The translations under genes were made by a program, and so were the position numbers. This document shows, piece after piece, positions 1 to 64,000 of a stretch of DNA of 64,000 nt (position 1 is its first letter; each line of letters begins with the position of its first letter). The stretch lies in contig OZ024740.1 of the NCBI GenBank assembly GCA_964016885.1, positions 93,744,001 to 93,808,000 of the forward strand, given 5' to 3'. The notes below the pieces were generated by a model. The model worked only from the letters and a program-made list of their open reading frames with translations, searched no databases and had not been told where the DNA came from. The DNA is from Eledone cirrhosa. Its lineage: Eukaryota.

Positions 1-1192
<1,192 letters not shown>

Positions 1193-1245
1193 AATAAACA
1201 TTTATTGTACTGCCTCTCTGTTATGTCTCTGTTCAAATTTTTCAT

Positions 1246-1277
<32 letters not shown>

Positions 1278-1290
1278 TTAATATATATAT

Positions 1291-4200
1291 CTAAGGCGGG
1301 TAAAATTCCCGAGATCCATGGACGAGTTCTCTCCAGAGGTCTCTGTCCCTCATTATCGCTGCCATGTCCTGCGTCTCCAACAGAAGTGTCTGTCCTTAGG
1401 GCATCAACATACGTTAACCTTGGTCATCATCTTCTAGTGTGTCCATGTAGGGGCTCCCAAAGGAGCACTGAGTGCAATGTCAAATCTGGATGTCGTTGAG
1501 CATATCCAGCTAACCTCAGTCTCCTCTGTGTCACTTTTGAGCAGACTTTTGGGATGCTCCCATACAGCTCTGAGTTGTTCATCCTCAGTGTATACTGATT
1601 TAATGTTCAGAGCCATCCTCAACATTGTCGTGTAGCACCCATCCACCATCTGAGTGAGTTTCTTGATCAGTGTCCAAGTCTCAGGCCCATACAGCAGCAC
1701 AGACTCCACTACATCAATGAAGAGGCGGACTTTCAAGACTCTACGAATGTCCGACATCCACACCGATCTCAAGCTGTGGCACGCAGCCCAGGCCTTGCTC
1801 TTCCTCTCAACCACATCATCTTCCGTATTCCCAATCTTTGCTCCCAATTACAGGAAGCCCTCAACCACTTCTAGCGGCTTCCCGCCTACATTAGTGATCC
1901 CCTCTGGCTTCTTAACATTCTCTACCAGATATTTTCTTTTAGTCTCATTCATTCTCAGCCCACACTCATCGACACAGTCTCAAACTCCCGCATCAAATCC
2001 TCTGCCTCCTTCACTGTATTTGTCACCAAAACTCTGTCGTCGGCAAATTCAGCATCCGATACCTTTTTTGCACTAACTCTCCTGCTCTGAGCCGATGCTA
2101 CAGTAAAGCCAGAGTCCTGGTGTTTCTCCAGTGCCAGGCGCATACAATAGTCCACTACGATGATAAAAAGGTAGGGAGCCAATGTATCTCCCTGGAGCAC
2201 TCCAGCCAGTATCTCAAAGAACTCTGTCATCCCATCAGGTGTAATGACTTGGGCTTTGGTGTTGGTGTTGATCAGTGATATCAGGTCCACTATCTTCTTG
2301 GGGATTCCATAAGCCTGTAAGATCTTCATCAGGCAGTAACGGTCCACAGAATCAAAAGCCTTCCTAAAGTCAATGGAAACCATGACCACAGGAAGGCACT
2401 TTGCTCTAGCTCCCTCTAGTATCCCCCTCAGCATCAGGATGTGACTGGTAGTTGATCTACCCTCTCTGAAGCCGTTCTGGTTGTCCCTATCTTCTTTTCC
2501 ATCTCAGGCTGGATCCTGTTAAGAATCATCCTGTTGAGGGTCTTTGCCACAAGTGACGTCAGTGAGATCCCCCTGTAGTTGTTGGTGTTAGAGAGATCTC
2601 CCTTCTTTGGCACTGGGACGATGTTACTGATCCTCCACTGATTCGGGGCAACTCCGTTCTACAGTGCCCCGTTACAGAACCCCAGGATGATATCATCAAA
2701 ATCACACCTCTTCATCACCTCTGATGCCACTCCATCTTCTCCATGAGCCTTGCCCTCCGTAATCCACTTCTTGGCTCTCTGAAGCTCCTCTCTGGTGAAG
2801 GGCTCTGTCTCAACATCCAGTTCCTCAAACAGCCGGCTGATCTCCACAGTGCTCTAAGCTGTGGAGGGTGGCTCTCCTAGTAGGGTCCTAAAATGGTCTA
2901 GCCATTTCCTCTTCCTATCCTCGGGCCCCGTTCCCTGGATCTGATTCGAACACCTTCTCTTCTTCCCTGTGGTCTGGTTGATGATCATCCAGCTCTCCCT
3001 ACATCCAGATCTGTCATCCGCTCTCTCCACACGTCTGATCTTCTCTATCAGTACCTCCTCTCTGACATCAGTGTAAGCGGTACAGAGTTCTTCCCTCATC
3101 ACCTCCACAGTCTCCATCCTCTCCTGCGTAGGATCAGCATAGAATTGGTCATTGGCAGGCTTCAGATGTTCTCTGGCTGCACACGCTTCTGGGTTTGCAG
3201 AGCTGACGTGCTTCCCTTTGTTCTTTTTCCTCGGCACCAGGGTTTCACTTGCTTCCGCCACTGCATTGGAGAAGTGCTCGTCACTCCTCGTCACACTTTC
3301 CTCAGTCCATCCAAGCTCTCTCTCCTCTGACTCTCCACACAGAGCACTAAACCTGTTTATCATCTTCCTTGAAAGCTCCCCAGTCATAGATGGTTCTCCG
3401 GGGCCGAGCCTTGCTCTTTCTTAAGCTCACCCGGACCTCATTCATAACAAGCCGGTGGTCACTACCCAGTGTACTGAAATAACTGTTAGGTTCTGTGTTC
3501 AGAACACTATTCCGCCACTTTTTCCTCACCAGGATGAAATCAATCTGGGACTGATATGTGCACATCTGAGATGTAGGTCCACATCTTCCACAGATTCTTC
3601 CTAAACCTTAGGTTGGTCGCCATCAAGTTCGCCTCCAGCAGGGTGTCTCTCAGTAGTCTTCCATTTCGGTTGGTGTTGTTATGGAAGTACCAGAAAGGAT
3701 CTTCACTGCCCTCCTTACTTAGATGTGCTTTGAAGTCCCCCAAAACAAGCAGGATATTGTGTGCCTGAGTGGTGTTAACAGCTCTACAGACCTCCTCATG
3801 GAACTCTTCCGCACTCACATCACTGTCCCCCACGGTTGGACTATAGGCTGATATGACTGTCAGTCTTGGGTTTCAATTGAAGGTCACCCTCAATACTCGC
3901 GGGGAGATAGGCATTATTTCCCTCACCAACAGATTGGTTCCTGCACTGAACACAAAACCCACTCTTCCTACTGCAGCATGTGTTGTGTTCTTCACTGCCG
4001 ATGTAGTGATGATCTGGCTCCTCTTCCCGATCATCACACTCCTCACGGGCTCATCGTGTAGGATCCTGTGTTCATGGATCGCAATATCTGTGTACCACTC
4101 TCCTCAAACAGATGTCCCAACTCTTATCTCTTCCCCAGCGTCCGAATAGTACTCACATTCAAAGTGCCCATTTTGATGGCTCTTCTGCAGGACAAAACTG

Positions 4201-4562
4201 CATTCTTTATATTTGTCTAAGAGACAGCTGATCCATCATCCACTGGCCCTCTCTGTGACTCTAAGCCAGCAGAGTCATAAGGACCAGGCTGCTCCTTGAC
4301 AGTGTAATTAGGGGCTCTAACCCTAGTGCTGTTAGATCGACTCTCCATATTTCTTTTCAAATGGCTGACAATACCTTACCGGCGCCACTCGAATAAGGTA
4401 GTTATTTAACCGATAAATGGAGCCCTGACAGGTACTCCCACCCCGGGCCAGGGCAGACCTGGGAGTCATGACAACTAAGGGGTAACTCCACATTCCCCAC
4501 AACTCATGAACTCCCGAACTGGAGCCTTGCCACTGGATGTAGTTTAATGTCATACCCAGGAC
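1291..4562 (-). mobile_element. RTE-clade non-LTR retrotransposon, near full length, decayed (APE + RT)
   Basis: Minus-strand fragments: APE (LVLGDFKAH, QIDFILVRKKWRNSV, GSDHRLV), RT (IDFRKAFDSV, GVLQGDTLAPYLF, EFADD) and C-terminal VESVLLYGPETWTL. Many stops and frameshifts. Both ends abut (TA)n. Confidence 0.92.
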
Positions 4563-4621
<59 letters not shown>

Positions 4622-4626
<5 letters not shown>

Positions 4627-5050
4627 AGATTTGAATGGATACAGTTTAGTTGAAATGAATTTATTGACACGTGTTTCTATAACAGTTACATAACATGAAA
4701 ACAGCTGCTATCTACAAAGTTTTAGTTATGCACACATTCAATATTTCAATGTTATTATTTACTGTCATTTCATCAGAATAATATTACTGAGGACCTATTT
4801 GGTTTTTATAGAGAATATTAGGAGGGAGGGGTGAAGTTGTTAGAAGAATAGTTGAGGGAGTGGTTTTTTGATAGCAGTGAGAATTGTTGGTGGCAGTGAG
4901 TAATTAGATACCCATCTGTTGTTTTGACATGTTTATAGAATATATTATTGGTTATTTTTCTAAATCTATAGAAGGATTAGATATAGTAAAGATATGCGTG
5001 GTTGGTTTTGTGTTTGCACTTAATTAACATTCAGACTTAAATTTTTCTTT
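4622..5050 (-). mobile_element. Probable PLE pLTR fragment carrying a hammerhead
   Basis: Non-coding segment between microsatellites, with a hammerhead motif followed by AATAAA near its 3' end. Confidence 0.5.
4661..4781 (-). ncRNA. Type I hammerhead ribozyme with long stem II insertion
   Basis: Minus strand: TTATT CTGATGA aATGACAGT...~70 nt...ACTGTTATa GAAA CACGTG TC AATAA. Stem I is TTATT/AATAA, stem III is palindromic ACACGTGT, site GUC. Confidence 0.7.
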
Positions 5051-5304
5051 CAAGTGTACGTATCCTTTCACCCACGCATTCACACACAAATATATTTGCA
5101 CACCTCTACAAAATACATATACTCACATTCACATAGTAACATGTTCATACTTACATACATATACACATGCATACATATATATATACACACATGTATTCAT
5201 GTACATACATACGCGTTCATGTGTATACATTTTCATACTCAACTTATCCTTATATACACACGTATAGACACACACATATATATATACATACTCTATATAT
5301 ATAT

Positions 5305-5393
5305 AACGGAAGAAATGTGGTAAGGAACAAGGTTGACCATAACGCACCAAAGTACTCAATACTTAGGGTAGTAGACTGGGTAATGGGAACGAG
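5305..5393 (-). repeat. Fragment of PLE-derived mini-element (AACGAAGG family)
   Basis: The same ~90-bp sequence (aacgaaggaaatgtggtaaggaaccagg...gggtaataggaac) recurs at 17931, 31770-31858 (inverted), 32838 and 42596, usually fused to (TA)n. Confidence 0.85.
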
Positions 5394-5599
5394 TTGGGGT
5401 CCATTGCTAAATCTGACCTTTATAAAATAACCCACACCCCAAATAACTTCTCATTCACTACCAGAAAGGGACACAGCAGTCAACCTGTTGTTGCTACCTA
5501 GATGAAAACTGCTATGAAATCCCACAATGAATTTTATACTTGAATTTTCAAGTCTCAAATTTTAACTCTTCGTATTATTAATTTTTCTTAATATTAATC

Positions 5600-5647
5600 A
5601 ACATTTGAAAAGATGGCTTTTGCAGACCCATCGAAACCGGTCATTTT
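5600..5647 (+). ncRNA. Type I hammerhead, U3-A8 variant core
   Basis: aacat TTGAAAA GATGG cttttgcagac CCATC GAAA CCGG TC atttt. Stem II is GATGG/CCATC and stem III is palindromic ACCGGT. Stem I is weak. Confidence 0.65.
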
Positions 5648-5747
5648 TTATACCCTTTATTATTTCCTTACCTTATAAAATTATGTTTTTTCACAAAAAA
5701 GTATTCTGTCTCTTACATATTCCATGTGCCATTACCAACCTCAATTT

Positions 5748-5919
<172 letters not shown>

Positions 5920-5921
5920 CA

Positions 5922-6527
5922 TGCGGGCTGCCAACTCGTTTTGGAGTACGGCCACTACTTTATATCCGTGTAGGAGAACCCGCACCGATGCCCTGAACGA
6001 ATGTGACTTTTGAGTCCAGCCAGCGACCTGAAACTCTTGTACAAACACTACACTTGTGACAATTATTGACACATAGTTCTGGCCCCATGGTACCATGTGT
6101 CGACAAGTGCAGACAGATCTCCAGATATAAAGCAATGCCTGTGCAGTGAAGCTTTTATAGTGAGCAAAGTCACTGCACAAAGCCAGTCCCACTCTCATAA
6201 CCAAGATGATATTTACGAAAATGAACAACAAGGCAACCTCATTGGATACCATCAGGATTTCATCTGTTATATCAGAGCTTTACTTCTCCTAGAATTCTGC
6301 CTTGACAAAGGTTAAGTGGACATTTCTCCCGGTGATTTTGTATGGCCATTGACTTTTAAGAGCTCCTTTGCCCTTTGACAGGTTTTGTTTTTAGTCCTGC
6401 AGGATGTCCAAAGTCACCCTCCTCACCAAGAAACCTTGGCGGGCTTGCCAGTTCAGTCGCCAACGACCCGACCGTGAGCCAGGTTGTACTGGTATACATG
6501 ATACTAGTAGCAACAACTGGTGACCTG
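5922..6527 (-). mobile_element. Non-autonomous RTE-derived bipartite element (~600 bp)
   Basis: Inverted homolog of 19437-20026. Has an RTE-like 5' UTR motif (ctaggagaag..aaa.ctctgata) and a 3' C2H2 remnant (CSVCTRV..SLAGLK). Confidence 0.7.
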
Positions 6528-6643
6528 GCATATATACATACACATATACAAAATACATAAACACATACACAAATATATATATGTATGTATATATATATAT
6601 ATATATATATACATATATACATATATATACACATATATATATG

Positions 6644-6685
<42 letters not shown>

Positions 6686-6773
6686 TACATATATATACAC
6701 ATATATATATATGTATGTATGTATATATATATATATACATATATACATATATATACACATATATATATATATG

Positions 6774-6828
<55 letters not shown>

Positions 6829-6834
6829 ATACAC

Positions 6835-6881
<47 letters not shown>

Positions 6882-6915
6882 TACATATATACATATATAT
6901 ATATATATATGTAGG

Positions 6916-6947
<32 letters not shown>

Positions 6948-6975
6948 TATACACATATATATATATATATGTATG

Positions 6976-7007
<32 letters not shown>

Positions 7008-7127
7008 TATACACATATATATATATATATGTATGTATATATATATATACATATATATACACATATATATATATATATGTATGTATATATATATATATAC
7101 ATATATATACACATATATATATATATG

Positions 7128-7200
<73 letters not shown>

Positions 7201-7216
7201 GTATGTATATATATAT

Positions 7217-7248
<32 letters not shown>

Positions 7249-7251
7249 ATG

Positions 7252-7349
<98 letters not shown>

Positions 7350-7441
7350 CATATGTATATATGTATGTATATATATAAATATACATATATATATATATAT
7401 ATATACATTTATATATATATATATACATAAATATATGTATG

Positions 7442-7518
<77 letters not shown>

Positions 7519-7534
7519 GTATGTATATATATAC

Positions 7535-7583
<49 letters not shown>

Positions 7584-7640
7584 TACATATATACATATAT
7601 ATATATATATACATTTATATATATATGTATGTATATATAT
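6528..7640. repeat. (TA)n microsatellite with higher-order ~50-60 bp periodicity
   Basis: Recurring atgtatgtat(at)n-acatatatacac units. Confidence 0.95.
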
Positions 7641-8135
7641 TTCGTTTCTGAATTTGTTTAGCAAGATTCTTTATCTGAAATCGTGTGTTGAAACCGATAT
7701 TGTTATACTTTGGGAGGGTCATGTTGCCAATAAGAAACACACGCACCAGAGAAACAGCAACATCACAACTTACAATTAAGGACAAAATGAAAACACACAC
7801 AGGACAAAATGAAAACACACACACACATAGAACAAATAACCAACCAACAATAAATAAAGAAATAAAGAAACAAATAGATAAATGAACACAAACACACACA
7901 TACACCCGAATGTGGCGCATGCGCAAACTGAGCACACAACACACACACAGAAACAAAATGGCGTAGGATAGAAGAAAGGAAAGGCACAGAAACAAAGAAA
8001 GGAATCCCCAGTCACTTAAGAGGTTACAGAGTGTGTGACGAAAGGACTATGACTATATATAAACAACTATCTGGTTGTGGAACCAACCAACGAACCAGAA
8101 ATGTATAAACTTGTAGATTTGTAAATTTATAATAT
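7641..8135 (+). mobile_element. Hammerhead-bearing pLTR-like family (homolog of 32245-32783)
   Basis: Shares ttcgtttctg...gggagggtcatgtt and ggcacagaaacaaagaaa...ctggttgtggaaccaacc with the 32.2-32.8 kb element. Confidence 0.75.
8010..8054 (+). ncRNA. Degenerate type I hammerhead
   Basis: AGTCA CTTAAGA g GTTACA gagtg TGTGAC GAAA GgaC TA TGACT. G5 is mutated relative to the CTGAAGA copy at 32531. Confidence 0.55.
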
Positions 8136-8143
8136 ATAAATAC

Positions 8144-8307
<164 letters not shown>

Positions 8308-8323
8308 GTATATATTTATATAC

Positions 8324-8369
<46 letters not shown>

Positions 8370-8374
8370 GTATG

Positions 8375-8440
<66 letters not shown>

Positions 8441-8487
8441 ATATATATATATATATATGTATGTATATATATATATATATATATATG

Positions 8488-8599
<112 letters not shown>

Positions 8600-8731
8600 T
8601 ATATGTGAAGACAAACATAGAATATTCGAAAATATTCTGTATGTTTATAATAAACATTTCGAAGACCCAATCGCTATAGAATAGAATACGTCACGTATTA
8701 CAATTTGAGATTCTCGATAAAAGCAAGGGAA

Positions 8732-8774
8732 GTAACCTACGCGTTTCATTCTCATTAGAAATCATCAGGATTAC
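8732..8774 (-). ncRNA. Minimal type I hammerhead (canonical core)
   Basis: GTAATC CTGATGA tTTCT aatg AGAAt GAAA CGCG TA GGTTAC. Stem I is extended by a perfect TTCTCGATAAAAGCA/TGCTTTTATCGAGAA helix. Confidence 0.85.
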
Positions 8775-9043
8775 ATATCCAGTGCTTTTATCGAGAATGA
8801 CACAGCTAGAGACTTATAGAATACTTAGCTCTGTACAGGAACTGGTTTGAAAGAGCGGTTGCCGGTCCGGCAGAAATTAGAATTTGGATATAATGCTCTG
8901 AAATAGCGATATATATGTGAAGACAAACATAGAATATTCGAAAATATTCTGTATGTTTATAATAAACATTTCGAAGACCCAATCGCTATAGAATAGAATA
9001 CGTCACGTATTACAATTTGAGATTCTCGATAAAAGCAAGGGAA

Positions 9044-9086
9044 GTAACCTACGCTTTTCATTCTCATTAGAAATCATCAGGATTAC
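9044..9086 (-). ncRNA. Second copy of minimal hammerhead, stem III mutated
   Basis: Same as 8732-8774 but reads GAAAAGCGTA, which breaks the ACGCGT palindrome. Confidence 0.65.
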
Positions 9087-9318
9087 ATATCCAGTGCTTT
9101 TATCGAGAATGACACAGCTAGAGACTTATAGAATACTTAGCTGTGTACAGGAACTGGTTTGAAAGAGTGGTTGCCGGTCCGGCAGAAATTAGAATTTGGA
9201 TATAATGCTCTGAAATAGCGATATATATGTGAAGACAAACATAGAATATTCGAAAATATTCTGTATGTTTATAATAAACATTTAGAAGACCATTTCAGAG
9301 CATTATATATATATATAT

Positions 9319-9434
<116 letters not shown>

Positions 9435-9564
9435 GTGAGGTTTTTTTACAAAATGAAAAATAACCGAGGTGTCCTACACGAGTGGAAGTATAAAGAAAAA
9501 GGGATGAAATCGAAAATGCAACTGAAGTCTTATTTTTTTTAAAAATATATATATTTATTTGGTT

Positions 9565-9602
9565 CCTTTACCGGTTTCGCAGTTCTTCTGCTTTTCAAAA
9601 GG
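9565..9602 (-). ncRNA. Minimal type I hammerhead, U3-A8 core
   Basis: Reverse complement of 9681-9718. Confidence 0.75.
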
Positions 9603-9680
9603 TGAGTTGAGATGGAGGGTCTGTGGTTTTTCTCCCATCTTGAGATGTGAGAAAAACCACAGACCCTCCATCTCAACTCA

Positions 9681-9718
9681 CCTTTTGAAAAGCAGAAGAA
9701 CTGCGAAACCGGTAAAGG
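9681..9718 (+). ncRNA. Minimal type I hammerhead, U3-A8 core
   Basis: CCTT TTGAAAA GCAG aagaa CTGC GAAA CCGG TA AAGG. All stems pair perfectly. Confidence 0.78.
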
Positions 9719-9868
9719 AACCAAATAAATATATATATTTAAAAAAAAAAATATGACTTCAGTTGCATTTTCGATTTCATCCCTTTTTCTTTATATATAT
9801 ATATATATTGTTATATTTGGGGAGGGTCATATTTGCGTAATATTGCCAGATTTAATAATTCATCGCCG

Positions 9869-12282
<2,414 letters not shown>

Positions 12283-12333
12283 GAATAAGTAAAAGCGAAG
12301 TAGTTTCAGATGTTCATGTCCTTTAATAATAAT

Positions 12334-12407
12334 GCTGTGATATATATTTCAATGACGACACTGGCCACACTGTTCTGTTTGCGAGGATCGTGACATCATC
12401 AGACATC
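12334..12407 (-). ncRNA. Probable hammerhead with extended stem II
   Basis: gaTGT CTGATGA tgtcACG...CGTcatt GAAA TATATA TC ACAgc. Stems I and II are imperfect. Confidence 0.5.
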
Positions 12408-12581
12408 TTGTTACATAATAAGGTTATGTTTCCGCGGCAATCCAAGTTGAATCGACATGGGACGGGACGAAATGTGTGCTTGTGGTTTCTTCATCCGTTC
12501 CCCTGTTAGTACCAATTCACCCCAACCGGTCTGCGCAGGCGCATGTCTGATGTATGTTGACCATAACTACCACAGATATCA

Positions 12582-12796
12582 ACGAAATTCGCTTAGTCAG
12601 TTCACCCTCTCAGCAAAACAGTGACCCTGGTGAGAGGTAGTATTGTCACCTGTAAAAACACTCTCCCATCCATTCTGGCTTTCGGCTGACCACCACAGAC
12701 GGGACGGGTAGCAGTAAACTATGGTACAGGCCTAGATGGGTCATTTTTTGGCTGAGAGGGTGAACTGACTAAGCAAACTGACTAAGCGAATTTCGT
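12582..12796. repeat. Inverted repeat (~45-bp arms) at 5' side of PLE remnant
   Basis: acgaaattcgcttagtcagttcaccctctcagc pairs with gctgagagggtgaactgactaagc...gaatttcgt. Confidence 0.8.
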
Positions 12797-12799
12797 GAG

Positions 12800-14160
12800 G
12801 AGGCGGATAAAATATACACAACATTCTCCAAGTGGACGCCAGTATAAAGTTCAGCATGGAACACACCGATGACCGCGGATCCCTATCCCTTCTGTACTTG
12901 CAACTCAAGACAACATCCACACCTTCTATAAAAAGCCGCCAGCAGGGACCTGTTGGTACATTTCAGAACGGTCCTCCCAGCCGGCGCTAACTTCGGATAC
13001 ATAAGGAACGAACTAACACGTATCCGGAACAAATGCACCGAGGCTAGAGACCGAGACATACACACCACACATTTCCTGGAAGTACTCAAACTGAACGGAT
13101 ACACGACATCCACCACAAACCGTGCCAGACAGAACAGAGGACACCACACCCGAGGCACTAACTTTTGCTTCCTGAAGCTCCCACACTTAAGTGACGAAAC
13201 AGCAACAGCCATCCGCAGATCTATCAGACGAGGGGAATATATATCCAACTGGCCCACACAGAACCTTCTCTATGCGGACAGCTAACCAACAGACACTCCA
13301 CCAGACATGACAACCGCTGCAGGCTAGCCAAATGCCCCATCAACGACACAGACCTATGCCACCAGGCTTACGTCGTATACAGACTAGAGTGCGACAAATG
13401 CAGCAACTTCTACGTAAGTAGCACCACCAGATCACCCCGCAGAATAATAAAAGAACACCTAAATACTAACGCTTCCTCATTTAAGAAACACCTAGTGAAA
13501 TGCAAAAACACCGACAATACCATAACAGTTAGGATAGAAACTAAGAATTATTGAAGCACTAATTATAGACAAAACACAACCACCAATCAATAATAGACTA
13601 GAACTCAACACCCAATTTATAACTTGATAGAGCAACTAGCCCCATACTTACACCACCCACTCATGCACACACACGCACACACACACGCACACAAACACAC
13701 AGACATACATACACGCTTACACCACTTATTCTCTCTCACACACATACATACACACACAAAGACCAGTTCTAACACGAGAGAACATCTACCCCCCCACATT
13801 TACGCATAGACACATCTTCTGACACACACACACACACACACATACTTACACATTCACGCATTCTCCCTCACACTTAAACAGACATGTACAAAAACACATT
13901 TTAAAGGGAGACTACTCTTTATCCACCTAACCTTAACTCTTTGACATTAGAGATAGAACATATACTCTATGCCATTTCCTGTAAGCATGACCTGGCAAGC
14001 AATTTAGAACACTGGTTTAACCGCTTTACTTCCCTCCGAAGAAGAGATATTATCTCGATAATTAAGGACATTTAAATAAATCTAAGGTAAAAGACTAATT
14101 GTCAACAATATCTTTTGCATTTGCATGTTTATTCTATGTCCATACCTGCATTGTTTAGCT
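12800..14160 (+). mobile_element. 5'-truncated Penelope-like element remnant (RT thumb, GIY-YIG, 3' pLTR)
   Basis: Peptides LKLNGY and FLKLPHLSD, then CPINDTDLCHQAYVVYRLECDKCSNFYVSST..IKEHL. A decayed hammerhead lies at 14031-14068. Confidence 0.8.
14031..14068 (+). ncRNA. Decayed hammerhead, CCGAAGA core
   Basis: cCCT CCGAAGA a GAGAT att ATCTC GATA ATTA AGG. GAAA is mutated to GATA. Confidence 0.4.
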
Positions 14161-14174
14161 TTACAAATTCAAAC

Positions 14175-14225
<51 letters not shown>

Positions 14226-14429
14226 TATACATATATAAACACACACATACATACACATATATACAAATACACATATACATAAACACACACATACATACGT
14301 ATACATACACACACATATATATATACACATATCTACACACATATATACACACACACATATATATATATATACACACACATATATACACACACACACACAC
14401 ACAGACATACATACATATATATATATATG

Positions 14430-15540
14430 AAAAAGAAGACAAGAGCGTCTACAACATCAATAGATTTTTCTTCCTTACGTAACCGTAGGATTCGTCAGAG
14501 CTGTAAAAGGGGTTTGATTGGTGTTATGGACTCTACCAACCAAACATTCAAGAACAAAGAGTAAAGAGAGTAAAGAGCAAAAGTAGGGGACGATAAGTCT
14601 AATTTTGGTGCGGGAGGGTGGGGTATGGGTCCTTGTTTACTAGCTGCGGTCAAATGGAAAAAGAGTAATAATAATAATCTATAATTAATAGTGTATAATA
14701 TGGCATGGGGAACATTACACTATAATAAGGTATCAAAGAAAGAATAAGGTAAAATATAAAGGAGGATAAAAGTGGAAATAATAAAGATAAAAAAATATAT
14801 AGAGAATATATAAAGAAATATAAGCGAATATATAAAGAAATATAAGCGAATATATAAAGAAATATAAGCGAATATTTGGAGGGGAAAACACAATGTAAAA
14901 AAACCGATTTTTTCAAATAATAATAAAAAAAATATAATAATTATGGGGGGAGAAAACGGGATAGAGGAATATGATCAAGTGTGATTAGTTGAGAGAATAT
15001 AAGATGATAATAGTTATGTCAAGTTTATACATCTTAATAATAAATAATCTGTGTATCAGAGTTGCAGAACCTTCAATTCACTTACGGGTTCAAGCCACGT
15101 GGCATGGTCCATTGTTTATCATGCGCGTTTGTTTTTGACACCACAGCAGATGCACAAGTTCGTAAATTCCAATGCAGATAGAAATCTATTTCTGCTCACC
15201 CGGACATTGACGGAGGATCCAATATTCCTAGTTCAATATGTGTGTGGTGTTATTTTGGTCGCACAAATCAATCACTTGGTTCAATATTATGGAGTATGGT
15301 TTTCTGGTCTTCGTAACAGTGTCAGTGGTTGTATATCTGGAAATCACAAGGATCACAGTACTCCGGTTTGGTGTGATTATCGGTCATCCAGCTATGTTGT
15401 TGGTGGTTGGATTCAATTCTATATATAGAGAGAGAGATTTTGAGTTTATGTTGGTTGTATACCAACACCTCAGTATGCAGGCTGGAGCACTCGACAAAGT
15501 GCGCAGGTTGGTTTGGTTACTCCGGAGTAGTGAGAAATAA
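14430..15540 (-). mobile_element. Highly decayed PLE 3' remnant (GIY-YIG tail and 3' UTR)
   Basis: Minus strand 15040-15280 gives CATKIT...IGSSVNVR and RFCN, aligning with the GIY-YIG C-terminus of the 59832-62291 ORF. Confidence 0.5.
14804..14875. repeat. 22-bp minisatellite x3
   Basis: gaatatataaagaaatataagc repeated three times. Confidence 0.95.
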
Positions 15541-15785
15541 AGTTAAATAAATTTCAAATGATTAAAATGTAGCTTCGTTTATTACTGCTATATATATTTC
15601 TGTGACAGCCAACTGGGCATATCAGAGTATTGGCAATATTATACACCTAAACAACATATGTACTTGTCTATACCATACTAATTCAAACTGCCCGAAGAGG
15701 TCACAGCCAAAGATGGCTGTCACTGAAATATATATAGCAGTAATAAACGAAGCTAAATTTTAATAATTTGACTTTTACTTAACTT

Positions 15786-15791
<6 letters not shown>
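15535..15791. repeat. Inverted repeat (~77-bp arms) overlapping a hammerhead
   Basis: tagcttcgtttattactgctatatatatttc.gtgacagcca pairs with tggctgtcac.gaaatatatatagcagtaataaacgaagcta. Confidence 0.85.
15687..15741 (+). ncRNA. Type I hammerhead, CCGAAGA core
   Basis: ACTGC CCGAAGA GGTcACAGCCA aaga TGGCTGTcACT GAAA TATATA TA GCAGT. Confidence 0.7.
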
Positions 15792-15823
<32 letters not shown>

Positions 15824-15825
<2 letters not shown>

Positions 15826-16881
15826 GAATAATCGAGTATCGAAAAATCGGCGCACGAGTTCACGATAAACAAAATTCGAGATGAGCGGCAGAGGGCTCTA
15901 TAATTCAAATAAATTAGAGCTATAACTATCGTTAAATACCGTCACACGTAGAATATGTCTACAATCAACCAAATAACCGATAAGTTCGATATGGAAGATT
16001 CGGGACACTCAGATAAATTATCAATAAATCAATAAATGAAATGAATGTAAAATGCATACCCGGACCCACTAGAGAGATGGAATATCTAGCTTCTTGGGTT
16101 TCTGTAATTCCTTAAACCGTCATCTATCAGCTCATATAAAAATATAAGACTTACAGTTGGCGGGGGACTGGAGTTACTTTATCAACGAGCTTCGTCCGAA
16201 TGGATAGAAAGACAAGACCCATGCTAAAAATACGCACATGGATTTCAGCAAGGGAGATAACCTTTATATCCGCAAAAAAATATTCGGAAAAGTGTGGCAA
16301 AAAACACATATCGAATAAGAGTGCTCAATAGACATGTTAAAATAAACAGGGGCTATTCATCATTTAATAGAATCGACAAAAAATGAACAATAAAATTAAC
16401 TGGTCAATAGCTAAATCTAGAGCTAAATATAGTGGAATAATCGAGTATCGAAAAATCGGCGCACGAGTTCACGATAAATAAAATTCGAGATGAGCGGCAG
16501 AGGGCTCTATAATTCAAATAAATTAGAGCTATAACTATCGTTAAATACCGTCACACGTAGAATATGTCTACAATCAACCAAATAACCGATAAGTTCGATA
16601 TGGAAGATTCGGGACACTCAGATAAATTATCAATAAATCAATAAATGAAATGAATGTAAAATGCATACCCGGACCCACTAGAGAGATGGAATATCTAGCT
16701 TATTGGGTTTCTGTAAATCCTTAAACCGTCATCTATCAGCTCATATAAAAATATAAGACTTACAGATGGCGGGGGACTGGAGTTACTTTATCAACGAGCT
16801 TCGTCCGAATGGATAGAAAGACAAGACCCATGCTAAAAATACGCACATGGATTTCAGCAAGGGAGATAACCTTTATATCCG
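15824..16881. repeat. 609-bp tandem repeat (~1.7 units) between (TA)n tracts
   Basis: atcgagtatcgaaaaatcgg occurs at 15831 and 16440. The copies are nearly identical. Confidence 0.92.
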
Positions 16882-17640
16882 TATATATATATATATAGTT
16901 GTGTATAATGGTGGCTATGGTGCTTCCATAGGCGGTATGTCAAAATTAGCCCTCGATATTAAGCAGAGATAAGTGTAGATAGTATAAAGTAATGAAAAAT
17001 CAGTGATGCATATGGACCCAATATATTGCGTGTTACAATTGTTTCGCAGGCAGTTAGCTCGAGACATGGTCACTGTATGGATCTGGCTGATTCCAATGCT
17101 GCAGGATCCTTCAGACACGGGCACTTCGTTCGGACAAAATTTCATCACTGGGGTGCTATCATCAAAAAACACCCTAAAAAAACCCTACTTCAACTCCTGT
17201 CACGCCATAGCTGCTTTCAATCAACGTCATCACAAGTTACGGCCAGTATCTACTGCCAAACGTGTCATCAGCCATTTTCCGTCCGACATATTACGAGGAA
17301 TCATGGTGGGTTCAGCATCTCACACGTCCGTTCACACTTCAGAGCAAGCATCCATAGATACGAATAGTCACACACATATACACACATATGCAGACCCAGA
17401 CACATTCATGCATACACACACGCACGCCTACATGCATAGACCCACCCCCATCCCCACCCACATACACACACATACACATATGTATATATACACACACACA
17501 CTCTCCCTCATTTCCATGGACCCAGTCACACCCACTTGTAGATACAAAATGCCACAAGCCACACAATGTATGTTTCTTATGTATATATATATATACAAAT
17601 ATATATATATATATATATATAATATATATATATACATATA

Positions 17641-17688
<48 letters not shown>

Positions 17689-17700
17689 TATATACATATA

Positions 17701-17781
<81 letters not shown>

Positions 17782-17851
17782 TATATATATATGCATATAT
17801 ATGTATGTATGTATGTGTATATATATTTGTGTGTATATATGCGTGTATATA

Positions 17852-17930
<79 letters not shown>

Positions 17931-17932
<2 letters not shown>

Positions 17933-18121
17933 CGAAGGAAATGTGGTAAGGAACCAGGTCGACCATAACGCACCAAATTACTCAATACTTAGGGTAGTAG
18001 AGTGGGTAATAGGAACAAGTTAGACCCCGACGGCTGAGCTCAAGCCGTGTCGACGGCTAATTCTGGACTCCAGAATTAGCCGTCGAAACGGCTTGAGCTC
18101 AGCCGTCGGGTCTAACTTGTT

Positions 18122-18126
<5 letters not shown>
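17931..18126. repeat. AACGAAGG-family copy ending in a near-perfect fold-back hairpin
   Basis: 18009-18126 is a palindrome centred on ctgga-c-tccag (18068). Confidence 0.9.
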
Positions 18127-18211
<85 letters not shown>

Positions 18212-18684
18212 ATGTATATGTGTGTGTGTGTCTGAGTGTGTGTGGGTGTGTGTATTTTGACACCTGGAATATAGCTTGAGAGAAATATGACAATAAAGTT
18301 AGATACCCAATGTTTTGAACTAGTTTATAGAATTCTCTTTGCCTTTGTCACTCTAAGTAGAGCTTTAAATTATTAGATTTTAAAGAATTTCCCTTTTCTT
18401 TAAGTACATCAATCATGAACGACCCACAGCCACCTTATATACACGTGAAATATAGGCATTGTTAGCTTAAGAGAAACTTAAAAATATGTAGTGTCACCCC
18501 ATTCTGAACCTGTTTATAGAATCCTTTCTGCCTTTGTCACTCTAAATATAAACTATAGACTTAAAGAATTAGATTTTAATGAATTCCCTTTTCTTTCAAC
18601 ATATCACCTCCACCCATACCACTCCCCACCCTCTCCTACCACCTGAAAAGATATAAATACCACCACATTTATTTTTGGAAAGCC

Positions 18685-18735
18685 AGATTCCTGATGCTTT
18701 CTAAAGAATGAAACAGTTCTAGTTCTGTAGAATCT
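18685..18735 (+). ncRNA. Type I hammerhead (A9 changed to C)
   Basis: AGATTC CTGATGC tTTCT aa AGAAt GAAA CAG ttctagtt CTG TA GAATCT. Perfect 6-bp stem I. Preceded by a diverged ~190-bp tandem (18323/18512). Confidence 0.65.
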
Positions 18736-18929
18736 CATCTATATTAAAAATGTTATACTCTGCTATGTATTGATTACCTTACTTAGTGTGGTTACTTCCG
18801 ATTCAACCCGGAAAAACTTACCTATATATATATATATGTTTATGTCTGTGTGTGTGTGTATGTATGTATGTGTATGTATGTAAGTGTGTAAACATGTATA
18901 TACACATGTACATATGTATGTATATGCGC

Positions 18930-19398
18930 GGGGATATAGAAATAGTCGGGCTGGACACCCAATCGCGGAGTTAAACCACTGGGATTGAAGGACTCCTAGC
19001 CTTTGTCAGGGTATTCTTTTAGGAGAAGGCAAGTCAGGAAACTAGGATAACTCCAATATAAAACCTGCGGCACAGTAGTTACCGATTATGTTGATCTTTT
19101 CTTCTTTTCAGGATATAGCTACTGTCGCACAGAGAGTGGGATTAGCTCGGTGCACAGTATTTCCTCACTTTAAAAAATATCTTCGCGCACAGGTATTGCA
19201 TGATATAATTAATTAATAATTATTACTAATGGTATATCGTGCAATGGCCATACTCGATAACGAGGGGGCAGCCATCTTGTATGTAAGTATGTATGGCTGG
19301 CTCGACTAAAAAGTCACACTCGTTCAGCGCATCGGTAGGGGTTCTTCTACATGGACATAAAGTAATGGCCGTACTCGAAAACGAGTTGGCGGCCACCA
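18930..19398 (+). mobile_element. Fragments related to the RTE-derived bipartite element
   Basis: agcctttgtcaggg...aggagaagg...aaacctgc 5' UTR motif, and a 3' end piece matching 19928-20026. Confidence 0.55.
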
Positions 19399-19436
19399 TG
19401 TATGTATGTATGTATGTATGTATGTATGTATGTATG

Positions 19437-20024
19437 GTGCTACTGGTAACATGTATCCCAGTACAACCTGTCTCATGGTCGGGTCGTTGGCGTCTAAACT
19501 GGCAACCCCACCAAGGTTTCTTGGTGAGGGGGGTGACTTTGGACATCCTGCAGGACTAAAAATAAAACCTGTCAAAGGGCAAAGGAGCTCTTAAGAGTCA
19601 AAGGCCATCCAAAATCACTGGGAGAGATGACCCCTTAGCCTTTATCAAGGCATAATTCTAGGAGAAGGAAAACTCTGATATAACACCTGCAACTCTGATG
19701 GTATCCAATGATGTTGACTTTTTCTTCTTTTTGGTAAATATAATCTTGGTTAAGAGAGTGAGACTGGCTTTGTGCAGTGCCTTTGCTCACTATAAAAGCT
19801 TCACGGCACAGGCATTGCTTTATATCTGGAGATCTCTCTGCACTTGTCGTCACATGGTACCATAGGCCCAGCACTATGTGTCAATAATTGTCACAGGTGT
19901 AGTGTTTGTACCAGAGTTTTCAAGTCGCTGGCTGGACTAAAGTCACATTCGTTCAGCGCATCGGTAGGGGTTCTCCTACATGGATATAAAGTAGTGGCCG
20001 TACTCGAAAACGGGTTGGCAGCCA

Positions 20025-20026
<2 letters not shown>
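19437..20026 (+). mobile_element. Non-autonomous RTE-derived bipartite element
   Basis: Homolog of 5922-6527. Encodes the remnant [20 protein letters not shown] and ends in (TA)n. Confidence 0.7.
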
Positions 20027-20094
<68 letters not shown>

Positions 20095-20099
20095 CATAC

Positions 20100-20177
<78 letters not shown>

Positions 20178-20424
20178 ATAGATAGATAGATAGATTTATA
20201 TGTATTTGCCACGAGGGCACAAAAGAAGGGGACAAATACACAGTGGGGGAGTTTACATAAATCGAGTAAAGAAAAAAGGAATAACAATAATAATATAATA
20301 ATAAAAAGTCCTCAAAAGGGAGGGGGCGTGTTGGGTATTGCACATACCCCCGAAAAGTGTGCAACCCTTTTCGCGTGGGAAGCACAGAGAGGAGGCGCTC
20401 CCCCTTTCCTCTTCAATTCTTCAC

Positions 20425-23400
20425 CTACAGAACAATGTAGAGAGAAGGCCCATTTACACGAGCCATTCTCGCTTCTTTCACCCACCTTTCATAAAACTGT
20501 CTGGGGCCAAGCACTTCTCTCTCCATCCTGATCCTTCTTCCGAAGTGGTATCGGAAGAAGTAAACCAGGTGATGGCCGGAGAGAAAGTCACCCGACCTCA
20601 GACCTTTCAGGCGCGTCCACCACACAACCTCTTTCATCATGGCTATTACGCACAGAAAGACCGCCTCTGCTTCATTTCTGAAGGGAGGAGGTGGCTTGAT
20701 GTTCACCACAGACTCGGCGGTTAATCGAATCGACGCCACACGCAACAGCAGTCGTTCGACGTAGCCCCACAGATCGGCAACGCCCGGGCAGTGTACCAGT
20801 GCATGCGCAACGGTTTCCTCGTCGCGCACGTATCTGGGACAGATCTTTTTCGCTGGATCCCTGCCCGGGCGCCCGTGTCTGTAGAGCTTTTCTCGAACGT
20901 GCAGAGCCCCCCCCCGGTAACACTGCCAGGCTAGGGACCTCTGGAAGTTGTCCATGGGTCCCGGGCCGAAAGTTCTACCGAACAGGCTGGCCAGTTCGTC
21001 CTCCTCCAATCCTAGCGACTATCCAAGGGTGTTGTCGCCCCTGCTAGCCACCAGCCCTCTATAGAATGTCGAGGTGGATTCTCCACTGACAGTCGGGTCC
21101 GCTTGCCAGATAGCCGTGAGCGCCTGGGCACACTCGGTGTGCCAGTTGCCCAGTTTTCTCGGTCTTTGCTTCACCCGGGATTGCAGCTCGGTGAGCGAGA
21201 CGAGCTGTGGAAAGGCTCGCCTCACAAACGGGGCTCACACCGGCTGACCGGTGAGGAATACCCGTCGATGCCGTAGCCTCAATGCGTGCCTACGCATCAA
21301 CAGCCACGGCATACCCAGCCCTCCTTTCGAAGGGTGCTGGCAGCAGATAGATCTCCTCACCATGGGAGGCCGCTTCTTCCAGAGGAACTGGAAGAGCATG
21401 CGTTCCATGATGGTGATCTTTTCCTTGGGACAAGGCACGACGGTCAGGCGGGAGCAGATGACGGACGCTATGTAAGCGTTCGTCACCTCCGCCCGACCTT
21501 TCAGTGATAGTTTACACTTGGCCCACTTCTGGGTCAGCGCAAACACCCTGCTCGTCACCTCGCCCCAATTCTTCTCCACCTGGAGGTCCGGTCCGAACCA
21601 GACCCCTAGCAGCTTCACCGGGCCCTCCGTCCACCGCCCGACGACACCGTCTAACGGCATCGGTTTGCCCCTCCACGTTCCGAGTTGCAAACCGACTGAC
21701 TTGTCCCGGTTCAGCCTAGCCCCCGTCAGCCTTTCGTATTCCTCCAGTAGGGTGGCGATCGCCCCGATTTCCGAGTCGTCCGCCACCATTACTGTTACGT
21801 CGTCGGCATAGGCCGAGACCGCTTTGTGCAATCCCGGTTCCAGGGGTATGCCCCGCAGCAACTCCAACTTCCGCAGTAGTGGCTCGAGAGTCAATACGTA
21901 CAGAAGGGAGGAGAGGGGGCACCCCTGTGTGATGAACCTGGTGATTTGAAACGGCTCCGAGAGGTAGCCGTTTACTTTAATCCTAGAGTAGATGTTGCCA
22001 CTGTGCATGGCAGAAATCCAGCCCCTGAAAACGGGTCCGAAGCCCGCCGCCGCTAGCACCGCATCCAGGTAACCATGGTCGACCCTATCGAACGCCTTAG
22101 ATTGATCCAAGTTGATCAGGGCCCCACCAAAGCCGGGTTCGTTGCCAACCCTCTCTATGATGAGGTGGAGGTTGTCGTGAATGGACCTGGACGGGATAGC
22201 GCATGTCTGCGCGTCTCACACCAAACCACCCACCACAAGCGCCAACCTCTTCGCCAACACCTTGGCCAAAATCTGTAACTCTGCATTCAGCAGAGTTATG
22301 GGCCTAAAGTTACTTAAGTCGTCCCCCTTGCTCTCGTCCTTCCTCACTAGCGTGACCACGCCCTTGGTCAGAGAACAGGGAATTCTCCCGTTCTGTTGCC
22401 AGTTGCAACAGACAGCCTCGAGGAGTTCAGAGAACAAGATCGGCATAGCTAAATAAAGTTCGTATGGTAGACCATCGAGACCCGTTTATTTGCGTCTGCT
22501 GCATTAGATGAGCGCTTCCCCGATTTCAGTGGCTGTGATTGGCCTTTCGCAGCACTCCGCTTCACGGTCGAAAGACGCGGTAGACCGTCGAGGTATGGAC
22601 CGAAGTCTACATCCCCGTCCGGCCCCACGCCCCCTCCGAACAGTCGAGCAAAGTGCCTTTGAAAGGCCTCGCACATCCGCTCAGGTTCAAGGATCACCCG
22701 TCCATCCTGGTCTCGCAAAGACCGAATGGTGGATTTAATCCCACTCTTGGCTTCTGTCACGCGGGCCCAGCTAACAGCTTTGGTCCCCTCGTTTCCTAAA
22801 GCACGTATTTTACTTAGGACAACGCAGCCTTCGTGCTTCGCGTCAAAGAACTGGCTCAACGCCGTTCTCGCCGGTAACACTCTGGCTACGTCTCCGCTCC
22901 TAATCGCCTCTTCTAGTTTATCTGTTAACTCCCTTTCCTTCCTATTTCTATTCGCCGCTAGTTCCTTACTGTAACCTATCGAACTTACTTTAATCTCTCT
23001 CTTTATACCCACCACCTACTGTTGACGATCGCTCCCTTCAACCGCATCTTAACTAAGCTACTAATCCGGTTCCTGTAATATTTATTTGCCGGCAAGGACA
23101 AGTTCATCTTCCAGTAACCGGGACCTTGTCTATGCGTTCACTCAAGGTTGACCACGCAGGTCACTAATTTGTGATCTGAATAGCCAACCATGATCAATTC
23201 TGGACAACTAAATACGTCCCTATCCTTACTCCTAACCAAAAAACCTATCTAGGTACGATCTACATTTCCACTGCGGTTTGCCCAGGTCCAGGTTGGCGCA
23301 GTTGGACAATCTAGTCGAAATCTATCGACCAGGTCGAATCGATCGTGTAACCCCTTGAGGCTGCTACACCCCCGTCTATCGGGACATGCCCCTGCATAGT

Positions 23401-23855
23401 CCAAACGCGCATCTAGGATTCCATTCCAGTCCCCCACTAAAAACAGGGAACGCGACGTTCCTAGAAAAGTTTCCAGACGCTGGAAGAAGTCGGCTCTTTC
23501 AGCCCCGAAGGGGGCATAAAGACGGACCAGTCTGAAAGCCCCGCCTTCACAGCCTCCGACGTCCAGCACCAGTAATCGACCTCCCGGCTCCGAGTGAACA
23601 ATATGTACGTCGAGAGCCAGACGTTTATCCAGCAGTACGGCAACTCCCCCCCCCCCCCGCTCCGGGTTGACAGAGAGATGCGTACACCTCAAAGTCATCG
23701 AAGGCGGGAGCCAGCTGTCGCACGCTGCTGATCCGACTCTCGCAAACAACCATCACATCTATATTTCGTGACCTGAGGTCACTTAGTAGCTTTGCTTGCT
23801 TCCAAGCTGAGCCCAGGCCACGCGCGTTCAAACAGCCAACTCTCAATTGATCTAT
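20425..23855 (-). pseudogene. Tx1 ORF2 (APE-RT), frameshifted
   Basis: LNARGL, VGDWNGILD, NFRPITLLNAE, DQSKAFDRVDH, QGCPLSSLLY, AYADD, CP...EETVAHALVHC. Confidence 0.92.
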
Positions 23856-24360
23856 TTTGGTGTTGAAAGTGAAGAAAGAAAAGCACCTACCTCTCCGGGT
23901 TGTGTAATTTCCATGGCATCAGGTGTGTTGGGTGGAGGGATGGTTTGTGGTGGTGTGGGGGTACCCGAGGTGGTGGGGTTGGGGTGTTTGGAGTTGTGTC
24001 AGGGAGAGGGGAGGTTATGGGGAAATGTTTCAAGTGGACGCGATTTAACGGTTTAAAAAAAGGGGGGGGGGGTCACGTCCTGTCTAAATTGTTCTTTTAA
24101 GGAACGATAAAGGTCCAGAGGGACCTTTATCATTTTTAAATGGGTGAAGTTCTCTGTTGAGATAAAGTTTGGCCCTTCGGTCTGCACCAAAGGGCTATTG
24201 TTTATTAATTTAAACATTTTTTTGTTTTCTTTATTTATATATGTGTATTGCAATGTTTTTTTTTGTGATGCTGTCAATGTTTCGGATAGGGGAGGCGCAG
24301 ATTTATTTTTGTCTGTTGAGGGTGGGGTGTTTTTGATTGGAGTTGGTGTTTGTGTGTGGG

Positions 24361-25652
24361 TTATTTGTGGTGTGCTGGGTGTGTGCTTTCTTTTTTTTCT
24401 TTTAACTTGTCTGAAGGCTTCTCCTCCTTCTTCTTCAGAAGTTGGGGGAAACTCTTCAGCGCTAGGTGGGAGGGACGTCGTGTCTGGTTGTTTTTTTTTG
24501 CGGGAGGGGTAGATTTGTTGCTGTTTTTTTTATTATTTGTTTGGAATGCGTTTTGTGGTGGTGATGTTTGTGTCGTGCTTGTGGTTGGTAATGGTGGTGG
24601 TGATGTTTGTGTTTTGGTTGGTGATGGTGGTGGTGATTTTTGTGTCGTGCTTGTGATTGGTGCTGGTGGTGGTGATGTTTGTGTTGTGCTTGTGGTTGGT
24701 GGTGTCTGTATTTTGTTTGCTGTGTGTGGTATTAGTGCATTTTTGGAGGTGGGTGGTGTTGGTGTACTGTTTGTGGTGGGTGTGGGCAATAGTCCTTTTG
24801 GGGGCATACGTTTCGGGCAGTTAGCCTTAACGTGTCCCCTTTCCGTGCTGGTCTTCTCCCCTCTACAATTATATCTATTGGGGTGAGGTCATCCAGCCAG
24901 ATGCGATCCGGGATTTGTGCTATTCTTTCGGGCCTCATTTGGACTAGTAGGTCGAGGCCCATTCCCAGGAACGCATCTCCGGATGCCTTCCCCATTGACA
25001 GCACATGTCTATGAAGCCAGAAGTCCATTGTGGGCAGCATTGTTTGTACTTTTACTCTCTGTGTTCTTCTACCCATGTAGGAGGGATAGAAGCTGTATGT
25101 TGTCGATGAGAGTGCGCTTAGGGAAAGCTTCTGCGCCGTTTCCTTGTCTTTTGTTAAGACCGAAATGCTGCCATAGAGTCGGTCCTTTCGTATGAAGAGA
25201 ATATTCTTCATATAGTCTTCTAGGACCAACTCTATCTCCATTTGGCTGGGCTGTGCTGGCTTTCTCGTTTGGCTTAATATTGTTCTGAAGAGAACTGTGC
25301 TCTCTGTTCTGGCTTTCTTGAATTCTAGGGGGGGGGGGTTAATGGAAAACATTCTGTTCTCCCCCAAAACAATGTGTTTCTTTGCTTCGGCCAGTTTTTC
25401 TCTGGCGGCAGTTAAGTCTATTGGTGTATATGTTATGGACTGTTTTGTTTTCTGGGCGAAAGTTGCCTTGTTGTTATTTGTATTATTATTTTCTGTTTGT
25501 TTGTTTTCCGTTTGCTCATTTTCCGTAACATTTGTTTTTTCATTTTCCTTGTTTGTTTCGTTGTCTAATTTTGTTGTATTTATTTTTTGTTCTTCAGACT
25601 TGGGGGGCGTGGCAGAGCTAATGGCAGACATGTCTGCTATCTTTTCCGCCAT
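24361..25652 (-). pseudogene. Tx1 ORF1, frameshifted, with Pro/Thr-rich tail
   Basis: 306-aa ORF upstream of ORF2 (IIVEGRRP). A broken zinc knuckle (HVKANCPK) lies in the alternate frame. Confidence 0.75.
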
Positions 25653-26299
25653 GCTGCCAAGAAAGAAATTTTACAGCAAAATAGATATTTATTTTACCCC
25701 CTAAAAAGGGGGTAAATGTAAAAATGTTTCCCTAAATAACAGGGGTTAGTGTTCCAAATGTGTTGCACTGAAAAATGTATCTGGTACTTACTATACTAAG
25801 GGTTAATTCCGATGGAATAGCGGAGCCGATGTGAAGCGTGTCTTACTCTATCAAGATAGATAGATAGTTATACGTAGATGCATGTTTGTATTTAACATGT
25901 AGAATCTATTTGAACAAATTAAACTAATTTGTACAACGTACATTTTATTTGTCAGCATAATTAAGTGAATAATAAATAATTATGCTAGATACCACCGTAT
26001 AAAAGTTGATTTAATTTAGATACAACATACATATAAGTAAATTAATAATCATACTATTGCATCATATATGTATTTTTGAATATTCTTTCATTGGAATTAT
26101 GGTAATGAATATCAAGAATTCTATAAATATTTCTCTCTCAGCAAATTTGTCTCATTATATTATCATTAGCATATTGCTTCAAGATTAAATCCTTTAACAT
26201 TGAACGATGAGTCTATACTGAACATCGAAAGATAATGTAAACCATTAGGCTTAAATAATCTCAACAATTTCAAATATCAGCGATATATTTTATTTATTA

Positions 26300-26909
26300 C
26301 TAGCAGTGGTACCCGGCGTTGCACGGGATAATGTATTTTGGAACGCCGGCTGCCAACAGACCTAATAGTGGAAAAACTGCATGCCTCGACAATATGTAAA
26401 GACAATAAACTGAATACTCTGATGGCTGGATAATCTTTAATATTTTCCTCGATGAAACAGAAAAAAATGCAGGTTTTCACCTAATGCGGGCCCTAGGGGA
26501 TGAAGAAAATGAATTTTTTTGATGTGCATAACATACCCTGAAATTTCGGTAAAATTGGCTAGAAAATTGCCTCAAAAAAGCCCTAAAAAGCTGAAGAAAT
26601 GAAGTTGTTCACCTAATGCGGGCCCTATCCATAAGAAAAGTTGGATTTCCTTTTCTCACGGTATGAAGAAGAGACTGACTAATACATAGTTTCAATTTCA
26701 AGGAAATCGGTCTGAGGTAACGCCTCAAAGAAACCCTAAAAGGATGAAAAAAAGCAGTTGTTCACCTAATGCCGTCCCTTGAGATCAAAAAGTTGAATGT
26801 ATGTGCATAACACTTCCTGAAACATAAGTAATACACATGTAAAGTTTGAAAAAAATCGGTTGGGTACTTCCCGAGTTTTAGGGATTCAAACTCACAAAGA
26901 CACACACAT

Positions 26910-26992
<83 letters not shown>

Positions 26993-27294
26993 TGGACAGT
27001 AATCCTCACGGGAGTGATGTAGTGCAGAAAGCCAGATATTACAATGGTGCGACGTTATATGTATGTGTCTATCTAAAATGAGAACGACTAAGCAAGATAG
27101 CGAGAGATCGCTAAATCGTCTAATGCGGTCCCTAGAGCCTATGAATAATTGACAGTTTTTGCTCAAAATACTCCCTGAAATATAAGTATTACATGTGTAA
27201 AGTTTGAAAAAAGTCGGTTTTGTGGTTGTCGAGTTTTAGGGATTCAAACTCACACACACACACAGACAGACCTCCTCAGTTTTATATATAAAGA
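26300..27294 (-). mobile_element. Non-autonomous Helitron-like element with (CA)n and internal subrepeats
   Basis: Minus strand starts TCTTTATATATAAA and ends CCCGtgcaacgcCGGG hairpin...CTAG|T. ctaatgcgg(g/t)ccct-like subrepeats at ~26481, 26613, 26765 and 27120. Confidence 0.7.
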
Positions 27295-28429
27295 ATAGGT
27301 TATCATTTCATGTATGAATAAAATACTCGTCAGTTAATGTTACATTGATTTAATAACTGATCAAATGTTTACGCAATACCAGATCATCCAAAATGATTCG
27401 AGGTATTACCAGGAGGAGTATTCTTGATTCGTGGGCGTCTCTTCACATGACTTTTTATTGTATGTTCTACGTGATATTTGGAAAAGAGATATGTTTTGAC
27501 ATGGAATATTTATTTGTTTAACCTAGTATTTGTATTCTGATAAAGGATCTTAAGTTGAAATCAATAAATGTGGGTGTCGGACTCCATGAATTGTTCTACC
27601 AACTCTCATGTCCAAAATGTTCATGAACATTCTTGACAAGCACCGTATGTATTGAAGAGTCAAGAAAATCGTTAGGTAATTCAGTTGGGTGGAATTTCAG
27701 ACGCTGATCTCCGATATGAACTTCATTGTTTCGCAGTCGAATACTCCACTGCAAGTACAAATATCAATTCACGTCCTCTCAAGTGAGTATGTAAGGTGCC
27801 CTAATCATTTGAATTGAATTACACTGAATGATGAGAAGAATATTAAGTCTATCCATGAAGTTTGCTCGATTGATGGGATCGGCATGCTTATTTAAATAGT
27901 ATAATTGGTGGAGTAGTGGAGTAATGGAGAGTGTTAGAACTGGTTCATGAGCAGAATCAAAGTATAGGTACCAGCTCATCTCGCAAAATGCAATTGAAAG
28001 TTCATGCATAACCGTACCTTTTATAATGTATATATCGCATATATGTAGCCGAATTAATGTTCCCCGGAAACGTTATCGAGTAACGCTGTTAAATTAGACT
28101 GCTGGAGCCGCTGCCTCTGCAAATTGAGAGGTCCCTTCTCCCGGACAAGGAATCTGTAGCTGGAGTGTCTAAAGAAATAATCGTCTATGACGATAACCTA
28201 GATGAACAAGGCTATTCTGGTTTAGGGATCATTCCGGAAGTCGTGTTTTAGGAATCTACTCTCGTCATTCACAGTAATATGTGAGGGGCGAATATGAAGA
28301 AAGACAAAAAGGAGAAAAGTAAGGAGAAGCAGCAGAAAAAGAAGAAGAGGAAGAAGAAGAATAAGATTTCGACTGGGGCATTATTACCTCCAACACTGCA
28401 TGAGTAAATGAATTGTAAATATTCGTAAT

Positions 28430-29660
28430 ATTTGATAGGTTGACAGTCTCAGTTTTCCCAGGACTAATTTTCATTCCAGCCATGGAGCACTCAGGAACAG
28501 ACCTATGTAGTGCAAGTCGAAGATCATTTTCTGTCATGTTATGTAACACCATAACGTTTCCAAATTCCAGCCGACATTTTTCCATCAGGCAGCCGTGATA
28601 CAACTTCCAACATGGCTGCGCATGTCTATCTTGTTCATGTATTTAGATAGGGTTCGCCATTCCTTCTAATCGCTCATTTCAATGTCAAGTGGTCAGTGCC
28701 GATATATGCATTTAATTATTTTCATGTAACGTAGAAGTGACTTCATCAAAGAATGGGCTGTATTCTTACACTAAGTTTAGTTTCATAAACTTGCTCTACC
28801 ATCAGAGACCTATGTTTCAGCCTACGCTTCAGTGGGGAACCCACCCTCCTAATGGAATCCAGCCTATGCCTATTGTCACTGAAGGGAGCTTGTGAGTAAT
28901 CCCATTCCCGCCTATGCAGTCATTTCTATTGCGCCACACATGAAGAATTGAGTTTCCATCCACCATCGAATTCTACAGTATCAGAGAAAAGGGGCTTTCT
29001 TGAAGAAGCCCCGACTATATCTAACCCGTGGCATATATCCCCCTCTACTAGCTCTGACTTCTTATCTGTAAGGCATATGATGTTTCAGGTTCCAATTGGC
29101 AAGGTTTGCTCCGTTCTGGACATTCTTTGGTGTCTGGGCTTACGTGATGTTCGTGCGTCAGCCCCAGACCTCCCAGAACAAGTCGTACACCCATCGTCAG
29201 TCTATGTGGAATGATATGCAAACTGCAATATATTTCTCGAATAGACCGCTCTACCGATGGCCGGAACGCGTCAATTGTTAACGCTCGCAAAGTACGATGC
29301 GGTACGGTTCAATTTTGTTCCTCTAACCATGTTTTAGTTGCTGTCTCGTTTATCATATTAGCACCAGAACCAATCTGTTTATTATCAATATCGCGAAGCC
29401 TATATTTATTTAGAGGTGTGCCATAACAACGTCACTAGGATCTGAGAGTATTCTGAGAGTGTTCTGGGGCCTGAGTGTGCCACCCAATACTCTATCGCCC
29501 CTACATGTTTACCGCTGTTGCGGCAGGGGTTCCATATCCTTCCGGCAGGTGCCGGCTTATGTCACATTTATCCATCATATCTGGTGGCCGTATTGCTATG
29601 TACCACCTGCGAACCGTTCTCTAGCATAAGAGGCTTGCCCAGTATCTTCACGATTCTGAA
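28430..29660 (-). mobile_element. Decayed, internally deleted RTE (Expander/BovB-like) element
   Basis: APE N-terminus WNL..TDKKSELVE..DIVG.SS.K..DTVEFDGGWKL and RT piece DLRLAL...ECSMAGMKISPGKTE. Confidence 0.6.
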
Positions 29661-31134
29661 TATTCTAATTATTATTGTGTCTTTATTATAATAATACTCA
29701 GAATATTACAACACTGAATTTCCAGTTTATACTGCTATTATAAATAATATTCCACCCCGCATGTGACTTTCGAAAAATATAAATTCTATCAAAAATAACC
29801 ATGCTATTGAAGGAGCAGATATGAACACATGGTATTCAGAGTTACCGATATACGCTTTTATCAGCTCCGTGCATAAGAAGAACTTTATACAAGATGCACT
29901 TCCTCCTTCAATCCCGCAAATAAATGAAGACTCTTTTTATGTAGTCTCTGTCTGTCATATATTGTCGTAACATCTGTTTGCATTTGCCATTCCTAATCAT
30001 TCAACACTTTTTGCGTTTAATTTAGCTTCACATAAAAGAGATCAGTACACAGTATAGAAACGTATTTGATTATTTGTCTAAAACTACTACTGTTAGAATT
30101 CATAACTCAAGGAATTACACGAAAAGTTTGAAAAGAATCTCACAATGAAAAGTATATTCAAAAGAGTGGAAAACCTCCAAATGTTTGATATAATTCTAAG
30201 GACCATATGGTACAAATAATACCTTCACTATATTTCCGTTGAAATCAACGTTAATTGATTTATAAAATCTTTCGCATTTTACTCACTTTCATGATAACAC
30301 AATACAGAAGAATATGAGACGAAAATAATCTGGATAACCATAGAAAAATGTTCTTTTATATAATAGATCTTTGAATAATTGCAAGAATTAAAAGTAATAC
30401 TTTCGAATGTGTCTGATTTCTATTTTGTAAAATACAACATCATATTCCATTCTAAGAGTAAACAAAATTATATTCAAACTGAAATTAATTTAGTAACTAT
30501 ACATTTTCTTTACAGATAAAATAGTTTAATACTCTGGGCACATTTGCGTCCACAATTCGTCGAAAAACGTACAAATATAACACGTTGTATTTTAGGTTAA
30601 TTTAACCCGAAGATTTTACATTGGAGGTGGAATAAACTGAATGCAAAATATATATACTAACCTTTACGTATAATTAACAAAAAATAAATATATTGTTCTT
30701 GTATAAATATAATTTTAATCTAAAGTAATATTCAAAGTTCGTTCAACTGAAATTTTTCATTTTCATTATTACTTGGACATGTTTGTGTTTGTGTAAGCAA
30801 TTAATCATTTTTTTTAAATAATTTCTATCAAAGTTTCATTGTAGTTGTTGTATGTTCAATATAAGTTACTTATGTTTGAAACATGGTAATACTATTTTAA
30901 GTATGTTATCCTATTAGGCATAACAATGAAGGTAATATTGATGTAATATTTCTATTAATTTTATAATAATATCTATATAAATAAAGAGTCGCAAAGCAAC
31001 TTTGTTTATAAGCAGCTACAGAATTTTGAAATTAGGTTGTAACATGAGATTATGCCGTATTTGACGATATAGAATCAGTCTGTTAGTTGGGATTTAAAAA
31101 AGAAATTATCTGAATGGAAAAGAAAGGATTAGTT

Positions 31135-31210
31135 CAAACCATATGGGACACGAATCAACACATTTGATTTGCCGAACCTATGTGTTACCATTAAACCAAC
31201 ACGAAGCCCA
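31135..31210 (-). repeat. Possible decayed tRNA-derived SINE head
   Basis: A-box-like TGGTTTAATGG and B-box-like GATTCGTGTCC at tRNA spacing. No intact cloverleaf. Confidence 0.35.
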
Positions 31211-31238
31211 TACTTCCTGCCATTCACCTAGCACACAC

Positions 31239-31270
<32 letters not shown>

Positions 31271-31282
31271 TTATATATATAT

Positions 31283-31858
31283 AGGAACAAGTAAGACCCC
31301 GACGGCTGACTTCAAGCCGTTTCGACGGCTAATTCTGGACTGAATGAAAATTTATTCTGGTATTTAAATAGCCGAGCTTATCAAGGGGTAATTCCATTTC
31401 GCGAATAGATCGATTTTTTGCGTTAGCATTCGAAGGTAAAGTTTTTTCGGTGGGATTGGGATGTTCTTGGTAGAGAAGTCGATGTTGTGTTTTCGCATGT
31501 TGCGGGTGAAAGAAATTGAGCTTAGCGGAAAAGTCTGGATACGGCGTGGTAGGGTCGGAAAGTGCTCTACTACGGGGATAGGAGCTAGATAACGAAAACA
31601 CAACATCGACTTCTCTACCAAGAACATCCCAATCCCACCGAAAACATTTTACCTTCGTATGCTCACGCAAAAAAATCCATCTATTTGCGAAATGGAATTA
31701 CCCCTTGATAAGCTCGGCTATTTAAATACCAGAATACATTTTCATTCAGTCCAGAATTAGCCGTCTTACTTGATCCTATTACACACTCTACTACCCTAAG
31801 TATTGAGTACTTTGGTGCGTTATGGTCCACCTGGTTCCTTACCACATTTCCTTCGTTA
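31283..31858. mobile_element. PLE-derived mini-element in inverted arrangement (ORF N-terminus fused to pLTR hammerhead)
   Basis: Arms ~31325-31496 and ~31592-31766 are inverted. Encodes MRKHNIDFSTKNIPIPPKKLYLRMLTQKIDLFAK, homologous to the PLE N-terminus STKNIPIPS. Confidence 0.85.
31296..31389 (-). ncRNA. Type I hammerhead, U3-A8 core (TTGATAA)
   Basis: ACCCC TTGATAA GctCGGCTA...TAGCCGtC GAAA CGGCT tgaagtc AGCCG TC GGGGT. Confidence 0.78.
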
Positions 31859-31890
31859 TATATATATATATATATATACACATATATGTC

Positions 31891-31961
<71 letters not shown>

Positions 31962-32026
31962 TGCCATATATATATATACACACATATCTATATATATATA
32001 CATATATATATATATAGACACATATA

Positions 32027-32103
<77 letters not shown>

Positions 32104-32104
32104 T

Positions 32105-32138
<34 letters not shown>

Positions 32139-32141
32139 CAC

Positions 32142-32215
<74 letters not shown>

Positions 32216-32244
32216 TATATATATTTATTAAAATAAATATATAT

Positions 32245-32724
32245 ATATTGTTATGCTTTGGGAGGGTCATGTTGAAAATAAGAAACACAGCACCTGATGG
32301 TTTCACTTCAATTTATTATAAATTAAATTTATAAATTTAGGAATTTATAAATTACCGGTTGGTTGGTTGGTTCCACAACCAGACGATTGTTCATATATTG
32401 TCAAAGCTCATTCGTCACACATGTTGTGACCTCTTCAGTGAACGAGGATTCTTTTCTTTGTGTTTCTGCCACTCCTTTGTTCTACCCTACAAAGGAGAGG
32501 CACAAAAACAAAGAAAAGAATCACCAGTCACTGAAGAGGTCACAGAATATGTGACGAATAAACTTTGACAATATATGAACAATCGTCTGGTTGTGGAACC
32601 AACCAAGCAACCGGTAATTTATAAATTCCTAAATTTATTAATTAAATGTATAATAAATTGAAGTGAAAGTAACTGGCGCGTTACTTTGTTAGTGGTAACA
32701 TGACCCTCCCAAAGCATAACAATA
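32245..32724. repeat. ~480-bp imperfect palindrome with two degenerate hammerheads (32400-32442 -, 32527-32569 +)
   Basis: Centre ctcctttgt-tctaccct-acaaaggag at ~32484. Motif GTCA CTGAAGA g GTCACA..TGTGAC GAAT..TGAC. Confidence 0.88.
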
Positions 32725-32781
32725 TCAGTTTCAACACACGTTTTCAGATAAATAATCTTGCTAGATAAAGGCAGAAACGAA

Positions 32782-32837
<56 letters not shown>

Positions 32838-32839
<2 letters not shown>

Positions 32840-32969
32840 CGAAGGAAAAGTGGTAAGGAACCAGGTGGACCATAACGCACCAAAGTACTCAATACTTAGG
32901 GTAGTAGAGTGGGTAATAGGAACGAGTAGGACCCCGACGGCTGAGCTCAAGCCGTTTCAACGGCTAATT
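32838..32969 (-). repeat. AACGAAGG-family fragment
   Basis: Matches 17931-18062. Confidence 0.85.
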
Positions 32970-33010
32970 AAATCAAATATGTAAAATTTGGCTTCGTTTA
33001 TTATGAATTA

Positions 33011-33108
33011 AGTCCTGGTATCGGTTAATTGTCTCCCTCCCCCTTTTCTTGCACTCTCGTGTCAAATAGGCTGACTACATATACAATCAAGCACGATCTT
33101 TTTTCCTT
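33011..33108 (-). mobile_element. Tiny R4/Dong RLE fragment
   Basis: Matches 36798-36890. Confidence 0.6.
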
Positions 33109-33129
33109 ATTATTATTATTATTATTATC

Positions 33130-36100
33130 TGCATTTATCTTGCTTTATGTTCATACGAGTTATCACCAAGTCACAACCAGTGACCTCAAGAGACAACAAG
33201 GTCCGCCATGTTCAAGAAAGGACGCACATATTCACACATGCATCCTTAGTGTTTAGACTTGTGATGTACTTATATTGACAGGATCTTCCTTAGTATATGG
33301 GCAGTTCCCATTAGTACTATCTTTTGTATTTCTCCTATACGCGGGTTTCCTGGGATGTGCGATAAGTAGTCGTTAGACCCCTTAGGTATCATTCCCAGAG
33401 CGCCTACAACGACTGGTATTGTTTTAGTTCTCAATTTCCACATTTTTCCAATTTCTATCTCCAGGTCCTTATACTTGCTCAATTTTTCAAATGTTTTTAT
33501 AGATACATTCTTGTCTATTGGAACAGACATATCAATTAGCAGGCATACCCTCCTTTGAAATTATTATATCAGGTCTATTTGCATCTATTTTTCGGACTGT
33601 TTGGATGCTAATGTTCCACAAGATTGAGATGCGATCTTTTTCAAGTATGGGAGGTGGTTGATGCTCCCACCAATTCTTTTGATGGGGCAGGTCAAAATGC
33701 TTACACATCATCCAATGTATGTATTGTGCAGCTCGGTCATGCCTGTTTAGGTCTTCGGTTGGAGCTATAGGACTGCACATTGAAATTATATGGTCAATGG
33801 TCTCTGGTTGTTTTTTGCATACACGGCATAATGGGCTGCACCCATTTTTTTATTATGTTGGCTTGGTAATTTTTTGTTGGCAGACACTGATCTTGTGCCG
33901 ATATAATCAGTCCTTCAGTCTCCGATTTCAGTCCAGAGGATGCCAGCCACTGATGGGTTACAGTTTTGTCAACATCAGGATTGTAGCTCGCTCTGGGTAT
34001 TTTCCATACAGTGGCTTTTCTTGCCATTTCTTAGCCAGTTTCTGTAGCAGTTCTTTCTTTGCAGTTACTTTTACCTGCTTTGCTTTTTCTGTGTTTTCCA
34101 TTTCAGCAGTAAATGGGACTTCTGAAATTCGTAGTTTATTACTGTATCTATGTGCATCTTTTGTAATGGAATATGATCTTTTGGTGCTTTCGTGTTTCAA
34201 AACGAGTTTGATCATCCAATCATGTGATTCCCTTAGATATGTGGATAATCCAATTGTTGCAGTTTTCAACGCAATGTCTAACTGGATTAACCCACGCCCT
34301 CCTTCTTTTCTAGGGAGATATATTCTATCTATGTCTGCCTTAGGGTGATGCATTCTGTGCATGGTTAAGATTTTCGGATTTTAGTATCGAGCCTACGGAT
34401 CTCTGTGCTTGACCAGTTGATGAGATTGTAACTGTAGGTTACTACTGGTATGGCAAGCGTGTTTATGGCATCGATCCTATTCCTTGCATTCAATTCCGTT
34501 CTTAAGATTGCTCTGACTCTGCGGTAACATTCCTTCCTTATCCTTTCCCTCCTTGTCGAGTGCTTGATTCCGTCTCCTTCACAAACACCTAGATATTTGT
34601 AAGTTTTTTCTTGATCAAGCTCTCTTATCACGTTCCCCCGATCAAGATTAATGTCTGCACTCTTCAGCAGCTTTCCTCTGGTGAACGTTGCTTTGGCGCA
34701 TTTATCCAGTCCAAACTCCATTTTAATGTCATCACTGAACTGCTTCACAGTGGATAATAGCCCTTGCAATTGTTCATCATTTTTTGCAAATAGTTTCAGG
34801 TCATCCATGTAGAACAAGTGATTAATGGTTTTGTCATAGACTCTATATCCATGTTTTGTTTCATTGAGCATTTTACTTAATGGTATAAGTGCGATGCAGA
34901 ATAAAAGCGGTGATAAAGAGTCACCCTGAAAAATTCCACAATTAATATTAACTTCTCCAGCTTCCAGTGATTTTGTTTCACTATTCAAAAGGAGTGTCGT
35001 TCTCCATGTCTTCATACTGAATGACAAAAACCTCCTGACAACGGGGGATATTTTGAAAATATCTAAACATTTTTCAATCCAACTGTGTGGCAAACTATCG
35101 AATGCTTTTTTATAATCTATCCAAACAATCGATAGATTTTTGTGTCTATTATGACAATCTTCCAATATCATTTTGTTAACCAGAAGCTGATCCTTACAGC
35201 CATATGAGCCTCGTTTACACCCTTTCTGCTCAATGGGAAATAGGTCATTTGTTATCAGCTGGTCATATGTGTATTCAGTTAGGACTGATGTTAAAATGTT
35301 ATACATTGTGTTCAAGCAAGTTATCGGTCTGTAATTTTTGGGATTGTTTGTCTCATCATTCTTCGGTAGCCGGAATGTAATGCCGTTAACTAGCCATGAT
35401 GGTATCTTTTCTGGCTCCTTAACTATTTCATTGTAAAGTTGGGCTAACAGCTCATGAGTCTCTGTGAAGGTATTTATCCAAAAGTTTTGTATTTTGTCTT
35501 TTCCTGGGGATGTCCATTTGCTGGTTTTTCTTAGAGCCAAGTGCAACTATTCAACTGTTATATTTTTCCATGTTTGTTCCTCAAGGTGAGCTGTATCTTT
35601 CATTTGTCTGTCTATCCATGGGGCATGTATGTTATGAACTTTTTCTTCGGCCCAGATCTTTTCCCAGAATTCTTGCACTTCCTCCTTGGGTGGTATTGAT
35701 TTAGCAGTTATTGTTGACTTACCAATTTTTCTGTAGAAATTTCTTTGGTTGTTTTTGAACATATTATTGTCCTTATAGAATCTAGATCATTTTTCAAAGC
35801 GCCTTATACGAGCAGCTTTGGCCGACACTTTTTGCTTGATTTTTTCTATCCGCATGTCTATGTCACATGTTGATCTTTTACTGTACTTTTTTTTCAATTT
35901 TCTATGTTTAGTTTGTTTAACATGTTCACCTACTTTATAGTTTGTTAAAATGTCTATGTCAGATCGGAGAAGGTTTATTTGGCGATTGATGTTATCTTGC
36001 CAAGTAGATTTCTTGTGAGAATTCCTTTGTTTTTTCATCTCCACTCCACATAAGTCAGTGGTGACTTTAGCCGATGCATATTAGAGATGATTTAAGTCAG

Positions 36101-36478
36101 TAATGTTTAGTTTGTTTGTGACGATAATGTTTTTGAGAATTATGTTAGTCTTGTGTATTATCTTTTGGTTCTGTTTGGAGTTCTGGATCTTAGGGAGGGT
36201 GTCTCGTTGCCCCATGTCAGATTCTTTCATTTTCATCCATTCGATCATAATTTCATCCTTCAAGTTGGCAAGTTCATTCTCATTCATTTCTTTATCATTT
36301 ACGATCTCATTATTTTCATTTGGAGTTTCATCCTGAGCATGCACTCCCTCCACATTTTCGCTCCTTTATTTAATTTGTTCCGTTGCCAGTGATTCCGCCC
36401 CAACCCTGGGATTCGAAGTGTTACAGTTTACCTCGTTTTCACTGACACATGCTTCATTTTCACTTCGCTGACTTTGTG

Positions 36479-36481
<3 letters not shown>
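33130..36481 (-). mobile_element. R4/Dong-clade RLE LINE, family 1, 5'-truncated, frameshifted
   Basis: RT (NYRPITCL, IDYKKAFDS, GIFQGDSLSPLLF, YMDDLK), YLPRKEGGRGL, RHD, RPDII and K..KYKDL RLE motifs. (TAA)n tail. Confidence 0.92.
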
Positions 36482-36515
<34 letters not shown>

Positions 36516-36525
36516 GTTGTTGTTA

Positions 36526-37355
36526 TTCCTTGAATCTCAGTCATTGATGTTGGTTAACTGGAAAGTCCGTTGGATTGAATATCAAGCCACTACCTGCAGC
36601 CTCATATATTCAGGACGTATCGGAGGGTTCTTGCTGTTCCAAGCAAGCATGCCTTTTGAAGCGTTCCAAAAAGCGTGAAGGGGCCGATTTTCTTTAACCA
36701 TCCCTGGAAACTTTTGGAGATAGTCCCCAGTGCGCCTATGACAATCGGGATCACTTTGACTTCATGGCAGTTCCAAATCCTTTTCACCTCCCACTTTAGG
36801 TCCTGGTATCGGTTAATTTTCTCCCTCTCCTTCTCTTGCACTCTCGTGGCGAACGGGCAGGCCACATCCACAATCAGGCACGATCTTTTTTCTTTGTCCA
36901 CAACCACCAGGTCAGGTCTATTGTGTTCCAGTTTTTTGTCCGTCTGTATCCTAAAATCCCACAGCACCTTCACCTGATTGTTCTCCATCACCGCCTCTGG
37001 CCTATGCTCATACCATTTCTCAGAATGTGGTAAATTGTTTACTTTGCACAGGTGCCAGTGGATCACCCTGCCCATCACATCGTGTCTCCAGCCCTTATAG
37101 TGGGTCTGGGCTAGGTGTTTACACTCGGACACAATGTGAGCCACAGTCTCCTCTCTCTCTCCACAGATCCTGCACAGTGGGCTAGCCTCCTCCTTGTAGA
37201 TACGGTGCTTCAACCACTTCGTTTTGAGGGCCTGCTCCTGCGCAGCCATTAGCATTCCTTCTGTAGCCTTTTTGAGGTCCCCTCTTCTCAACCCAACCAG
37301 TTCCATGTCTGTGGATCTCTAAATTCAGTTTTCTCAAAGAAGGTACTATGAAGGG

Positions 37356-37356
<1 letters not shown>
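36526..37356 (-). mobile_element. R4/Dong LINE, family 2, short 5'-truncated copy with open RLE domain
   Basis: ORF 36602-37306: CRIC..ETVAHIVSEC, RHD, RPDLVVVD..VDVACP, YQDLK. (TAA)n on both sides. Confidence 0.92.
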
Positions 37357-37388
<32 letters not shown>

Positions 37389-37389
37389 G

Positions 37390-40300
37390 TTCTTTGAGAC
37401 TCAGTGATTGATGTTAGTTAACTGGAAGGTTTGTTGAAATTAATATCAAGCTACTACCTGCAGCCTCAGATATTCAGGACGTTTCGGAGGGTTCTTGCTG
37501 TTACCAGCAACCATGCCTTTTGAAGTGTTCCAAAAAGGGGAGCGGGGCCAATTTCTTTAACAATCCCTGGTAAGATTTTGAGATAGTACCTAGTGCGCCT
37601 ATGACAATCGGGACCCCTTTGACTTCATGGCAGTTCCAAATCCTTTTTACCTCCCACATTAAGTCCTGGTTTCAGTTAATTTTCTCCCTATCCTTCTCTT
37701 GCACTTTCGTATCGAATGAGCAGGCCACATCCATGACCAGACACGATCTGTTTTACTTGTCATAAAACCACACAGGTCAGGTATATTGTTTTCCAGTTTC
37801 TTGTCCGTCTGTATCCTAAAATCCCACAGCACCTTCACCTGATCGTTTTCTATCACCGCCTCTGGCTTATGCTCATACCACTTCACAGAATGTGGTAAAC
37901 TGTTTACTTTGCATAGGTGCCAGTGGATCACCCTGCCAATCACCTCATGTCTCCAGCCTTTATAGTGAGTCTGGGCTAGGTGTTTACACTCGGATACAAT
38001 GTGAGCCACAGTCTCCTCTCTCTCTCCACGGATCCTGCACAGTGGGCTAGCCTCCTCCTTGTAAATATGGTGTTTCAAGTACTTCGTTTTGAGGGCCTGC
38101 TCTTGCGCAGCCATTAACATTCCTTCTGTAGCCTATTTAAGGTCTCCTCTTTTTTAAGCAGTTCCATGTCTGTGGTTCTCTGAATTCAGTTTTCTCAAAG
38201 AAGGTACTATTAAGTGATTTTTCATGAAGGCTGCTCTTTCGCCTTGTTGTTATTTCCTCCTTGGACATCCCCTGGTCTATTGTCCTCTCCTTCAGTACAG
38301 TTCCGAGCATTGGCTCCTTACTATCAGTCACGTATTTGTGTATGTTGTTTTTCTCCATCTGGACACAGTCCTCTTTGCTGACAAGACCTCTTCCCCCTTC
38401 AGATTTGCTTAAGTAGAGTCTATCGACATCATTCCTCTTGTGGAACATGTTGTAGATAGTCAATATCTTCCTGGTCTTCCTATCCATTTCTTTTTGTTCA
38501 GCAACATTCCATCTCAGAATTCCCGCACTGTACCTAATAATAGACACAGCTCGAGAATTTACTGCACTTATGGCATTCCTACTGTTCAGATGCGACTTTA
38601 ATACGCTCCTTACTCTCCGAATGTATTCAGGTATTATCAATTCCTTCATGTTTTTACTTTTTGATGTCATCAGCCTCCAGAACACCCAAATACTTGTATC
38701 CTTCTTCAGTGTCAATTTCCTTTATCATCTCACCTGTTGGTACCTGGATTATGTTGCTTCTGCTCAATTTACCCCTCTTCATCACAAGGACACCACACTT
38801 ACTAATACCAAATTGCATACATATATCATTGCTGAAAATATGGACAGTGTCAACAAGCACATCCAACTCCTGTTCACTCTTCCCGAAGAGCTTAAGATCG
38901 TCCATGAAGAGGAGGTGATTGATGGTAAGATCTCCCTTTCCCAACTTGTATCCTGCTCTCACCTTTCGCAGTATAATGTCAGGGTCATCAGGGCAAAGAC
39001 AAACAACAGAGGGGACAGACTATCTCCCTGGAAAATACCTCTCTTGATCTTCACGCCTCCCAAGGATTCTCCAGCTGATGTTAACTCTGTTTTCCAGGAC
39101 ATCATACTTTTGCCCAACAACTGTCTGATGTTATCTGTCAAATGCCTTTTTGTAGTCTATCCATCCCATGGCAAAACCAGTGTGTCTCCTCTTGCAATTC
39201 CTCATGACGATCTTATCAACAAATAACTGGTCCTTTGTTACCACGGGACTTCTTTCGGCATCCTTTTTGTTCGTCCGGTAACAAGTTGTTTGTGTGGAAG
39301 TGATGGTAGATTTCCTCAGACCTAATGCTTGTCAACACTTTCCACATTACGGACAGACCTGTAATAGGTCTATAGTTGGTAACATCATTACCCTTGATTC
39401 GGTCTTTCATTACCAGAACTGTGATACCTTTTGTCAACCACTCTGGTATCTCACCTGACATCAAGCAGTCATTGAACATGGTTGTCAGTTTCGGGTGGAG
39501 GGATGTTATAAGTTTAATCCAATACACTTGCGCACCATCTGGGCCTGGTGATTTCGAGTTGGTTAGTTTTGTTGCCTGCCCCTTAAGAGTTTCAACTGTG
39601 ATACTCAAATCAGTTTGTTGGTGTGCCTGTTCACCAATCTCCTTTTGTACTGTCTCAATCCACACTGCCAGGTCATTATGTTTAACATCCTGCTCCCATA
39701 TTCCTCTCCAGAATGTTTTAGTTTGATCCGCCTCAGGGATCAAGTCGTTGCCTCTTTCTTTCCCTTCAAGCTGTCCAAACAGCATCTTCAGGTTGTTGTC
39801 GAACATGCGGTTCTGTCTTTACTGACTGACTCTCTTCTCGTATCGCCTGATTTTTGCACTCTTTGCTACAATGCGTTGCTTCAGTTCCTCTATGATAATA
39901 TTTTCATTTTCACTCTTAGTTTTGTACTTTATTTCCAGTCTATTTTTAGTGTCTATGTTTTTAGTGTCCCATTCAGTAGGGACTCAAGATTTCCAATGTC
40001 ATTTCTCATTTCCCTGATTTTACAATTCAGTCGTTTCTTCCACCAAGGCTCTGATCTTTCTTGTTTGTTGTTTCCTCTCGCTTTTATACCAAGTAATTTC
40101 CTCACCGCATTTGCTGTTGCTTTGAGGATATTGTTGCACCGGTGAAGGCTCCTCGCCTCAAGTTATGGGATGACTTTGTTTACCTTAGCTGCTGTTTCTT
40201 TTAACTTTTTCCAGTCTACAAATCTTAGGTACATAAGTTTCCATCTATCATTGTTCAATTCATCTACCACTAAGTTTAGGATATCAACCAAATCGTGTCC

Positions 40301-40945
40301 TAGCCCGTCAGCATTCATCACCTCAATGGCCGTATCTTTGTTCCAGGTATTATTTATTTCAGCATTCAGATCATTGTCTGCTTCGGACGGTTCCTCCGTT
40401 CTCTCAACCTCTTCACCTTCATTTCCCACTAGGTCGTTTGCCTGGCATACTCCACACTCCATTTCCAACGTAATATCTCTGCTCAGTTCCTCCAGTTCCA
40501 GCTCGCTTATCCACCCATTAGTTCTTACTACCCGAGCCTGCCCGGCAATTATTGTTCATCTAACTTAAATAGACCAATATCGTTCCATATGTTATGCATC
40601 CGTTTCCTATAGCCTTTCTCCTTGAGGTTACTCTTCAGGTAACATTGCATAACAGTTCTATTCAATTCTTTCGTCCAGTTGGTTCTGGTCCCTTTCCTTC
40701 TTCTTCTTCCTCCGACACCAGCAGTATTTGGTTGACAGCCAGGTCCCTGCTGCTGAGCCAGGGAGCACCTGCTGGGTGAGAGTATGTCACATGAAATTCT
40801 AGTCTCCACTTCACCGTTATTCGAACTGTTTAGGTTCGACATTTAAACACTCTTATCGTCTACATTTGCAAGCAGGGGTTAACCATTACAAAGTCGGCAA
40901 GTGGGGTGTTACAGCCCTTGTCTAACCCCCTCCCCCCTCCCCCCG
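37390..40945 (-). mobile_element. R4/Dong LINE, family 2, full length, decayed
   Basis: N-terminal NWTKELNRTVMQCY..GYRKRMHNIW, RT (GIFQGDSLSPLLF, FMDDLK) and RLE. ORF span ~37466-40842 with many frameshifts. Confidence 0.92.
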
Positions 40946-41010
40946 GGTAATTATGGGATTTACGGTCGAAGTAAGTCCTACGCAATCTGTGTTTGCATGC
41001 AGTTACCAGT

Positions 41011-42402
41011 CAGTGGCGGATTTAACAGGTGGCGAAGGTGGCAAATGCCGACTGGGCCCCTGCCGACTGGGCGCTTGCCAAAAAAAAAAATTGTAATTTG
41101 GGCGATATCCAAAAATACCTCCCCCATGCCTAGGGATAAATAACTTCGCTGTTCGCTGCTGATATGAGGTTAAATAACTTCGCTGATGGCTGCTGGCTGC
41201 TGAAATGAGGCTATTCCAACAAATTTACATTCCCTTTTTTTTAGCCGTTAAAAGAAATATAGATTTATTTATTCATTTGAAACGTTTTTGTTAGTTTCAT
41301 TGTTTTGTTTTTTTGGCGATATTTTTGTTAGTTTCTTGTTTTTTTTTTTAGTTTCTTTTTGATTTATTCCTTGTGACTGAGTGCTTTGAACGTTCAACAG
41401 ATAAATTGGAAGAACTCAGATGCGATCACAAATTTTAACAACTTGTGGACCAGGCAAAGAAAGCCTGGAATGACGTGGGATTTGATGCATCTGAAACTGA
41501 TTTCAAAATAACGCGAGTAAGGAGAAGAAAGATTATGGATGGTGAAGTTTGTGGTGTTGAGAGACTAGCTACTGCTTCAGATAGATATCGCACTGCAATT
41601 TATTTTCAATCACTGGATAGTATGATTGGGGAGATGAGAGCCCGAACTGAAGGAATAAAAAAAATATCTTCAATCTTTGGATTTTTGAGTCCAAATCGAC
41701 TGGCTAAATGCTCAGATGATTAACTAAAAACACATGTAGCAACATTGGTAGATAACTTTCCAAATGAATTCACACTGGAACTCAGAAATGAACTCTTTTC
41801 TTTCATTGGCCGCTACTTTTCACAGCCAAACGCAGCTTTAAAACAAAGTGGGGTTATGCCATATCTGAAATTTTTACTGAACAATGACTTGTGTGATGTC
41901 TTTCCCGAGTTTGAAATTCTGGTAAGGCTATTTCTCACTTTAACAATTGGCATAGCAAGTGCGGAACGCTCTTTCAGTGTTCTACGAAGAATTAAAAATT
42001 ATCTTCGTTCAACGATGGGCCAGGAGAGGCTATCCAGTTTTGCCCTGCTGGCAATTGAAAACAAAATTACTAAATCAGTAAACTTGGACCACGCTATAAC
42101 TCATATTTCAACTGTTAAAGCTCGCAGAGGTCTGCGCATGTAAAAGCAATTTGTGTAAAAGACTAACATATATACAACTTTATTACTTTATTATTTGTTT
42201 ACAGTACAGCACATCTGTTTGTTTGTTTCAAATAAAGTGTACTTGTAATTTAATTGTCTTCTTAATGATTATTGGTAGCTAAATGGGAAATTAAAAAAAA
42301 AACTTGTTCAATACTCGCTCGAAAAAAGGTACTTTCATTTTCACTCTGGGACCTCCTTACTGACCAAAGCCGACTGGGCCCTATTCCTTAAATCCGCAAC
42401 TG
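41011..42402 (+). mobile_element. hAT DNA transposon, internally deleted
   Basis: TIRs CAGTGGCGGATTTAA / TTAAATCCGCAACTG. 8-bp TSD TTACCAGT at 41003 and 42403. Confidence 0.95.
41445..42143 (+). pseudogene. hAT transposase C-terminal dimerisation domain
   Basis: ASAERSFSVLRRIKNYLRSTMGQERLS. In-frame stop at ~41721. Confidence 0.9.
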
Positions 42403-42724
42403 TTACCAGTTCGTCTTTTTGTTTAGGAGTTGGTCCGTCGAAAACAACATTTGTAAAGTTCCTCCGAGCATAAATTGCACGGACGGATTCCTCCCGTGTA
42501 AGAGTTGGCTCTGGACAGTAAGCTCCAAGTGAGATCATAGGTAATATTGTCATCTTTGAGGTCCCAGATGTGGCCCGAATGTGTGTTGGCTAGATAACGA
42601 AGGAAATGTGGTAAGGAACCAGGTGGACCATAACGCACCAAAGTACACGATACTTAGGGTAGTTGAGTGGGTAATAGGAACAAATAATAATAATAATAAT
42701 AATTATTATTATTATTATTATTAT

Positions 42725-45700
42725 TGAATGCTATGGTTGACGGAGGCTCGGCTCTGTAAGGTATTGTACATTTTGAACGCTATAACAATTGTACATTGTT
42801 TAAAACTTTAACGAACTTGTAGACAAAAACACCCTCCTCCTCGTGAGAGGGTTCTTTCTGCCCGTTATTTGGCCCTTCGGGATTAAATAACTGCTTATTG
42901 GGTTTTGTGCCCAATATTTATTTTAAACAAAAAAAAAAACAACATGGCTACGAAAAAGAATTTTAATAGGTCACTCCCACTCATTCCGTCTTCTTCTTCC
43001 TCAATCATCACTACAGCAGAGAGAAGATTGTCTCTCTCCCTCCCTTCTCTTTCGCAAGCGACGACAGAAAAGAAAAGTCTCGTGCAAAGCGTGCAAGATT
43101 TCTCCACGACGACGACAACGACGAAACAGGTGTGCGGGAAATACGAAAACCCATTTCATTCGTCTGACGTCAGGAATAATAGCAATAGCAGCCGTAATAA
43201 CAACAGCAACAGTGACAATGAAAACAACAGTAGCAGCCGCAACAGCATCACCAGCAGCATAAACAACAACAGCATTAGCAGCTGCAACACCAACAACAAC
43301 CAGAGCAACAGCGGCGGAGACAGTAGTCGTAGTACCTGCAGCAACAACAAAAGTAACAGCAGCTCTGACGACAACAACAACAACAGCAGCAAAGAAAAAA
43401 CAATCTCGTTTGTAGGTATCGCGAAGAACCTGGAAACAATCCTCATAACAAATGAGGAATTACAGGAAGCGAAGAAGATGGTGACAAAGACTGGACACCG
43501 AGCAATCTGCAAGGCAGCGGAAATATTTTTCGAAACCCAACAGCACTGTACGATCACGTACCGTACAGTAAGTACAAAATCCCGTAGGGTTGAAAGAGCC
43601 ACAGAGGCTCAAATACAAAAAGCCTTGGGGTCTGTGTGGCAGCGGAAAACGCACATCACCCGAGGCAAAAAATATGCAACCGTAGACGTACTTTTTGCCA
43701 CACCCCAGAAGGCAAAGGCTCAATCCGTAGTGACCCTAAGGAGCGAGGAAATGGTGTTGGTGCCCTTCTACTGCGGGCAAAATATTTTGAGGGTCAAACT
43801 GACCCACGTCCCCCCCACCCCCCCCCAGGATGGCCCTTGACCAATTCTTCAATGCAAAGCACGAAGGCTGCGTTGTCAGAGCAAGTGTGCGTGGTCTCAG
43901 TCACGAGGAGACGAAAACCGTTCAATAGGCCCGAGTGGCGGAGGCGCGTCGTGGCAACAAAGCCACGATCCGGTCTTTGGTGGACCACGACGGGCGCATG
44001 CTACTCGATCCCGGGCAAATGTGTGAAGCTTTTCAGCGACACTTCGCTCAGCTGTTCGGGGGCAGCGGTGGGCCGGGTCGAGGGATGGACTTTAGTGTCT
44101 ACCTCGACGGACTGCCGCGGCTCTCGGCCACTTAAGCAAAGTGTTGCGAAAAGCCGATAGCAGCCGCTGAAGTACGGGAGGCAATGACTAGCTGCACATG
44201 GGGTACATCGCCTGGTTTGGATGGTCTGCCCTATGAACTTTACGTACAGATGTCAGACTTGTTCGGAGGCCTCTTGGCGGACGTCTACTGCAACTGGCAA
44301 CAGAACGGGAGAATTCCCAGTTCTGTGAGCCGAGGAGCGGTGGCACTGCTGAGAAAGGATCCGAACAAGGGGGATAATATAGAAAATTTCCGGCCCATAA
44401 CTCTGATAAACTCAGAGTTCAAGATTTTGGCCAAGGTGCTAGCAAAGAGGTTGGCGCTTGTCGTTGGTGGTCTGGTGGGAGAGGCGCAGACATGCGCCAT
44501 TCCCGAGAGATCCATCCACGACAACCTCCACCTCATGCGATACATCGTAGAGAGGGTAGCTAGGGAACCTGGCACGGGAGGGTCCTTGATCAATTTAGAT
44601 CAGTCGAAAGCTTTCGATAGGGTCGACCATCGTTACCTAACGGCAGTCCTGAGGGCGGCTGGTTTGGGCCCGTCTTCAGAGGCTGGATCGCGGCCATGCA
44701 CAGCGACATCTGCTCTGTGGTGAGAGTGAACGGTCACCTATCGGAACCGTTTAAAATCATGCGCTCGGTCCGCTAAGGATGTCCCCTCTCGTCCCTGTTG
44801 TACGTATTGACTCTCGAGCCATTACTGCACAAAGATATGTTGAGGGGCGTCCTGCGCGAACTAGGATGCGGAAGATCCGTGTCAGCATATGCGGACGATG
44901 TCCCCGTAGTGGTGTCGAACGCCAAACACATCGAGGCGATCGGCACTACACTAAGAGAATACGAAGCGGTGACAGGAGCAATGATCAACCTGGAAAAGTC
45001 AGTGGGCCTGCAGCTCGGCACCTGGAGAGGCAGGTCCATGCCGTTCAACAGCGTCGTCGGACGTTGGACGGACGGACCGGTTAAATTGCTAGGGGTCTGG
45101 TTCGGTCCAGACCTCCAGACGGACAAAAACTGGGACGAGGTGACGAGCAGGGTGGCTTCTCTCACCCAGAAATGGGCGGAGAGGAAGCTATCCCTGAAAG
45201 GTCGAGTGGAGGTGGCTAACGCGTACATCTCGTCTGTCATCTGCTACCGCCTCACCATCGTACCTTGTCCTACTGCGCTGGAGCGTTTGCTCTTTCGCTT
45301 TTTGTGTAAGGGACGCGCTCCGATGGTCAGGCGGTCCATCTGTTGTCAACATCCGCTACGTGGAGGGCTGGGCATGCCGTGGCTGATGATGCGCAGGCAC
45401 GCGCTCAGGCTACGACATCTCCACCTCTGCCTCGACGGTGATCAGGTGTGGTCGCCGTTTGCTAGACACGTATTTCCCCAGCTCGTTTCCTTGACGGAGC
45501 TGCAGTCCTGGGTCAAGCGAAGACCGAGAGGGAGCGCCTGGAGACTGGAATGTCTTCAGGCGCTCACAGCCCTCGACCAATCGGGCAATATAATCGGTGG
45601 AAACTCCACCTCGGCGTTCTATAGAGGATTAGCGGAGGGGAAGAGCGAACGTACTTGGGGAAACTCTAAGCGTCGACGAAAATCAACTAGCCAATCTCTT

Positions 45701-46490
45701 CGGAAGAACTTTCGGGACAGGGCCTATGGACGACTTCCGGAAATCTCTGGCCTGGCAGTGCTACCGAGGAGCTTTGCCAGTTCGGGATAAACTCTACAGG
45801 TATGGAAGTGCCGTCAGCCGGGCATGTCCGAAATGCGTGCAGGGCGACGAAACCGTCCTGCGCGCACTCGTCCAGTGTCCGAAAATTGCTGACTTGTGGT
45901 TTTATGTCGAACACCTGCTGTCGCGTTTAGGACGGATCCGGCTATCATCTGAGTTCATCGTGAGGATTGCCCCGCCCTCCTCCTTTAGCCGGGAAGGGCA
46001 GGCAGTTTTTATCTGTCTGGTGGCCATGGCGAAATAGACAGTATGGTGGACACGTTTGAAAGGGCTGAAGACGAGCACTTACCTCTTCGGTGATGCTCTG
46101 ATTGACTTTTTCAAATTTCATTTGAAAAGGAAAATCAGAGTAGAGAGGGAAGTGCTCTCTTCCCAGCATTTTGTTGAAAGATGGGTGAGAGAAGCAAGAA
46201 TGGCCCGAGTGAATGGGCCTACTCTGAGTATATATCTGTAAATTAAAGGTGGAAAACTGGGAGAGGGCACTTGACTTGGTGGTCAGGGTCATTGTGGCCT
46301 TTTACTGGGCTTTCTCCACAAATGTCCCTCCGAAATCTCCCCCCTATTGGGGAATTTTTCATTGTTATTTTTTGTTACATCCTCTGTTTTTGTTTTTTAC
46401 ACGCAGAAATGCCCATTTGTATCGTCCTGTATTGTCCTGCACTGTCCTTAATGTCTACTTAATGTAAACCCTTGTGGTTAATAAAGAAAT
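42725..46490 (+). mobile_element. Tx1/L1 LINE, family B copy 1, with ~2.2-kb internal deletion
   Basis: The ORF1 5' part joins ORF2 at ~43835 (APE missing). RT motifs DQSKAFDRVDH and AYADD. 3' AATAAA and (AAT)n tail. Confidence 0.92.
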
Positions 46491-46503
46491 AATAATAATA
46501 ATA

Positions 46504-46544
<41 letters not shown>

Positions 46545-46545
<1 letters not shown>

Positions 46546-49500
46546 GAATGCCATGATTGGCAGAGGCTCGGCTCTGTAAGTTATTGTAAATTTTCACTGC
46601 TATAACAATTGTAAATTGTTTAAAATTTTAACCAAATTGTAGAAAAAACACCCTCCTCCTCGTGGTGTCTTTCTGCCCGTTATTTGGGCCTTCGGGGTTA
46701 AATAACCGTTTATTGTGGTTTTGTACATGGCTACGAAAAAGAATGTTCAAGAATGTTCACAAGTTACTCCCACTCATTCCGTCTTCTTCTTCCTCAATCG
46801 TCACTACAGCAGAGAGAAGATTGTCTCTCTCCCCCCTTCTCTAAATGTGTCTCTCTCCCTCCCTTCTCTTTCGCAAGCGACGCCAGTAAAGAAAAATCAC
46901 GTGCAAAGCATGGAATATTTCTCCACGACAACGACAGCGACAAAAAAGTTGTGCGGTAAATACGAAAACCCATTTCATTCGTCTGACGTCATGAATAATA
47001 TCAGTAGGAGCCGTAAGGACAGCAGTAGCAGCAACAGTGACAAGGAAAACAACACTAGCATCCGAAACAGCATCAGCAGCTGCATAAACAACAACAGCAT
47101 TAGCAGCAACAGCAACAACAACAGCAGCAGCAGCAACAACAGCCACTGCAACAGCGGCGGCGGCAGTAGTCGTAGTACCTGCAGCAACAAAAAAAGTAAT
47201 AGCAGCTGTGACGACAACAACAACAACAACAGCAGCAAAGAAAAACCAATCTCGTTTGCAGGTATCGCAAATAAGCTGTAAACCATCCTCATAACAAATG
47301 AGGAATTACAGGAAGCGAAGAAGATGGTGCCGAAAACCGGACACCGGACAATCTGAAAGGCAGCCGAACATTTTTTCGAAACCCAACAGCACTGTACGGC
47401 CACGTACCCTACAGTAAGCACACAATCACGTAGGGTTGAAAGAGCCACAGAGGCTCAAATACAAAAAGCCTTGGGGTCTGTGTGGCAGCGGAAAACGCAT
47501 ATCACCCGAGGCAAGAAATATGCCACCGTAGACGTGCTTTTTGCCACACCCCAGGAGGCAAATCTCAATCCTTAGTGACCCTAAGGAGCGAGGAAATGGT
47601 GTTGGTGCCCTCCTACTGCGGGCAAAAAACTGTGAGGGTCAAACTGACCCCCCGCCCCCCGGGATGGCCCCTTCTTGACTGGCCGCCTCTGTCCTCGTCG
47701 GAATCGAGGACAAAACAACTGTACTGCAAGTACAGAAAATAGTAAGAGAAGATTTTCGGCACCTCCATTAAGATGTTAATCCAAACCAACCAGGAGTGCA
47801 TCGAAGCCATCCCGGATGTGATAGACTTCGATAACGGCACTCAACTGCCCATAAGTGTTGAGGGCAAACGCCCGAAATGCTTTCGCTGTGGATCGAAGAC
47901 TCACCTCAGAGCCTTCTGCAATGAGAAGACCCTGAGAAACGAGAAAACCTCCCTCCTTCCGAAACCGGCTCCACTGCTACCAGCAACAGGACAAGCGGCA
48001 AACAGGAACGATAGGTCCGTGACACCCATACCCACGCCACGGAAATCAAGAACAGCAGCAGCAGTGGATGTATTAACAACAACAACAGTAATACCAACTG
48101 CAGCTCCAACAGATACTCCACTGCAAACACCACCAACAACAACAAGTGAAAGAGTGATGCTGGTACCCCTCCCCGACCTCACGGAATCAGACATGGAGTG
48201 TGAGGTGGGAGAGGGATGGCAAAAGGTCGCAAGAGGCACAAACGCAGAAGCAGCGCATCGTCGCCTTCGAAAAGGGAGGAAAGAAATGAAAAAAGGGTAA
48301 AGGCTACTGCAAAGTGATTCACAGCAGCAACACCACCAACACAATCACCACCCACACTAGCACCACCATCACCACCGGTGACAACCCCACCGCCAACAAC
48401 AACAACACCTTCAACACCACCACCACAAGCACCAACTTCGCAAACACAACAACAAAACACACACACCCAGCAACAACGACAAGAAAATAGCAGAACTACA
48501 CCCGACCCCCAGAAAAACAAATGCACGGCAATAAATACACACAAGAAACTAATGACTTACATAATTGAACACACATATATTTCACAGCACGACTACATAA
48601 TACCAGCACCAATCAAAACACCAACGAACATAAGACTGGTAAGAATTACACAGGAACAATACACAAACTTTAAAACGAAATTCCCCAACGCATTTGGTGA
48701 TTTCAGAGACCTAGGAGGGACTCTCAACCGGAGAGTATATTCGGATATACTGATAGAAGAGCTGACGACCAACCGAAGGGACGATTCAACGGTCCCCTCA
48801 CCAGACGATCAAGTGAAAAGGGATGGAGAAACCTTCCTTTTTCTACGAAAAGTGCGGTAAGTAGTATTTCCCATCTTTTCCACTCCATTTTAAACATGAC
48901 CTCACTCAGAATAGGCAGCATAAATGCGCGCGGCTTTGGGTCGTCATGGAATCAGGGCCACCTGCTCAACGACCTCAGGTCACTAAACATAGATGTAGTA
49001 GCCATCAGCGAGACAAGAATCTCCGAAGCACGGGCCATCGCACCGATCCTCCGCGGCTACATTGTGTACGTATCTCCGAGCCGTCCTGGATCGGGCGAGG
49101 GGTGCTGTGCTTTTTCGGAGAGGTTTGGACCTCGTCATACGAGCCATCTTCCTGGACCCAGAGGGTAAGTTGGTGGTGCTGGACGTGACCAGCGGAGACG
49201 GGCAAGCTTTCAGGCTAGTGGCCGTCTATGCCCCGACAGGAGCACGGCGGCCTGATTTCTTCCGGCGTCTGGACACCTTTCTTGGAACGTCCCGCTCTTT
49301 AGTGTTAGTGGGCGACTGGAACCGGATCTTAGATGCATGCTGGGACTGTGTGGGATTATCGGATAGGGGAGGAGGGTGCAAGAGCTTCACCAACCTGCTC
49401 AGGCGTTTGGAACTGTCTGACAGGTAGCGATTGGATTTTCCGGATGTGCCAATGTGGACTTGGACAAATTTGTATAGGGTCATCCGGATCATATCTAGAT

Positions 49501-51680
49501 AGAGTATTTTGCAGGGAAATAGATAGGTCTAGCATACACGGTCAACTACACGGACCAAAAATTCGTGATCTGTGTGCTTAACTTATATAGGCTTCATAGA
49601 CGAGGACCCGGCTACTGGAAGATAAACGCGTCCTTACGAGCGCGCAAGGCCTACAGAGACCTGATTAGCGAACTAGTTAAGCGGTCGTTGACGGGGGCCA
49701 TCGTCAAAAACAAGCGGTGGTTTGCTCTGAAAAAAGCGATTAGAATAGAATCCAATACGTTTAGTAAGGCTTTAGCAATAGAGAAAAATAGAGCAGAGGG
49801 AGAACAAGTTAGAAAAGTAGACGAGGCGCTTATCAAAGGCATCGCGACCGACGTGCTTGCGGCAAAATTGGCTCTTGACCAATTATTCAATGCAAAGCAC
49901 AAAAGGCTGCGTTGTCAGAGCTAGTGTGCATGCTTTCAGACACGTGGGGACGAAAGCCGTTCAATGGGCCCAAGTGGCGGAGGCGCGTCGTGGCAACAAA
50001 GCCACGATCAGGTCTTTGGTGGACCACGACTGGCGCATGCTACTCGATCTCGGGCAAATGTGTGAAGCTTTTCAGCGACACTTCGTTGAACTGTTCGGGG
50101 GCAGTGGTGAGCCGGGTCGAGGGATGGACTTTAGTGTCTACCTCGACGGACTGCCGCGGCTCTCGGCCACTGAGGCAGAGTGTTGCGAAAGCCTATAACA
50201 GCCGCTGAAGTACGGGAGGCAATGACTAGCTGCACATGGGGTAAATCGCCTGGTTTGGATGGTCTGCCCTATGAACTTTACGTACATATGTCAGACTTGT
50301 TCGGAGGCCTCTTGGCGGATTTCTACTGCAACTGGCAACAGAACGGGTGAATTCCCAGTTCTGTGAGCCGAGGAGCGGTGGTACTGCTGAGAAAGGATCC
50401 GAACAAGGGGGATAACATAGATAATTTCCGGCCCATAACTCTGATAAACTCAGAGTTCAAGATTTTGGCCAAGGTGGTAGCAAAGAGGTTGGAGCTTGTC
50501 ATTGGTGGTCTGGTGGGAAAGGCGCAGATATGCGCTATTCCTGACAAATCCATCCACGACAACCTCCACCTTATGCGATACATCCTAGAGAGGGTGGCTA
50601 GGGAACCTGGCACGGGTGGGTCTTTGATCGATTTAGATCAGACGAAAGCTTTCGATGGGGTTGACCATCGTTACCTTGCGGCAGTCCTGAGGGCGGCTGG
50701 CTTTGGGCCCGTCTTCAGAGGCTGGATCGCTGCCATGCCCAGCGACATCTGCTCTGTGGTGAGAGTGAACGGTCACCTTTCGGAACCGATCAACATCATG
50801 CGCTCGGTCCGCCAAGGATGTCCCCTCTCTTCCCTCTTGTATATATTGACACTCGAGCCATTACTGCACAAACTGGAGACGTTGAGGGGCATCCCGCGCG
50901 AAATAGGATGCGGAAGATCCGTTTCAGCATTTGCGGACGATGTCACCGTAGTGGTGTCGAACGCGAAACACATCAAGGCGATCGGCACTACACTAAGAGA
51001 ATACGAAGCGGTGACAGGAGCAATGATCAACCAGGAAAAGTCAGTGGGCGTGCAGCTCGGCACCTGAGAGGCAGGTCCATGCCGTCCAACAGCGTCGTCG
51101 GACGCTGAACGGACGGACCGGTTAAATTGCTATGCGTCTGGTTCGGTCCGGACCTCCAGACGGACAAAAACTGGGACGAGGTGACGAGCAGGGTGGCTTC
51201 ACTCACCCAGAAATGGGCGGAGAGAAAGCTATCCCTGAAAGGTCGATCGGAGGTGACTAACGCGTACATCGCGTCTGTCATCTGTTACCGCCTGGCCGTT
51301 GTACCTTGTCCTAAGCCCCGTCTGACTGCTCTGGAGCGTTTGCTCTTTCGCTTTTTGTGGAAGGGATGTTCTCCGATGGTCAGGCTGTCCATCTTTTGTC
51401 AACACCCGCTAAGTGGAGGGCTGGGAATGCCGTCGTTGATGATGCGCAGACACGCGCTCAGGCTACATCTCCACCTCTTCCTCGACGGTGATCAGGTGTG
51501 GTCGTCGTTTGCTAGACACGTATTTCCCCAGCTCGTTTCCTTGACGGAGCTGCAGTCCTGGGTCAAGCGAAGACCGAGAGGGAGTGCCTGGTGACTGGAA
51601 TGCCTTCAGGCGCTCACAGCCCTCGACCAATCGGGCAATGTGATCGGTGGAAACTCCACCTCGGCGTTCTATAGAGGGAT
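46545..51680 (+). mobile_element. Tx1/L1 LINE, family B copy 2, 3' end lost at PLE junction
   Basis: ORF1 with N/S-rich tract and CFRCGSKTHLRAFC knuckle. ORF2 from 48896 (SINARG, VGDWN, QGCPLSSLLY, AFADD). Decayed. Confidence 0.92.
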
Positions 51681-51872
51681 AGTCCCTTTTCAAATTATCC
51701 TAATTCCCTATAACCCATCCCTTTTACAACTCCTACAACTATTATAAAAGAGCGCCCTTAGAATATAGACCCCAGATAAACAAGCTGAGCTGTTGATGTA
51801 TACCACGATTTCAAACTGCTAATATTGAGTGAAACGTTGATGAAAATAATGAACTTACAATTACCTGTTATA

Positions 51873-51919
51873 TGCTTTGAAAAATACCACCATATGGTCG
51901 GACGAAACGGCAGTCGGCA
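51873..51919 (+). ncRNA. Hammerhead in 5' pLTR, U3-A8 core, stem II decayed
   Basis: TGCT TTGAAAA atacc..GGAC GAAA CggcaG TC GGCA. Confidence 0.55.
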
Positions 51920-52153
51920 ATAAACTTGTTATAATGTCATAAAAGTTCCTTTGTTCTTTTTGCTTAATATTTCTGCTCTGCTTATACACATAGAGCTTAA
52001 ATAGCTACCGTCGCATATTTGGTAGGTCAGGCGGGATCATCGCGATTTACGTACGACCTATCATACATCTTGCTTATTTAGCTCCCTCCTGAAGAGCTTA
52101 ATTTTCACTGAAAGACACACCACCCTGGGGTGCCTTTTCACTACACCGACAGT

Positions 52154-54734
52154 ATGCTGCAAAGGACCATCTTCCGTCATAACTTAAGAACATACCCATA
52201 CCACCAAGGGGTACTTATGAAAAGCAGCTTATAACCAGCGTTAATTCGTTTGTAAGGGGAATAAGATGGCGCACCTTCCACTTCGATAGAAGTCGTAGCG
52301 CCCCACTAGAGAGTCCATCGAACAATAAGTATGGATTTAGGACATTTAGGAGCCCCCCTCATAACCCTCTACTCGATAAAATTTGAGAGTGACCTATTGT
52401 CTCTCGTCCGGTCTATTATGTATAAAAAGAAAAACAGTAAGCGTAGCGGCTTCCAAACTAAGTTAGAATCACTAGTTAAATCTTTTAAGGACACAAATTG
52501 TATACCCGTACCCTCGGACAAGACGAAGAATATGTACAACCTGAGTTATGAAGAATACCGCGGATTCATATTCAATGAACTACATAAAAACTATAAAAAA
52601 ACACTGTATCCAACCTAAATGTGATTAACAGGGAGGCTAAAGTGATAGTAACGAAGCTAGGATTAGAGAAATGCACACAATCTCACACGCCCCGCCAACC
52701 AAGGTTCACGTTGAAAGATCATAAGGAGGACTTTGCAAGTAGCCCCTCTGTCAGGCTCATTAGCCCCTCTAAATCTGACATATGCATTATAAGTAAAACA
52801 ATACTGGATGAAGTCATACCTAAAGTTAAGGATAGGATTAGCCTGGAGCTATGGGGAAACACTGCGGAAGTGATGAAGTGGTTCTCAAGCATTAGCAACC
52901 ACAAATCACTACGCTTCATCCAGTTCGATATAGCCTCCTACTAAACGTCTATATCCCCCATAATACTGAATAAAGCGCTCATACTGGTAATGCGGACGGG
53001 CGGAATCACTAGATCCCAGATTGACATAGTTCTTGCCGCTCCTAAAACAATTATCACATTTGAGGATGAATTGTGGACGCGCACGAACACACATAATAAC
53101 TTCGACATCACTATGGGGTCTAGTGACTCGGCACAGGTGATATACCTCGTCGGATTGTACCTGCTCAAGGAGCTCAACGAGCAGTTCCCACACCTCAGAG
53201 ATGGGCTGTGCCGTGACGACGCATTGCTTACTGTGGTGTTTAAGCGACACAACCTAGAAAGGACCTATATACATTCTTCAAGAACTTTAACCTATCAATA
53301 ACTATGGATAGAAATAGTAAGGCAGTCAACTTTCTAGATGCCACAGTAAACCTAGATAAGATAGAATATACACCGTACCATAAACATAACGAGAGGCCGA
53401 CATACGTCAATGCCAACTCCAACCACCCAGGCTCAGTCAGCAAAGCAATAGTTAAGGGCGTATCTAGTAGGATTAGCGGACTATCTAGCAACGTGACCGC
53501 ATTTGAGGCAAATGCGGAGTATTAGAATAAGGCGCTAGCTAGGTCAGTGCACAAAGATATACTTCATTATATTGAAACAAACAGCACCACCCCACTACAC
53601 CAACCCAGCCCTATAATCACGCATAATATGTCCATGGGGGTTGGAGGGAGGTCTAGAAAGACGAATAGGGACAAGAAGAATTTAGCTAAGAACACCAACA
53701 CTCGCAATGCAGACTCGGATAGGGCCCGCACAGCTGGAAAGCGTTACGCCGCCCCAAGCAAGACCAACAGTGAAAACGGGGGCCAGAGGTCTAGGAGATT
53801 CCAGACCAATACACATACCACCGGGAGCCCAGGACGCACACCTGGTAGAACCCATAATAATATAGATAAAGGGAGGGTAAGCAGCATAGGGGATAAAAAA
53901 CGCAGTGGAATGAATAGAAGACGTAATATCACCTTCTTTAACCCGCCCTTCAACTCTAATATTATTACAAACCTCCCCAAATCTTTTTTTCTCTTTGATA
54001 CATAGGAACTTCACCCCAGGTAGTAGGTACGATAGTGTCATCAATAAGAATACTATGAAACTATCGTACTCGACAGCCCCTAATCTGGCCTCCCACCTAG
54101 CGAAGACCAATAAGAATAAGATTAAAGAGGGACTTAAGGCCATCCGAAATAGTGGACCATGCCAGTACACACGACAACATGGGACCGACCCACTTAGTGA
54201 AACGCCCAGGGGGATAACAGGCAATAGGCCCGGTCCCACTAGGCAGCCCGCGGCCGCTTGGAGGAACATACACCCCTGAGTGAGGAGCACGCCCCTATTA
54301 GGATGTGTAATTGCCGACGGAAGGACAAATGCCCACTAGCTGGACACTGCTTTATTAAGAACGTAGGATATGCTTGTAATGTAACAACAGACACGTATAC
54401 TAAGACGTATGTAGGGTCAACCGCTAACCAGTTCAAGTCTAGATTCAACGCCCACCAGGATAGCTTCCTAAATGAGAAGCTTAAAAATACCACGTCGTTA
54501 GCGAGACACGTACATAACTTAAAACAAGCAACAACCCCCTACACACTAAGCTGGAGATGCCTTACTAAAGCTCCTCCATATAGCTCGTTAAGCAGGTTTT
54601 GTAGCCTGTGCCTAACTGAATTTCATGCCATAGTATTCTCAGGACTTAACTTGCTCAACAGGAGGTCAGACATCTTCTCGTCTTGCCCCCATACTATACT
54701 TAGCTCTTTCTTTTTCTTCAGACCGGACACCTAA
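52154..54734 (+). pseudogene. PLE RT + C-terminal GIY-YIG ORF, disrupted
   Basis: KNIPIPP, QFDIASY, MGSSDSAQV, CRDD, FFNPPFN, CNCRRKDKCPL, TYVGST..FKSRFNAH. Colinear with 59832-62291. Confidence 0.92.
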
Positions 54735-57204
54735 CCCTGACCCCACCCTGTCTCGCAAATGGCTGCCCCGCTGGCGAATAGGTTGCGCTTGAGTAACCCC
54801 GGCCCCATTGATGCCTCGGCTCCCCACTTGCCGATGGTGACTCTGGTGGGGAACAGTCGGTCCTGTGTCCCACTTGCTAAAGTGGGATTGGTGGCAGCAT
54901 TGTTTCTGGGCGCTCTGGGGCCGCTGAAGCCTGCAGTGTGGGATATTGCGAGTGCCTGGACCCACGCCGCCTGGTCTGAGGATGTACCGTCGGGGATACA
55001 TATCAACACATTCGGGAATTTGCGCAAGAGAACAGAAGCGGAGCACCCAATGTGGCGGCCGTTTCCTGCCTGTAACCAATCACACCCCTCCCCCTAGTAA
55101 ACCCCCGCCCCAATAGCTCCCCCTACCCATTTTCTCCCATTCATTTTTTTGAGTTCGTTCTTTATTAATAAGGAATTTTTTTGTATATTACCACGGTTGA
55201 CATAATAAGTTTGGAGAGTTGACTCCCTTGATGTCTGACCACTCGATAAGTTAGGTGTTATGCCTCTTGAACTACGGTATATCTTGCTAGTCTACATGCT
55301 GTCAGCTACTACCCGCGACTGGACATGGTGGTAGCCACAGGCCTGCGCGTGCGCGGTAGCATGGAGTATGTATCTTCTGCTAGTCACCCCGTGTAATATG
55401 ATACCCCAATATTCCACGCACGGGAATCACCGAAGCATGCGCAGACTTAACCGGGAGATGACATGCGAACTTGAAAATGCCACAAGAGAGATCCTTTAGA
55501 TAGCATAGACGCCGGACCATACCCGAAAATATCTGCATATACACCGTGATCTATCTTGAATATGCATGAATGACAGGATATAGAAGCAACATGGATAATA
55601 CGACCACCATCTAAGCTAGAACCGACCCCTACTACATATGACAACAAACAAAGAGGGGAAAGTCCTTAGCATTTAACCAGTCGCATGTGTACTTGGAATT
55701 GGTGAGAGGAGGGGATAATAGCGAGAGACACAATATACCACCCCAGTCAAGTCCAAAACTGGACTTTTTTACCATTATATCCTATACACCAATATATCCT
55801 ATACAGCAAAACCTTGGATTTAGAACCGGCAGGCTGATTTATCGCAAACGCGTGCGATCCCACGCATGGCTTAATAACTGGCACGACCGAAACTATATGG
55901 AAAAGATCGAACGGAGCACACCCTGCGACCACTAGCTGTTTGATCAGCAGATCCATCTCCTAGGGAGTGCACACAGCTGATAGTGAATCCCAGTTGATTC
56001 GTGAACTTGGAAATTTTCAACAAGACGAACTGTGCCTGGAGCTATGCAGATGATTGCATGCGCACAATGGATGTCGCACCTACAAGGTCACCTGTATTGT
56101 TCATCTAGCTGTATATGTGTAAAGTACTCATGTGTGGGATATCCCTGAGTACATTTGCTTGACTGTTAATTGTTTATTAATTGTTTGTTAATTAGGCAGG
56201 AATATATTATTATACCTTTATTAATCCTATAGTAATAATTTTTGATAATACATTATTAGATTATTTAAGCTATTTAATACCTTCTTAAAAATACATTATA
56301 TAATTATTGTCTGTTTGCTTATATATTTTCTTACTTATCATTTTCTTTAATCTTTGATCCCAACTTGATAAGCTCTTTGAATCGCTCCTTAATTAGATTA
56401 CTTAAATTACTTTATTTATTATACATAATTTGTTGTATCTGTTGAAGCAACCCTTTCGGAAATCCCTCGGATCTCCCAAATTCCGTAATTTTTAATTTGT
56501 AATTTTCTTCAATTCATTTATATATATTTTTAAAGATTCTCTAAACTTTTAATTCTTTGAAGAGTCTTTCGGAAGAGGTTTTTATTGAAAATATTAAAGA
56601 GGCCTTTTTCTGAAGGATTTGTTGAAGGCTTTTTGAATTAACCTTTAATTGATTAATTTCTTTCAACTATTTCTTTCTTAATTTTTAAATTTAATGTTCA
56701 ACCTCTTAATCTTTAATTTTTAATCTTGGATATATAATATTTCTTAATCTTAAATTGATTAATTTCTTTAATTTCTGAGTTTGGAACTCTTAAACTTCAG
56801 ATCCTAACTTAAATCATAATCTTTATATTATGGATTCCCTAAATCAATAACTTTATTAACCTCTTAAATCTTTTTGAAGTAATTTTTTTCCCTAATTTTT
56901 AATTTTTTTATTTTTAAGATTTGAACTTTCGTAGGGATTATTAAATCTTCGTAAATTTTCTTAAATTTTTTTAGGAGAATTCTTTAATTTTTAACCTTCA
57001 ATCCCTAACTTCTAGGCCCTTTTCAAATTCTCCTAATTCCCTATAACCCATCCCTATTACAACTCCTACAACTATTATAAAAGAGCCCCTTAGAATATAG
57101 ACCCCAGATAAACAAGCTGAGCTGTTGGTGTATACCACGATTTCAAACTGCTAATCTTGAGTGAAACGTTGATGAAAATAATGAACTTACAATTACCTGT
57201 TATA

Positions 57205-57251
57205 TGCCTTGAAAAGTCCCCCCATATGGTCGGACGAAACGGCTGTCGGCA
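57205..57251 (+). ncRNA. Hammerhead in 3' pLTR, U3-A8 core
   Basis: TGCC TTGAAAA GTCC ccccatatggtc GGAC GAAA CggctG TC GGCA, followed by ATAAA. Confidence 0.8.
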
Positions 57252-57401
57252 ATAAACTTGTTATAATGTCATACAAGTTCCTTTGTTCTTTTTCCTTAAT
57301 ATTTCTGCTATGCGTATACGCATAGAACTTAACTAGCTACCGTCGCATATGTGGTAGGTCGGGTGTGTGTGTGTGTGTGTGAAAGGTCGGTAGATAGGTA
57401 A

Positions 57402-57444
57402 ATATTGCTGATGAGTTGTAACAACAACGAAACTAGTTCAATAT
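57402..57444 (+). ncRNA. Minimal type I hammerhead (canonical core)
   Basis: ATATTG CTGATGA GTTGT aaca ACAAC GAAA CTAG TT CAATAT. Confidence 0.85.
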
Positions 57445-57869
57445 TCCTTGTCTGGCTTTCTGGAGAATAGGGGGAAGGTGTTCCCCCGAAAAACCAGTAT
57501 GACTCTAAAAACCGGTTTGTCTGTGTGTTTACATACAGAATAGCTGGGCCGCTCACTGTAAAGCGACCAGTGAAAGACTTGGTACACCTACATATGTATA
57601 CGTGTGTGTATTCATATACACACTAGTATTTCAGTATGCATATGTAGATGTACATTTTTAACTTAATTGTTTATGCGTCAGTCATACAAAAGTGAGTTAC
57701 AAACGAAACGAAATTTAATTTCGTTTCGTTATTTATTTTTATCGTCTCCGCTGAACCGTTGCGTACTCACACTCTATGCAAATTAGTCTGCCCACTACTA
57801 ATTTTCATAGAAAAAGCATATAACGATATGTGCTTTTACAATTCTCCAGAAAGGCCGGTAGATAGGTAA

Positions 57870-57912
57870 ATATTGCTGATGAGTTGTAACAACAACGAAA
57901 CTAGTTCAATAT
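57870..57912 (+). ncRNA. Minimal type I hammerhead, second copy
   Basis: Identical to 57402-57444. Stem I is extended by attctccagaaagg/ctttctggagaat. Confidence 0.85.
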
Positions 57913-58216
57913 TCCTTGTCTGGCTTTCTGGAGAATAGGGGGAAGGTGTTCAACCGAAAAACCAGTATGACTCTAAAAACCGGTTTGTCTGTGTGTTTAC
58001 ATACAAAATAGCTGGGCCGCTCACTGTAAAGCGACCAGTGAAAGACTTGGTACACCTACATATGTATACGTGTGTGTATTCATATACACACTAGTATTTC
58101 AGTATGCATATGTAGATGTACATTTTTAACTTAATTGTTTAAGCGTCAGTCATACAAAAGTGAGTTACAAACGAAACGAAATTTAATTTCGTTTCGTTAT
58201 TTGTTTCTATATATAT

Positions 58217-58286
<70 letters not shown>

Positions 58287-58344
58287 ATGAAATATATGAA
58301 ATATATGAAATATAAGAATGAAAGAGCTGCTCAAAACATTATTG

Positions 58345-58391
58345 TGCTTACAGCTGTTTCCTCCAAACCGAGGTTTGGATTCTTCGGAGCA
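58345..58391 (-). ncRNA. Hammerhead in 3' pLTR, CCGAAGA core
   Basis: TGCT CCGAAGA aTCCAAACC tc GGTTTGGAg GAAA CAGCTG TA AGCA. Confidence 0.8.
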
Positions 58392-59831
58392 ATTTATTAA
58401 TGCATGGACAGTTATATGACCTCCTTTTCAGCCGAGAGACATACCAATACATATTCAAACATTGATGCATATTCAAACATTGTGGGTCAACATTCATTAC
58501 AGAATTTAGAGTGGCAGTACACACTTCGAGATTACATTTATATTAATAGGTACAATCAAAAATCAAAGATATAGGTTAAAGTACAACATGAAGATAAGTG
58601 GTTATATAGTGCAAATGTTATATGTGTGGCACGCATGTGCGTCTTGTTTATATAGTGTGGCAGAGAGATATGTGTGGTAGAGGCACTAGGGTAGGTAAAT
58701 AAGAGTGTTAGGTTGGTAGATCTGGTGGCAAAGTCTTTATATGATTGATATAGTCTGTGTGTGGAGAAATATTATAAGCATTAAAGATAGTGCAAGCATT
58801 AAAAGTGTTATAATTATTGGAGATGCACAGCGCAGGGATGTCAAGTATTTCATGTACTTCGGCATTTTCATGGTCAGGGGAGTGTATATTTCGATTATAT
58901 GCCTTTCACATAATCCACGACAATCCAGTTAGAGATCGTAGTCTGGTGTTCTTTAGTTCGATACAGGAGGTTGTTACGTTTCGAGAAACGCCATTGAATA
59001 CCGGAAGTGTGTGTGTGGCTAAGGGGAGTTAATGCGTGCGGGGAGGTAACTCTGGTGTTTCTATATCTAGCCATTAAAATGTGTCCCAATATAGACCCTA
59101 AATTCTATGGTGATGTGCACCTTCCAAGAGAGACTTTTAAAGCATAAAGTGTATTAACTATAGAGTAGTTTAACTGAGTTATGCTGAAGGTGATCATATT
59201 ATTATGGTGGATTAACTCATCTTAAGGTGCTACAAATGAAAATTATAGATGATGAGCGAGGATTCTAAATTAATGATCTCTGTGGTTGTAGTCTGCTCAT
59301 ATGACCAGGCGCGGTGATTGTAGGATTGCTTCAGGACCCAATGATCTCTGGTAAGATCTGGGTCATCGCTTGCTACATTGGATGTCGAAAGATAATCGTC
59401 CCCAGGCAGGCCAAAGGTCAATCCGCAGTCCTCGCGACCCCTCTCTGACCGTCAGATCATCCATATACGTACAACCCGCCCGGCAGTTGCATTGCATTCA
59501 CTCACTGCGCTCAGCAGCCCGGTCCTACTGGTCAACAGCGCTACTCAATTAAATCATTTCACATCTGTCTAAGGAAGGTGTTTCCTCTGCCCAACACTAT
59601 CCAACCGATCAATTCATGCTCAAATTACCCTTAGAGCGGTGTAGTGCCGTTCAAGTGGGTGGATGTTGTCACACCTGCCGTAGAGGTATAAATGGGTATT
59701 TTCCCTGCGAAGGGTTCCAGAGGGATGTCGTTGTTTGTGTTATAATGGATCAGCTAGTGTTGGGTATGTAGTATAGGGTGTGTCCCTGGTGTTTGATGCT
59801 AGATGTGGTGTTAGGTTCCAGTCCGACATTG

Positions 59832-62291
59832 CTATATATAGGGCTTAAAGTTTTGGAAGGAATGTCTGAGGCGGTGCTGGCAAGTTGCAAACACCTCAGA
59901 TTTGTTGTTAAGTAGGTTACGGTTGGAGAAGATAATATTGTGTGTCTCTAGTATAAAGAGGTTACAGAATTTATTAGGTGGTTTGTACGAGGTCGCGCTG
60001 CCTATCACTTCCCATTTGAGTGTGTATGGTTTATTTTTAGATTTTAGATAGTGTATGTAGCTAGAAAGTGAGGTGGAGTTGGCTAGGCTGTGCTTTTTGA
60101 ACGAGTGGATGTGCGAGTTATATCTGATTTTGAAGCAGTTAGAAGTGGAGCCTACATAGGTTTCTGAAGAGTTATTAGTCGTGACTGTGCATGAGTATAT
60201 GACATCCTTGGTTAGGCATTTTTTATCTAAAGGGCAGGTTCTATTAGCTCTACAGTTACAATTATCCTGTGCGTTAGTCCGCTGGTTATAATGCAAAGCG
60301 GAAGTCTGTGTGATGGATATAGGATTCTGGGTCTTCGGGTTGACAACCCTGGTGTTATTACTTATACTAGTGTTATTTCTATTGTTACTGCCGTTGCTAT
60401 GGTTGCTTGCTACAGTGGTATTTAGAGGGTTTGCATCCCGTTGTGATTTTGTTTGTTGGAAGTAAGAACTAATTTTACTATTATTGCTGCTAGCTATGCG
60501 GTATGCTAAGTTAGGCGTCGTAGAGTATGAGATTTTAATGGTGTTTTTGTTTAAGAGGTTGTGGTACTTGTGTCCTAGAGGGAAGTTTTTATCTAGTAGT
60601 GAGAAGAAAGCCCTAGGTATGTTGGTGGAGACATTTAGGTTGAAATGAAGGTTGAAAAATGTATTATTTCTTCTTCTATTTTTACTTTTAGTGTTTGGTG
60701 TGTTGCTTCCTCCTAAGGCCCCACAGTAGTTTCCATGGTAATGGTTACTTCCGGTGGCACCCTCCGCTTTGGTGCACTTGTGGTTGCTATTCCTATTATT
60801 AGATTTCCTCATGGACATGTTGTGCGAGATGATGTTGTAGCTATGTGTTTTCTTATGTAGGAACTCAATTTCTATATTATGGCCGGAGCTAGCTAATGCT
60901 TGATTGTAATATTGTGAGTTTTTGCTAAATATGTTTGCGTCATAGGACAGACTAGAGATTCTATTGGACACCCCCTTAGAGATAGAGTTTAATATTGATC
61001 TAGGGTGATTAGACTTGGTATCTACGTAAATAAGTTTCTCATTAGGCTTATGGAAAGGTGTATATATTTTTGAGTCTAGGTATAGTGTGGGGTCTAGGAA
61101 GTTAACATTTTTAGTGTTTTTGTCCATGGTGATACTAAGGTTAAAGTTTTTGAATGTCTTATGCAGTTGTTTTCTAGTTCTTTCTATATTACATTTTTTA
61201 TATTCTATGAGTAGAAGTGCATCATCGCGGTACAAACCACCGTTGAGGTAAGGGAGGTCTTTATGGATTTCATTGAGGAGGTATAGGCCGACCAAATCAG
61301 TGACCTGCGCCGAGTCACTAGATCCCATGGTTATGTCGAAGTTGTTGTGCGTATCCTTGCGTGTCCATAGTTGGTCCTCGAAGGTGATTATGGTTTTACG
61401 GGCTGCAAGGATGACATCAACCTGGGCTCTAGTCAGGTCGCTATTGGTCATGGCCATGATAAGTGCCTTATTTAATAGGATAGGGGAAATAGAGGTGTAG
61501 TATGAATTGATATCAAATTGAATACATTTTTTGTTCTTATTATTCTTGATATCCTTGAACCATTCAATTACTTCACCCGTATTTCCCCATTGTTTAAGGT
61601 GTATCGTGTGTTTAATTTGTGGGATGATTTTATCCAAAATCTTCTTGCTGATAATACCAATGTCGGACTTGGAAGGGCAGATAAGTCTTATCGTGGGGTT
61701 GCTGATGAAGTTCTCCTTATGGTCCTTCAGAGAGAATCTAGGGGGATTCGGAGTGAAAGGTTGTGTATGCCTCTGTAGTCCTAGTTTAGACACTATATTA
61801 TAACCCTCTACATTAATATCTTCTAAGTTTTTCAAGGTGGTTTTTTTGTAGCTTTTATGTAGTTCATTATATATAAACTTTCTATAAGTAATATAATCTA
61901 GGCTGTATATGTTATTAGTTTTATCTGCGTGTACAATAATTTTATTACTAGTTTTGAATCCATTAATAGAAGTGTTAAGTTTATTTAAGAAGGTGTTGCT
62001 TCTAATATGGTGCTTATTGTATTTAATGTTCTTAACTAGTTTAACTAGGTCATTTTCAAAGGAGTTAAGTAGAGTGTTATGAGGGGGGCTTTTAAAGGTT
62101 TTAAAGCCGAAGGAGTCAAAATTGTTAGTATTATTCAAGTTGTTAGATTTGTTTCTATCATAATGGAATGTCCTCCATCTCACTCTATTGATAAATGAAT
62201 TTACACTGTTGATCAGCAATTTCTCAGATGTATTCCTGGATGGAATTGGTATGTTCTTGGTTGACATGGGGAGTTGGTCTTTGATTAGCAT
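59832..62291 (-). CDS. PLE reverse transcriptase with C-terminal GIY-YIG endonuclease (819 aa, open)
   Basis: QFDINSYY, MGSSDSAQV, GLYRDD, VNFLD, CNCRANRTCPL, VIYSC..TYVGST..FKIRYNSH, LLNNKSE..CQHR. Confidence 0.95.
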   Translation of the reverse strand: MLIKDQLPMSTKNIPIPSRNTSEKLLINSVNSFINRVRWRTFHYDRNKSNNLNNTNNFDSFGFKTFKSPPHNTLLNSFENDLVKLVKNIKYNKHHIRSNTFLNKLNTSINGFKTSNKIIVHADKTNNIYSLDYITYRKFIYNELHKSYKKTTLKNLEDINVEGYNIVSKLGLQRHTQPFTPNPPRFSLKDHKENFISNPTIRLICPSKSDIGIISKKILDKIIPQIKHTIHLKQWGNTGEVIEWFKDIKNNKNKKCIQFDINSYYTSISPILLNKALIMAMTNSDLTRAQVDVILAARKTIITFEDQLWTRKDTHNNFDITMGSSDSAQVTDLVGLYLLNEIHKDLPYLNGGLYRDDALLLIEYKKCNIERTRKQLHKTFKNFNLSITMDKNTKNVNFLDPTLYLDSKIYTPFHKPNEKLIYVDTKSNHPRSILNSISKGVSNRISSLSYDANIFSKNSQYYNQALASSGHNIEIEFLHKKTHSYNIISHNMSMRKSNNRNSNHKCTKAEGATGSNHYHGNYCGALGGSNTPNTKSKNRRRNNTFFNLHFNLNVSTNIPRAFFSLLDKNFPLGHKYHNLLNKNTIKISYSTTPNLAYRIASSNNSKISSYFQQTKSQRDANPLNTTVASNHSNGSNNRNNTSISNNTRVVNPKTQNPISITQTSALHYNQRTNAQDNCNCRANRTCPLDKKCLTKDVIYSCTVTTNNSSETYVGSTSNCFKIRYNSHIHSFKKHSLANSTSLSSYIHYLKSKNKPYTLKWEVIGSATSYKPPNKFCNLFILETHNIIFSNRNLLNNKSEVFATCQHRLRHSFQNFKPYI

Positions 62292-62540
62292 ATTGGCAAT
62301 ATTATATGTCAGCTCAACGATATGGAGCAGTTAATAGCATTAGTTATACTATTTATGGTTATGCAAATACAAAACCTTAAGCAGTTGTAAGTATTTTACA
62401 CACACCCTAAATAGTGGTAGGCAGTAATGTATTACTACCTTATTACCAGTAAGTTAAGTAGCTCAATGTAAAAACATCAGATGATTTACAGAGCAGTTAT
62501 ATGAAATATAAGAATCAAAGAGCTGCTCAAAACATTATTG

Positions 62541-62587
62541 TGCTTACAGCTGTTTCCTCCAAACCGAGGTTTGGATTCTTCGGAGCA
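62541..62587 (-). ncRNA. Hammerhead in 5' pLTR, CCGAAGA core
   Basis: Identical to 58345-58391. Confidence 0.8.
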
Positions 62588-63692
62588 ATTTATTAATGCA
62601 TGGACAGTTATATGACCTCCTTTTCAGCCGAGAGACATACCAATACATATTCAAACATTGATACATATTCAAACATTGTGGGTCAACATTCATTACAGAA
62701 TTTAGAGTGGCAGTACACACTTCGAGATTACATTTATATTAATAGGTACAATCAAAAATCAAAGATATAGGTTAAAGTACAACATGAAGATAAGTGGTTA
62801 TATAGTGCAAATGTTATATGTGTGGCACGCATGTGCGTCTTGTTTATATAGTGTGGCAGAGAGATATGTATGGTAGAGGCACTTAGGTAGGTAAATAAGA
62901 GTGTTAGGTTGGTAGATCTGGTGGCAAAATCTTTATATGATTGATATAGTCTGTGTGTGGAGAAATATTATAAGCATTAAAGATAGTGCAAGCATTAAAA
63001 GTGTTATAAGTATTGGAGATGCACAGCGCAGGGATGTCAAGTATTTCATGTACTTCGGCATTTCATGGTCAGGGGAGTGTATATTTCGATTATATGCCTT
63101 TCACATAATCCACGACAATCCAGTTAGAGATCGTAGTCTGGTGTTCTTTAGTTCGATACAGGAGGTTGTTACGTTTCGAGAAACGCCATTGAATACCGGA
63201 AGTGTGTGTGTGGCTAAGGGGAGTTAATGCGTGCGGGGAGGTAACTCTGGGGTTTCTATATCTAGCCATTAAAATGTGTCCCAATATAGAACCTAAATTC
63301 TATGGTGAAGTGCACCTTCCAAGAGAGACTTTTAAAGCATAAAGTGTATTAACTATAGAGTAGTTTAACTAAGTTATGCTGAAGGTGATCATATTATTAT
63401 GGTGGATTAACTCATCTTAAGGTGCTACAAATGGAAATTATAGATGATGAGCGAGGATTCTAAATTAAGCACAATAATATTTTGAGCAGCTCTTTGATTC
63501 TTATATTTCATATAACTGCTATGTAAATCATATGATGTTTTTACATTGAGCTACTTAACTTACTGTAATAAGGTAGTAATACATTACTGCCTACCACTAT
63601 TTAGGGTGTGTGTAAAATACTTACAACTGCTTAAGGTTTTGTATTTGCATAACCATAAATAGTATAACTAATACTATATATATGTATAAATT

Positions 63693-63775
<83 letters not shown>

Positions 63776-63792
63776 ATATATATATATGTATG

Positions 63793-63860
<68 letters not shown>

Positions 63861-64000
63861 GTATATATATATATATGTATATATATATGTATACATACAT
63901 ATATATATATGTATATATATGTATATACATATATATGTGTATATATATTAATATATATCAGGAGATACAAAGCAGGCTTTGTTTTTATAGCTTCTAATTG

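Follow-up and report, generated by a model that had tools for sequence, protein, structure and literature searches.

Positions 31283–31858 of the window, the 64,000-nucleotide stretch of Eledone cirrhosa DNA analysed here, hold a head-to-head insertion of two inverted arms, each of which carries a junction between the start of a PLE ORF and a hammerhead ribozyme. We lean towards the view that the two arms were inserted into (TA)n in a one-off event and were copied from a short RNA that already joined codon 34 to the ribozyme, probably a 389-nt circle. With good confidence it can be said that the template was a junction-bearing RNA of some kind, whether a one-off or the product of a genomic master that has since been lost. 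Taken alone, the locus is a dead-end transposon copy, and its interest lies in the family to which it belongs.

Positions in the element are numbered along one natural parent copy (the unit, L035:670-4200, 3,531 bp), starting with the A of ATGGAATTACCCC as 1; the core of the ribozyme occupies 14–20, the predicted cut lies at 97/98 and the ATG at 288. On the minus strand, arm 1 (31596–31283) reads TTCG/TTATCTAGC, a UTR of about 92 nt, the ATG at 31498, MRKHNIDFSTKNIPIPPKKLYLRMLTQKIDLFAK, which comprises 34 codons and ends at 31397, and then the pLTR; past codon 34, the parent sequence reads ...FAKRLRWRTFF. The order of pLTR end, UTR, ATG, ORF start and hammerhead that an earlier note on this DNA had described for the minus strand is borne out by the sequence. 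Arm 2 (31593–31858) is inverted relative to arm 1 and 95.4% identical to it over 173 nt; 8 of the 173 positions differ, with changes of its own in each arm, and a 29-nt deletion in arm 2 takes out GAAA, stem III and the cut site. The same note had spoken of a unit of about 390 nt: the junction runs from unit 389 to 1, but the 389-nt unit is a reconstruction that is whole in neither arm, as arm 1 lacks unit 118–189 and arm 2 lacks 75–103 and 197–290, and the second, inverted arm had been overlooked. Both outer ends lie in (TA)n, one short (unit 117) and one long (unit ~197); where 117 and 200 are given as ends, a few bases that match (TA)n are counted in, the true ends being ~115–117 and 196–197. 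With inverted pLTR arms, a tail at one end and an AT-rich target, the locus shows the insertion pattern of PLEs, and it has no usable protein-coding capacity (a 44-codon frame at most). Self-BLAST of the unmasked window was swamped by (TA)n matches, and none of the public DNA contigs listed against 31100–31610 bridges the junction, which carries little weight because the flank is uncovered.

Table 1. Coordinates of the two-armed insertion, its sequence motifs and other pieces of the parent family in the window.
Feature	Position	Strand	Identity or basis
Arm 1 pLTR segment (unit 1-115/117), short end in (TA)n	31283..31397	-	92% identical to L035, a young parent copy
ORF-to-pLTR junction (unit 389 to 1), 1-nt overlap	31397	-	sequence comparison with parent
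First 34 PLE ORF codons; frame continues 10 codons into pLTR, stop 31366-31364	31397..31498	-	
Last pLTR tail bases and 5' UTR (unit 190-287); arm 1 inner end	31499..31596	-	95% to L035
Inversion point; 4-nt overlap TTCG common to both arms	31593..31596	.	
Arm 2 ORF nucleotides 4-102 (unit 291-389), same junction at end	31593..31692	+	
Arm 2 5' ribozyme part (unit 1-74), then 29-nt deletion between two GTC copies; ribozyme incomplete	31692..31765	+	
Arm 2 pLTR tail (unit 104-196), long end in (TA)n	31766..31858	+	
Type I hammerhead motif, U3-A8 core, predicted cut 31301/31300	31296..31395	-	descriptor and constrained fold
TATA-like word TATTTAAATA at 31370-31361 and initiator-like word TCAGTC with A at 31341 (unit 57), both in loop II of the ribozyme	31337..31370	-	
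Parent-family head-to-head pair, typical ~200-bp (unit 57-200 vs 59-117)	17926..18126	.	
Parent-family pLTR piece (unit 64-200)	32833..32969	-	
Parent-family tail piece (unit 106-200)	5300..5394	-	
Parent-family tail (unit 104-202) and, joined to it, the C-terminal endonuclease part (unit 2184-2374)	42402..42687	-	

The U3-A8 hammerhead that had been placed directly after the ORF codons was recovered in arm 1 by both a descriptor and a constrained fold, with UUGAUAA at 31384–31378 and GAAA at 31323–31320; U3-A8 is a known hammerhead variant of PLEs (PMC4209133). The descriptor, which passes over motifs with a short stem III such as those at 57390 and 57858, found the arm 1 motif and one other in the window and none in five window shuffles, both strands included. 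The hammerhead-constrained fold lies 1.0 kcal/mol above the MFE, the free fold of 31290–31400 is unremarkable (z -0.83), and in Rfam, where (TA)n matches dominate, the arm 1 ribozyme is not among the best 150 of 217 rows for the window. The stretches 57013–57363 and 51680–52031 form a repeat pair with 94% identity, of which the copy at 57209 carries a second U3-A8 hammerhead motif (+) and is likely the pLTR of a broken PLE at ~52186–54734. Since arm 1 holds the only complete ribozyme motif at the locus, the insertion itself is unable to yield a circle by double cleavage. Loop II of the ribozyme contains two words, at unit 28–37 and 53–57, which we take to be TATA-like and initiator-like, respectively, as judged by promoter consensus. 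Unit 53–57 is likely the RNA 5' end, with the promoter inside the ribozyme loop; alternatively, the pile-up of ends at this site could be caused by a structure that blocks the enzyme.

The parent of the locus is a 3,531-bp Hydra-like PLE with an intact 717-aa ORF, which has the UTR and the pLTR in common with it; autonomous copies sharing both parts were thus found, as the earlier note had supposed. A DNA search of the species' own genome (3.0 Gb) returned 2,267 candidates, of which the 40 that were scored are mostly 96–98% identical and break at the junction, where candidate parent copies run on into the reverse transcriptase ORF. L035 and L036 form a tandem array with intact 717-aa ORFs, two units of which are identical at 3,530 of 3,531 bases, and in L035–L040 full-length units of 3.5 kb stand in tandem, several of them having intact ORFs; the family is judged to have been active recently. 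The L035 protein contains DKT (117), CxCx5C (572), a C-terminal AYIG of GIY-YIG type (605), CxxC (670) and CxH (698), and has RWR at 37–39 where the Hydra clade has RWK; L035 also possesses a hammerhead motif and is inserted in (TA)n. No Pfam match was obtained for the parent ORF, and GIY-YIG or RVT_1 is present in part of the members among the atlas neighbours of the protein. Compared with the majority sequence of the 25 closest among 56 parent copies, arm 1 agrees at 309 of 315 positions and arm 2 at 259 of 266, placing the arms 2–2.6% off the subfamily majority, compared with 2.0% for full-length copies (the 25 nearest average 98.0%). No private variant common to both arms was found against the parent copies, which, together with a divergence like that of full-length copies, argues for a fresh template.

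The peptide encoded by arm 1 had also been matched to the STKNIPIPS ORF of the window; this ORF is indeed from a PLE relative, but was rejected as the parent, to which it is 38% identical. It is an open 832-aa frame at 59832–62330 (-), situated between the inverted repeats 58302–59273 and 62498–63468. The pieces at 5304, 17930, 32837 and 42595 do belong to the parent family, as suggested earlier (90–95% match), and the GIY-YIG remnant at 42590–42402 is the C-terminal part of the family's endonuclease (91%). The family piece broken at 42402 picks up again at 41010 (40851–41010); the unrelated insert at 41011–42401 holds a 139-aa frame (41724–42143), which we take to resemble the end of a hAT transposase. 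Long hairpins at 32330–32620 and 9598–9685 are probably small DNA-transposon derivatives.

An 18-mer spanning the junction, and a 26-mer spanning it that was searched with 3 mismatches allowed, have 2 genome matches each, one per arm of the locus. The deleted form, which was supposed to be mobile, is a stillborn unit and not a mobile family, since its junction is confined to one locus and there is no contiguous 389-nt unit. An origin by deletion of almost the whole PLE ORF does not hold up well either: the step from 389 to 1 is probably not a simple genomic deletion, and template jumps of the reverse transcriptase or RNA joining fit it better. Splicing was rejected as the cause of the junction, the parent sequence being without GT-AG or AT-AC ends, and as the ends at the junction are not splice sites, closure of a circle is without support from splicing. 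With regard to retrozymes, the locus has a type I motif (arm 1) and lacks a dispersed multi-locus family. The idea that retrozyme-like RNA descends from an autonomous PLE has support from the junction in both arms and from tandem arrays elsewhere in the family; the part of it that fell is the mobile unit at this locus, which works like a retrozyme precursor and is not itself a member of the retrozymes.

Exact genome-wide matches number 33,670 for the 3' half of the ribozyme and 239 for the ORF start. A survey of arms drew on 95 of the first 100 listed matches, which all lie within the opening 21 Mb of contig C1; of its 107 arms, 90 begin at unit 51–64, and the other ends lie at 117 in 51 and at 200 in 43 cases; most sampled insertions are ~200-bp head-to-head pairs in (TA)n. 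Compared with the parent unit, public contigs show loose ends in three runs, at unit 53, 117 and 197; as the sample may be the assembly's own, this is not taken as independent evidence. Three gap searches (23, 53 and 59 matches) together with 5 loci from ORF-anchored copies, duplicates being removed by hand, yielded at least 75 short copies with a jump from the UTR or ORF start back into the pLTR, almost all of them with junctions of their own; the searches used exact words, so that all counts are lower bounds, and covered landings genome-wide to unit ~730. Take-off lies at unit 50–68 in 53 of the 75 jump loci, at 95–98 in 12 (exactly at 98 in 10), at 72–75 in 2 and at or below 40 in 8. Landings range from unit 233 to 1027 and are at or below 423 in 69 of 75, the gap widths favouring short ones; 60 ORF-anchored copies, read to ~2,300, contain 8 jumps, 6 of which land at 343–423 and the others at 642 and 1015. 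Four coordinate pairs recur among the jump loci, two of them with identical junctions (L042/L060 and L054/L055). One short and one long end are found in 53 of 60 inverted jump loci, two long ends in 1, and 6 could not be resolved.

Take-offs at unit 50–68 likely begin at the transcription start, and the 10 junctions at the exact predicted cut may be read as a genomic record of cleaved templates. At L259 (G000:C11:24.71 Mb) and L093 (G000:C2:42.13 Mb), the cDNA ends (three/three) lie at the predicted ribozyme cut, and both loci likely record self-cleaved templates. L102 has an A-run at its landing site; A- or T-rich untemplated bases, possibly RNA 3' tails, are present at the jump junctions of L102, L048, L255 and L260.

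The window locus is among the 8 of 75 jump loci with take-off at or below unit 40, a position out of reach of run-off if the RNA starts at 53–57. In this class, which is small, was defined after the data were seen and draws on exact-word searches, the junction is present in both arms in 5 of 8 loci (the window locus, L052, L155, L161 and L252) compared with 1 of 67 others (Fisher p=2e-5), it is repeated in 6 of 8 versus 4 of 67 (p=3e-5), it has an overlap without inserted bases in 8 of 8 versus 19 of 67, and the inner ends of inverted loci fall on run-off sites in 0 of 6 versus 42 of 54 (p=4e-4). The presence of the junction in both independently primed arms, together with inner ends that keep away from run-off sites, makes it likely that a 389-nt RNA with this junction existed on at least one occasion. 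On the simplest reading, the template of the upstream class would already have contained the junction and would have had no 5' end at 57, as in a small circle, a cut form or a multimer; the class likely derives from junction-bearing RNA, which was probably circular. One member, L063, looks like the product of a linear template. Second junctions at the run-off site in L252 (57 to 43) and L154 (56 to 37) suggest an earlier DNA generation and not a spontaneous RNA circle.

We propose a scheme, the RNA steps of which are all read from DNA copies, in which the RNA would start either near unit 53–57, with the TATA/initiator words in loop II of the ribozyme, or at unit 98, where the ribozyme is predicted to cut. 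The enzyme would nick both strands of the target and prime internally at unit 117 and ~197, close to the 5' end of the RNA; for another PLE, it was shown in vitro that both strands are nicked and that copying begins at two internal positions (PMC11167929). Copying would mostly run off after 60–140 nt, thereby leaving ~200-bp head-to-head stubs, and longer copies would need a jump to a 3' end, either to the true one, giving full-length and tandem elements, or to a short one near the ORF start, giving mini-elements. On a small self-closed fragment spanning the whole ribozyme, both primers would copy one junction, as at the window locus. In its widest form, the proposal is that the genome preserves the birth of retrozymes: the PLE would copy itself like a target-primed LTR element, with internal start, strong stop and jump to a ribozyme-made 3' end, and mis-jumps and small RNA circles would spawn ORF-less units, namely a 389-nt one that was dead at once, the seven-ribozyme array L154 and an unrelated 468-bp family of thousands. 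We offer this wider picture tentatively and would stop a little short of calling it probable.

The same junction-bearing RNA would be needed if its source were a deleted genomic master (pLTR, UTR, 34 codons, pLTR), itself the result of a DNA deletion or of a previous template jump, whose transcript two ribozymes cut to the 389-nt unit for mobilisation in trans, and which is absent from this haplotype. Such a master, which we consider unlikely, would agree with the overlap-type, insert-free junctions of the entire class (8/8), with the two-step junctions of L154 and L252 and with the 13-nt insert that is private to the array L156 and present in each of its 7 units; the identical junctions of L042/L060 and L054/L055 may reflect low-level mobilisation, and a one-haplotype assembly can miss an unlinked source. 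However, no second copy of the junction exists at 3 mismatches, no source was found for the L154 junction or the L156 insert, the arms are without common private variants, and a mobile retrozyme in the same genome has 5,129 exact matches as opposed to 2. A history without any short RNA, in which a single first-strand template jump made the junction and the cDNA folded back at TTCG/CGAA, copied itself and was joined via GTC to a second, long-end-primed cDNA, is in our judgement improbable as well. While it accounts for the missing source locus, the 4-nt TTCG overlap at the inversion point and the arm 2 deletion that joins at GTC beside the cut site, and self-priming has been proposed for PLE inversions (PMC3846280), it predicts neither the association of both-arm junctions with upstream take-off (5/8 versus 1/67) nor the avoidance of run-off sites by inner ends; moreover, overlaps at the inversion point are just 1–2 nt in L052, L155 and L161, and the two arms of L156 contain 3 and 4 copies of the junction. 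That the locus was rearranged after insertion, or is an artefact of assembly at the hairpin, is hardly credible even though inverted repeats in (TA)n are unstable and difficult to assemble, as the arms differ at 8 of 173 positions with changes private to each, the outer ends obey the one-short/one-long rule of the family (53/60 inverted jump loci), and four other loci have the same architecture with different junctions.

Under the preferred reading, the one-off copying of a short junction-bearing RNA, repeated rounds on a closed template would give retrozyme-like arrays, and the best candidate for a 'missing link' seen is L154 (G000:C2:356029785-356032022). It has 7 junctions at 299-nt spacing and consists of tandem units in the 170–400-nt range, each with a complete type I hammerhead motif, tail, UTR and 10 codons and ~100% identical to L035. 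The predicted circle folds at -58.2 kcal/mol, compared with -51.2 +/- 4.9 kcal/mol for 60 base shuffles, with 51% of bases paired. All 7 genome-wide matches of its junction (2 mismatches allowed) lie in this one array, which is not a dispersed family. The arrays L155 (273–274-nt units), L156 (G000:C28:22823.6-22825.7 kb; 233-nt units in both inverted arms), L124, L147 and L157 are without a ribozyme core; the 13-nt insert in the L156 units matches the ORF end and is found only at L156. A genome search for two cores within 450 nt returned 10 matches at 4 loci, L154, L270 (217-nt units, two complete motifs), L269 (one complete motif) and L271 (a DNA triplication that includes the (TA)n); complete same-strand ribozyme motifs in adjacent units occur in two family arrays, L154 and L270 (family units 217–299 nt). 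Variants alternate in L155, and one variant is present in two adjacent units of L154. Rolling-circle copying as the sole cause of arrays was rejected for L155 and L271, which grew at the DNA level, and because the L155 variants show such growth, array length is no proof of rolling-circle copying.

At 57381–58210 (+), the window further contains a 468-bp unit in dimeric form, which has a type I hammerhead motif of the canonical C3-G8 kind. This unit has 5,129 exact 34-mer matches genome-wide, many in head-to-head tandem arrays, and no homology to the parent L035 was detected (best E 0.7). Among 20 loci read, both long arms were resolved in 10, the other 10 having a short, cut or unresolved arm; all 10 resolved loci have ends at 268–274 and 343–344, (TA)n-rich flanks and scattered inner ends. 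Judging from these features, the family is a mature non-LTR retrozyme with a PLE-type insertion signature, namely the two-arm signature of PLEs on a template that is likely circular, matching the class of the window locus. In the literature consulted, mobilisation of retrozymes by PLE-type enzymes has so far been proposed from co-occurrence and shared features, and the 468-bp family adds sequence evidence for it.

For the origin of animal retrozymes, 75 base-level intermediates are now available from one family with intact copies, and its dozens of short copies likely show how small ribozyme-bearing parasites arise. The activity of PLE hammerheads in vivo was described as 'still a mystery' (PMC7761336), a question on which the 10 junctions at the predicted cut bear, and strong stop and jump would supply a mechanism for pLTR regeneration, for which there was 'no obvious mechanism' (PMC2377424). 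A pLTR origin of retrozymes was argued in a 2026 preprint (bioRxiv 10.64898/2026.07.22.740005: Li, Clavereau and Pollet) from co-occurrence, pLTR homology and a tree, its main text reporting homology at the PLE termini (pLTR) only. Besides this origin, inverted pLTRs, tails on one side only, deletions at microhomology, self-priming, initiation at two internal sites, a circular template (as a proposal) and non-autonomous PLE derivatives are already known (the same preprint, PMC11167929, PMC8557442, PMC3846280). Retrozyme birth events at base level appear to be new; Supplementary Table 6 of the preprint or the Hydra files of PMC8557442 could hold retrozymes with an ORF or comparable structures.

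The window element resembles non-LTR retrozymes (Cervera and de la Pena 2020, PMC7229834; bioRxiv 10.64898/2026.07.22.740005) in its type I hammerhead, its 170–400-nt unit, the lack of a usable ORF and the derivation from a pLTR for which the preprint argues. Unlike them, it is inverted and not tandem, has one complete motif, occupies one locus and keeps a UTR and 34 codons, and it is 95–98% identical to a family with intact copies; the sections consulted of PMC7229834 do not mention inverted arrays. L154 fits the preprint's sequence definition of an active retrozyme, i.e., no fewer than two units in a row that carry complete motifs. The parent shares DKT, CxCx5C, CxxC, CxH, the AYIG endonuclease motif, the hammerhead and (TA)n targeting with the C-terminal EN+ PLEs of the Hydra clade (Craig et al. 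2021, PMC8557442), to which these motifs would assign it, and differs from them in length (3,531 bp vs 'generally <3 kb') and in having RWR in place of RWK. Head-to-head arms, a tail at one end and two initiation sites are features of ordinary PLE insertions (Arkhipova et al. 2013, PMC3846280; Frangieh et al. 2024, PMC11167929), and an internally deleted PLE derivative with inverted pLTRs is described from Adineta; in contrast to such insertions, the family has a tail of ~80 nt instead of 30–40 and initiates before the ORF. Its arms accumulate at a fixed set of run-off sites, the predicted cut among them, whereas the Anolis study, in the part consulted, reports no RNA-seq ends there (PMC11167929). 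Chlamys elements that are putatively non-autonomous, such as MRC1, likewise derive from PLEs, lack an ORF and have pLTRs as well as multicopy insertions in head-to-tail order (PMC8557442); these are amplified and have no canonical hammerheads, whereas the window element is single-copy.

A literature search that covered few subscription papers returned no paper joining 'Penelope' and 'pLTR' with 'strong-stop' or 'strand transfer'. In LTR retrotransposons, minus-strand strong-stop synthesis is primed near the RNA 5' end and yields a short run-off cDNA, which has to jump to the 3' end. As a working analogy, the family would follow a similar cycle of priming near the 5' end, run-off and jump, with a predicted terminal redundancy of 41 nt (unit 57–97). 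It departs from the LTR cycle in being target-primed on both strands, in using no tRNA primer and in having a 3' end that is likely set by the ribozyme.

Follow-up and report, generated by a model that had tools for sequence, protein, structure and literature searches.

The closest described relatives of the locus analysed here are the EN+ Penelope-like elements (PLEs), whose complex tandem and inverted insertions are set out in the available part of a 2021 survey, which calls the function of PLE hammerheads unclear (Craig et al. 2021, PMC8557442, citing Evgen'ev and Arkhipova 2005). In vitro work on the Poseidon element PAc of Anolis carolinensis documented that its protein cuts and extends both strands and that RT starts internally at two sites (Frangieh et al. 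2024, PMC11167929). The PAc hammerhead cleaves only with the protein present, hammerhead mutants leave insertion in vitro unchanged, and no RNA-seq reads begin or end at the cut (PMC11167929). In metazoan PLE hammerheads, according to the accessible excerpts of PMC4209133, helix II is long and helix I short, and helix III is small and palindromic. A further point of reference is R2, whose ribozyme processes essentially all transcripts. Inversions of L1 reportedly arise by twin priming, which Ostertag and Kazazian are said to have described in 2001.

The window, that is, the whole 64-kb stretch of Eledone cirrhosa DNA examined here, contains a minus-strand retroelement between (TA)n tracts, which is a young PLE and as such a known kind of element. 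The identification is based on the match of its pLTRs, inverted copy, (TA)n target and ORF with the published anatomy of EN+ PLEs, as given in the available part of PMC8557442. Positions are numbered from the predicted ribozyme cut, with +1 at 62544 and -1 at 62545 on the minus strand. The unit is 4196 nt long, and the long arm spans more than one unit, running 5' to 3' on the minus strand from 63465(-63468), which corresponds to unit position ~3272 (blastn against the unit), down to 58302. Its pLTRs (58302-59273 and 62498-63468, ~970 nt, 99% identical overall, offset 4196 nt) form a partial tandem around an ORF of 819 aa. The underlying direct repeats, 58302-58601 with 62498-62797 and 58866-59165 with 63061-63360, are both 99% identical and spaced by 4195-4196 nt. 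The parts of the element in the window are as follows.

58198 to 58285, no strand: (TA)n target microsatellite flanking the 3' end of the element, last bases tgtgtg (read directly, repeat family D1).
58286 to 58301, minus strand: two extra copies of the final 7-9 element bases (TTTCATATA) past the +47 end (read directly).
58302 to 59273, minus strand: 3' pLTR copy of the long arm, ending at unit position +47 (58302) (direct repeats D2 and D3 at 99%).
58341 to 58395, minus strand: hammerhead-like motif of the 3' pLTR, predicted cut 58349/58348 (same sequence as the 5' copy, at the 4196-nt offset).
59832 to 62291, minus strand: ORF of 819 aa (ORF listing).
62334 to 63468, minus strand: upstream pLTR part of the long arm (blastn against the unit, direct repeats).
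62537 to 62591, minus strand: hammerhead-like motif of the 5' pLTR, predicted cut 62545/62544 (read directly).
63466 to 63677, plus strand: inverted short arm, unit positions (-2)+1 to +211, head to head with the long arm (inverted repeats I1 and I2).
63678 to 63960, no strand: (TA)n target microsatellite beside the short arm (read directly, repeat family D1).

Between the +47 end of the long arm and the (TA)n tract lie the two extra TTTCATATA units, and the same reiteration of terminal bases is present in 41 of 123 arms that end at about +47 at other loci. The 819-aa ORF yields a Pfam match to GIY-YIG (PF01541) at aa 703-756 that stays below the cut-off (E=0.011; 16.5 against 22.6 bits), and the Pfam search of this ORF returned no RT domain. 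By eye, a GIY-YIG-like C-terminal motif (VIY..YVG..R..H) and the RT-like motifs FDINSYYTSI and YRDD were recognised. The nearest Atlas clusters, with scores of 0.96-0.98, are annotated as HTH_animal, DUF8422, GIY-YIG and RVT_1, the last being present in some of the neighbours.

The resemblance to EN+ PLEs, as they appear in the available part of the survey (PMC8557442), comprises the pLTRs in partial tandem, an inverted copy that is truncated at its 5' end and lies beside the upstream pLTR, the insertion into (TA)n, an optional “tail” at one end, a single ORF with a putatively GIY-YIG-like C-terminus and a hammerhead motif in the pLTR. Two differences stand out, namely the length of the tail, which is 164 nt here (+47 versus +211) and 30-40 nt in the elements described there, and the poor visibility of the protein domains, with Pfam recognising no RT and GIY-YIG weakly. 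With PAc the element shares an AT-rich target and the location of the hammerhead in the junction region of pLTR and ORF. The cutting and extension of both strands by the PAc protein accounts for head-to-head arms, and its two internal RT start sites account for two fixed 3' ends. Twin priming of L1 resembles the present case in its two cDNAs from two target strands, the joining by microhomology and the inverted 5' segment. Unlike in L1, both cDNAs start here at fixed internal sites near the 3' region of the RNA, the segment repeated in the inverted arm is again the 3' one and not one located further 5', and mini-insertions that consist of two arms and lack the ORF are common. The element, its inverted arm, the TA target, the two 3' ends and the pLTR hammerhead are already known for PLEs from the accessible portions of PMC8557442, PMC11167929 and PMC4209133. 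Reading cleavage in vivo from junction statistics, and the C4 core described below, may be new, the literature search having been aimed at subjects other than junction tabulations; no comparable tabulation of junctions appears in PMC11167929 or in the accessible portions of PMC4209133, PMC8557442 and PMC6765202.

The hammerhead-like motif reads, on the minus strand from 62591 to 62537, ..AAAUUGCU CCGAAGA A UCCAAACC UC GGUUUGGA G GAAAC AGCU GUA/AGCACAAU, the slash marking the predicted cut. Hammerheads are cut 3' of N17, after the 15.1-16.1 pair, and the application of this rule places the predicted cut between 62545 and 62544, at GUA/AGCAC. Helix II, with 8 bp and a base bulged out at its 5' end, is the sole helix formed in thermodynamic folds (MFE and centroid). 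Helix I (4-5 bp, UUGCU with AGCA(C)A) and helix III, a C-G pair plus a palindromic AGCU loop with 1-2 bp, were identified by eye. The second core box, consisting of GAAA, the 15.1-16.1 A-U pair and the NUH triplet, is present as GAAAC AGCU GUA/A. The first core box CUGANGA is not matched, since all 30 sampled loci have CCGAAGA with C for U at position 4. In the CUGANGA core position 4 is U, and in mutational work on minimal hammerheads a change from U to C reportedly lowers the activity strongly. Positions 10.1-11.1 are A and G. An Rfam scan of the 64-kb window at gathering thresholds gave no hammerhead match, and the seven matches in a scan of 62480-62660 with E values up to 10 include no hammerhead family. 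The motif as a whole is identical across 30/30 sampled loci, which says little about constraint because the family is ~99% identical, and a family this young (99% identity) renders a covariation test of the helices uninformative.

The motif nevertheless shows the architecture that the excerpts of PMC4209133 ascribe to metazoan PLE hammerheads, with its 8-bp helix II and bulge, 4-5-bp helix I, palindromic 4-nt loop, GAAA box and GUA cleavage triplet. It departs from them in the CCGAAGA box with C4, in A and G at 10.1-11.1 and in the lack of an Rfam match. Its palindromic 4-nt AGCU loop suggests that the motif may act as a dimer.

The sequence-only reading had described an inverted pLTR copy of ~210 nt at 63466-63676 that runs to (TA)n. 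The copy was recovered at 63466-63677 on the plus strand with a length of 212 nt, as the reverse complement of 62334-62546, and is composed of the inverted repeats I1 (62334-62446 with 63565-63677, 113 nt, 99%) and I2 (62447-62546 with 63466-63565, 100 nt, 97%). In a blastn comparison with the unit this short arm matches positions 1 to 211 at 97.6% identity, and its end, at unit position +211, borders on (TA)n. A 28-mer with a private variant of the window occurs twice in the genome, in both cases in the window, namely in the two pLTRs, and the short arm also carries GAGCAGCTC of this variant. The presence of the private variant in both arms and the pLTRs is indicative of a single insertion from which all parts stem.

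The exact start of the short arm is less sharply defined. Its first letters are t (63466) a a g c a c; the 3' pLTR reads ..ctaaattaa/tgatc (59265-59273) and the 5' copy ..ctaaattaa/gcaca (63460-63468). A comparison of the pLTR copies confirmed the proposed TAA microhomology with the adjoining direct repeat, and because TAA (63466-63468) fits both arms, the start is ambiguous over -2 to +1. The claim that the copy begins at the cleavage site accordingly holds to the extent that the predicted +1 (63468) lies within this range, but it is not singled out by the junction. The chance that one junction falls into a range of four positions in a unit of 4196 nt is ~0.1%, and the window junction alone is not significant in a family with at least 2009 first-look candidates.

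The genome-wide survey covered 3.0 Gb. A 401-nt pLTR probe detected these at least 2009 first-look candidates and a probe for the start of the ORF detected 757. About 20 of the 30 loci sampled with the pLTR probe have an inverted arm, whose starts are scattered over the unit: 1 (window only), 96, 129, 998, 1239, 1418, 1935, 2053, 2920, 3091, 3105, 3307, 3572, 3610, 3631, 3763, 4023, 4060, 4092 and 4116. At least 10 of the inverted arms in this sample run uncut through the predicted site. The ORF-start probe, being neutral with respect to the cut site, provided a sample of 29 loci outside the window. The long arm passes through the upstream site in 20 of them, starts downstream (+19 to +301) in 8, at -3 in one and at +1 in none. 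Cleavage is thus not a regular copying step, since most long arms read through the site. The 3' ends of arms fall at two fixed sites, +45/47 or +211, and less than ~1% of the copies end at the predicted cut site.

Junctions around the predicted cut were tabulated with genome patterns of a single design, in which an anchor of 16-18 nt was combined with a stretch of N and with one position where the canonical base was disallowed, a pattern being 35 places long. Of the arms whose start lies in the N range of a pattern, about three quarters are recovered, together with point mutants at the tested position. A pattern built on the variant of the window itself had no matches in the genome, and the patterns were then rebuilt on the common variant. 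For the 3-position ranges, true junction events numbered 3 among 12 matches (-8 to -6), 13 among 28 (-5 to -3), 5 among 17 (+2 to +4) and 14 among 24 (+5 to +7), and the range from -2 to +1 contained 18 among 28 matches, 14 of them exactly at +1. The pattern that demanded a base other than G at -3 returned 28 matches, comprising 8 point, indel or deletion variants and 20 true junctions at 18 loci, the start being exactly AGCAC at 14 of these loci and ambiguous over -2 to +1 at the other 4. Exact +1 starts (AGCAC) were found at no fewer than 15 loci, including L230, and four further loci and the window share the ambiguity over -2 to +1.

A single pattern over the range from -11 to +8 had 123 matches, 100 of which were listed, and 84 junction arms were scored by script. 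Among these listed matches, arms start at -10 (1), -8 (2), -6 (3), -4 (5), -3 (2), -2 (3), -1 (1), +1 (14), +2 (4), +3 (1), +4 (3), +5 (0), +6 (7), +7 (29) and +8 (9). The 14 entries at +1 include a 7-nt internal deletion, and without it a sharp peak of 13 arms at 11 loci remains. These amount to 13 of the 37 listed arms in the interval from -11 to +5 (16 positions), with a binomial p of 2e-7 by rows and 6e-6 by loci. Control ranges, whose counts were read by eye, gave ~2.2 arms per position with a maximum of 4 (+11 to +25, 96 rows), ~1.3 with a maximum of ~5 (+103 to +121, 53 rows) and ~1.4 with a maximum of ~5 (-30 to -12, 96 rows, of which ~69 are subfamily or indel variants). Over ~73 positions and among the matches listed, +1 is the top hotspot without an explanation by a palindrome, ordinary positions having 0-5 arms. 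The peak that the sequence-only reading had expected at this site is therefore present, and the uniform spread of junctions that it had named as speaking against cleavage was not found, arm starts being non-uniform genome-wide. A “CATG” class of 25 rows at +10 was discarded as a hotspot, as it represents a subfamily variant (..AGCA(C/T)AAACATG..) in 12 of 12 loci examined. A CAGTTG subfamily, also seen in the fetched loci, is an instance of a dead core or a loop III that is not palindromic.

The partners of the +1 arms vary and include antisense arms from +1, +2, +9 (3 loci), +12, -3, +141, +255 and 3140 as well as plain flank. This difference from locus to locus indicates that the +1 junctions are independent events. 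All but one of the +1 arms end at +47 or +211, as would be expected if a short 3' cleavage fragment had served as template, and many of them sit in mini-insertions that lack the ORF and consist of two short head-to-head arms. At two loci both arms start at +1, with AT or ATATAT as filler (L043/44 and L053/54), an arrangement that a short RNA beginning at +1 and copied from both target strands would produce. Microhomology of 1-4 nt with the partner (A, AG, AGC or AGCA) occurs at several +1 junctions and blurs the exact end, and a T precedes 11 of 15 arms that start at +1. The complementary search, for sense copies broken off in the range from -1 to +17, produced 10 matches, of which 6 are point or indel variants, 1 is an unrelated 16-mer and 3 are real. 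Two of the three real breaks are located at -1 (p=0.009); the sense copy L142 shows a clean break there, followed by an added TC and a restart at unit position 3999, and the break in L141 is ambiguous by a TA. L140 was rejected as a -1 break, being the unrelated occurrence of the 16-mer.

The neighbourhood of the motif contains further hotspots. A second sharp one at -4/-3, with arms starting TGTAAGCAC or GTAAGCAC, comprises at least 15 loci and is nearly as common as +1. T is present at -4 in 13 of these loci, one locus has both arms there, one of the arms of this hotspot is a long arm, and two sense copies end with ..CAGC(T) followed by (TA)n. No register of the hammerhead cuts at -4/-3, which documents that sharp hotspots can arise for reasons other than cleavage. 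The sequence GTAAGC at -3, read directly, resembles the intron side of a 5' splice site. A search for an intron-less copy with a splice at -4/-3 found none: among 12 non-G matches after ..CAGCT none joins a downstream exon, and the same is true of 7 non-T matches after ..CAGCTG. The largest hotspots are +7, with 29 arms among the matches listed, and its partner +10. The +7 to +10 hotspots lie on the quasi-palindrome CAATAATG/CATTATTG, many of the junctions form palindromes that are perfect or nearly so, and a junction of the +7/+10 type recurs in identical form at no fewer than 12 loci. They probably reflect the annealing of two cDNA 3' ends and are uninformative with respect to cleavage.

For the window, we consider it an evenly balanced proposition that the template RNA of the short arm ended at the predicted cut because the motif had cut the RNA in the cell. 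The sequence of events would begin, by analogy with the Anolis element, with nicking of both strands of the TA repeat by the element's protein and priming of one cDNA per strand. One cDNA would start at +47 and copy more than one unit of uncut RNA, and the other would start at +211 and run off the RNA 5' end left at +1 by the hammerhead. The two cDNA 3' ends might then be joined through a microhomology of 1-3 nt. Cleavage would have to be rare, with ~1% or fewer of the cDNAs that reach the site ending there, and since less than ~1% of the arms have their end at +1, the motif would either possess weak ribozyme activity or rarely adopt its active (dimeric or protein-assisted) state. Rare cutting fits the weak, non-canonical core and the templating of most copies by uncut RNA. 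As in R2, a self-cleaving ribozyme would set the RNA 5' end for cDNA run-off and mark the 5' junctions; unlike in R2, less than ~1% of the junctions lie at the site and most templates are uncut. The genomic junctions also differ from the PAc data, in which no RNA-seq ends coincide with the cut, by their small excess at the predicted bond.

The alternative that fares best is that on uncut RNA the folded motif, perhaps as a dimer or with protein bound, causes RT to stall or to switch template, an explanation which we regard as unlikely overall, also in its detailed form with +7/+8, +1 and -4 as successive barriers (helix I entry, three-way junction and helix III) and no need for cleavage. The occurrence of three hotspots within 12 nt inside the motif is naturally accommodated by stalling, whereas cleavage accounts for one of them alone, and the PLE protein of Anolis binds near the hammerhead region (PMC11167929). 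However, the 8-bp helix II, the most stable structure of the region, has a maximum of ~5 arms at any position, its 3' base having 3, as compared with 13 at +1, and a duplex barrier at helix III predicts stops at -1 and not at +1 and -4. Stalling also leaves the breaks of sense copies at -1 unexplained.

RNA 5' ends of another origin, to which we assign a small probability, would result from transcription starts in the pLTR at the purines G(-3) and A(+1) or from splicing with GUAAGC as the 5' splice site, and they would coincide with the hammerhead site by accident. PLE pLTRs hold promoters and sometimes introns according to the available parts of PMC6765202 and PMC8557442, two neighbouring start positions suit a dispersed start site better than a ribozyme, and the T found in front of 13 of 15 arms at -3 and of 11 of 15 at +1 could stem from an untemplated A at run-off. 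A start site should nonetheless cause long arms to pile up, which they do not (1/29 at -3, 0/29 at +1 and 20/29 extending further upstream), and no TATA-like box is located ~30 nt upstream, the AT-rich TTAATAAAT being found at -52 to -44. The match of GTAAGC to the intron side of a 5' splice site is offset by the lack of an intron-less copy among the 12 + 7 matches checked, and neither origin accounts for the -1 breaks.

Least credence is given to chance or joining chemistry, in which junctions form wherever microhomology or AT-rich sequence permits and the +1 excess is a context effect: the biggest hotspots (+7 to +10) do sit on the quasi-palindrome, several +1 junctions do use A, AG, AGC or AGCA, and TA-rich partners make +1 and +2 not always separable, but AGCAC lacks palindromic symmetry, the prediction of this position preceded the counting, in which it became the top non-palindrome hotspot of ~73 positions among the matches listed, and 13 listed arms at +1 against 4 at +2 and 1 at -1 are the opposite of a spill-over of G starts into AT-rich flank.

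Self-cleavage therefore has to be judged on mixed evidence. The earlier claim of a run-off from self-cleaved RNA, and hence of a fossil of cleavage in vivo, gains from the small but real excess at +1 and from the breaks at -1, and loses from the read-through of most arms, the unpredicted -4/-3 hotspot, the C4 core and the missing Rfam match. It is partly supported and may be taken as a reasonable, unproven reading of a small real signal. Extended to the family, the proposal would be that genomic junctions record the in-cell self-cleavage of a minimal PLE hammerhead despite C4, and that the fragment from +1 onward is copied from both target strands into palindromic mini-insertions devoid of the ORF; on these sequence data we rate this broader version as somewhat short of an even chance.

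If the +1 excess is not a trace of cleavage, the locus represents an ordinary PLE insertion. If the proposal is true, it would provide the first in vivo evidence for the activity of a PLE hammerhead and identify a class of by-product insertions. As a trace of cleavage, the +1 excess would mean that cut RNA is a minor side-template of these elements and not the main one, and that the genome sequence alone tells which PLE ribozymes act in cells, and roughly how often.

Junctions of the copies (arms) of this minus-strand Penelope-like element recur at a few positions, which are counted here from the predicted hammerhead cut GUA/AGCAC (+1 = 62544) in the pseudo-LTR (pLTR). The near-palindromic junction CAAAACA/TAATGTTTTG is identical at no fewer than 12 separate loci (L-numbers) of the searched genome G000, and L125, L211, L227, L229 and L234 hold perfect palindromes with their centres at +7 to +9. 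The quasi-palindrome CAATAATG may allow two cDNA ends to anneal. The loci and window features are as follows.

Features of the element in the window and in G000
L204, L206, L208, L210, L214, L217, L222-L224, L231, L232, L235: CAAAACA/TAATGTTTTG junction
L079, L080, L087, L090/91, L096, L098, L100-L102, L188, L213: arm starts at a second hotspot
Window 58286-58301; L010, L030, L043, L046, L048, L049, L051, L055: additional terminal copies
L043, L053, L055, L060, L072, L123 and others: mini-insertions without the ORF
L173, L177, L180, L181, L184, L190, L197: long-arm 5' ends at +164 to +301
Window 62589-62594 (-50 to -45), minus strand: AATAAA word, a putative polyadenylation signal, directly upstream of helix I of the hammerhead-like motif
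L144-L156, L159: diverged subfamily

A second sharp junction hotspot, whose arms start with TGTAAGCAC, precedes the predicted cut by 4 nt and is explained by no hammerhead register. The GTAAGC found there is similar to a 5' splice site; among the genome matches with an altered base after ..CAGCT or ..CAGCTG, no spliced copy was found. Two sense copies (L169, L171) end in ..CAGC(T) followed by (TA)n.

At the opposite end, 41 of the 123 arms ending at about +47 carry one to four additional copies of the final template bases TTTCATA(TA) between the arm end and the (TA)n flank. This reiteration looks as if the telomerase-related reverse transcriptase had copied a short piece of its template several times over. 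Moreover, (TA)n commonly holds ORF-less mini-insertions that consist of nothing but two short head-to-head arms, one with its 3' end at +47 and the other at +211. The latter site and the ORF start (+254) are surrounded by a cluster of long-arm 5' ends (+164 to +301), which was observed in seven of the 29 non-window loci retrieved with the ORF-start probe.

The more diverged subfamily, recognizable by ..CAGTTGTAAGCA(C/T)AAACATG.., has lost the loop III palindrome of the motif and kept the CCGAAGA and GAAAC boxes. Pieces of the window's family are also present in contigs of the public run X2, with summed word depths above 100,000 (compared with window 62250-62750). That some of these contigs part from the window sequence immediately beyond motif position +4 suggests that related families have the motif in common.
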